Notes: generated by a model not told the origin, from the sequence alone. A DNA stretch of 41,158 bases from Candidatus Woesearchaeota archaeon (GCA_964408125.1 CAYOYC010000003.1:1-41158), one strand, 5' to 3'. Shown: positions 1 to 41,158, counted from the first letter of the stretch. Numbers and translations are program-made.

Positions 1-498
1 CCTTGTTGTGGGAAAACTACGTTGTTGAATAATTTAGCTGCGCGATCTTATCAAGTCGTTCCAGAAGCTGCTAGGATGGTTATTGAAGAGGAACAAAGAA
101 GAGGGTCTAGTTGTTTGCCTTGGAACAATCTTTATGAATTTCAAGAGAAGACTGCTGAAAGAATTTTGGATTTAGAACATTCGTTTGAGGATTCATTATT
201 ATTTTGTGATCGAGGTATTGTGGATGGGCATGGTTATGCAATGAATGGAGAAGTTAGCACTCCGGAGATAATATCTGACTTGGGAATAAAGAGATACGAT
301 TTGATTTTTATTTTAGAACCTGTTCCTGTTTATCAAAAGGATGAATCGAGAAAAGAGAGTCTTGCAGAGGGGAGAAAAATACATCAAGCAATTTGGAATG
401 CTTACAAAGAATTTGGGTATAATCCTATTTCAGTTCCAGTAATGGGTATTCAAGAAAGGGCAGATTATTTTGTTAAACTAATGGGTGGGCTGATATGA
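1..498 (+). CDS. P-loop NTPase, AAA_28/NadR-like family (5' end cut by window edge)
   Basis: Frame 1 is open from base 1 and reads PCCGKTTLL (end of Walker A), then VVPEAAR, FCDRG and YDLIFILEP motifs typical of AAA_28. The track start at 22 is not the true start. Confidence 0.75.
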   Translation, partial: PCCGKTTLLNNLAARSYQVVPEAARMVIEEEQRRGSSCLPWNNLYEFQEKTAERILDLEHSFEDSLLFCDRGIVDGHGYAMNGEVSTPEIISDLGIKRYDLIFILEPVPVYQKDESRKESLAEGRKIHQAIWNAYKEFGYNPISVPVMGIQERADYFVKLMGGLI

Positions 499-1154
499 GT
501 GATTTAATGAGTGAAGTTGCATATGATATAAGATATTATGAGTCGTTATGCAGCGAATATCATGAAAAAGTTAGGTATAGTTCTAATGGAAATCCAGATT
601 GTTATGGTGCTCATGCTAGAAAATTAGAAAAGAGAGCTGAAAGAGAAGAAGCAGAAAAAAACGGAAAAAAAGTTCCGATAGAAACAGAGGTAAAGTTAAG
701 AGTTAATGAAGATGTTATTTGTCGCTTGGAGAAGGAACTTGGGAACTCGTGGGATGAAGATAAATGGGAAAGACAGGAAAATATTATTTACAGAACGGGC
801 GATAGATTTATTAGGTTTAAACAAGAAGCGGGAGAAGTTACTTTAACTATTAAAGGTAAAAGAGCTTCAAATTCAAAATATAATGAAAGGCCTGAAGTGG
901 AATGCCCGCTTCCAAAAGATTTTTTCCAAAAGGTTTTAGGAAGTGGTTGTGCTGGTGCGGTTGTTTATGAAAAGCAAAGAGCTTCATATGAAAATTTAGG
1001 GTGTGAAATTTGTCTTGATAGGTTGGGAGAACAGTATTTTGTAGAAATTGAAGGAACAAAAGAGAAAATACAAAAAAATATTCGCGAGCTTCGTCTTACT
1101 GGATTTTCTTTAGAAACAAGAGATTATGCGCAGATTGTTTCAGGAAAAAAATAG
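495..1154 (+). CDS. CYTH-domain (CyaB-like triphosphate tunnel) protein with N-terminal extension
   Basis: ExExK motif (IETEVK), LTIKG, and ICLD...FVEIEG; ATGA overlap with the upstream gene. Confidence 0.75.
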   Translation: MSDLMSEVAYDIRYYESLCSEYHEKVRYSSNGNPDCYGAHARKLEKRAEREEAEKNGKKVPIETEVKLRVNEDVICRLEKELGNSWDEDKWERQENIIYRTGDRFIRFKQEAGEVTLTIKGKRASNSKYNERPEVECPLPKDFFQKVLGSGCAGAVVYEKQRASYENLGCEICLDRLGEQYFVEIEGTKEKIQKNIRELRLTGFSLETRDYAQIVSGKK

Positions 1155-1161
1155 GTTAAAT

Positions 1162-1650
1162 ATGATAAAAAGGATTTTAATTGAGGGTCCAGATTGTTCT
1201 GGAAAAAGCACTGCATTAGATAGAATAAAAAATGCATTGGGTTGGGATGCGAAATCATTACATCACCGTGATGGCGATCAATTTCAAAGATATATAAAAG
1301 AATATTGTTCTGCTGAAAATATTGTTTTTGATAGAGGTCATTTTTCAGAAGCCGTTTATGGGCAGATGTGGAGAGGGGGAAACCCTTTTTCTAGTCAAGA
1401 ATTTGATTTTTTAAATTTTTATCTAAGGAGAGAAGGGATTATTATTTTTGCTTTACCTCCTGAAGAGACTTTGGTAAGTCGCTATCGTTCAAGAAATTTT
1501 TCACAGCAAATAAAAGAAAGCGAACTTGCATTAGCTCGTGATTTATTTCTAGAAAAATCTAAAAATGTTCCTCATATATTTTACACTTCTTCATCGTTTA
1601 ATGAACTAGATGGCTTGGTTAAAAATGTTCTAAGGAGGGTTAATGGTTAA
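1162..1650 (+). CDS. Thymidylate/dNMP kinase-like P-loop protein
   Basis: ILIEGPDCSGKST Walker A and FDRGHFSEAVYG motif. ATG 1162 is preferred over the track start 1126 because it follows the upstream stop at 1154. Confidence 0.7.
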   Translation: MIKRILIEGPDCSGKSTALDRIKNALGWDAKSLHHRDGDQFQRYIKEYCSAENIVFDRGHFSEAVYGQMWRGGNPFSSQEFDFLNFYLRREGIIIFALPPEETLVSRYRSRNFSQQIKESELALARDLFLEKSKNVPHIFYTSSSFNELDGLVKNVLRRVNG

Positions 1651-2356
1651 ACTATATGTTCTTCCCGTTGAATCTGCATGTAATGCTATTTGTCCTTACT
1701 GTGTGAATCAATTTCGTAATCTTGGAGATTCTTTTTTGTCTGTTAAGGGATTGGAAAGATGTTTGAAAGATATCGATTCTCTAGAGAGTATAGAAATTAG
1801 CGGGGGTGGAGAACCTACCTTACATCCACAAATAGAAAAAATTATATGCTTGTGTGCAAGCAAAGCAAGAACGCAGATGTATACTAATGGTTCGATTGTT
1901 AGTTCTTTATCTGATGATGTGTTGAGAAAACTTAATCCTATTTGTATTTCTAGGGCTCATTATGATTCTAAAAAAAATAAAGAGATTATGGGAGTTAATT
2001 ATTCTGATGAAATTTTTTCAAGAGGATTGAATATTAAAATTTCTGCAGTCTTGTTTGCAGATGGAGTTAACTTACCTGAAGAGGCAGAGCAATATATTTT
2101 CTGGGCAAAGGGGAAGGCTAAAAAAGTTGTTTTTAGGCCATTATTTGAGGATGTAAATTATTCTACAGATGTTAAATCTAAGTTTGTTTCTCTTGATTCT
2201 TTTTCAAAATATTTTGGATTTAGTATACAGCAAGGTAAAAATGTTCAAATGGATTTGGATGGTGTGGATGTAGAGTTTGAAGTTAGATCATGTAGTTGTG
2301 AAAATACAAATCCTATTTTGCATGCAAATGGAAAATTAAATCATACTTGGGATTAA
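1643..2356 (+). CDS. Small radical SAM enzyme, function unknown
   Basis: CxxxCxxC (CNAICPYC), GGGEP and YTNG motifs; 237 aa. Confidence 0.8.
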   Translation: MVKLYVLPVESACNAICPYCVNQFRNLGDSFLSVKGLERCLKDIDSLESIEISGGGEPTLHPQIEKIICLCASKARTQMYTNGSIVSSLSDDVLRKLNPICISRAHYDSKKNKEIMGVNYSDEIFSRGLNIKISAVLFADGVNLPEEAEQYIFWAKGKAKKVVFRPLFEDVNYSTDVKSKFVSLDSFSKYFGFSIQQGKNVQMDLDGVDVEFEVRSCSCENTNPILHANGKLNHTWD

Positions 2357-2357
2357 A

Positions 2358-2879
2358 ATGATATTAACAGGTGAAGAAATTAAAAAACAAGTAGGTCTCG
2401 GGAGAATACATATTTCTCCATTTATTGAAGAAAATCTAAATCCTAATAGTTATAATTTTCGGCTTGGAAATAAATTAAAAGTTTATAAAAGTGATTGTTT
2501 AGATTCTGCGATTGAAAATGATTTTGATGAAATAACTATTCCCGAAGAAGGTTATTTTTTAGAGCCAAATAAACTTTATTTGGGACATACTATTGAGGAA
2601 ATGGGTTCAGATTTTTATGCTCCTACAATACAGGCAAGGAGCTCTGTGGGGAGATTAGGGCTATTTATCTACCTTAATTCAGGGTTAGGGGATATTGGTT
2701 TTAAAAAACAGTGGACTCTCGAATTACAGTCTATTCATAAACTAAAGGTTTATCCAGGTATGAAAGTTGGGCAGATGTTATTTTGGCAACCTGTTGGAGA
2801 TATAATTTTGTATAATGGAAAATATAAAAATTCTATTGGACCTCAAACAAGCCAGATATGGAAAGATTTTAAAAAATAA
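2358..2879 (+). CDS. dcd: dCTP deaminase (trimeric dUTPase-like family)
   Basis: NPNSYNFRLG, ARSSVGRLGL, TLEL, PGMKVGQ and YNGKY motifs. Confidence 0.85.
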   Translation: MILTGEEIKKQVGLGRIHISPFIEENLNPNSYNFRLGNKLKVYKSDCLDSAIENDFDEITIPEEGYFLEPNKLYLGHTIEEMGSDFYAPTIQARSSVGRLGLFIYLNSGLGDIGFKKQWTLELQSIHKLKVYPGMKVGQMLFWQPVGDIILYNGKYKNSIGPQTSQIWKDFKK

Positions 2880-2992
2880 TTATTTTTTAGCTTCCATAAA
2901 TAAAAAGGAGAAGGTCATTTAAATTAAAGATTTAAGATTATGGAAAAATAAATGTAAGATGTTTAGTTTTAATTGAGCGGTTATGAGAATAA

Positions 2993-3000
2993 TTTATAAA
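2993..3000 (+). promoter_or_regulatory. TATA box of the cyclase-family gene
   Basis: TTTATAAA starting 29 nt before ATG 3022. Confidence 0.6.
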
Positions 3001-3021
3001 GATAGCTTACTATGATCTTTG

Positions 3022-3666
3022 ATGAAGACTTTTAAGATTATAGATTTATCTACGGAGATTTCTTCAAATATGATCTCAATTCCTAAAAAAGAACATATAA
3101 AAACAAGATTAGATGAAGTTTCCACCTTAAAGAGAGATAAGATTAAAAGAACAATGTTGCATTGCAGTTGTCATTGTGGGACTCATATGGATGCGCCAAG
3201 CCATATTATTCCTTCAAAAATATCTATAGATAAGGTGGATTACAATAACTTTATTGGTTCTGCAATTAAAATAAAAATTTTGGCTAAATCTGGTCAAGAA
3301 ATTAAAATTAATGATTTGAAATTACCAGATAAAAAATATAATTTTCTGATACTTGAAACTGGTTGGTGCCAACATTGGGGTCTAAATGATTATTATCTTA
3401 ATTATCCTTATTTATCTGAAAGTTCAATTAAATTTATTTGTACTCTTCCTATAATAGGTCTAATTATAGATCTTCCAAGTTTAGATAGGTTCGGGGATGA
3501 TTCTTTCAAAAATCATAAGTTGATTTTTAGAAAAAATCTGATGGTGGTTGAATCGGCGATTAATTTGAATAAGCTTCCAAGTAATAGCTTATTTCAAGTT
3601 TATACCTTTCCATTAAAACTAGTGGGTGCTGAAGCTTCTCCTTGCAGGGTCATCGCAGCTATATGA
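3022..3666 (+). CDS. Cyclase family / kynurenine formamidase-like metal hydrolase
   Basis: HxGTHxDxPxH (HCGTHMDAPSH) and C-terminal PLKLVGAEASPCR. ATG 3022 is preferred over TTG 3019. Confidence 0.85.
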   Translation: MKTFKIIDLSTEISSNMISIPKKEHIKTRLDEVSTLKRDKIKRTMLHCSCHCGTHMDAPSHIIPSKISIDKVDYNNFIGSAIKIKILAKSGQEIKINDLKLPDKKYNFLILETGWCQHWGLNDYYLNYPYLSESSIKFICTLPIIGLIIDLPSLDRFGDDSFKNHKLIFRKNLMVVESAINLNKLPSNSLFQVYTFPLKLVGAEASPCRVIAAI

Positions 3667-3704
3667 GAATAGTGTAATTTTGTAGTAGTTACAAAATAGT
3701 AACA

Positions 3705-3712
3705 TTTAAATA
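3705..3712 (+). promoter_or_regulatory. TATA box of the accessory serS
   Basis: TTTAAATA starting 29 nt before ATG 3734. Confidence 0.6.
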
Positions 3713-3733
3713 CTCTGAGAATTAAGTAGATTT

Positions 3734-5002
3734 ATGTTAGATCTGAAAAAAATATGTGAGAATCCTGATTACTATCAGGCTTTGCTTAGAAAACGTTCTG
3801 CAGATATAGATTTATCTTCATTGGTTTCAGTATATCATGAAAATATTTATGTTAAAACACATTTAGATGGATTACGTAGTCAAAGAAACGAAGTTTCTAA
3901 AAAAATTGCGGCAATCCGTAGAGCAGGAGATAAGGATGTTTCTCTTGAAGAGTCTGCAGTTGGTTTAAAAAAAGAAATCTCTAATCTTGAGGAAAAGCAA
4001 AAAGTTCTCGATGTAAACCTGAGGGCGCTTGCAGTAGTTCTTCCTAATATCCCGCATGATTCTGTTCCGGTTTCATACAATGAGGGTGATAAAGTTATAC
4101 TCAGATCAAGCGGTCGTGAAAGAGAAGCAGATTTTGAATTGAGAGATCATTTGAGTCTTTGTACTGAGTTAGGTATGCTCGATTTTAAAACAGGATCTAA
4201 GATTGCAGGATCGCAATTTCCCTTATATCGTGGTAAAGGGGCTATCTTAGAGCGTGCAATATTAAATTTTCTTGTAGATAAAGTTACTTCAAAGGGTTAT
4301 CAGTTGATAATTCCTCCGCTTATGGTAAATGAGCGGTCGGCATTTACTGCTGGCGGTTTGCCAAAATTTAAAGATCAGTTATATCATTGTGATAAAGATG
4401 ATCTTTTTATGATACCTACATCAGAAGTGCCTCTGGCTGGCCTTCATTTAGATGACCTATTGTCTGCTGATGATTTACCAGAATATTATACTGCATGTAC
4501 TGCAAACTTTAGAAGAGAAGCAGGAGCATATGGTTCAAAAGAGAGAGGTCTTATTAGGGTCCATCAGTTTAATAAGGTTGAAATGTTTAAATATGTGCGA
4601 CCAGAATCATCATATGAAGAATTTGATAAACTTGTGAGTGATGCAGAAAGTTTAGTTCAGGATTTTGAATTGCCTTGCAGAGTGGCTCTTCTTCCAACCT
4701 CGGATATGGCTCAGCAAGCAGCCAAGACTATAGATATAGAAATTCATATCCCTTCTCAAAAAAGATATTATGAAACTTCTTCATGTAGCAATTGTGAAGA
4801 TTATCAGGCAAGAAGGGGAAATATGCGTTTCAAGGACGAAACTGGCAAAATAAGATACATGCACACTATTAATGGGTCTGGCTTAGCAACGTCTAGACTT
4901 TTTGCTTCAATAGTGGAGAATAATCAGACTAAAGAAGGCGGAATAACAATTCCAAAAGTATTGGTAAAGTATACTGGTTTTGATTATATAGCTTCAAGAT
5001 AG
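3734..5002 (+). CDS. serS: Seryl-tRNA synthetase, bacterial-type (accessory copy)
   Basis: N-terminal coiled coil, PTSE, motif 2 FRREAG...GLIRVHQFNKVE, SSCSNCEDYQARR, motif 3 NGSGLATSR. Confidence 0.95.
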   Translation: MLDLKKICENPDYYQALLRKRSADIDLSSLVSVYHENIYVKTHLDGLRSQRNEVSKKIAAIRRAGDKDVSLEESAVGLKKEISNLEEKQKVLDVNLRALAVVLPNIPHDSVPVSYNEGDKVILRSSGREREADFELRDHLSLCTELGMLDFKTGSKIAGSQFPLYRGKGAILERAILNFLVDKVTSKGYQLIIPPLMVNERSAFTAGGLPKFKDQLYHCDKDDLFMIPTSEVPLAGLHLDDLLSADDLPEYYTACTANFRREAGAYGSKERGLIRVHQFNKVEMFKYVRPESSYEEFDKLVSDAESLVQDFELPCRVALLPTSDMAQQAAKTIDIEIHIPSQKRYYETSSCSNCEDYQARRGNMRFKDETGKIRYMHTINGSGLATSRLFASIVENNQTKEGGITIPKVLVKYTGFDYIASR

Positions 5003-5052
5003 TTTTCTAAGATATTTAAAAGAGTTTAAAAAGGAAAAAATTATATAGTTAT

Positions 5053-5973
5053 ATGAATAATGAAGTAATTTTGTGTGGACTTATTGGTGATCCTGTCGAG
5101 CACAGCGTATCGCCATTATTATTTAAATATTATGCTAAATCGGCGGGGTTGAATAATTACTATCATTTTAAATTCAAAGTTGACAAGAGGGTCAAAGATG
5201 AACTAAAAAGGACAGTGGAAGGTATAAAAGCCTTTTCTATGCGAGGTTATAATATAACTCTTCCATATAAAATAAAGATTATGAAATATGTCGATATTCT
5301 TGATAAACAAGCAGAAAGAATAGGTGCTGTTAATGTAATCTTAAATAAAAATAGAAAAATATTAGGGTATAATACAGATGGTGTTGGATTTATTCGATCT
5401 TTGGAAACTTCAGTAAGAAACGTCCTAAGTACTGATAAAGTGGTTATTTTTGGTGCAGGAGGTGCGTCAAGAGCGATTTGTTCTGAGTTATATGCTAGAA
5501 CAAAAAATTTAGTGATAATTAATCGGGATTTAAAAGAAGGACTTGTTTTAAAGAATAGACTTGAGTTGTGGGGTGGCAAAGGAGTAAAACTTCTTATCTT
5601 TAATGATGTTAATCTGAAGAGAGAGATGTTAGATGCAAATATTATTTGTAATACTACTCCTGTGGGGATGTTTCCCTCTAATGAAGAATGTTTAATATCT
5701 GATGAAACTTTCAAATATTTAAGTAACAATAGAAAATCATGGAAAAATATAATCTTTTGTGATGCAATATTTAATCCTTATAAAACTAAATTTCTAGTAC
5801 AAGCTGAAAAATTAGGAGCTACGTCCCTCAGCGGAGTTGGTATGATGGTCTTCCAAGCAGTAGAGGCATTTAATATTTGGACAGGTAAGCGAGTGAATAC
5901 AAAAACTATAAAGCAGGCTTACAAGTTAGTTAACTTGGCTTTGAAAAATGCAAACAAAAAAAGAACGGGATAA
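5053..5973 (+). CDS. aroE: Shikimate dehydrogenase family protein
   Basis: GDPVEHSVSP, NITLPYK, GAVN, NTDG, GAGGASRA and GVGMMVFQA motifs; TTTAAAAA at 5025-5032. Confidence 0.9.
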   Translation: MNNEVILCGLIGDPVEHSVSPLLFKYYAKSAGLNNYYHFKFKVDKRVKDELKRTVEGIKAFSMRGYNITLPYKIKIMKYVDILDKQAERIGAVNVILNKNRKILGYNTDGVGFIRSLETSVRNVLSTDKVVIFGAGGASRAICSELYARTKNLVIINRDLKEGLVLKNRLELWGGKGVKLLIFNDVNLKREMLDANIICNTTPVGMFPSNEECLISDETFKYLSNNRKSWKNIIFCDAIFNPYKTKFLVQAEKLGATSLSGVGMMVFQAVEAFNIWTGKRVNTKTIKQAYKLVNLALKNANKKRTG

Positions 5974-6436
5974 CTTCTTATCAATAGGTTATTCTAATAA
6001 TAAGAGAAAAGTTGCGGATTATTTAAAAAAACAAATGGCTTTAGAGGTAAACTGATGCATGATATAGAAAATGAGGGCGCATTTGCAGGCACAATATTTT
6101 TCAAGAACAAAATATTAACAACAGTCGGGGGTAAGTATGTGCTGTTTTCTTGATAATATAGAGGTATTTATAACCCTAATTTGGAATAAAGGAGTAATAA
6201 CAATAGAGGGGATTGTGCTTAACAAAATTGATATCTTGAAAACAGTTGATAAATGCATAATTTCAAAAGAAGAAACTAAAATATTAGACTGCTATGGTAA
6301 TAGTCATATAACTTTGATAGGCGAAGTATCTAAAGATCCTTTAGGATATAAAAATGAAATAATTGATTCAAGAAAAGTGTTAAAAACCCCTGAGTTCATA
6401 GAACAATTATATAAATATTCTAATTTTATCAAATGA
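5948..6436 (+). pseudogene. Possibly fragmented hypothetical gene (intact 3' ORF 6137-6436)
   Basis: ATG 5948 overlaps the aroE end and stops at 6055. The -1 frame is open 6031-6153, then the original frame resumes. Both switches fall at homopolymers (A7 6025-6031, G5 6127-6131). Confidence 0.35.
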
Positions 6437-8103
6437 AAATATTAGGTATAAACATTGGAGAGACTCGAGAGGGTATTCATCTGCAGGACGGAGGAGCTGC
6501 ATTAGTAGTAGATGGTAAAATTAGTGTCGCCATAGCTGAAGAAAGAATTACAAGAAAGAAGTATGATGGTGGTTTTATTAATTCTGTAAAATATTGTTTG
6601 AATAGTTCTGGATTAAAACTTAAAGATATAGATTTTTTTGTTTTTAGTAATTGCTGTGACTTGTCCTTAGATTATAAATTTTTGAATAAAGTGCTCAAAA
6701 AGAATAAATTATTTATCCCCTTAAATAAGATTATTATAAATCCTTCCCATCATATGGCTCATGCTTGTAGTACTTTCTTTGCTTCGCCTTTTGATAAGGC
6801 TCTATTGGTGGTCGTTGATAATGAGGGAAATATTTTGAAGAAAAAATATAAGTCTTATTGGAAAAATTCTTTGGAAAGAACTTCTGTTTATATAGCAGAA
6901 GGAAATAAAGTAGAGTTATTATTTAGGATGCACGATGGTTTTAATGAACTTGGAATAGGGGCAGCATATAATTATTTTACTAAATGGTTGGGATTCAGGT
7001 CTTATCAAGATGCAAGCAAAACCATGGGTCTTGCCTCTTATGGTGGGTCGAGATTTAAATTTGTAAAAATTTTTGATAAAGAAGGTAAGTGTTTGTTGAA
7101 GAGTATTCATAATGACAAAGCTAGATCAGTTAGAGAGTTAATATTTGACCAATCAGGAATGGATATAGGTTTAAGGTGTGAATCTGTAGAGGATCCTAGT
7201 GCTCTTCAGAAAGACATAGCTTATCTTACTCAGACAGAGACAGAAAAGGCAGTTATAAGTATAATTCAGAAGGCTATTGCAAAGACGGGTATAAAAAATA
7301 TTTGTTTAGCGGGCGGTGTTGCATTAAATTGCGTGATGAACTATAAAATTATTGATCAACTCGGGGTAAATCTTTTTGTACAACCTGCTGCAGGAGATAC
7401 AGGCCAATGTTTGGGTGATGCTTTTTATGGATATTACATATCTAAAAACGGAAAAAATAGATTTCCCTATTTGAATAGTTATTTAGGTAAGTCTTATTCT
7501 TTTGATGATATAAGCTCTGCTTTAAAAAAATATTCGGCAAAAATAACTTACGTTAAACAAAACAATTTATCTAAAAAAGTAGCTCAACTTTTATCTGAGG
7601 GTAACGTTATTGGTTGGTTTAGCGGTAAAAGTGAATTTGGACCCAGAGCACTTGGAAATAGAAGTATTTTGGCAGATCCGCGAAATGCTTCGATGAAGGA
7701 TACTCTGAATTTAAAAGTCAAGTTTAGAGAACCCTTTAGGCCTTACGCCCCCATTGTTCTGGAAGAGGAATACGGATCTTATTTTGATTTAGATCTACCA
7801 AGTCCATTTATGTTATTGGCTCCTTCTGTTCTGGCAAAAATGAGGGATAAGATTCCGGCAGTAACTCATGTTGACGGAACGTCCAGAGTACAAACTATAA
7901 ATTCTACTCAAAATAAAAAAATTTATTCGCTCATAAAAGAATTTAAGAAATTAACAAGTGTTCCAGTTATTCTTAACACCTCATTTAATATTGCCGGAGA
8001 ACCAATTGTAGAGACACCCGATGACGCAATCAGATGTTTTTTAAATACGAATATTGACTATTTAATAGTGGAGGACTATATTATCCAAAAATGCAAGAAA
8101 TAA
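6433..8103 (+). CDS. Carbamoyltransferase, NodU/CmcH/TobZ family
   Basis: EERITRKK, HHMAHA, LAGGVALNC, EFGPRALGNRSILADPR, REPFRPYAP, HVDGTSRVQT, LNTSFN...GEPIVETP. Confidence 0.95.
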   Translation: MKILGINIGETREGIHLQDGGAALVVDGKISVAIAEERITRKKYDGGFINSVKYCLNSSGLKLKDIDFFVFSNCCDLSLDYKFLNKVLKKNKLFIPLNKIIINPSHHMAHACSTFFASPFDKALLVVVDNEGNILKKKYKSYWKNSLERTSVYIAEGNKVELLFRMHDGFNELGIGAAYNYFTKWLGFRSYQDASKTMGLASYGGSRFKFVKIFDKEGKCLLKSIHNDKARSVRELIFDQSGMDIGLRCESVEDPSALQKDIAYLTQTETEKAVISIIQKAIAKTGIKNICLAGGVALNCVMNYKIIDQLGVNLFVQPAAGDTGQCLGDAFYGYYISKNGKNRFPYLNSYLGKSYSFDDISSALKKYSAKITYVKQNNLSKKVAQLLSEGNVIGWFSGKSEFGPRALGNRSILADPRNASMKDTLNLKVKFREPFRPYAPIVLEEEYGSYFDLDLPSPFMLLAPSVLAKMRDKIPAVTHVDGTSRVQTINSTQNKKIYSLIKEFKKLTSVPVILNTSFNIAGEPIVETPDDAIRCFLNTNIDYLIVEDYIIQKCKK

Positions 8104-9521
8104 AACTTTCTAAATTTGCAAATTTTATCAAGGTGGGCAATTCGTTTTGTTTATATCACTCCTTATTATTTAATACTATTTTTATTAATCCTGCTATCTA
8201 TAGAGCAATTAAGAAAGATATACGGAGTTTTACTATAGCTTATCCTAAACTATTTGATATTTTAAAAACAAATAAGTTGCTAGTTCTTCCGGAAGAGGAT
8301 CAAAATGTTTTAAATTCGCTTAGAGAGATAAAAAATATTCCGGAATATTCTTTATTGAGGATATTAATGACTGATGTATGTAACTTATCTTGTAAGTATT
8401 GTAAGGTCGATCGTAATATAAAAAATAAATTAACTGCCGATCTTAAAAAAGAAGATTTAATTTTGGCCCTTAAGCAATTCCAAAAAGTATCTAACTCGGA
8501 CGTTAAGCTAGTTTCGATAACTGGCGGTGAACCCCTAGTTTATTTTGATAAAGTTAAGGAAATTATAGAGTCCTGTTCAAAATATTTAACTAATTATTGG
8601 ATAATCTTGTTTACTAATGCTACCCTTATGACTCCCCAGTTGGCTAAATACTTTAAAAAAAATTCAATAGGGGTAGTCGTATCATTGGATGGGCCAAAGT
8701 CGGAGCATGATATTGCCAGGGTGGATTTGGCAGGTAAGGGTTCTTATGATAGGGTAATTAAGGGATTTAAAATTTTAAAAAAAGAGGGTTGTAATGTAGG
8801 TATATCTTGTGTTGTGGGAAAACATAACTGTGATAATCTTGTAAATGATATTAAATTTATTATAAACAAACTCAAGCCAGATAGTTTGGGTCTTAATCCA
8901 TTAAAATATCCTTCACCCAAGGATAAAAACTTTTTTCTACTTACTAAGCCGGAGGAATACGCAATTAAGACTTATGAAATTTTTGAATATATACGAAAAA
9001 AAGGCATATTCTTGGAGCAAATAAATAGGAGATTGACTCCCTTTGTTGAAAAAAAGTTTAAATTTTATGAATGCGGAGGGTGTAGTGGTAAAAATATAAA
9101 TTTAGATGCTAGGGGCAATATCGGTTCGTGTAAATCTTATTTAGTTATGGAAAAGTTATGTCAGCATGTTAGTGAACCCATTAGGGGGAGTAAATATTTT
9201 AATAAGCTAATGAAACGTTCTCCAATTTATACCGATAGTTGTATTTCTTGTTCTGCAATAGGTATTTGCGGCGGAGGATGTTCTTATGAAGCTTTTGTAG
9301 ATAAGGGAGATCAGTTTAGGTATTCTAATCGAACTTGCAAGTTTTCGAAAACTTTTCTTGATTTATTATTAAACGACTTATATCGTTTGAATAAAAAGAG
9401 TATTGACACCAGTTTAACAAATAACGGATATTATTACATTACGGATGAAGATCGTTATAAAATTTATGGTAATGTTAAAATAACTCCCGGAACACTAAAA
9501 TACTCTGTAGGACATTCTTAA
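8091..9521 (+). CDS. Radical SAM/SPASM domain enzyme
   Basis: CNLSCKYC, GGEP, SLDG...HD..R, SPASM cysteines (C...GNIGSC; CISCSAIGICGGGC...C); about 85-aa N-terminal extension. Confidence 0.9.
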   Translation: MQEIKLSKFANFIKVGNSFCLYHSLLFNTIFINPAIYRAIKKDIRSFTIAYPKLFDILKTNKLLVLPEEDQNVLNSLREIKNIPEYSLLRILMTDVCNLSCKYCKVDRNIKNKLTADLKKEDLILALKQFQKVSNSDVKLVSITGGEPLVYFDKVKEIIESCSKYLTNYWIILFTNATLMTPQLAKYFKKNSIGVVVSLDGPKSEHDIARVDLAGKGSYDRVIKGFKILKKEGCNVGISCVVGKHNCDNLVNDIKFIINKLKPDSLGLNPLKYPSPKDKNFFLLTKPEEYAIKTYEIFEYIRKKGIFLEQINRRLTPFVEKKFKFYECGGCSGKNINLDARGNIGSCKSYLVMEKLCQHVSEPIRGSKYFNKLMKRSPIYTDSCISCSAIGICGGGCSYEAFVDKGDQFRYSNRTCKFSKTFLDLLLNDLYRLNKKSIDTSLTNNGYYYITDEDRYKIYGNVKITPGTLKYSVGHS

Positions 9522-9523
9522 CA

Positions 9524-11002
9524 ATGGTTCGGAATATTAGTAAACAACTCATTTCTCTGACTAAAGAGGCTTTTTTTGATTATGTCTTGCCTGCAATTAA
9601 AGACAAGTATTCTGCTTCCCTTGATAAATTTTTTGTAAATATAACTTCTTCAGTCGCATATGGCGTGGCAGATAAACATTCAGACATTGATGTTTTTATA
9701 CTTTTTAGGGAGCACAAAGATTATTTAAAATTTCATGAAAAATTTGATAAAATAATCAAGGCGATAAAGTTTCCAGAAAAATTTGAAGGTATGTGCGATA
9801 AGGGTATGCGTTTTGAATTTGAAAGTCTTAAGAAATCTGATGTTTTAGATTTTTATCGTACTCAGTCTTATGAAACTTGGATGAATCAGACAGAATGGCT
9901 TCTTTGTTGGCTTGTCAATTCAGTAACTATCTATGATCCCAAAGATTATATTACCTCTTTTAAGAAAAAAATTAAGTTTTTTGATGGCGATGTTCTCAAA
10001 TCAAAGGTCAATATGTCATTTATATTATTATTAAAATATCAAAAAATTCTTTCGAAAATTGACCCTCTTAATGAACATTACCTAGCAGATTTTTATTTTT
10101 TTAAGGTAGCTAAACAATTAATGAACTTGGCATATTGGTCTGCTAAGAAATATACTCCTCACACAAAATGGCAATATTTCATGTTACAGTTTATTGGTTC
10201 GTATGGGCCGGCGTTATACTATGATTTGGATTTAATTTTAGCTACAGATAATCCCAATAGATTAAAAATAATTGGGAAATGGACTGCCCAGTTTGGAAGA
10301 TATTGGTTTAATCATAAAATTTTGGATAAGGAGATCTATAATTTTTATATTAATGAATACAAATTTAATACGGAAAATTCTAGCAACAAAAATATTATTT
10401 TATTTAAAAATTATGGGGAAGTCATTAAAAACAAGGGTAATATTTTTTCTTCGTTAAATTCGCTAGGTAAGTTTAGTAACTTTTTCTTAAATGAAGAAAC
10501 CAATATTGTTTATTTGGGAAAATATGATTATGATGCCATAATGCGAATACAAGATAAATATGTTGGTTTGGATACTGGTAAGATATCTTCAAAAATACAA
10601 ACTAAAAGAATAAACTATTTGCATTTTATAATTTGGAGAAAGATTCGAGTAATAAATGGTGCATTGAAAAGAAATAATCGTTTTAATCAGGCGTGGTATG
10701 CTAATCAAGCGGTGGAACATATCATTGAAATGAGTTTTAGATTAAAAAAACAAAAATTGCCTTTAGAATTTATTCAATTATCTTCGTTAAAATCTTCGGG
10801 TTATTTTCCTCAAATTTATCCTCTTTTGATTAAAAGTTTTAAACTAGATACTCCTAATAAAATTGAAATACTTTGGAAATGTTTTTTTATACTTCAAAAA
10901 TATATTAAGAAAAATAAAATATTATCTCAATTTCAAATAGGTAATCCCCTAGAGATTCAATTTGATATAGAATATTGGAAATATGAGAATTTAAGGCTTT
11001 AA
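9524..11002 (+). CDS. Pol-beta superfamily nucleotidyltransferase-like protein (DUF4037-like)
   Basis: SSVAYGVADKHSDID (variant GS...DxD motif) and YTPHTKW motif, with a long helical C-terminus. Confidence 0.6.
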   Translation: MVRNISKQLISLTKEAFFDYVLPAIKDKYSASLDKFFVNITSSVAYGVADKHSDIDVFILFREHKDYLKFHEKFDKIIKAIKFPEKFEGMCDKGMRFEFESLKKSDVLDFYRTQSYETWMNQTEWLLCWLVNSVTIYDPKDYITSFKKKIKFFDGDVLKSKVNMSFILLLKYQKILSKIDPLNEHYLADFYFFKVAKQLMNLAYWSAKKYTPHTKWQYFMLQFIGSYGPALYYDLDLILATDNPNRLKIIGKWTAQFGRYWFNHKILDKEIYNFYINEYKFNTENSSNKNIILFKNYGEVIKNKGNIFSSLNSLGKFSNFFLNEETNIVYLGKYDYDAIMRIQDKYVGLDTGKISSKIQTKRINYLHFIIWRKIRVINGALKRNNRFNQAWYANQAVEHIIEMSFRLKKQKLPLEFIQLSSLKSSGYFPQIYPLLIKSFKLDTPNKIEILWKCFFILQKYIKKNKILSQFQIGNPLEIQFDIEYWKYENLRL

Positions 11003-11006
11003 TTTT

Positions 11007-12302
11007 TTATATCTTTTTTTCTTTTTGAGCTTTTATTTCTTTAAAACCCGTATATTTCCATAGTGCTTTTGGGATTTTTAAGCTGCCATCTTTTTGTTGA
11101 TGATTTTCTATAAATGCTATTAACGCTCTTGGCGAAGCCAGTACTGTGTTATTTAGAGTATGTGCGTAATAATTGCCCTTTGGAGAAGTAATTTTTATAT
11201 TTAATCTTCTAGCTTGAGCTTCTTCCATGTTGGTCAGGGAACAAATTTCAAAGTATTTCTTTTGTCTTGGGCTCCAAGCTTCAAGGTCGCAAGATTTTGC
11301 TTTTAGATCTGCCAAGTCTCCGGAACAGCATTCTAAAACTCTTATAGGTATTTCTAGTGCCTTAAAAACTTCAATACCGTACTCTAACATTTTATCATAC
11401 CACTTGTATGAATCTTCGGGTTCGCATATTACTATCATCTCTTGTTTTTCGAATTGGTGTCTTCTATAAAATCCTTTTTCCTCTAGTCCGTGGCTGCCTA
11501 TTTCTTTTCTGAAGCAAGGAGAATAACTTGTGAGGTTTATTGGCAGTTCCTTTTTATTTAAGGTTTTATCTATAAATCTTCCAATCATTGAATGTTCTGA
11601 AGTTCCAATCATGTAAAGATCTTCGCCTTCAATCTTGTACATCATATTATTTATATCCATGCATGCCATAACTCCTTCCACTACTTTTTTTCTTATCATA
11701 AAGGGAGGAATTACATATTCAAATCCCTGTTCTATCATATAATCTCTGGCGAATGCTAACATTGCAGAATGTAGAATTGCTATTTTACCTCTAATAAAAT
11801 AAAATCCATTTCCGGATGTTTCTCTTGCAGATTCAAAGTCTGCCCCATTAAGTTTTTCTACAATATCGGCATGATTTAGGATTTCATATTCTGGAACTTT
11901 AGGCTCTCCTATTTTTCTTAATTCTACATTTTCTGAGGAATCTTTACCTATGGGTACTGAAGAATGTATAATATTTGGAATCTGGTACATGATTTTTTTT
12001 ATCTCTTCACCAAGTGAATTTTCTTTTTCTTCTAATTTTACTATTTCTTCAGGGATTTTCTTTGCTTCTTCTATAAGTTGTTTTGCAGTTTTTTCATCTT
12101 TATTTTTTTTAGCTTTATTAATTTCTTCTGAAACTTTATTTCTTTGAGATCTCAGTTTATCTGCTTCTCCCCTTGCAGTTCTCCATTCCCTATCTAATTC
12201 AATTACTTTGTCAACCAAAGGTAATTTTGCATTTTGGAATTTCTTTTTTATGTTTTCTCTAACTAAGTCTGGATTTTCTCTTAATATTTTAATGTCTATC
12301 AT
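11007..12302 (-). CDS. serS: Seryl-tRNA synthetase (probable housekeeping copy)
   Basis: MIDIKILRENP start, GTSE, FRKEIGSHG...HQFEKQE, HTLNNT. Start 12302 is supported by TTTAAATA 29 nt upstream (12331-12324). Confidence 0.95.
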   Translation of the reverse strand: MIDIKILRENPDLVRENIKKKFQNAKLPLVDKVIELDREWRTARGEADKLRSQRNKVSEEINKAKKNKDEKTAKQLIEEAKKIPEEIVKLEEKENSLGEEIKKIMYQIPNIIHSSVPIGKDSSENVELRKIGEPKVPEYEILNHADIVEKLNGADFESARETSGNGFYFIRGKIAILHSAMLAFARDYMIEQGFEYVIPPFMIRKKVVEGVMACMDINNMMYKIEGEDLYMIGTSEHSMIGRFIDKTLNKKELPINLTSYSPCFRKEIGSHGLEEKGFYRRHQFEKQEMIVICEPEDSYKWYDKMLEYGIEVFKALEIPIRVLECCSGDLADLKAKSCDLEAWSPRQKKYFEICSLTNMEEAQARRLNIKITSPKGNYYAHTLNNTVLASPRALIAFIENHQQKDGSLKIPKALWKYTGFKEIKAQKEKKI

Positions 12303-12484
12303 ATTGTTTTGATTGAAAAACATTATTTAAACTTTATTGTGGTTATGTTTTTACATAAGCTCTTGTTTTAAAAATTAATTCCATCGTGAAAAATTTTGTA
12401 TCTACTCTTCGTGGACGAAAAGTTTGGGAAAGCTTTAAAAGCAGTTCATAACTCTAAAATATAGGTTGCAATATATATATTCAA

Positions 12485-12766
12485 ATGGTAACAATAAACG
12501 ATAACTTTGATTTGTTTTTCAGGAGAAAGCCGGCGATGATGCTTCTTGCTCTGAAAAGAATGAATAAAGCAAAATATGGTTCTGTTTTAGCAAAAGAAGT
12601 TGATTGCACATATTCTCATGCTGTTAAAATATTGCAGATTCTAGAAGAGCTTGGTCTTGTTGGGTTTGAGAAGAAAGGTAGAATCAAAATAATAAAGTTA
12701 ACCAAAAGAGGATTACAGATTGCGGAGAATATAGAAGCTATAAAAGAGATTATTGACGCTAGTTAG
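12485..12766 (+). CDS. Small winged-helix (MarR-like) DNA-binding protein
   Basis: LAKEVDCTYSHAVKIL helix-turn-helix and KKGRIKIIKLTKRG wing. Confidence 0.8.
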   Translation: MVTINDNFDLFFRRKPAMMLLALKRMNKAKYGSVLAKEVDCTYSHAVKILQILEELGLVGFEKKGRIKIIKLTKRGLQIAENIEAIKEIIDAS

Positions 12767-12833
12767 TTTTCGAATATTTTTAGGAATATAAATAATTTTA
12801 AGGGTTTTTTGTTGTAGTTTTAAAGAATAAAAA

Positions 12834-12908
12834 TGACCTCGAAGGGATTTGAACCCTCGACACCCACGTTAAGAGCGTGGTACTCTAACCGGGCTGAGCT
12901 ACGAGGCC
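12834..12908 (-). tRNA. tRNA-Lys(CTT)
   Basis: Acceptor GGCCTCG/CGAGGTC, anticodon arm CCACG-CTCTTAA-CGTGG, TTCAAAT loop; no intron, CCA not encoded. Confidence 0.95.
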
Positions 12909-13100
12909 ATTTAAGTTATGGGCAAAGAGTGATTTAAAAAAGTTTGTAATTTCTAAATTGGAGATTTCTGTATGGAATAAAATCAAGAAGTTGGTTTTTA
13001 GATGAAATTTATGCCAAAACTACTTTAAAATAACAAAAACAAAACATTTAAAAAGCAACTTTTTTTAATGTTTTCATCTAAACTACTGATAGTCTTTAGT

Positions 13101-13310
13101 ATGCACATTCTCCAGCCAAAACACACGAAATTAAAACAAGAGGAAGTAAATAAATTACTTGTAAAGTATAATATTTCCTTGGCTCAATTACCTAAAATTT
13201 CTAAAGAAGATCCAGCTATTTTTGAATTAAATGTCCAACTTGGTGACGTAATCAAAATTGATAGAAAAGTTGCAGAAGGGAGTGAAGAATATTTTCGTGT
13301 TGTTGTTTAA
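13101..13310 (+). CDS. rpoH: RNA polymerase subunit H (Rpo5)
   Basis: HILQPKH, LPKI...DPA, GDVIKIDR, YFRVV; first gene of the RNAP operon; ATG 13101 preferred. Confidence 0.92.
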   Translation: MHILQPKHTKLKQEEVNKLLVKYNISLAQLPKISKEDPAIFELNVQLGDVIKIDRKVAEGSEEYFRVVV

Positions 13311-13319
13311 TTTTTAAAA

Positions 13320-16300
13320 ATGGTTGCCCAAAAGTCTGTTACGGTTGATAGAAAGCATGTTCTTGTTAAGGAATTCTTAAGAAATCACTCTATAGTTGAA
13401 TCAAACATTACTTCGTTTAATGATTTTATTGAAAATAGAATGCAAGAAATGGTTTCAGAATTGAATGAGAGTTTGCCAAAAGAAGATTTTGAAATAAAAA
13501 TGGGCAAAATTACCGTTGGTAAACCAGATATCGTTGAAGCAGATGGTTCTATTAAATTAATTACACCAGCCGAAGCAAGATTAAGAGGACTAACTTATTC
13601 TGCGCCAATAAAGATCGAATTAACTATAAGATATGAAGGACAGATAGAAGCAGCAGAAGTTCAACTTGGCAGAATACCAATTATTGTAAAAAGTAAAGCT
13701 TGCAATCTTTATGGATTAAGTAAAGATGAGCTTATAGAGAAATATATTGATCCGGCAGATTCTGGCGGATATTTTATTGTAAATGGGAATGAAAGAATTT
13801 TGGTTATGGCTGAAGATTTGGCATCTAATCAATCATTTTTGGAAAATCAAAAAGTAAAAGGATTTGTTTTAAGGTTATTTTCGCAAAGAGGAGCATATAA
13901 AATACCAGTATCTATTAATGAAAGCAAAGAAGGAATATTAGAGATTTCTTTTTCAAGGTTTAGAAAAATTCCAGTAATGATTTTATTGAAGGCCCTTGGG
14001 ATGGTTTCCGAAGCTGAGATATCCAAGATGATTGGGAAGCAAACAGATGGGTTACTTGTAAATTTATATGAATATGCATCACTTGCTGATGCCGAAGAAG
14101 CATTGATGAAAATAGCAGAGCTAACCTCATTACAGGGTACTAAGAAAGAAGTGTTGGATAGAACAAAGCAGAGGATAGATTCTTATTTATTACCACATGT
14201 TGGATTGGATAAAAATGCAAGACTGGAAAAAGCAAAAACTCTTTGTAAATTGATAAAGCAATTTTATATCTCTAAAGAACATCCAGATGATTCTTTAACA
14301 GATAAAGACCATTATGCAAATAAGAGAGTTAGACTTTCTGGTGACTTGCTTTCCGATTTGTTTAGGGTTAATTTAAATATATTATTGAGAGAAGTACAGC
14401 ATTCATTGCAGAAGACAGTAAAGAGAAGAAAATTCTATTCCATAAAAACAATTGCTAAATCAACTTTATTTTCTCATAGAATTGAATCCGCCATTGCTAC
14501 TGGTTCGTGGATTGGTGAAAGGACTGGAGTAACTCAGAATATGAAAAAGGATAATTTTTTATCCGTTATGTCACAATTACAGAAAGTTGTTTCTACATTA
14601 CCTGGAGAACAGGAAAATTTTGCAGCTAGAACTGTACATCCAACTCATTATGGAAGATTCTGTCCAGTAGAAACACCAGAAGGTACTGAAATTGGTTTAA
14701 GAAAGAATTTGGCCATGTTAGCTAGAGTTTCTACTAGATGTATGGTCCCAGAGGATAAAATTATAAAGGTTTTAGTTGAGGAAAAAATGTCGAGAGAAGG
14801 AAACGATGGAATAGATGTTTTCTTGAATGGGAGATATGTTGGAGTTGTTCAAAATGGAAGAGAATTTTTCTTAAGTGCTAGAGAAAGAAGAAGAAAAGGA
14901 AATTTACCAATTGATTTAAGTATAAAATATGATTCATTTTTAGGAGCGGTATTCTTATCTACAGAAGTCGGAAGGGTTTTGAGACCACTGATTATTGCAG
15001 ACAAGGGTGTTTCTAGATTAAAAGAAGAGCATTTGAATTTAGTTGAGCAGGGATCTTTGACTTGGAATAATTTAGTTGAACAGGGAATTATAGAATATCT
15101 TGATGCTTCTGAAGAAGATAATAATTATGTTTCTTTATATAAGGAAGAGCTAACAGAGGATCATGATTATTTAGAAGTTGATCCTATTGCGTGTCTTGGG
15201 GTTATTACATCCATTGTTCCGTATGCAAATCATGATCAGGCGCCTAGATTATTAAGGGGTAGTAAGACTCAGACACAGTCTCTGGGAATATATGCAGCTA
15301 ATTATCACGTAAGAATAGATACGAATGTTTCTATTTTACATTATCCGCAAAAACCATTAGCGAGAAGCTTTACTTATGATACGTTGAATGTTTATCCAGC
15401 TGGACAAAATGTTATTGTTGCGGTTTTGCCTTACGATGGTTATAATATTGAAGATGCGGTTGTTTTAAACCAGGGTTCTATAGATAGAGGATTGGCTAGA
15501 AGTTCGTACTTTAGACCGTATACTTCCGTTGAATTAAATTATGCGGGAAGATTAAAGGATGAAATATGTATTCCGGAAAAAGATGTTTCTGGATATAGAA
15601 TGGAACAATCATATAAATATTTAGAGGATGACGGAATAGCTTATCCTGAAGCAGATATGAAAGAGGGAGATGCAGTTATTGGAAAGATTTCTCCTCCTAA
15701 GTTCTTATCTGAAGCAAGAGAAATTTCTATACAAACTAAGAAAGAAAATTCAACTGTGGTTAGGCAAGAAGAAACAGGGATAGTAGATGGAGTATTTATT
15801 ACATTGGACGGAGATGGAAATAAGTTGGTTCAAGTTAGAATGAGAGATTTAAGAAAGCCAGAAGTTGGAGATAAGTTTGCAACACCACACGGACAGAAGG
15901 GAATCGTTGGTTTTATTGCACCAGAACTAGATGTTCCATTTACTGCTAGGGGAGTAAGGCCAGATTTGATTTTCAATCCACATGGTATCCCATCTCGTAT
16001 GACTGTCGGTTATTTATTGGAAATGATGGCTGGAAAAGTTGCAGCATTATCTGGTGTTGTTAGAGATGCTTCTGCATTTGCAGGAGAAGAACTTTTAAGC
16101 TTAGAGGAAAATTTGAAGAAGTTAGGATTTAGATATGACGGCAAAGAGGCATTATATCATGGGGTTACGGGACAGAAGTTGCCAGTTAAGATATTCGTTG
16201 GTAATATGTATTATTTGAAATTAGGACGTATGGTAAAGAATTTATTACATGCGAGAGCATCTGGTAAGATTGCATTATTAACAAGACAGCCGATTGAAGG

Positions 16301-16601
16301 AAGATCAAGGGGTGGTGGTTTAAGACTTGGAGAGATGGAGCAGCAAGCATTAGTCGCACATGGAGCGTCTTTATTATTGAAAGAGAGATATGACTCCGAT
16401 AAAGTTATATTACACATTTGTGAAAGATGTGGAGCGCTTGCTACAGATGATAAGATAAGAGACAAACAAATTTGTTCATTGTGCCAATCCAATAAAATAG
16501 AGCCAGTTGAACTTTCATATGCTTTCAAATTATTGTTAGAAGAATTACAAGGTATGCATTTATTAACTAAATTTGAATTGAAAAATAAATACGATCAATA
16601 A
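13320..16601 (+). CDS. rpoB: RNA polymerase subunit B (Rpo2, unsplit)
   Basis: GYFIVNGNER, CPVETPEG, GDKFATPHGQKG, GGGLRLGEME, C-terminal zinc ribbon. Confidence 0.97.
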   Translation: MVAQKSVTVDRKHVLVKEFLRNHSIVESNITSFNDFIENRMQEMVSELNESLPKEDFEIKMGKITVGKPDIVEADGSIKLITPAEARLRGLTYSAPIKIELTIRYEGQIEAAEVQLGRIPIIVKSKACNLYGLSKDELIEKYIDPADSGGYFIVNGNERILVMAEDLASNQSFLENQKVKGFVLRLFSQRGAYKIPVSINESKEGILEISFSRFRKIPVMILLKALGMVSEAEISKMIGKQTDGLLVNLYEYASLADAEEALMKIAELTSLQGTKKEVLDRTKQRIDSYLLPHVGLDKNARLEKAKTLCKLIKQFYISKEHPDDSLTDKDHYANKRVRLSGDLLSDLFRVNLNILLREVQHSLQKTVKRRKFYSIKTIAKSTLFSHRIESAIATGSWIGERTGVTQNMKKDNFLSVMSQLQKVVSTLPGEQENFAARTVHPTHYGRFCPVETPEGTEIGLRKNLAMLARVSTRCMVPEDKIIKVLVEEKMSREGNDGIDVFLNGRYVGVVQNGREFFLSARERRRKGNLPIDLSIKYDSFLGAVFLSTEVGRVLRPLIIADKGVSRLKEEHLNLVEQGSLTWNNLVEQGIIEYLDASEEDNNYVSLYKEELTEDHDYLEVDPIACLGVITSIVPYANHDQAPRLLRGSKTQTQSLGIYAANYHVRIDTNVSILHYPQKPLARSFTYDTLNVYPAGQNVIVAVLPYDGYNIEDAVVLNQGSIDRGLARSSYFRPYTSVELNYAGRLKDEICIPEKDVSGYRMEQSYKYLEDDGIAYPEADMKEGDAVIGKISPPKFLSEAREISIQTKKENSTVVRQEETGIVDGVFITLDGDGNKLVQVRMRDLRKPEVGDKFATPHGQKGIVGFIAPELDVPFTARGVRPDLIFNPHGIPSRMTVGYLLEMMAGKVAALSGVVRDASAFAGEELLSLEENLKKLGFRYDGKEALYHGVTGQKLPVKIFVGNMYYLKLGRMVKNLLHARASGKIALLTRQPIEGRSRGGGLRLGEMEQQALVAHGASLLLKERYDSDKVILHICERCGALATDDKIRDKQICSLCQSNKIEPVELSYAFKLLLEELQGMHLLTKFELKNKYDQ

Positions 16602-16603
16602 AA

Positions 16604-19600
16604 ATGGAAAAGCCAGTAAAAAAACAAATAAGAGCAATAAAATTTAGTTTATGCTCGCCAGAACAGATTAAAAAAATGGCTGTTGCTAAAATTGTTACAC
16701 CAGAATTGTATGATGTAGATGGTTATCCAGTAGATGGCGGTTTGATGGATTTGAGACTTGGCGCTATAGATCCGGGAGTAAGGTGTAGAACTTGTGGGGG
16801 CCATCTAAAAGAATGTTTAGGTCATCCCGGTATGATTGAATTAGCTAGGCCGATTTTGCATATAAAGTATATTCAAATTTGTGAATTGGTTATGAGAACA
16901 ACTTGTGAAGCTTGTGGAAAATTACTTTTGACTCAAGAAGATTCTCAAAAAGATTTGAAGACGAGATTGAAGAAAGCCAAAGAAGCAAAGAAATGTCCGC
17001 ATTGTGGAATTGTTCAAGAGAAACCAAAATTTGAAAAACCATCTCAATTTCATGTTGGAAAAAGAAGAATCTTTCCATCAGAGATTAGAGAAAGATTGGC
17101 AAAAATACCAGATGAGGAATTGAAATTAATTGGCATTAATCCAAAAACATTGAGGCCAGAATGGTCTGTGTTGACTTATTTATTAGTTCCGCCTGTAACT
17201 GTTAGACCTTCTATTACTTTAGAATCTGGTGAAAGATCTGAAGATGATTTAACGCATAAATTGTCAGACATTATAAGGGCAAATCAAAGACTTTGGGAAA
17301 ATTTAAACGCAGGTGCTCCAGAGGTTATTATTGAGGATTTGTGGGACTTGTTGCAATATCATATTACAACATTCTTGGATAATTCAGTTGCTAAGATACC
17401 TCCTGCAAGACACAGAAGTGGTCAGCCGCTGAAAACAATTAATGAAAGAATCAAGGGTAAAGAAGGACGTATCAGAAAGAATTTGGCGGGTAAGAGAGTT
17501 AATTTCTCTGCGAGAACGGTTATTTCTCCAGATCCATATTTGAAGTTAAATGAAGTCGGGATTCCTTTTGAAGTTGCAACTATTTTAACTGTTGCTGAAA
17601 AAGTTAATACATTAAATATTGAAAGAATGAGGAAATTAGTTTTAGCTGAGGGGTATCCTGCTGCAAATTATATTATTAGACCAGATGGGAAGAGAAAAAG
17701 AATTTCTAAAGAGTTAAAAGAAGATTTGGCAAAAGAAATTGAGCCAGGATATACCGTTGAAAGACATTTAGTCGATGGTGATATAGTTTTGTTTAATAGA
17801 CATCCTTCATTGCATAGAGCTTCTTTGATGGCGCATAATGTTAGAGTTTTGCCAAATAAAACATTTAAGATGCATCCGGCAGTTTGTTTCCCATATAATG
17901 CGGATTTTGATGGGGATGAAATGAACATACACGCTCCACAGACAGAGGAAGCTAGAGCGGAAGCAGAGTGTTTGTTAAATGTTCAACAAAATTTAATTTC
18001 TCCAAAGAATAATACAAACTTATTTGGGTGTACCGATGATGCTTTAACTGGAAATTATATTATGGCAGAGCAAGATATTGATAGAGATGAAGCTATGCAA
18101 TTGGTTTATTCTGCTGGGTTAAAATTATTTAATTCTGCGAAGAAAGTTAGTGGAAGAGATTTATTCGAGAATGCCTTACCAGACGAATTGAGAAATTCTA
18201 GAATAAAATCGGAAGGATTTATTACAGAAGAAGGAGAAGATATCAAGAGATTAGATAAGGAGATTGGAAGAAAAAGAACTATAGAAGTTTTGAAAGATGT
18301 TTATACTTTAGGGATGACCTTCTTATCTAGAAATGGATTTACTATTTCTATTACCGATTTGGATGTTTCTGACGAAGTTAAAAAAGAAACACAAAGATTG
18401 ATTGAAAATGCTAATAAAAAAACACAAGATATAATTGAAGCGTATTATAATAAAACTCTAGAAATACTTCCAGGAAAAACGGAAGAACAAACTAGGGAAA
18501 TTAAGTTGTTACAGGTTTTGAATGGAGTTAGAACCGAAATTGGTAAATATGTAAAAGAGAAATTTCCTAAAGATAATTTAGTAAATAAAATGATTTCGGC
18601 TAAGGCAAGAGGTAGTATGTTGAATGTTACACAGATTGCTTGTTCTGTTGGTCAGCAGGTAATGAGAGGCCAGAGAATTAATTTTGGTTATACCGGAAGG
18701 TCTTTAAGTTGTTTCAAAAAGGGAGATTTAACTCCAGCTGCTGGCGGATTTATTAAAAATTCTTTCATAAATGGATTAAGACCTGATGAATTTTTCTTCG
18801 GCGGCATGACAGGAAGAGATGCTATGATGGATACTGCTCTGAGAACTCCTAAATCTGGTTATTTATATAGAAGATTAGTTTCTGCACTGCAAGACTTTAT
18901 TGTTGAATATGATGGAACGGTTAGAGATGCCAACGAGGGAATTGTTCAATATGCTTTTGGTGGTGATGGATTAGATGTTTCTGGATTACATAAAAATCAG
19001 AAATTGGCTCCGGGAGAAGCTATTGGTATTGTTACTGCTCAATCATTTGGTGAATCTTCTACTCAGATGGTTCTTAATGTATTCCACTCTGCTGGAGTTG
19101 CTGAAATGCAGGTTACGCAGGGCCTTCCAAGATTGATCGAAATTTTAGATGCAAGAAAGAAGCCATCTACACCAGCTATGGAAATTTATTTGGATAAGGA
19201 ACACAATAATGAAAAAGATTCTAAAATTATGGCTGAAAAAATTAAGGAAGTTAAATTAAGGGAAATAATTAGCGAGGTTAATGTTGATTTCGGAAGTAAA
19301 AAGATAGATGTTTTTATCGATAAAGAAGCATTAAAGAGAGTACATATGGGAGTAGAAAAGATTGTAGATGTTTTGAATGAAAAGGGAATGGGTGCGAAGA
19401 AAAAGGGAGAAGACGTAATAGTATTTGATCTTGGTGAGAGTGACTTTAAGTCTATATTTAGGTTTAAACAAAAGATAAAAGAGACTATCGTATCTGGAGT
19501 TAAGGCAATAGAGCAGGTTTTAGTCGTAAAGAGAGATGCGAATTATGTTATATTAACTGCTGGGACAAATTTAAAGGATATTTTACAATTTAAGGGAGTG

Positions 19601-20023
19601 AATATCGAAAAGATTTTCACAAATGATGTGCATGAAGTTTCTTCTCTACTTGGAATAGAATCGGCTAGACAATCAATTATAGATGAAATTAATAAGGTTT
19701 TGGTTTCACAGGGTTTAGATATCGATAAGAGACATTTAACACTTGTTGCTGATGCAATGACGTCTTCTGGAATTGTTAAGGGAGTTACAAGAGTGGGTAT
19801 TATCTCAGATAAATCATCTGTACTCGCAAGAGCCTCTTTCGAAACCCCAGTTAAGCATTTTGTAAATGCGTCTAGAACGGGAAAGAAAGATAAAATGGCG
19901 TCCGTTATTGAAAATATTATATTAAATCAACCAGTTCCGGTCGGAACGGGGTTGCCGGGATTGCTTGTAAAAGTAACTGGTCCATTATCAAAAGAAGAAA
20001 AGGGGGCTAAGGGTAAAAAATGA
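16604..20023 (+). CDS. rpoA: RNA polymerase largest subunit, fused A'+A'' (Rpo1)
   Basis: N-terminal zinc clamp, NADFDGD, bridge helix (DTALRTPKSGYLYRRL), then in frame the A'' motifs PGEAIG..AQSFGE..TQMVLNVFH, GLPRLIE and ASFE. Confidence 0.95.
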   Translation: MEKPVKKQIRAIKFSLCSPEQIKKMAVAKIVTPELYDVDGYPVDGGLMDLRLGAIDPGVRCRTCGGHLKECLGHPGMIELARPILHIKYIQICELVMRTTCEACGKLLLTQEDSQKDLKTRLKKAKEAKKCPHCGIVQEKPKFEKPSQFHVGKRRIFPSEIRERLAKIPDEELKLIGINPKTLRPEWSVLTYLLVPPVTVRPSITLESGERSEDDLTHKLSDIIRANQRLWENLNAGAPEVIIEDLWDLLQYHITTFLDNSVAKIPPARHRSGQPLKTINERIKGKEGRIRKNLAGKRVNFSARTVISPDPYLKLNEVGIPFEVATILTVAEKVNTLNIERMRKLVLAEGYPAANYIIRPDGKRKRISKELKEDLAKEIEPGYTVERHLVDGDIVLFNRHPSLHRASLMAHNVRVLPNKTFKMHPAVCFPYNADFDGDEMNIHAPQTEEARAEAECLLNVQQNLISPKNNTNLFGCTDDALTGNYIMAEQDIDRDEAMQLVYSAGLKLFNSAKKVSGRDLFENALPDELRNSRIKSEGFITEEGEDIKRLDKEIGRKRTIEVLKDVYTLGMTFLSRNGFTISITDLDVSDEVKKETQRLIENANKKTQDIIEAYYNKTLEILPGKTEEQTREIKLLQVLNGVRTEIGKYVKEKFPKDNLVNKMISAKARGSMLNVTQIACSVGQQVMRGQRINFGYTGRSLSCFKKGDLTPAAGGFIKNSFINGLRPDEFFFGGMTGRDAMMDTALRTPKSGYLYRRLVSALQDFIVEYDGTVRDANEGIVQYAFGGDGLDVSGLHKNQKLAPGEAIGIVTAQSFGESSTQMVLNVFHSAGVAEMQVTQGLPRLIEILDARKKPSTPAMEIYLDKEHNNEKDSKIMAEKIKEVKLREIISEVNVDFGSKKIDVFIDKEALKRVHMGVEKIVDVLNEKGMGAKKKGEDVIVFDLGESDFKSIFRFKQKIKETIVSGVKAIEQVLVVKRDANYVILTAGTNLKDILQFKGVNIEKIFTNDVHEVSSLLGIESARQSIIDEINKVLVSQGLDIDKRHLTLVADAMTSSGIVKGVTRVGIISDKSSVLARASFETPVKHFVNASRTGKKDKMASVIENIILNQPVPVGTGLPGLLVKVTGPLSKEEKGAKGKK

Positions 20024-20271
20024 GCTTAAGAGAATTAACAGATGCTAATAAAAAAGGAAATGTTAGTTTTGGAATCAAACAGATTTTAAGATTGGCTAAA
20101 ACAAAGAAACTGAAGAAGAATGCTTCTATTTTTGTTACTAAGGATTGTAGAGTTGAAACTTTAAAAAAACTTGAAGACGCAGGAGTTGAATTTGAGGTTC
20201 TTAAAAATAAAGCAGATATTGCGAAAGAATTAGGAATTGAATTTGGTTCTGAGGTTTTTTTAATTAATTAA
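20020..20271 (+). CDS. Divergent eL30/L7Ae-fold protein
   Basis: Occupies the rpl30e slot between rpoA and nusA; G-x3-G-x-K start, IFVTKDC and IAKELG pattern fit the fold loosely. Confidence 0.55.
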   Translation: MSLRELTDANKKGNVSFGIKQILRLAKTKKLKKNASIFVTKDCRVETLKKLEDAGVEFEVLKNKADIAKELGIEFGSEVFLIN

Positions 20272-20273
20272 TA

Positions 20274-20714
20274 ATGGCGAAGACAATAGACATGCAGCTT
20301 ATGAGGTATATCAATCTTTTTGAAAAGATTTCACGTGTTTCTACTACAGATTGTTTTATTTATAATAATACGATATTTTTTGCTGTTCCAAAAGCTTTGA
20401 TGATGCAAGCAATTGGAAGAAATGGAGAGAATGTTAAAAGAATATCAGAAACTTTTAGCAAGAGAATAAAAGTTGTTTCAATGCCTAGTGATAAAGAAAT
20501 TTTAGATGATAAAATGGGCGCATTAAAAAGATTTATTACGGAAGTTGTTTTGCCTGTCGAATTTACTGGACTTGATTTTAACGACGATGTTGTTGTTTTA
20601 TCCGGGAGTAGAGAAAGCAAGGCAATTTTAATTGGAAGAGATAGATCGAGAGAAAAGGAACTAGCACACGTATTAGAAAAGATATTCGGAGTAAAGGCAT
20701 TTAAGATTGTTTAA
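20274..20714 (+). CDS. nusA: Archaeal NusA (two KH domains)
   Basis: AIGRNGENVK and LIGRDR KH loops; operon position. Confidence 0.88.
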   Translation: MAKTIDMQLMRYINLFEKISRVSTTDCFIYNNTIFFAVPKALMMQAIGRNGENVKRISETFSKRIKVVSMPSDKEILDDKMGALKRFITEVVLPVEFTGLDFNDDVVVLSGSRESKAILIGRDRSREKELAHVLEKIFGVKAFKIV

Positions 20715-20751
20715 ACATAATCTTTATAAATCGTTATTTCGAGGAGTTTGT

Positions 20752-21174
20752 ATGGGATTGATGAACGCAAGAAAATTAAGGAAGGAGAGAAAGCAGCACC
20801 AGATGAATCATAAGAGATTCAGGAAGAAAAAACTTGGTATTACGTTGAAGTATGCAGTTATTGGAAGGTCTTCTCAAGCTAAAGGTATTGTCGTAAATAA
20901 ATTTCAATTGGAAGCTAAACAGCCTAATTCTGCTATGAGAAAATGTTGCAAGGTTCAGTTGACAAAGACGGGTAAACCAATTGGTGCATTTATTCCAGGA
21001 AATTTAGCACAGAAATTTATTGATGAACATGATGAAGTCATGATTGAAAAGATTGGTGGTAAGATGGGTAAAACAAAAGGGGATTTGTCTGGTGTACGAT
21101 TTCAAGTTATTAAAGTAAATGATCAACCTTTGAGTTTATTATGGAGAGGAAAGATCGAGAAGGGTAGAAGATAA
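20752..21174 (+). CDS. rps12: Ribosomal protein uS12
   Basis: KQPNSAMRKC and GVRFQVIKV motifs; ATG 20752 has GAGGAG at 20741-20746 and TTTATAAA at 20723-20730. Confidence 0.95.
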   Translation: MGLMNARKLRKERKQHQMNHKRFRKKKLGITLKYAVIGRSSQAKGIVVNKFQLEAKQPNSAMRKCCKVQLTKTGKPIGAFIPGNLAQKFIDEHDEVMIEKIGGKMGKTKGDLSGVRFQVIKVNDQPLSLLWRGKIEKGRR

Positions 21175-21176
21175 AG

Positions 21177-21773
21177 ATGGTAGCAATGAAAATATTTGGT
21201 CTTTGGGATATTTCAGAAGTTTCTGTTTCTGAGCCTGGTTTAAAGAAAGTTATAAATTTGGATGATAGATTACTTTTGAAATCACATGGTAGAATTAAGT
21301 ATGATCAGGCTAAAACAAAGGTGAATGTTATTGAAAGAATTATAAATTTGCTACAGGTTCCAGGTAGTAGAGGAAAAAAACATAGAATAATTACAAATTG
21401 GATGACTGGGAAACAGCAAAAGGCGACTATGATTCTTATTGATGCCTTAAAAATTATTGAGAAACAAACAAAACAAAATCCTATTGCTGTTTTAGTAAAA
21501 GCAATTGAAAATGCAGCGCCAAGAGACGAAGTTACTGCTATAGAATATGGCGGAGCAAGATATCCACAAGCTGTTGACGTTTCTCCAAGAAGAAGATTGA
21601 ATTTGACATTAAGATTTATTGTTAATGGAGCATATGATAAAGCATTCAATAAAAAAGCTACAATTACAGAATCATTAGCTAAAGAATTAATCGCTGCTTC
21701 AAACAATTCTGGTGATAGTTATGCTATCACAAAGAAGAACGATATAGAAAAACAGGCAGACGCTGCACGTTAA
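21177..21773 (+). CDS. rps7: Ribosomal protein uS7
   Basis: AIENAAPRDE, YGGARYPQAVDVSPRRR, C-terminal A..AR. Confidence 0.95.
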   Translation: MVAMKIFGLWDISEVSVSEPGLKKVINLDDRLLLKSHGRIKYDQAKTKVNVIERIINLLQVPGSRGKKHRIITNWMTGKQQKATMILIDALKIIEKQTKQNPIAVLVKAIENAAPRDEVTAIEYGGARYPQAVDVSPRRRLNLTLRFIVNGAYDKAFNKKATITESLAKELIAASNNSGDSYAITKKNDIEKQADAAR

Positions 21774-21775
21774 AA

Positions 21776-23977
21776 ATGGCAACAGAAGAAAAGAATTTCG
21801 ATAAAATAAAGAGAATTATAAAAAACCAAAAGAATATTAGAAACATCGCTACTTCTGCTCATATTCATCATGGCAAAACAGCTTTTACGGATAATTTGTT
21901 AGCAGCTGCTGGTAAAATGTCAAACAAGTCTGCTGGTGATTTAGAAGCGGGAATGGCGACATGGCAACATGCAGATGAGCAGGAAAGATTGATGACTGTT
22001 GATGCGGCGAATGTGTCGATGGTTCACTCGTTTAAAGATGAGGAATATTTAGTTAATTTAATCGATACTCCTGGGCATGTTGATTTCTCAGGTAACGTTA
22101 CAAGAGCTATGAGAGCGATTGATGGAACGGTAGTGCTGGCTTGTGCGTCTGAGGGAATTATGCCCCAAACTGAAACGGTATTGAAACAGGCATTAAGAGA
22201 GAGAGTAAAACCGGTTTTGTTTATCAATAAGGTAGATAGATTAATCAAAGAATTGAAAGTTACTCCACAGCAAATGCAGGAAAAATTCAAAAAGATTATT
22301 GATGAATTTAATACTTTAATCGCAAATATTGCTGAGCCAGAATTTAAATCTAAGTGGCAAGTTAATGTAGCCGATGGATCTGTTGCATTTGGTTCTGCTA
22401 GAGATAATTGGGCTCTAACAGTTCCCTTTATGATAAAGAAAAAGATTACCTTTGCAGATATTTATAAAATTTATGATGAGTCTTTAACCGAAGAAGCAAG
22501 AAAAGATTGGGCTATTAAGAATGCTTCTTTATTTGAAGTAATGATGGATGTGGCGGTTACGCATTTACCTTCTCCTTTAGAAGCTCAAAAATATAGAATT
22601 GGCAGAATATGGAAGGGAGATCCTGAATCTGGATTTGGAAAGCAATTATTGGCTTGTGATGCAGGTGGCGAACCCTCATTCGTTATTACGAGAATTGTTA
22701 TTGAGCCTAGATCCGGGAAGGAAATTTCTGCAGGGAGATGTTTTTCAGGAACTATAAAAGTTGGAGATGAATTGTGGTTGAATTTAGCTAAGAAGAAACA
22801 AAGAGTTCAGCAAGTTTTAGTTTATGACGGTATCAGACCAGAGCAGGTAGAGGAAGCTGGTGCTGGAAATGTTTTTGCTGTTGCAGGTATTGTTTCTGAA
22901 GTTGGAGAAACGTTAACAAAGGAACCGCAAACTCCATTTGAAGAAATTAAGCATATTTTTCAACCGGTTATTACAAAATCTATTAGCGTAGAAAAGTCTG
23001 TTGATTTGCCGAAGCTTGTAGAAGTTTTAAGAAAGGTTGCAAAAGAAGATCCATCTATTAAAATTGAAATTAATGAAGAGACTGGAGAAAATCTTATGTC
23101 CGGTATGGGGGAATTACATTTAGAGATTGTTGAGAATAGAATTAAAACAGAAAAGGGAGTAGAAATTAGGACATCTAATCCAATTGTTGTATATAGAGAA
23201 ACTGTTTTGAAAAGTTCTGGCCCAACAGAAGGTAAGTCTCCAAATAGACATAATGCATTTTATTTACAAGTTGAACCTTTAGATGATACGTTATCTGCGG
23301 CAATAGAAAGAGGAGATGTTTCCGAAGGAAAAATAAAGAAAGATAAGAAAGATGAAGTTTTATTGAAATCATTACTTGCTGCCGGAGTTACGCATGATGA
23401 GACAAGACAGATCAGAGATATTTTTATGGGAAGCGTTTTTTTAGATAAAACAAAGGGCGAGGTTCATATTGGTGAAGTTATTGAATTAATATTGGATTCA
23501 TTTGAAATGGTTATGAAAGCTGGACCATTATCTAGAGAGCCATGTCAAAAGTTGAAAGTTTCTTTGGTTGATATGAAATTGCACGAAGATGCTATCCATA
23601 GAGGTCCTGCACAGGTTTATCCGGCTATTAGAGAAGCTTTACAGGCGGCTTTTAAGAATGCCTCTCCTGTCTTATTTGAGCCAGTTCAGGTACATGTTAT
23701 AGAAATTCCAACAGAGTTTATGGGAGAAGTTTCGAAATTAGTAGTTCAAAAGAGAGGGCAGATGATTGATGCTAGGCAAGAAGGAATTGTTTCGTTTATT
23801 AAGGCAAAATTACCTGTAGCTGAGATGATTGGGTGGAGTTCTGACTTAAGATCATGCACTGGAGGAAGAGGCGTTTCTTCGTTATTGGATCAAACTTTTG
23901 AAAGAATGCCAAACGAATTACAGCAAAAAGTAATTAGGCAGATTAGAGAAAGAAAGGGTCTTGCTGAGAATCAGTAA
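21776..23977 (+). CDS. fusA: Elongation factor 2 (aEF-2)
   Basis: NLIDTPGHVDF, NKVD, MGELHL and diphthamide loop HEDAIHRGPAQ. Confidence 0.97.
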   Translation: MATEEKNFDKIKRIIKNQKNIRNIATSAHIHHGKTAFTDNLLAAAGKMSNKSAGDLEAGMATWQHADEQERLMTVDAANVSMVHSFKDEEYLVNLIDTPGHVDFSGNVTRAMRAIDGTVVLACASEGIMPQTETVLKQALRERVKPVLFINKVDRLIKELKVTPQQMQEKFKKIIDEFNTLIANIAEPEFKSKWQVNVADGSVAFGSARDNWALTVPFMIKKKITFADIYKIYDESLTEEARKDWAIKNASLFEVMMDVAVTHLPSPLEAQKYRIGRIWKGDPESGFGKQLLACDAGGEPSFVITRIVIEPRSGKEISAGRCFSGTIKVGDELWLNLAKKKQRVQQVLVYDGIRPEQVEEAGAGNVFAVAGIVSEVGETLTKEPQTPFEEIKHIFQPVITKSISVEKSVDLPKLVEVLRKVAKEDPSIKIEINEETGENLMSGMGELHLEIVENRIKTEKGVEIRTSNPIVVYRETVLKSSGPTEGKSPNRHNAFYLQVEPLDDTLSAAIERGDVSEGKIKKDKKDEVLLKSLLAAGVTHDETRQIRDIFMGSVFLDKTKGEVHIGEVIELILDSFEMVMKAGPLSREPCQKLKVSLVDMKLHEDAIHRGPAQVYPAIREALQAAFKNASPVLFEPVQVHVIEIPTEFMGEVSKLVVQKRGQMIDARQEGIVSFIKAKLPVAEMIGWSSDLRSCTGGRGVSSLLDQTFERMPNELQQKVIRQIRERKGLAENQ

Positions 23978-24019
23978 GTTTAATTTTTTTTTGGGAGTTT
24001 TTTTATTACAAATTAATTT

Positions 24020-24976
24020 TTAGTCTATAATCTTTGTTGCTGCCTTTTCGAGTCGATTCATTATCGCTGTTCCGAGTCCTTCCTTTTTTAATCCACGAAT
24101 AATTATTGTTTTTACTTTTTCCTTGTCGGCTTTTCTAAATTCTTTGAAAAGATTTTTTGCTGTGTTTTTCGTGCCTTCTTTTTCCAGAATTATTTTTACT
24201 TTTCCATCTTTTTCGTATTGTTCTTTTATTTTTTTAAGGCTGATTTTTTTGTTTACTACAATTATCTTTGCTTCGGGGGAATAGTGTTTATATTTCATTC
24301 CCGGAGATTTTGTTTTTTTACATCTGTGTGACTTTTTTGTTATTTTAATTATTTTCTGTATTTCTTCTTCTGTTATTTTTCCGGGTCTTAGTATTCTTGG
24401 AATTTTAGTTGTTAGGTCAATTACAGTTGACTCTATTCCTATTTCTGTTTCCCCACCATCTATAATTAGAGGTATCTTTGTGTCTAGGTCTTCGTATACG
24501 TGTTTCGCGCTTGTTGGGCTCGGTTTGCCAGATGAGTTTGCAGAAGGGGCTGCAATTGGACAGCCCGATTCTTTTATGATTTTTAGTGCTATTTTATTTT
24601 TTGGCATTCTAATTGCTACACTGTTAAGCCCAGCCGTAACGATGTTCGGAACTATTTTTGATTTCTTTAAAATTATTGTTAATGGTCCTGGCCAGAATTT
24701 CCTTATTAGTTTTTCTGCTTTCGGGGGGATGGTTCTTACTAGTTCGGTTATCTGTTTTATATTGGATATGTGAACTATTAGGGGATTATCTTGAGGTCGG
24801 CCCTTCGCAATGAATATTTTCTTTACTGCATTTTTATCTAGTGCATTTGCTCCCAGTCCGTAAACTGTTTCCGTGGGGAATGCGACTAATTCACCCGTTT
24901 TTATGAGTTCTGCTGCTAGCTTTATTTTTTCTATTTCTGGTTTTTTAGAATCTATTTTTTCTATGTGGGTATTCAT
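24020..24976 (-). CDS. sua5: Threonylcarbamoyl-AMP synthase Sua5
   Basis: FPTETVYGLGA, KGRPQDNPLIVH, APSANSSG, PGMKYKHYSP linker, C-terminal AIMNRLEKAA. Confidence 0.95.
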   Translation of the reverse strand: MNTHIEKIDSKKPEIEKIKLAAELIKTGELVAFPTETVYGLGANALDKNAVKKIFIAKGRPQDNPLIVHISNIKQITELVRTIPPKAEKLIRKFWPGPLTIILKKSKIVPNIVTAGLNSVAIRMPKNKIALKIIKESGCPIAAPSANSSGKPSPTSAKHVYEDLDTKIPLIIDGGETEIGIESTVIDLTTKIPRILRPGKITEEEIQKIIKITKKSHRCKKTKSPGMKYKHYSPEAKIIVVNKKISLKKIKEQYEKDGKVKIILEKEGTKNTAKNLFKEFRKADKEKVKTIIIRGLKKEGLGTAIMNRLEKAATKIID

Positions 24977-25200
24977 TATTCTCTAATTTCTTTTCTTAAT
25001 TCTTCTACGCTTCCTATGTGTTTTTCGGTTGGTCTTCCTGGTTTTTCGAGTGGTCTGAGCATTTCTGGTGCGAAGTGTTTTGCGTAGGTTTGAATTATAA
25101 AACCTAAGGCTTGATTTTTGTTTCTCATTCCATTTTTGGCCTTGACTACGTTTACGATTCTGTTTTCTTTTTCGGATAGTTTTATTATGTTTTGTACCAT
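24976..25200 (-). CDS. DUF2683-like small protein (putative antitoxin/DNA binder)
   Basis: MVQ-x-II...NR-x2-N-x-VKAK...K pattern recalled for DUF2683; translationally coupled to sua5. Confidence 0.55.
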   Translation of the reverse strand: MVQNIIKLSEKENRIVNVVKAKNGMRNKNQALGFIIQTYAKHFAPEMLRPLEKPGRPTEKHIGSVEELRKEIRE

Positions 25201-25201
25201 A

Positions 25202-25702
25202 TTAAGCTGTTTTCTCCCAAAATAAAGTATTTATTTTTCTTCTTGCGCTGCCTCTTCTCTTTTTTATAACTTTTACGAATTTAAAGCCGCTTTTTTCTAA
25301 TACTCTTCCAGAAGCTGGATTGGATTTATCATTGTCTGCTACAATTCTTTTTAGTTTTAGTTTTTTGAATCCAAAATATAAGATTTTTTCAACTGCTAGA
25401 CTAGTTATTCCCTTATTCCAATATTTTTTACCAAGAGCGAATCCTAGAGTAAATGTATGTTTATTTTGTGAAGGTTTTTCTAGACAAACTAATCCTACGA
25501 GTTCGTTGTCGTAAGCTATGACAAATTCATAATAGTTTCCCTTTTTATTTAAGTCAATTATTTTTTGTAAGTGGATTTTGGCGTCTTCCATAGATAGCGG
25601 GTATTTGAAGCCGTCTAGTTGTTTGGCAACTTCAATATCATCGAAGATTTTCTGGAATTCTTCTAGGTCTGAGATTTTTGGTTTTCTAAGTGAGACGTTC
25701 AT
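25202..25702 (-). CDS. GNAT acetyltransferase, RimJ/RimL-like
   Basis: YWNKGITS and NPASGRVLEKSGF motifs. Confidence 0.85.
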   Translation of the reverse strand: MNVSLRKPKISDLEEFQKIFDDIEVAKQLDGFKYPLSMEDAKIHLQKIIDLNKKGNYYEFVIAYDNELVGLVCLEKPSQNKHTFTLGFALGKKYWNKGITSLAVEKILYFGFKKLKLKRIVADNDKSNPASGRVLEKSGFKFVKVIKKRRGSARRKINTLFWEKTA

Positions 25703-26175
25703 TTAAACTCCTTCACTAATTTTAAATCAGAGATAGTAAATCCCCACTTCTTATATGCTTCTTGTGCAACTTTATTTTGAGGCATAACAAAAAGCGCGAT
25801 GACTCCTTTACCAATTTTTCTTTCTTTAAACCATTTAATAAATTCGTCTTTTAATCTAGAAGACAAACCCCTACCTCTCATTTTAGGTATAATATAGATT
25901 TCATCAATTGTGCCATAGTTTTTGATAGCATACTTCTTACTTCTCTTAAAACTTCCCAAGATAAATCCCGTTATTTTATCTTTATCAACCAAGACCCTTA
26001 GAAGTTTATTCTGTTCTAAAACATAATCTCTGAGATCCTGCAGAATTCCCGTTTTTGTAATCATCCATCTGCTCCTATCTACATTAGTTAGTTTTTTCTC
26101 TTCTTTTTGATATTCTAGATACAGATTCACGAGTTGGGGTAAATCGCTTGCCGTCGCTTTTCTAATTTTTATCAT
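25699..26175 (-). CDS. GNAT acetyltransferase
   Basis: IRKAT start, RGRGLSS acetyl-CoA motif, N..AQEAYKKWGF. Confidence 0.85.
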   Translation of the reverse strand: MIKIRKATASDLPQLVNLYLEYQKEEKKLTNVDRSRWMITKTGILQDLRDYVLEQNKLLRVLVDKDKITGFILGSFKRSKKYAIKNYGTIDEIYIIPKMRGRGLSSRLKDEFIKWFKERKIGKGVIALFVMPQNKVAQEAYKKWGFTISDLKLVKEFK

Positions 26176-26633
26176 TTGTACATCTCCTTTATTTTTATGT
26201 TAAATTTCTCTAATTTATCTGACAATTTTAATCCCGTCTCTTTTTCTAATTCTAAAACTATTTTATTGTTAATTGGTTCCATAAATTCGTGAAGAATCTT
26301 TGGGTTCTCAAATTTTTTCCCAGACAAATGATTGTGTAAAAGTTCATGGCAAAGAGTCACGATAGAATATCGATCATGAAATTTGTAGACTAGAGTTAAT
26401 GGATCAGAAATGCTTATTTTATTTATAGGAGTCAAATAAATAGGAATAAAATCATATTTCCATTTTCCATCATGATTTTTTTCTATAATTTTTTTTATTT
26501 TTGATAAAATTTTTTTTATTTTTTCTTCAAAGGGTTTACTTTTTTCTACGAATTCTCTAAAATCTTCTATTTTTAATTCTGGTGCTAGCATCCTGGAATA
26601 AATCCAGCTATAACGAATTTGAGATTTTATCAT
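26172..26633 (-). CDS. Hypothetical protein with HExxH motif
   Basis: HELLH motif; 4-bp overlaps with both neighbours. Confidence 0.55.
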   Translation of the reverse strand: MIKSQIRYSWIYSRMLAPELKIEDFREFVEKSKPFEEKIKKILSKIKKIIEKNHDGKWKYDFIPIYLTPINKISISDPLTLVYKFHDRYSIVTLCHELLHNHLSGKKFENPKILHEFMEPINNKIVLELEKETGLKLSDKLEKFNIKIKEMYK

Positions 26634-27223
26634 TTTAATTCCTTCTCCCAGCTATCTTTTTTAAAATCTTTCTTCGTAATTCCTAGTTTTTTTAAATAAT
26701 CATAAAAACTTTGTATATCGTCGGCAAAATCACTAATTACAGCATCATAAATGTGCGTCGATAAAGAGGGAAGCTTAAGTTTCTTTTTGTAAAAATGGTA
26801 TTTTAATTTTAATATACGCATTCTTTTTTCTAAAGATGCCTTATTTAATTTTTCATATTTATCTTTTATTTTTTTGTTAACAATTAAAATATCTAATTTC
26901 CAAATAATTTTATCTTTATAGAATATATGGATAGATTTCCCCCCCAGAGATTTTCTATTTTCTACCCACTTTCTAACCATATTTTTATCTGAATCAAAAT
27001 AATTATCCAAAATTTTTAATGTGTCTCCAGTCTTTTTCGTAATAATTATCAAGTCAATGTCTGGTTTAATGACCATGTGGTGTTTTACGCTTCCGGAGAT
27101 AAATATTTCTCCAAATTCCGTTATTTTGTTTTTCAAATCTAATTCCTTAAGTAGGGCAATCGCTTCTTTCTCTCGTCTTTTTGAAAATTCTTTCACAATT
27201 TGCATATGTTTTAGGTTGGTCAT
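26630..27223 (-). CDS. Minimal nucleotidyltransferase-like protein
   Basis: GS...DID motif (GSVKHHMVIKPDIDL) and a third Asp in WKLDI. Confidence 0.65.
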   Translation of the reverse strand: MTNLKHMQIVKEFSKRREKEAIALLKELDLKNKITEFGEIFISGSVKHHMVIKPDIDLIIITKKTGDTLKILDNYFDSDKNMVRKWVENRKSLGGKSIHIFYKDKIIWKLDILIVNKKIKDKYEKLNKASLEKRMRILKLKYHFYKKKLKLPSLSTHIYDAVISDFADDIQSFYDYLKKLGITKKDFKKDSWEKELK

Positions 27224-27359
27224 TTTTATAACAATTTATAACAATCTGTTATATAAAAACCTTTGTACAGATAAGCTTTTAAACCGAAAATTGTTCAAAA
27301 ACTTGGTCCGTATAGAAATGTACAGGGCTAAAATCTAACTAAACTTATTAAAAGAAAAA

Positions 27360-28646
27360 ATGGCTAAAACAAAACCAATAATGAATGTCGTTTTCGTCGG
27401 ACACGTAGACGCTGGTAAGTCCACAACTATCGGAAGATTGTTCTGGGAAACAGGCGGAGTTTCCGAACAGGAAATGGCAAAATTAAAGGAAGAAGCAGCT
27501 AAACACGGAAAAGCTGGTTTTGAATTTGCGTATGTCATGGACAATATTAAGGAAGAAAGAGAAAGAGGAGTAACTATCGACTTGTCTTACAAGAAGATTT
27601 TGACTCAAAACTTTGAAGTCACTGTTATTGACGCTCCAGGTCACAAAGACTTCGTCAAGAATATGATTACTGGTGCATCTCAAGCTGATGCAGCTTTCCT
27701 TGTTGTCGATGCAGCAAATGGAGTACAGCCTCAAACAAAAGAACACTTATGGTTGTTAAGAACTATGGGCGTTAAGAACATAGCTATCTGGATAAACAAG
27801 ATGGATATGGTTCAATTTGCTGAAGACAAATATAATAAAGTCAAAGCAGATGTTGAGGCACTTTTGAAACAAGTTGGCTATAAATTAGAAACAACACCTT
27901 TCTTGGCTGGTGCTGGATTTTTGGGCGAAAACGTCTCAAAGAAATCCGACAAAATGGCCTGGTATAAGGGATTGACTATTTTAGAACAACTTGACAAATT
28001 TCCCGCTCCTGAAAAACCAACAACTTTACCACTTAGAATGCCAATCCAGGATGTATATGAAATCACTGGTATTGGAGTCGTGCCTGTAGGAAAAATCGAA
28101 ACTGGTACAATGAAACCAGGTCAGAAGATTATAATCCTTCCAGGTAGAAGTGGAGTAGGCGTTCCAGGTGAAATCAAAACAATTGAAGCTCATCATGAAC
28201 AATTACCGTTGGGAGAAGCTGGAGATAATGTTGGTGTAAATATTAGAGGCATTGGAAAGAAAGACGTTGCTAGAGGCGATGTTATTTGCTCTGCTGACTC
28301 ACCTATCAAGATAGTGGAAGAATTTACTGCACAAGTTGCTGTAATTAATCATCCAACTGTTATTGCTAAGGGCTATACACCGGTGTTCCACATCCATACT
28401 GCTCAAATTCCTTGTCAATTTATAGAATTGGTAGGCAAATTAGATCCTAAAACGGGTCAAATTGCAGAACAGAATCCAGACTTTTTGAAAAATGGAGATG
28501 TAGCTATCGTAAAGTTGAAACCTATCGGTAATCTTGTATTAGAGACTGCTGAGGTTAATCCTTACATGGCTAGATTCGCTATCAGAGATGCTGGTGTTAC
28601 AGTTGCTGCAGGTGTCTGCAAATCTATAGTTGAAAAGAAAAAGTAA
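27360..28646 (+). CDS. tuf: Elongation factor 1-alpha (aEF-1A)
   Basis: GHVDAGKST, ERERGVTID, DAPGHKDFVKNMITGASQAD, NKMD. Confidence 0.97.
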   Translation: MAKTKPIMNVVFVGHVDAGKSTTIGRLFWETGGVSEQEMAKLKEEAAKHGKAGFEFAYVMDNIKEERERGVTIDLSYKKILTQNFEVTVIDAPGHKDFVKNMITGASQADAAFLVVDAANGVQPQTKEHLWLLRTMGVKNIAIWINKMDMVQFAEDKYNKVKADVEALLKQVGYKLETTPFLAGAGFLGENVSKKSDKMAWYKGLTILEQLDKFPAPEKPTTLPLRMPIQDVYEITGIGVVPVGKIETGTMKPGQKIIILPGRSGVGVPGEIKTIEAHHEQLPLGEAGDNVGVNIRGIGKKDVARGDVICSADSPIKIVEEFTAQVAVINHPTVIAKGYTPVFHIHTAQIPCQFIELVGKLDPKTGQIAEQNPDFLKNGDVAIVKLKPIGNLVLETAEVNPYMARFAIRDAGVTVAAGVCKSIVEKKK

Positions 28647-28660
28647 GCATACTTTAATTA

Positions 28661-28691
28661 GCCGAACTTTGTTCGGCATTTTTATTTTTTT
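28661..28691 (+). terminator. Hairpin plus T-tract terminator after EF-1A
   Basis: GCCGAAC-TTT-GTTCGGC followed by ATTTTTATTTTTTT. Confidence 0.75.
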
Positions 28692-28760
28692 ATCTCTTAA
28701 TTTTAGAGATTGTTTAGAGGGGTGGTCGTAAAGAATCGCGTAAGAATTCTAGAAGAACAA

Positions 28761-29255
28761 ATGGGAAAATTTTATATTCCAGAAGTAGTGAAGGTAAGAA
28801 AAATTCCAGTTGTAGTTTATCTTTGTGAGGGGGTAGAAAATACTTTGTGTATGGAAAGTGGAAAGTGGAAGGAACATACTGGAGATCGTCTTACTAAAAC
28901 GGAGGTTAGAGAACACCTAGAGACTCTGTATATGATGAATAAGTTTCCATGGGGAAAATTTAATATAGATATTCTATGGAGAAAAGGAATTAGTTTTATG
29001 ACAGACGTATGGACTTTTTCAAATTTAGATTCTTGGGGGTCGGGAGCTCTTTCGACTGGCATGACGTTTAGTGGATGTAGTAGAGATACTGCAGTTGGAA
29101 CATCTGCAGAATATGGGCATGTTATGTTAGGAAGAGAGGCAGAGCATAGGCTTTTTGGTGGTCTTAATGGTGGTCCGATGAAGCTTGAGGAATATCTAGC
29201 AAGCCGTCCGCAATTACCTTCACAAATAACAAACAATCAAAGATATTTTATTTAA
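28761..29255 (+). CDS. Hypothetical protein
   Basis: Long sense ORF with plausible composition; ATG 28761 preferred over TTG 28710. Confidence 0.55.
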   Translation: MGKFYIPEVVKVRKIPVVVYLCEGVENTLCMESGKWKEHTGDRLTKTEVREHLETLYMMNKFPWGKFNIDILWRKGISFMTDVWTFSNLDSWGSGALSTGMTFSGCSRDTAVGTSAEYGHVMLGREAEHRLFGGLNGGPMKLEEYLASRPQLPSQITNNQRYFI

Positions 29256-29296
29256 TGTTTCAATAAATTTAAATAGTTAGTCGACTATGGTAGTTT

Positions 29297-29470
29297 ATGA
29301 CAGAAAAGAAGAAGTGTTCGCGTTGTGGCAAGCAAGTTGAGTTTTTGTGTGCTGCGTGTTGGAGATGTAAAGATTGTCCGGTGGATTGTAAAATTCACAT
29401 GAAGAGGGTTATAGACGGTGTAATCGGTGAGTGTGATAGCAGTTGTCAGAAAAAGGTTTTTGGTAAATAA
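29297..29470 (+). CDS. 57-aa Cys-rich zinc-finger-like microprotein (not in ORF track)
   Basis: Hand translation MTEKKKCSRCGKQVEFLCAACWRCKDCPVDCKIH...CDSSCQKKVFGK; TTTAAATA 29 nt upstream. Confidence 0.7.
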   Translation: MTEKKKCSRCGKQVEFLCAACWRCKDCPVDCKIHMKRVIDGVIGECDSSCQKKVFGK

Positions 29471-30031
29471 TTATCTTAATTCTACTGATTTTGCATCAGC
29501 AAATTTTCCTATTCTTTTATAATATTCAGATAATTTATTCTTTATCATAGTTTTTTCGAGTTCATCTAATTTCATCCCTAAAAGATGTTCGTAAAACTTT
29601 ACAGCATTTGTCATTCTCATTCTTCTTTCTAGGTCGTTTGCAACTGTAAAATAAGTATTTTTTTTTGCAAGGGCAATTTTTATTTGTTGATCTGGGTTTC
29701 CTTCTCTTGATGCTCTCGCAAAAGCATCGTCAGCACCGAGTATATTCCCTGCCTTTGCATAATATTCTGCGGCTTTAAGATAGCTCTCTATTTTTTCCCT
29801 AAATGTTATGTCATACCCAGCTTTTCCAGCCATTGCTTTTGCTGCTTTGTCAAACATTAATTTTTTTTCATATAAGAAAGCGAGTGTTCCTAGTGCAAAT
29901 TTTTTTACATCCATATTAACATCAGAGCCTCTAAGGGCAGATTCTAAATATTCCATCTTGGTTAAATCTGTGTTTAGGGATTCAAATTTTGCTTTAACTT
30001 CTTGAAATAACCTCTCTTTTACCTGTACCAT
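29471..30031 (-). CDS. Alpha-helical repeat (TPR-like) hypothetical protein
   Basis: Repeated A/Y-rich helical pattern (LYEKK..FDKAAKA, YLKAAEYYAKAG); TTTAAAAA 29 nt upstream. Confidence 0.65.
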   Translation of the reverse strand: MVQVKERLFQEVKAKFESLNTDLTKMEYLESALRGSDVNMDVKKFALGTLAFLYEKKLMFDKAAKAMAGKAGYDITFREKIESYLKAAEYYAKAGNILGADDAFARASREGNPDQQIKIALAKKNTYFTVANDLERRMRMTNAVKFYEHLLGMKLDELEKTMIKNKLSEYYKRIGKFADAKSVELR

Positions 30032-30081
30032 AATTTCTTTAGATGTGTTTTGTTTTTAAATATTGTTGTTATGAAAAGAAA

Positions 30082-30258
30082 TTATTTTGTGCGTATTAGG
30101 TATGGTGTTACGTCGGATTCTAACAAGGATATGCGTCGTTGTATTGCAATTACACTTCTTCTGGCTTGTTCGCAACATCTTATCGTATCTGCTGACCATG
30201 CTTCATATCGTAAATCTGGCTTTCCCTCGTAGCTTGGATTTCGTTCTTGTGTTGGCAT
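30082..30258 (-). CDS. 58-aa hypothetical microprotein (not in ORF track)
   Basis: MPTQERNPSYEGKPDLRYEAWSAD...LIRTK; TTTAAAAA starting at 30287, 29 nt before the ATG. Confidence 0.5.
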   Translation of the reverse strand: MPTQERNPSYEGKPDLRYEAWSADTIRCCEQARRSVIAIQRRISLLESDVTPYLIRTK

Positions 30259-30311
30259 TAAATATTTAAAATATTTTAGTTTTTAAAGATAATTGTGATA
30301 GAATAGTAAAT

Positions 30312-30342
30312 AAAAAAAAGATAGCCGACAAAAAGTCGGCTA
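30312..30342 (-). terminator. Hairpin plus T-tract terminator after dnaG
   Basis: Minus strand TAGCCGAC-TTTTT-GTCGGCTA followed by TCTTTTTTTT. Confidence 0.75.
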
Positions 30343-30354
30343 AATGAAATTAAA

Positions 30355-31557
30355 TTAAATTGAAACTAGTTCAATTCCGTTAGCGTTATCTATTCTTCCA
30401 AAGCTTTGAGCAGCGACGTATTTTGCGCCTAATTTCTGAGCGCCTTCAACTACGCCATTTGCAGCGAAGCTCGTTAGTAAAACCCAAACAGGTTCTTCTA
30501 ATTTCAAATAGTCAAGCTTGGACATTGGGATATTTCTCAGAATCTCTAAAGATTCACCTAACACAAGAACGTTTTTTCCTCTTATTTCAGATGCGATTTC
30601 TCTTATTTTCTTTTTATCTTCTGTGCTTAGAGTTTTTTCGCTTTTTGTTTTTTCTTGAGCTGGTTCTTCTTTTTGAGATCTATAGTCATTTCTGTAACCA
30701 TAGGATCTGCTATCTCTTTCATATCTTTTAGGTTCGTCAAATTTCTTGAAAAATTCTTCAGGAGCTACTTTTTTCCTTAGTGCTAGATGAAGATCTTTTC
30801 CCGCCAATTCTTCGACTTCTTTCCCATCAGGTGCTTGAGCAATATATGCTATTTTTGCATTTGCACAAACATTTGTTGCGATAAGTTTTCCGCCCCTATC
30901 GCCGTCTACAAAAAGAGTTAGTTCCTTTGTTTGTCCTAGTTTTGCTATTTCAGCTGGAAGTTTAGTACCGTTCATGCCAATAACATTTGTTATGTTATGT
31001 TTTAGCATATTTACAACATCAGCTCTACCTTCAACAACAATAACTTCATTTCCAGATAGATCTCCTGCCGATAACTGTTCGTCACCGTAAGTAGTTATCT
31101 TCATTGTTCTAGAAGATTCTCTTAATTCTTGTCCGATTTCTTGAGATTCAAGCTCGCTACCCTTTATTCCGGAAAGCAATTGTTTTGCTCTTTCCATAAT
31201 ATAGTCTCTCTTTCCGCCTCTAACATCTTCAATTTCTGTAATAGTAATCTTAGCGTCAGTTGGGCCAATTTTTTCAATTGTTTCAAGAGCTGCAGCAATA
31301 ATAGTAGTTTCTGTCTTATCTAAAGCAGATGGGATTGTAATTTGTCCCTTTGTTTTTCCATTTTCTGTTGTTAGTTCAACATCGATTCTACCAATTTTGC
31401 CTTCTTTTTGTAGTTCCCTTAATTCAAGATCGCTTCCAAGTAAACCTTCAGTTTGCCCAAAAAGAGCTCCGATTACGTCGGGCTTTTCAAGTAAACCTTC
31501 AGATTCAAAGTCTGCGGATATTGTATATTTTATTGATACTGGACTTATTTTTGCCAT
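30355..31557 (-). CDS. dnaG: Archaeal DnaG (TOPRIM; exosome-associated in studied archaea)
   Basis: KPDVIGALFGQTEGLLG, VVEGRADV, DGDRGG and APDGKEVEEL; GGAGG ribosome-binding site before the ATG. Confidence 0.95.
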   Translation of the reverse strand: MAKISPVSIKYTISADFESEGLLEKPDVIGALFGQTEGLLGSDLELRELQKEGKIGRIDVELTTENGKTKGQITIPSALDKTETTIIAAALETIEKIGPTDAKITITEIEDVRGGKRDYIMERAKQLLSGIKGSELESQEIGQELRESSRTMKITTYGDEQLSAGDLSGNEVIVVEGRADVVNMLKHNITNVIGMNGTKLPAEIAKLGQTKELTLFVDGDRGGKLIATNVCANAKIAYIAQAPDGKEVEELAGKDLHLALRKKVAPEEFFKKFDEPKRYERDSRSYGYRNDYRSQKEEPAQEKTKSEKTLSTEDKKKIREIASEIRGKNVLVLGESLEILRNIPMSKLDYLKLEEPVWVLLTSFAANGVVEGAQKLGAKYVAAQSFGRIDNANGIELVSI

Positions 31558-31583
31558 TTTTTCCTCCGTGTATTTTAGTTGTC

Positions 31584-31693
31584 TTAGAAAAAGTGATTCT
31601 GCTAATAACAGTAATGAATATGAATTTTGGTTTTACCAAAACGTAATATTGATTGTGAGTAGTTAATAATCCTCAACGGACACTTTTCCTAAT
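31584..31693 (-). ncRNA. Candidate structured 5' leader or ncRNA upstream of dnaG
   Basis: 12-bp closing stem (31692-31681 with 31595-31584, one G-U pair) around internal hairpins; starts 29-30 nt after TTTAAAAA (31722-31715). Confidence 0.45.
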
Positions 31694-31810
31694 GAACTGA
31701 CGAGCAAATATTGGTTTTTAAAGCTTGTGTTTTGATGTTGTCTAGAATGCAAAATAAAAATATTTATAAACATTGCAAAAAACTAAAAAACAGACTAAAA
31801 AGGTGTTAAA

Positions 31811-31903
31811 ATGAATTTAGACGAAAGAGGCAGAAACCCAGAAGAGGAGAAATTAGATGAGTTCAGTGAGTCAGATTTAGATGACGATATTGAATTAGAA
31901 TAA
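31811..31903 (+). CDS. 30-aa acidic microprotein (not in ORF track)
   Basis: MNLDERGRNPEEEKLDEFSESDLDDDIELE; TTTATAAA at 31763-31770 and AGGTG at 31801-31805. Confidence 0.55.
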   Translation: MNLDERGRNPEEEKLDEFSESDLDDDIELE

Positions 31904-31916
31904 TTTTTATTTCAAA

Positions 31917-32087
31917 ATGGTAGAAAAAATGGAAAAAGATGAAGTAGAAGCAGAGCTGGTTGCGGAAGCAAAAGAAGACGCTAAGGCAAATGCGAAGAAG
32001 AAACTAGTGGAAAGTGTTGTCGAAGAAGAATTCGACGATGATGACGAGCTTGGAGAAGATGATATAGATGAAATAGAGGAAGAATAA
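31917..32087 (+). CDS. 56-aa acidic microprotein (not in ORF track)
   Basis: MVEKMEKDEVEAELVAEAKEDAKANAKKKLVESVVEEEFDDDDELGEDDIDEIEEE. Confidence 0.6.
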   Translation: MVEKMEKDEVEAELVAEAKEDAKANAKKKLVESVVEEEFDDDDELGEDDIDEIEEE

Positions 32088-32124
32088 AAGATAGACTTAT
32101 AAATTTGTTTTTTCTTATATTATT

Positions 32125-32772
32125 ATGAAGAGGATTGGAAAGAAGGGTTCGTCTCATTTAGAGATAATTATTGCATTTGTACTTTTTGTTGGATTTTCTC
32201 TATTCTTAATGATGTATTTACAGCCAACTCAGAAGAATACTCTTGAAGGATCTATTCTTTTTGGTTTAAAAAATGAGTTTTTTGATAATACCGTTAGTAA
32301 CGTCACAATTGCGATGGTAAAGAAAGCGAATGCGACGGAAGGTACTGGCGATTGCTGGGAGGGAGATCTTTGTAGACCAAAAGAAATTACTAATACTAAT
32401 GCGATAGGAGTTCCGATAGATGGGCAGGATGATTGTTATTATTATGTTTACGCTTCAGATGAATTTGAGGGTATTGATGGGCTATCCAAATGTGTTGAAA
32501 AAAATTATACGCTTGGGTATATTGAGGTCCAGATTGTCTATTCCAATAAATCTTTACAGGAAATAAGTAGAAGATATCATGAGGAATATGATGGATTAAA
32601 AATGACTCTTGGGGTGCCCCAGACAGTAGATTTTGCGATAACATCTAATAATTATTCTCTAAATAAACAGGTTCCGCAAGATGTAGAGGCGATTGCGGGT
32701 GTTTATAGAAAACCAGTACTATATGCAAACGGAAGTATTATTAATCAAGATTTTATTATTAAGATATGGTGA
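32125..32772 (+). CDS. Type IV pilin-like protein with class III signal peptide
   Basis: KKG/SSHLE processing site with Glu at +5 followed by a hydrophobic helix; CTTATAAA 29 nt upstream. Confidence 0.6.
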   Translation: MKRIGKKGSSHLEIIIAFVLFVGFSLFLMMYLQPTQKNTLEGSILFGLKNEFFDNTVSNVTIAMVKKANATEGTGDCWEGDLCRPKEITNTNAIGVPIDGQDDCYYYVYASDEFEGIDGLSKCVEKNYTLGYIEVQIVYSNKSLQEISRRYHEEYDGLKMTLGVPQTVDFAITSNNYSLNKQVPQDVEAIAGVYRKPVLYANGSIINQDFIIKIW

Positions 32773-33557
32773 TGAGATTTGGTCCTTCTGGCTTGGGCGG
32801 GAAAACGGAAGCAAGTGTGGTTCTAGAAAAATATCATAAATTAGGCTTGAAGGCTTGTGAAATTGCATTTACTTACGGCGTTTATCTTGATAAAAAAAGT
32901 GCAGAAGAAATTGGGAAAAAGGCTAAAGAGTTAGATATTAATCTAAGTATTCATGCTCCTTATTATATTAATTTAAATTCAGATGATAAAACAAAAATCG
33001 AAGCAAGTAAAAAAAGAATTTTAGACTGTTGTGAGATCGGGCATTACTTGTCTAGTGACAAGTACAAAACGCCAATTGTTTTTCATGCGGGATTTTATTC
33101 TAAGATGGAGCCCGAAGAAGCGTTTCAGAATATTAAAAAGGAAATTATCGAGTTGTTGGAAGAAATTAAAAAGAAAGAGTTTAATGTTGTTTTGTGTCCT
33201 GAGGTAATGGGGAAGAGAAACGTGTTTGGTTCGATTGAAGAAATTTCAAAACTTGTTAAAGAAACTGGGTGTGGTTTTTGTATTGATTTCGCGCATGTGC
33301 TTGCTAGGTATGATAAAAACAATTTTGAATTAGTTGAAGAGAGTTTTGGAAAGGCGGAATACTGGCATTGCCATTTTTCTGGAATTGTTTATGGAGATAA
33401 AGGCGAGAAAAACCATAGGCATACTGAAGAGAAGGAGTGGAAGGGTTTACTTAGTTTTTTGAAAACTCTAGATAAAAACATAACTATTATTTCAGAAGCG
33501 CCTGATCCGGTTGGAGATGCGACGGAAGGGATGGAATTGTGGGGAAAGACTAAATAG
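32766..33557 (+). CDS. nfo: Endonuclease IV / AP endonuclease family 2
   Basis: SIHAPYYINL, VFHAG, E.MGK, CIDFAH, HCHFSG and GEKNH metal ligands. The start could instead be 32772. Confidence 0.85.
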   Translation: MVMRFGPSGLGGKTEASVVLEKYHKLGLKACEIAFTYGVYLDKKSAEEIGKKAKELDINLSIHAPYYINLNSDDKTKIEASKKRILDCCEIGHYLSSDKYKTPIVFHAGFYSKMEPEEAFQNIKKEIIELLEEIKKKEFNVVLCPEVMGKRNVFGSIEEISKLVKETGCGFCIDFAHVLARYDKNNFELVEESFGKAEYWHCHFSGIVYGDKGEKNHRHTEEKEWKGLLSFLKTLDKNITIISEAPDPVGDATEGMELWGKTK

Positions 33558-33831
33558 AACTTTTGGTCTGTCTTGTCTGTTTTTTGCCTGGTATACTCTT
33601 AGCTATTCTTTCCCTTTTGGAGAATTCTGTTTCGAACATTCTTTTCCTTTTCTCATCAATAAATTCTAGAATTGCTCTAGCTTTTGCTGGTTCGTCTCTA
33701 ACCGTGTTAAGAACGTACATAATCTTTCTAATGATATCATCGTAGGTTTCTCGTTTGTGTTCTCTAAGTTTCTCAAGTCTTTCTTTTGTTTCTTTTTCTA
33801 ATTTTAGTGTTGTGATGTTGTTCCTTGTCAT
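33550..33831 (-). CDS. Ribbon-helix-helix / antitoxin-like DNA-binding protein
   Basis: ITTLKLEKETKERLEKL...ETYDDIIRKI pattern; ATG 33831 overlaps the upstream stop (TAATG). Confidence 0.65.
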   Translation of the reverse strand: MTRNNITTLKLEKETKERLEKLREHKRETYDDIIRKIMYVLNTVRDEPAKARAILEFIDEKRKRMFETEFSKRERIAKSIPGKKQTRQTKSSI

Positions 33832-34229
33832 TATGCGCATCTCCTTAGTAGTTCTTGGTATACTGGATAATCCTCAAATGTCCTTATTCCTAATGATTCA
33901 AGTTTTGGACTTATCTCTAATTCATATTCTTGCCTTATCTTTTCTAGTGACTTAAATGGTTCTCTTGTTCCCATTACAGCTCGTCTCATGTCCTTGTCAT
34001 TTTCTAAAATTACAGAAGGAACATATACTTTCCTACATAGCATGAAACCGGTGGTTCTTCCGTGCCCATCCCAAACGATAAATTTCTCTCTATATGGGAT
34101 TATTGTTATAGGGGGCTGTTCGTAGTGTAATCTTTTTTTTCTAAGTATTTCTGGAATCCTTCCAAGCCCCATTCCGTGGTCGTCTTCAATTGGGAGCAAA
34201 TCGTCCCATGGAGTGTTTTGTCTTTTCAT
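33831..34229 (-). CDS. ParB/Sulfiredoxin N-terminal-domain-like protein
   Basis: PPITI...FIVWDGHGR motif; 132 aa with no evident HTH. Confidence 0.6.
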   Translation of the reverse strand: MKRQNTPWDDLLPIEDDHGMGLGRIPEILRKKRLHYEQPPITIIPYREKFIVWDGHGRTTGFMLCRKVYVPSVILENDKDMRRAVMGTREPFKSLEKIRQEYELEISPKLESLGIRTFEDYPVYQELLRRCA

Positions 34230-34255
34230 TTTTCGTTACTGGACCTTAGTCCTAT

Positions 34256-34284
34256 ATGGTACCTTATGGTATACCATTTATAAA
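34256..34284. promoter_or_regulatory. Palindromic operator abutting a TATA box
   Basis: ATGGTA at 34256, perfect palindrome ATGGTATACCAT at 34266-34277, TTTATAAA at 34277-34284. Confidence 0.55.
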
Positions 34285-34372
34285 TATTTGTAATTCCATA
34301 GTTACAACAAAATGGTAAGATTTATAAAGGTCTTTTGGGTTTCTATTTTAACTAAATTAATATTAAACCAAA

Positions 34373-35593
34373 ATGAACACAAAAACTTTAATGGTTGCTT
34401 TAATAGCAGTCTTAGGCGTATTTATGTTTGGTCTGACATCTGCTTTAGTGGATAATTCCTCAGTAATACTTAACGTTAATGGCGTTGATGTTGTTAATGG
34501 GCATGTTCCTATTGTTAATTTAGCTGGATTTGCTGGCGATATGATACCTGTAAGGGTAACATTCAAGGCAGACTTAGCTACTTTCAATGAAAGCGGTAGT
34601 GATGTTAAGATAAGAATTGAAGTCTATGGTGGAAGTGAGGAATACTCAGATTCTACTGGTAGATTTAATGTTGTTTCCGGAAGTGTTTATACAAAGTTGC
34701 TTAATGTGCAACTTCCAAAGAGCATGGACGAAACTACAGAAGATCTTATTTTAAAAGTAAGAGTCTATAGCCCAGACAACGAATACAATAAAGAATATAC
34801 AATAGCTATGCAGAGAAATTCCTATCAATTAGGACTTTTATCTGTTGACTATGATTCAAGTGTTTCAGCTGGCGATGTAGTTCCAGTCTCTGTTGTTATC
34901 AAAAACAATGGATTCGAAAACTCTGATGATGGATTTGTTACAGTAACAATACCAGAATTAGGCGTTTCTGCAAAGGGTTACTTAGGTGATCTTGTTGCTG
35001 TAGAATCTTGCGAATATAATTGCGACGATACTGATGCTATACAGAAGATTGTTCAATTAAGAATACCTTCAGCAGCTAAAGATGGTACTTATGATATGGT
35101 TGTAAAAGTTTATGATGCTGATAGCACAACAACTCTTACAAGACAAATCAGAGTAAGCGCATCTAGTGACACTCAAGTTGTATCTGCTGTTAAGAGCCAA
35201 GATATTAGAGCTGGAGAAACAAAGACATTCGAGATGATTCTTGTTAACTCTGCTGATAAAGTAATGGTGTATAGTCTTAATGCGGTTTCTGGATCTGATT
35301 TGTCAGTTTCTGTACCCTCAGTAGTTACTGTTGATGCAGGATCAAGCAAAATAGTTCAAGTAACTGTAACAGCATCTAATGATGCCAAGAAAGGAGTATA
35401 TCCATTTACAGTAGAAGCTAATGGGAAAACAATTGTTTTCAATGCAAATGTGACTGGTCAAACAGTTTCATATTCTGCTATTGCACTAACAGTTATTCTT
35501 GTAATAATCTTTGTTGCATTACTTGTTGTATTGGCTGTTCTTCTAACAAGAAAGAGCAAACCAACAGAAGAAGTAGAAACTAGCTACTATTAA
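34373..35593 (+). CDS. Secreted, C-terminally anchored beta-rich (Ig/CARDB-like) surface protein, S-layer candidate
   Basis: Signal peptide, V/S/T/D-rich beta strands (GDVVPVSVVIKNNG), C-terminal TM helix and short tail ending SYY. Confidence 0.7.
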   Translation: MNTKTLMVALIAVLGVFMFGLTSALVDNSSVILNVNGVDVVNGHVPIVNLAGFAGDMIPVRVTFKADLATFNESGSDVKIRIEVYGGSEEYSDSTGRFNVVSGSVYTKLLNVQLPKSMDETTEDLILKVRVYSPDNEYNKEYTIAMQRNSYQLGLLSVDYDSSVSAGDVVPVSVVIKNNGFENSDDGFVTVTIPELGVSAKGYLGDLVAVESCEYNCDDTDAIQKIVQLRIPSAAKDGTYDMVVKVYDADSTTTLTRQIRVSASSDTQVVSAVKSQDIRAGETKTFEMILVNSADKVMVYSLNAVSGSDLSVSVPSVVTVDAGSSKIVQVTVTASNDAKKGVYPFTVEANGKTIVFNANVTGQTVSYSAIALTVILVIIFVALLVVLAVLLTRKSKPTEEVETSYY

Positions 35594-35671
35594 ACACAAT
35601 TTAATTTTGGATTTTTATTTTTTAATCCATTTTTTTTAAAAAGAAAGAGGGGATAGACGAAGAAAATAGAG

Positions 35672-38536
35672 TCAGATTTTTAGTGATATTACCTTTGATA
35701 ATCCTTCTTGCATAGATACACCATATAAAGTCGTTGCTTCGCTAATTAGAGCATCATTGTGGGTGATAATGATATATTGGCCGGCAAGCATATATCTTTT
35801 TATTAGAGCTGCTAAAAGTTCGGAATTGTGCTTGTCTAAAGCGGCATCTATTTCGTCAAATATATAGAAACAATATGGTTTATGTTCTTGGATTGCGAAT
35901 ATTAACGATAGCGCTACTAATGTTTTTTCTCCACCAGATAGAGAAGATATATCAAAATATTTTCCCTTGCCGACTTTAACTATGATACTTAGTCCACCAG
36001 CAAATGGGTCTTCTTTGTTTTCTATATCTAGGAATACCTCTCCCTTCTTACTTAATTGAGTAAAGTTTCTTGTGAATAAATTATTAAGAGCATCAAGAGT
36101 TGTCATGAAAGATTTTTTCTTTTTCTTATCTATTTCAGAGATTATTTTCATAATTTTTTCTTTTTCTTGCGAAATTGTGTTCATTTTTTCTGCAATTTGA
36201 TCGCATGCACTCTTAACTTGCTCATAGATTTCAACTGCCTTTAGGTTTATGGTTCCTAATTGTCCCAATCTTATTTGAGATTCTTGTATTTTTTCTCTTG
36301 CCTGCTCTATTGTCATACTTACTTGTTCTGTTGTCTCAAAATCTTTAAATTCAAATTTGAGATTTTCAAGTTGTGCATGATGTTGCGCTCTTTGGATATT
36401 AATTGCTCCAGCTTTTTCTTCAAAATTTCTTATCTCATGTTGTATTCCCATAACGAATGTTTCAACAGCTTTTTGTTGATCTTGCAATTCGTTTCTATCT
36501 GTGTATAGTTTTTGGAATTTTTCGTATAGTTTTTCTTCCTCTAGCTCTTTTTTGTTGAGGATTTTATCGTTTTCTTGAAGTTTTTCTAATATTACATTGA
36601 GTTCTACTTGTGTTCCCTCTGAATCTCTTACTATTGTTTTAATTTCTGATTTTATTCTTTCCAATTCTCTTTGTTTTAGAGCCACGTTGGTATCGATATC
36701 TACATCCATAATGGAGAATTCTTGTATTTTTAATCTCGTTTCTTCATATCTTTCTTCGACATTCTTTAGTTCTTCAAATTTTAATTTTAATTCATTTATT
36801 CTTTTATTTAATTCTATTAGTGAATCTTCTGCTTCTTTTTTGTTAGTTATTATCCTCTTGATATTTTCTTTCTTTTCTTCTGCGTTTTTTATTTTCATAA
36901 GATCTATTTCCAATTCTCTCTGTTTTTGTTCTAATAGAGATGTTTTATCCATTATGGTGTTAGTTTCTTCGGATAGCTGTTTCTTTTTTTCTGTATTTTT
37001 TATAATTTCTTCGTCTGCGTTTTTTATTTTGCCATTGGAAGAGTCAATAACATAGCATCTGTGTTCTTCTGTTATTTTATTTCTACACATTGGACAGATG
37101 TCTAAACCTATTATATCTCCTTTTAGTTTTCTTTCTCTTGTTACGGCCTGTATCAATATAGCGTTTGTTTTTTCTAATTCTAATATTTCTTTTTCGATTG
37201 ATGTTCTTTTTTCTTTTAAGTTTATTCTTTCAGATATTGTTTTGTCTTTTAGCGTCGTAAGCCCAGAGATGGATTTCTCATATTTTATTTCAGAAAATAT
37301 TTGATTAAGGTTTCTTTCAATTATCTCTAATTCCTTATTATAACCTATAATTAGTCTATTTTTTTCTTCTTTTTTATTTTCAAGAGTAGAAAGTTCACTC
37401 TTTGTTATATAAAAAGTCCTTCTTTGCTTTTCTAAGATATCAAACTTTTCCTGGATTTCTTTTAATGCGCCTTGTTGTTTTTTTATTTCTGGGCTAGAAT
37501 TATGCATTTTTTGGATTTCAATATCCAATTCTTTTAGTTTTTCTTTTAAATTTAATTCTTTTTCTTTGTTTTGTTCTATTCTGTTTTCAAAGTTTTCTTT
37601 TCTGGCTACGGTTCCGCCTAAAATCGATTTTAATTCAGAAATTTCTTTGTGTAATATTTCTTGCTCTTCCCCAGTAGATAGTTGAATGTTTTTATTTACT
37701 TCATTTATTTTTTCCTGTAAGGATCTAATATCTACTTCTTTACTTCTTGATTTTGCCTTTCTGTCATCGATTTCTTTTTTATTATTTTCTAGAGCTTTTT
37801 CTATTGACCAGATTTCTTTTTCTTTTTCTTTTATTGTTTTTGAAAGGACAGTTGCTTTACATTTCTTCATAAGTTGCTCTATTCTTTGATAGTTAAGCGC
37901 ATCCTGCCTGTCTTTTTCTAAGTTTTTTAAATAGGCATTTTTTTCTCTTAGAATAGCAGAGACTTCTTTTAATTTTTCATCTGTTTTTTCCAATTCATGA
38001 AGAGATTTTACTTTTCGTGTTTCGTAAATTGAAATTCCAGCTACTTCCTCTATAACTCTTCTTCTTTCATCTGGACCCATTTTTACAAAGGAAGTTATGT
38101 CGCCTTGAAGTACAATGTTAAAACCATTTGGGTCGATACCAGCTTGTGCTATTAATTCAATTAATTCTTGTCTTGTTTTTGTTTCGTTGTTTATTTTATA
38201 TATAGATAATCCATTTCGTCTAACTACTCTTTTAATGGAAACTTCGGTTGAGTTTATGCTGAAGGCTCCGTCTGCATTATCGAAAACTAATTCTACGTAT
38301 GCTTCGGTTACTCCCTTATAATTTTTATTTCCGGAAAAAAGTAGATTTGCTGCTTTTGCGGCTCTGATAGATTTGATTGACATTCTTCCAAGAACAAAAC
38401 AAAGTGCGTCTGCAATATTGGACTTTCCAGATCCATTTGGACCAACAATAATGTTCATTGCATTTTCAAAAGGAATTTCTGTCTTTCTTGCGAATGATTT
38501 GAACCCCTGTATCACCAGTTTTTTTATATGACCCAT
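35672..38536 (-). CDS. smc: SMC-family ATPase lacking a canonical hinge, with central CxxC
   Basis: GFKSF, GPNGSGKSN, Q-loop VLQG, LSGGEK, FDEIDAALD, IITH; long coiled coils; CPMC at residues 481-484 of 954. Confidence 0.88.
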   Translation of the reverse strand: MGHIKKLVIQGFKSFARKTEIPFENAMNIIVGPNGSGKSNIADALCFVLGRMSIKSIRAAKAANLLFSGNKNYKGVTEAYVELVFDNADGAFSINSTEVSIKRVVRRNGLSIYKINNETKTRQELIELIAQAGIDPNGFNIVLQGDITSFVKMGPDERRRVIEEVAGISIYETRKVKSLHELEKTDEKLKEVSAILREKNAYLKNLEKDRQDALNYQRIEQLMKKCKATVLSKTIKEKEKEIWSIEKALENNKKEIDDRKAKSRSKEVDIRSLQEKINEVNKNIQLSTGEEQEILHKEISELKSILGGTVARKENFENRIEQNKEKELNLKEKLKELDIEIQKMHNSSPEIKKQQGALKEIQEKFDILEKQRRTFYITKSELSTLENKKEEKNRLIIGYNKELEIIERNLNQIFSEIKYEKSISGLTTLKDKTISERINLKEKRTSIEKEILELEKTNAILIQAVTRERKLKGDIIGLDICPMCRNKITEEHRCYVIDSSNGKIKNADEEIIKNTEKKKQLSEETNTIMDKTSLLEQKQRELEIDLMKIKNAEEKKENIKRIITNKKEAEDSLIELNKRINELKLKFEELKNVEERYEETRLKIQEFSIMDVDIDTNVALKQRELERIKSEIKTIVRDSEGTQVELNVILEKLQENDKILNKKELEEEKLYEKFQKLYTDRNELQDQQKAVETFVMGIQHEIRNFEEKAGAINIQRAQHHAQLENLKFEFKDFETTEQVSMTIEQAREKIQESQIRLGQLGTINLKAVEIYEQVKSACDQIAEKMNTISQEKEKIMKIISEIDKKKKKSFMTTLDALNNLFTRNFTQLSKKGEVFLDIENKEDPFAGGLSIIVKVGKGKYFDISSLSGGEKTLVALSLIFAIQEHKPYCFYIFDEIDAALDKHNSELLAALIKRYMLAGQYIIITHNDALISEATTLYGVSMQEGLSKVISLKI

Positions 38537-38581
38537 GGAATATCAACGAAAATGACTTTTTTAAAGATTGTTAGGGTAGGA

Positions 38582-39250
38582 TTAGGAAAATTGTTTCTGT
38601 TTTGACTTTTTTTCTAGCTGTTTTACTGTGTCCCAAGAATGCCTTATTATATCCTTATATTTTTCATTTTTGTAATTATGTTTTATAAACTCAATAGTCT
38701 GTGGGTCTGAGGGGTATCCGGAACCAAATTTTACATCTAATTCTTTCCTTATTTGAGCCACTTCCTCTTCTCTTGTTTCTTTTGCTATAATTGATGCTGC
38801 AGATACAACTGGGTGATTAAAGTCTGCCTTGTGTTCTGCTGTTATTTTTATGTTATGATCTATAATTAAATTACTTAGGTAGGCAGACCATGCTTCGATA
38901 TTTACGGATGGACAATCTACAATTGCTTCTATTTCCCCTTTTAGCCCGCTTGCAAGTCGATTTATTATCATTGCAGATTTAATTGCCTCTAAATTATTTA
39001 GATTGTCACAATCGTCTATTTCTTTTGGTGTCGACTTTTCGATGTGAAATTTATAGGAACGTTTTATTTTTCTAGCCAAACTTCTTCTGGTTGCGGGAGA
39101 TAGTAATTTCGAGTCTTTTGCACCTAGTGTCCTTAGTTCTTCTTGTTTGTCTTTTTCAATTAAAACGCCAGCTAAGAACATGCTCCCCAAAACTGGGCCC
39201 CTTCCAGCATCATCGATACCGATTAAATAACTTTTATTTTCTTTTTCCAT
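38582..39250 (-). CDS. rnhB: Ribonuclease HII
   Basis: GIDDAGRGP, DSK.L, KAD...VSAASIIAK, GSGYPSDP, R.SW. Confidence 0.93.
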   Translation of the reverse strand: MEKENKSYLIGIDDAGRGPVLGSMFLAGVLIEKDKQEELRTLGAKDSKLLSPATRRSLARKIKRSYKFHIEKSTPKEIDDCDNLNNLEAIKSAMIINRLASGLKGEIEAIVDCPSVNIEAWSAYLSNLIIDHNIKITAEHKADFNHPVVSAASIIAKETREEEVAQIRKELDVKFGSGYPSDPQTIEFIKHNYKNEKYKDIIRHSWDTVKQLEKKSKQKQFS

Positions 39251-39358
39251 TTTTATTTACTTTAGTCCCTCGTGTCTATCAAAAGAATATCTTGAGGGTA
39301 CTTTAAATTCCTTTGCAAATCAAATTTTTCTGCATAGATTTATTTTCTTCTGCTAGAA

Positions 39359-39441
39359 TGAGGAGGAGAGGATTCGAACCCCTGAAGGCAGAAGCCAGCA
39401 GATTTTGAGTCTGCCCCGTTTGACCACTTCGGTACCTCCTC
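39359..39441 (-). tRNA. tRNA-Leu(CAA)
   Basis: Acceptor GAGGAGG/CCTCCTC+A, anticodon arm GCAGA-CTCAAAA-TCTGC, long variable arm; no intron or encoded CCA. Confidence 0.95.
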
Positions 39442-39491
39442 AGATTAAATTTAAATCAAAAAACTACTTATAAAACTATCGAAGCTTACGA

Positions 39492-40076
39492 CTATCCTAA
39501 GAATTTTATATCTTTAATGTAGGTAAAAAAAGACCATACACCAGTTATTCCAGTGACTATTGAAAGGATTATTGAAAAGCTAAAGTAGTTTGAGTAAACA
39601 CTCAAAATTAAAATTGGCATGGCAAACCCTTGTAAAAAGGTTGTTGTTCTTCCGCTCCATCTATGCACCAGGGGAGTTGTTTCTTTCTTCCTTAGAAAAT
39701 TAATTATAAGAAAAGGGAGGCATAATATTTCTCGAGAGAGTATGATCAGCATTTGTGATACATGATATTCATCAAATATTCCTCTTAATGGAAAGAAAAT
39801 TAATATACACAATCCAAATGATGTCCATAAGAATCTATCTGCAATCATGTCAAATTTTGCGCCAAAACTTGTGACCTTATCCCATCTTCTTGCGATTTGA
39901 CCGTCTAGGAAATCAGTTAGTGCTGCAATAATGAAAACGAACAATAGACTACCAACAGAAAAGTCAAAAATAAACATGTAGATTAAAAAAACTGTTAAAA
40001 TGACTCTTGAGAGTGTTAGAAGATTAGGAATATTTATTATGTCTTCTTTTAATTTTTTTGAACTCTTTTTGCTCAT
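39492..40076 (-). CDS. CDP-alcohol phosphatidyltransferase (PgsA-like)
   Basis: NIPNLLTLSR and DxxDGxxAR...GxxxDxxxD motif; several TM helices. Confidence 0.9.
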   Translation of the reverse strand: MSKKSSKKLKEDIINIPNLLTLSRVILTVFLIYMFIFDFSVGSLLFVFIIAALTDFLDGQIARRWDKVTSFGAKFDMIADRFLWTSFGLCILIFFPLRGIFDEYHVSQMLIILSREILCLPFLIINFLRKKETTPLVHRWSGRTTTFLQGFAMPILILSVYSNYFSFSIILSIVTGITGVWSFFTYIKDIKFLG

Positions 40077-40128
40077 GAAATGAGAAGAAAAGTAAGCTTT
40101 AAAAGCCTGTCTAAATAGATTTGATTAT

Positions 40129-40204
40129 AGCGAGGTGGAGCAGTCTGGTCAGCTCGCAAGGCCCATAACCTTGAGGTCGCGTGGTTCAAATCCCGCCCTC
40201 GCTA
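40129..40204 (+). tRNA. tRNA-Met(CAT), probable initiator
   Basis: A1-U72 acceptor AGCGAGG/CCTCGCT, A11-U24, anticodon arm CAAGG-CCCATAA-CCTTG. Confidence 0.88.
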
Positions 40205-40260
40205 TTATTTTGTTAACAGTCTAGGCGTAGCTTTTTATAGCCTATTCTCTTGTTTTTCTT

Positions 40261-40737
40261 ATGAAAAATAAAAATGTAGGATATTTGATAATGGGTATTG
40301 CTGTTGTTATGGCAGTGATGATTTTATTATTTAATGGAGTAATTAAGGACAATATAGGCTTAACTTGTTCTCATGGGCCAACTTGTGAAATGTATAGTGA
40401 TCTAAATGTTCAGACATGGATTAGTTTGATAGTTGTTGGAGTTGTTTTACTTATTGGATTATTTTTAATATTTGCGAAAGAGAATGAAAAAATAGTTTTG
40501 AAAACTAGAACGGTGGCTGAAAAAAGAAAGCCTGTTAATTTAATTGGATTAGATTCTAGGGAAAAAGAAGCAGTTAAAATTATTCAGGGGAGCGGAGGGA
40601 TATTCCAGGCAGATTTAATGGAGAAGCTGGGTGTTGGGAAAGTCGGATTGACTCGATTGTTAGATAAACTAGAATCAAAGCAGATTGTTGAGAGAAAAAG
40701 AAGAGGAATGAATAATTTTGTGATTTTAAAGGGTTGA
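40261..40737 (+). CDS. Membrane protein with C-terminal winged helix (putative membrane-bound regulator)
   Basis: Two TM helices around a CSHGPTC loop, then QADLMEKLG...LTRLLDKLE...RKRRG wHTH. Confidence 0.75.
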   Translation: MKNKNVGYLIMGIAVVMAVMILLFNGVIKDNIGLTCSHGPTCEMYSDLNVQTWISLIVVGVVLLIGLFLIFAKENEKIVLKTRTVAEKRKPVNLIGLDSREKEAVKIIQGSGGIFQADLMEKLGVGKVGLTRLLDKLESKQIVERKRRGMNNFVILKG

Positions 40738-40814
40738 AACTAGTTTCGTCAAAGCCATTATAATAAAGGATTCTATTAATAAATTATGAAAATTAAATTT
40801 CAATTGGAGGTAAA

Positions 40815-41117
40815 ATGAAGACTTTGATAATAGTGGGCATGGTGCTTGTCTTAATAGTAGGCGGGTTTTTTGCCGTGAATGCTTTGCAGACAGATGGGAA
40901 TGCAATTGCCAATACTGGATGCGGAAAATGTAACGGAAGTTGTACTGCAGATAGTAATTGTGGTTTGGCAAGTTGTGGAGCTGTAAATGGCGGAGAATGT
41001 ACTTGTGACAAATCTAGTTCGTGTGGTGGAAGTTGTCAGGTTGGGAGTGTAGACACTTGTGGTTCGTCAGGATGTGCTGCCGTGCAAGGAACTGGAAGTT
41101 GTGGTTGTGGTAAATAA
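40815..41117 (+). CDS. Small exported Cys/Gly/Ser-rich protein
   Basis: GGAGG ribosome-binding site at 40806-40810, signal peptide, 13 Cys mostly in two imperfect repeats. Confidence 0.75.
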   Translation: MKTLIIVGMVLVLIVGGFFAVNALQTDGNAIANTGCGKCNGSCTADSNCGLASCGAVNGGECTCDKSSSCGGSCQVGSVDTCGSSGCAAVQGTGSCGCGK

Positions 41118-41126
41118 TTAGTTTAT

Positions 41127-41155
41127 GGCAGCTTGTCTGCCTTTTTTATTTTTTT
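41127..41155 (+). terminator. Hairpin plus T-tract terminator
   Basis: GGCAG-CTTGT-CTGCC followed by TTTTTTATTTTTTT. Confidence 0.65.
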
Positions 41156-41158
41156 AAA

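Follow-up and report, generated by a model that had tools for sequence, protein, structure and literature searches.

The window analysed here, a stretch of 41,158 nt whose numbering is used throughout, belongs to a DPANN-like lake-water archaeon with a small genome (G000; assembly of 649 kb, 82% complete). It contains two full-length SerRS genes (34% identity, 144/427) that face each other convergently across a block of enzyme genes, as an earlier note on this DNA had described, and ORF calls and family profiles placed all genes named in that note where it had put them (Table 1).

Table 1. Features of the SerRS island and its native flanks, in window numbering
Feature	Position	Strand	Evidence
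dCTP deaminase-like gene (left native flank)	2358..2879	+	Pfam DCD, E 1.1e-35
Inserted island, ~8.1 kb, cyclase-family gene through NTase gene	2880..11006	.	synteny with seven congeners
Cyclase-family (PF04199) metal hydrolase-like protein, 215 aa	3019..3666	+	Pfam, E 9e-21
SerRS1, island-borne, bacterial-type, 422 aa	3734..5002	+	TIGR00414, 437.4 bits (cut-off 301.65)
AroE-like (shikimate/quinate dehydrogenase family) oxidoreductase, 306 aa	5053..5973	+	TIGR00507, 205.2 bits (cut-off 200.2)
ORF99, 99 aa, overlaps the carbamoyltransferase start by 4 nt	6137..6436	+	unconserved ORF
TobZ/NodU/CmcH-type O-carbamoyltransferase, 556 aa	6433..8103	+	Carbam_trans_C, E 1.1e-71 (240.3 bits); Carbam_trans_N, E 3.4e-41 (142.3 bits)
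Radical SAM/SPASM enzyme (rSAM), RRE-like N-terminal domain, 476 aa	8091..9521	+	Pfam
NTase (NTP_transf_2 + DUF4037), 492 aa	9524..11002	+	Pfam
SerRS2, archaeal-type, in the ancestral serS slot	11007..12323	-	TIGR00414, 422.4 bits (cut-off 301.65)
Small winged-helix (wHTH) protein (right native flank)	12485..12766	+	
tRNA-Lys (native)	12833-12909	-	between the wHTH gene and the rpoH/rpoB/rpoA genes

Borders and gene content of the island

The borders of the island were defined by comparison with seven genomes of the same genus (G001 to G007). In G001, G002, G006 and G007 a convergent serS comes immediately after the dCTP deaminase gene; G004 and G005 share the layout of the window on the serS-wHTH-rpoH side, and in G003 serS adjoins AAA28/orf219. 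Apart from SerRS, no island gene had a match in the corresponding region of any of the seven genomes. The flanking genes are well conserved: the dCTP deaminase-like gene is 81-91% identical in G001, G002 and G007, where it adjoins serS, and the wHTH gene 85-93% identical in six congeners. The island is an insertion between the dCTP deaminase gene and the serS slot, and horizontal acquisition is its best explanation. Independent X1 contigs cover positions 1500-5152 and 5129-13500 with 0 differences and an even depth of ~10-11, and the right junction is also bridged by X2 (10899-11186) and X3 (10896-11046) contigs. Since independent contigs bridge both island junctions, a chimeric origin of the serS pair, which the earlier note had named as a refuting outcome, is unlikely as far as contigs can show.

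The cyclase-family protein scored 61.7 bits with the arylformamidase model TIGR03035, below the cut-off of 223; its gene has no homologue in any of 13 related loci (L0xx, see below) and is assigned to the island by position only. ORF99, absent from the gene list of the earlier note, matched no Pfam, NCBIfam or PADLOC family, has no homologue in any cluster locus, and may or may not be a gene. The AroE-like protein was not accepted as a shikimate-pathway AroE: its TIGR00507 score is only marginally above the cut-off, and the 82% complete genome yielded no chorismate synthase, EPSP synthase or type I dehydroquinase. We counted such a gene without a shikimate pathway around it in favour of a cluster for a SerRS-directed metabolite. 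Its homologues in other clusters are 47% (L057), 41-42% (L034/L056), 41% (L038) and 19-23% (actinobacterial loci) identical.

The carbamoyltransferase is a member of the NodU/CmcH/TobZ family, with both Pfam domains above cut-off and close relatives of solved structure (7xb6, E 2e-80; NovN, 5e-71; GdmN and TobZ; the last three within 1e-65 to 1e-80), although NodU itself was rejected (162.9 bits vs a cut-off of 1000). It is 57-58% identical to the copies of L033/L056, 47% to that of L057 and 41-42% to those of actinobacterial loci. In the NTase, NTP_transf_2 (26.7 bits, cut-off 21) is combined with DUF4037 (30.6 bits, cut-off 22.1), a family grouped with the C-terminal domain of aminoglycoside NTases in PMC3710099. 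In its structural model (pLDDT 91, pTM 0.91), the N-terminal half shares the fold of aminoglycoside/lincosamide ANTs: ~270 of the 492 residues match ANT(4')/kanamycin NTase, LinB, ANT(6) and AadA in Foldseek (6un8/1kny: probability 1.00, E 6e-4, TM 0.60 by target), and over that part the protein has the Pol-beta domain plus helical substrate domain of the ANT/KNTase type. The cluster NTase is, however, about twice as long as these enzymes, and its long, helical, conserved C-terminal half has no solved relative. Both proteins thus look like small-molecule tailoring enzymes, of the TobZ/NovN/GdmN and the ANT(4')/LinB/ANT(6) type, respectively.

The best NCBIfam matches of rSAM are peptide maturases, every one of them under its cut-off, and its best Foldseek matches are 8vpo (TigE), 5wgg, anSME, ChlB and SuiB, those to 8vpo, 5wgg and SuiB over the full-length fold; with these three and anSME it shares the overall three-part architecture and the SPASM cysteines. 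In the model (pLDDT 81.7 overall), residues 10-79 form three strands followed by three helices (pLDDT 84-94). By these matches and the apparently RRE-like N-terminal domain, the protein resembles maturases that act on peptides or proteins, which does not fit a simple nucleoside pathway. Identities to other cluster copies are 49-50% (L034/L056), 41% (L057) and 33-36% (other loci); an invariant C-terminal tail sets the family apart from the known maturases, and its actinomycete members carry a conserved extension of ~95 residues. When the PADLOC 2.0 defence-system models were applied, seven of the eight island proteins remained without a match, and rSAM matched only a generic core of pVip.

The cluster family in other genomes

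The NTase gene is rare, with 27 database matches (E<=1e-3) and no homologue in 150 genomes of the order or 400 of the phylum, and was used as the marker by which 13 related loci were fetched. Twelve of them have a SerRS gene next to the NTase homologue; the exception, L040, is a 2.1-kb contig holding only part of the NTase gene. The other partners are rSAM (10/13), the aroE-like gene (9/13) and the carbamoyltransferase (8/13). The genes do co-occur elsewhere, as the earlier note had proposed to check, and its notion of a cluster carrying its own SerRS is supported by this linkage, by the contigs across the junctions and by the ancestry of the two SerRS described below.

Carriers are Streptomycetaceae, Patescibacteria, an alphaproteobacterial MAG and metagenomes. 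The loci fall into about five independent lineages (the window with L055; the near-identical L033, L034 and L056; L038 and L058; L057; five Streptomycetaceae loci), and the cluster is conserved across four lineage groups. The order carbamoyltransferase-rSAM-NTase-aroE-like-SerRS is collinear in Kitasatospora and three Streptacidiphilus; the NTase gene is followed by a convergent SerRS gene, as in the window, also in L033, L034, L056 and L038. Copies of an rve transposase lie on both sides of the L034 cluster and within it, a serine recombinase adjoins that of L038, and we tentatively regard the family as mobile. We found no published description of this cluster family, which is thus previously undescribed.

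The bacterial clusters usually add genes for a xylose-isomerase-like TIM barrel (XylTIM), a GFO/IDH/MocA oxidoreductase (GFO) and an MBL hydrolase, for which a search of the archaeal genome gave only a 19.9-bit match. The archaeal island is a trimmed version, without two or three conserved genes, so the pathway may be incomplete there. In L055, a contig of a relative, the stretch from aroE through most of rSAM appears to be lost.

The SerRS copies

SerRS1 and SerRS2 both align with TIGR00414 over model positions 1-418, that is, in full length, and keep the N-terminal tRNA-binding arm domain (Seryl_tRNA_N, E 9.9e-20 and 2e-27, respectively). At 59 columns conserved at >=93% in 76 ordinary SerRS, SerRS1 differs in seven and SerRS2 in four, none of them in TxE, FRxE or the R/E of motif 3. 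The columns of TxE, motif 2 and motif 3 (Arg/Glu) are retained in all cluster SerRS copies, which from these residues still look catalytically competent.

SerRS1 is at most 41% identical to the SerRS of 40 relatives of the archaeon. Its nearest database relatives are two unnamed proteins (74% and 54%), followed by many bacterial housekeeping SerRS (47-53%), and in the SerRS tree it falls inside the bacterial clade (SH-aLRT 99); judged from sequence, it is a bacterial-type xenologue. The one "cluster" substitution it shares, Ile for Leu after a conserved HT, is conservative and missing from its 74% relative. SerRS2, whose stop codon lies 4 nt from that of the convergent NTase gene, was placed within the clade of the family's archaeal SerRS. 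It is 68% identical to the enzyme of G009 and 66% to those of G022 and G011, but only 39-55% to those encoded in the same slot of the seven congeners. The two are thus not ordinary vertical copies, and none of the three outcomes that the earlier note had listed as refutations was observed.

Two full serS matches were seen in only one of the 40 relatives (G016). The archaeal genome holds exactly two serS, both at the island, although at 82% completeness a third is possible; given the rarity of such pairs and the confinement of both copies to this place, the arrangement goes beyond chance. Five bacterial genomes were checked, and in each the cluster SerRS is extra to a housekeeping copy: those of L034, L038 and L033 have three serS each, two of them cluster-associated, Streptacidiphilus has two (one in the cluster) and Streptomyces TP-A0356 has three. 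Cluster SerRS copies fall into at least four clades, and forcing their monophyly costs 286.7 lnL (AU p 5e-91). Such multiple ancestries point to repeated recruitment of a SerRS, and thus to a functional need rather than shared descent.

Comparison with known systems and possible function

In the albomycin cluster (abm) of Streptomyces, PMC9032320 describes AbmK (SerRS2 of that system) as conferring immunity and supplying seryl-adenylate, and AbmF, a second aaRS-like enzyme, as performing a condensation. The present family is similar in that a full-length SerRS paralogue in the cluster is extra to the housekeeping copy, which applies to the bacterial cluster genomes, the archaeon itself having just its two island serS. 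A carbamoyltransferase and a radical SAM enzyme occur in both systems (AbmE and AbmJ in abm), a likeness at family level only, and AbmF parallels the cluster versions with two SerRS. In contrast, the island lacks a PLP transaldolase/epimerase (AbmH/AbmD), NRPS ferrichrome siderophore genes and deoxycytidine-kinase-like genes, and AbmH/AbmD-type PLP or NRPS siderophore domains were seen neither in island genes nor in examined neighbours of related loci. The family has instead the ANT-like NTase/DUF4037, the AroE-like enzyme, XylTIM and GFO, and its rSAM resembles RRE-type SPASM maturases. The island is not albomycin itself, as had rightly been noted.

PMC9032320 also lists mupirocin, borrelidin and agrocin 84 clusters, in which a target-duplicate aaRS gives self-resistance. 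An extra synthetase copy linked to cluster genes is common to these and to the present family, in which, however, the copies have several unrelated origins, one cluster can hold two of them, and resistance is putative. For valanimycin the comparison covered the SerRS gene: VlmL, likewise a cluster-borne enzyme, is a class II SerRS that supplies seryl-tRNA to the pathway, as a seryl donor and not for resistance (PMC9032320). No homologue of a seryl-transferase was identified in the present cluster.

We tentatively favour the reading that this is a mobile cluster whose metabolite is directed at SerRS and whose own SerRS serves as immunity factor or seryl donor; in wider terms, its probable role is to produce or counteract a SerRS-targeting compound. 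The family core comprises one or two SerRS, the TobZ-type O-carbamoyltransferase, the rSAM/SPASM enzyme with its apparent RRE, the ANT-like NTase/DUF4037 and the AroE-like dehydrogenase. The product would be a serine-related antimetabolite against SerRS and would probably mimic an aminoacyl-nucleotide on a sugar, cyclitol or peptide. The redox enzymes and rSAM would shape the scaffold, the carbamoyltransferase would add a carbamoyl group, and the NTase a nucleotidyl group onto a hydroxyl. The carbamoylated seryl/nucleotidyl metabolite of the earlier note and its resistance or serylation role for the SerRS remain conjectural; that note's interpretation as a whole is supported in part. Several observations weigh against the cluster reading: neither an exporter nor a regulator was identified, the archaeal island is without XylTIM, GFO and MBL, L038 and L041 have no carbamoyltransferase, L055 has apparently lost much of the set, SerRS1 resembles ordinary bacterial SerRS, and the closest structures to rSAM all act on peptides or proteins, yet a conserved precursor ORF is absent.

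It is unlikely that the island serves resistance or detoxification only, the extra SerRS replacing or bypassing the target of an external SerRS inhibitor while the NTase, the carbamoyltransferase and a hydrolase (cyclase-family here, MBL elsewhere) inactivate the compound by nucleotidylation, carbamoylation or hydrolysis. The antibiotic-inactivating ANT(4'), LinB, ANT(6) and AadA are indeed the best structural relatives of the NTase, the archaeal version is without the sugar/cyclitol redox genes, and the genome is tiny and showed no partner genes of the shikimate pathway. Moreover, the serS slot of the genus holds at least three xenologues between neighbours that are 81-93% identical, which would fit an outside pressure on SerRS. 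However, six to eight enzymes, among them rSAM/SPASM and three redox/isomerase enzymes, are kept together in Streptomycetaceae, Patescibacteria and the alphaproteobacterial MAG, more than resistance islands usually need, and bypass alone hardly accounts for two extra SerRS per cluster.

The properties of rSAM raise the question if serine activated by SerRS is rather joined to a peptide or protein, in a RiPP-like or PEARL-like pathway where rSAM with its RRE acts on the attached serine together with the carbamoyltransferase and the NTase, before a hydrolase releases the product. PEARL enzymes catalyse aminoacyl-tRNA-dependent peptide extension, and the sequence and fold matches of rSAM to maturases, its strand-strand-strand-helix-helix-helix N-terminal domain, its invariant tail and the actinomycete extension all agree with a peptide substrate. 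In RiPP clusters such a maturase would be accompanied by a precursor peptide gene, whereas no conserved small ORF was found across the window, L056, L057, L038 and the actinobacterial loci; in the clusters of L038 and L057 there is no space for such an ORF, and ORF99 has no homologue. LanB/PEARL-like, protease or exporter genes were not seen in the island or in examined neighbours of related loci either, and the remaining enzymes resemble small-molecule tailoring types. We regard this pathway as improbable.

Much less credit still is due to the proposal that SerRS1 is just a horizontally replaced housekeeping serS in a variable region, lying among unrelated accessory genes by coincidence. Frequent replacement of serS in the clade and the similarity of SerRS1 to ordinary bacterial SerRS agree with it, but it is disfavoured by the presence of a SerRS beside so rare an NTase gene in 12 of 13 loci from about five lineages, and by the extra status of these copies in all five bacterial genomes checked. 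The least probable, and likewise disfavoured, is a pyrrolysine-like recoding cassette, in which a dedicated synthetase is joined by enzymes that make a non-standard amino acid for, or on, a tRNA of its own: the general make-up matches that of the pyl genes (synthetase, radical SAM enzyme, ATP-using transferase, dehydrogenase) and a tRNA-Ser(GGA) lies ~0.9 kb from the L038 cluster and near L058, but in both loci it is outside the cluster, seven of the 11 loci scanned yielded no tRNA gene, the tRNAs of L034 and L037 are several kb from cluster genes, the only tRNA nearby in the window is the native tRNA-Lys, and the SerRS copies differ in ancestry.

If the cluster does direct the synthesis of a SerRS-targeting metabolite, its SerRS would protect the producer and, by analogy with AbmK, may provide activated serine as well. 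This would make SerRS1 of the archaeon the copy that gives immunity or acts as donor, with SerRS2 as the archaeal enzyme in regular use.

Accessory genes beside the serS slot

All genes that the earlier note had named were recovered by ORF and family searches, together with a 99-aa ORF (ORF99) absent from its list (see table). The archaeal genome, G000, amounts to 649 kb in 39 contigs and is 82% complete; its size and gene content are consistent with the reduced, DPANN-like archaeon described in that note, and genes for archaeal RNA polymerase subunits (Rpb5/RpoH-like, Rpb2-like and Rpb1-like), EF-2 and Sua5 lie just downstream on the window contig. The island-borne SerRS1 and SerRS2, the copy in the ancestral serS slot, share 34% identity. 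Shikimate-pathway partners of the aroE-like gene were not found in G000, and comparison of the island proteins with PADLOC returned nothing specific.

Genes of the island and the adjoining serS in the window
Feature	Position	Strand	Remark
Cyclase family	3019-3666		
SerRS1	3734-5002		above serS cut-off (437 bits vs 301.65)
aroE-like	5053-5973		
ORF99	6137-6436		99-aa ORF
TobZ/NodU-type carbamoyltransferase (CTase)	6433-8103		
Radical SAM/SPASM enzyme (rSAM)	8091-9521		
NTP_transf_2 + DUF4037 protein (NTase)	9524-11002		
SerRS2	11007-12323	opposite	above serS cut-off (422 bits vs 301.65)

The SerRS2 slot holds a serS in all seven congeneric genomes (G001-G007), and no match to the cyclase, aroE-like, CTase, rSAM or NTase gene was found in their corresponding regions. 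In G001, G002, G006 and G007, the dCTP deaminase gene has a convergent serS as its next neighbour, with a winged-helix gene beyond it, and the genes to the left run AAA28 - orf219 - kinase-like - small rSAM; on the right side, rpoH - rpoB is present in G001, G004, G005 and G006, and G003, G004 and G005 show the same gene order in part. From this comparison the insertion is therefore placed at 2880-11006. Its right end lies 4 nt from the SerRS2 stop, and its GC content (0.26-0.37) is similar to that of the flanks. The native, genus-conserved genes upstream (window 1-2879) encode an AAA_28 P-loop protein, orf219 with a weak match to CYTH/class IV cyclase, a dTMP-kinase-like protein, a small radical SAM protein of 237 aa with weak MoaA/viperin-like matches, and a dCTP deaminase-like protein.

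A chimeric assembly, which the earlier note had considered as a source of the two serS genes, is unlikely as far as contigs show: independent Logan contigs of one sequencing run (X1, possibly the source sample) show 0 differences over 1500-5152 and 5129-13500 at even depth, and contigs from two lake-water runs (X2 and X3) each span the NTase/SerRS2 junction, again with no differences. The left junction is spanned in X1 only.

Recurrence of the gene set in bacteria

Among 150 other genomes of the archaeal order, no co-occurrence of the gene set was detected. The CTase is present in 15 of them at no more than 46% identity, the best rSAM match reaches 32% identity, and none of the genomes with the better rSAM matches (E<=1e-30) carries the CTase; the NTase was found neither in these 150 genomes nor in 400 further genomes of the phylum. 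Co-occurrence emerged only on following the NTase family into bacteria. This family is very rare: of 8000 candidates scored from a database of 5.8 billion sequences, 27 proteins reached E<=1e-3, and members named from Kitasatospora, Streptacidiphilus and Thermoactinomyces are among them. Thirteen loci with an NTase homologue, nine from genome contigs and four from metagenome contigs, were searched by tblastn with the window proteins. A SerRS gene adjoins the NTase in 12 of the 13 (L040, a contig of 2.1 kb, is the exception), the window-type rSAM is found in ten, the aroE-like gene in nine and the CTase in eight, so that the genes assembled in the archaeal island do recur elsewhere, as the earlier note had proposed to check. 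After allowing for near-duplicate loci, about five independent lineages are represented.

In Kitasatospora arboriphila and three Streptacidiphilus, the order is CTase - rSAM - NTase - aroE-like - SerRS, all on one strand; in the locus of Streptomyces sp. TP-A0356, tblastn gave no match for the CTase. L034 ('Candidatus Falkowbacteria') and the intact L056, to both of which L033 is nearly identical, read CTase - NTase - convergent SerRS-a - second rSAM - rSAM - SerRS-b - aroE - XylTIM/GFO fusion - MBL, SerRS-a and SerRS-b being the two copies of such clusters. L038, from an alphaproteobacterial MAG, has rSAM - NTase - convergent SerRS-a, then GFO, XylTIM, aroE, MBL and SerRS-b, and L057 has SerRS - CTase - rSAM - NTase - XylTIM - GFO - aroE. 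XylTIM (a TIM barrel) and GFO (a GFO/IDH/MocA oxidoreductase) are of sugar/cyclitol type, the best NCBIfam match of GFO being IolG, below cut-off, and the MBL hydrolase is lactonase-like. None of the three occurs in the window, and the best match anywhere in the 82% complete G000 scored 19.9 bits. The window enzymes are nearest to the Patescibacteria version (CTase 57-58%, rSAM 49-50%, NTase 44% identity), and the arrangement of the NTase followed by a convergent SerRS is also seen in L033, L034, L056 and L038.

The gene cluster family is mobile, with IS copies around L034 and a serine recombinase by L038, and it has been transferred into one archaeon. The rve-family transposase of L034 is present in two inverted copies flanking the cluster, at 8692-9657 (+) and 19861-20826 (-), one of which left only a C-terminal fragment of the CTase that is intact in the near-identical L056 and L033. 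The alphaproteobacterial cluster has the recombinase (Resolvase + Recombinase domains; L038 5152-6243) about 2.3 kb upstream and, about 0.9 kb past its far end, a tRNA-Ser(GGA), which also occurs in L058. In L058 (10001-11500), only the last 52 NTase residues are recognisable beside a SerRS-a-type gene, which looks like a decayed cluster remnant. A further contig, L055 (1-1845), matches SerRS1 (4694-4819) at 94% identity over 1-126 and, over 166-1844, the NTase together with the rSAM tail (9350-11024) at 71%; either it comes from a relative that lost 4.5 kb from aroE through the rSAM, or it is a chimeric metagenome contig.

Ancestry of the SerRS copies

In a quick IQ-TREE analysis of 52 sequences with SH-aLRT support, SerRS2 was placed within the archaeal clade of its own family, being at most 68% identical to SerRS from other genera of that family (G009, G022 and G011). 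SerRS1 is at most 41% identical to any SerRS of 40 relatives. Its closest sequences are two unnamed database proteins (74% and 54%), with which it groups (SH-aLRT 99) inside a bacterial clade; identities to many bacterial SerRS, with labels including Bipolaricaulia, Omnitrophica, Latescibacteria and Acetobacteraceae, are 47-53%. Motif 3 reads GSGLATSR in SerRS1 versus NNTVLASPR in SerRS2, which we take to be bacterial and archaeal style, respectively. The arm domain of SerRS1 is present, and 52 of 59 conserved columns, all catalytic motifs among them, are unchanged. SerRS1 is thus a bacterial-type enzyme, acquired horizontally, that still looks catalytically competent, and the two copies are not ordinary vertical ones. 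A Leu-to-Ile change after a conserved HT is too weak as a resistance signature for SerRS1: Ile or Val occupies this position in 10 of 11 cluster-borne copies aligned and Ile in only 3 of 120 database hits, one of them SerRS1 itself, and Leu stands at this position in the 74% relative.

Each of the five bacterial genomes checked has a SerRS gene outside the cluster, to which the cluster copies are additional. The genomes of L034, L038 and L033 have three serS each, two of them cluster-associated; Streptacidiphilus has two and Streptomyces sp. TP-A0356 three. The cluster family is tightly linked to extra, catalytically intact SerRS copies. These fall into at least four separate clades, and forcing 14 bacterial cluster copies plus SerRS1, a group defined by genomic position, into one clade cost 286.7 log-likelihood units (AU p 5e-91, the test being run after tree inspection). 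Different SerRS genes were thus drawn into one enzyme set several times, which points to a functional link and not an inherited one. The third SerRS of TP-A0356, outside its cluster (L053, G172:C23), is a long branch near the bacterial-type clade of SerRS1. Among the archaeal relatives, only G016 has two serS; its second copy (L065, G016:C44 158-1405, on a 2.5-kb contig) groups with SerRS-b of the Patescibacteria clusters (SH-aLRT 85), and the NTase was not found in this 78% complete genome.

Within the genus, the serS in the SerRS2 slot of the seven congeners is 39-55% identical to SerRS2 (39-42% in G002 and G004-G007), with immediate neighbours at 81-93% and RpoB at 82-94%. These genes occupy three different tree positions, that of G006, the sole one of G002 and G004-G007 in the tree, being near the bacterial-type clade, and at least three serS lineages have thus been found in the slot (window 11007-12323; L062, L063, L070, L072-L075). 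From this, serS has been replaced in place at least twice in the genus. Selection on SerRS identity would fit this pattern, and SerRS2 may have arrived together with the island.

Possible products and roles

The CTase matches solved O-carbamoyltransferases (7xb6, NovN, GdmN, TobZ). In the NTase model (pLDDT 91), the N-terminal half of about 270 residues superposes on the antibiotic O-nucleotidyltransferases ANT(4')/KNTase, LinB, ANT(6) and AadA; no solved relative of the C-terminal half was found by PDB sequence search and structure comparison. The NTase profile gave nothing below E 0.1 against PDB sequences, and the clusters found in the ESM Atlas were all generic DUF4037/NTP_transf_2 ones of much smaller length. 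The accessible part of PMC3710099 classes DUF4037 with the aminoglycoside NTase C-terminal domain.

By analogy to albomycin, whose cluster is described with abmK and with AbmF as second aaRS-type enzyme in the accessible part of PMC9032320, we tentatively propose that the cluster makes a serine-related compound directed against SerRS. The extra SerRS would serve as immunity, perhaps also as seryl donor, like abmK, and the two-SerRS versions would resemble the use of AbmF. A pure resistance island, for which the ANT-like fold of the NTase and the trimmed archaeal gene set speak, seems rather unlikely.

We regard as improbable, too, an extension of the SerRS-directed reading in which the cluster is a cross-domain mobile conflict cassette: actinomycetes and ultra-small organisms of lakes and groundwater (Patescibacteria and this DPANN-like archaeon) would make an aminoacyl-nucleotide mimic poisoning SerRS, and any insensitive SerRS at hand would be taken up at each transfer. 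One copy of the two-SerRS versions would have turned into a seryl-ligating biosynthetic enzyme, and the repeated serS replacement in the archaeal genus would be an arms-race footprint.

A peptide-scaffold pathway, suggested by the rSAM, is still less probable. Besides CxxxCxxC and SPASM cysteines, the rSAM model has an N-terminal domain of three strands and three helices, and its best structural matches (8vpo TigE, 5wgg, anSME, ChlB and SuiB) all act on peptides or proteins, the nucleoside enzyme BlsE ranking far lower; 8vpo, 5wgg and SuiB presumably carry RRE domains (cf. accessible parts of PMC10878394 and PMC12710340). No conserved small ORF was found in the clusters as a precursor peptide, and in two cluster versions there is not space enough for such an ORF. 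ORF99 was rejected as precursor: it has no homologue, and it does not resemble the two small ORFs that precede the CTase in L033/L056. Between CTase and rSAM, the actinobacterial loci have no separate ORF; the gap encodes an N-terminal rSAM extension of about 95 residues upstream of the core (L035-L037, L039, L041; e.g. L036 ~8250-8510) with the conserved pattern GCGSCG ... LPLPR ... GRDGLP, absent from the archaeal and Patescibacteria versions. The C-terminal rSAM tail (window 9480-9518, residues 464-476; TL.YS[IV]GH) is (nearly) invariant in all ten orthologues, and the 30 residues before it are variable.

That SerRS genes lie here by coincidence, with no functional link, is very improbable beside their recurrence at the NTase, and a recoding cassette is hardly credible; no dedicated tRNA was found within the clusters.

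Seryl-tRNA synthetase is a validated antibiotic target, and the principle of a biosynthetic cluster with a copy of its target synthetase is already known. New are the enzyme set, the unrelated SerRS that joined it on several occasions, and its spread over actinomycetes, Patescibacteria, an alphaproteobacterial MAG and an archaeon; published literature yielded only albomycin work and unrelated DUF4037 mentions, and an unpublished or BGC-database record (MIBiG, antiSMASH) is possible. If the proposal is true, nature would have a second way, unrelated to that of albomycin, of making a compound against the synthetase. The cluster would be at hand in the culturable Kitasatospora arboriphila JCM 13002, Streptacidiphilus neutrinimicus NBRC 100921, S. 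pinicola and Streptomyces sp. TP-A0356 (from record titles), and a direct search for the product would therefore be possible. A genome-reduced archaeon would keep an 8-kb accessory enzyme island with its nearest version in Patescibacteria, which would be relevant to how episymbiotic microbes exchange genes and come into chemical conflict. Whatever the product, the rule that a rare NTase/DUF4037 gene has a SerRS next door gives this uncharacterised family a function-linked context.
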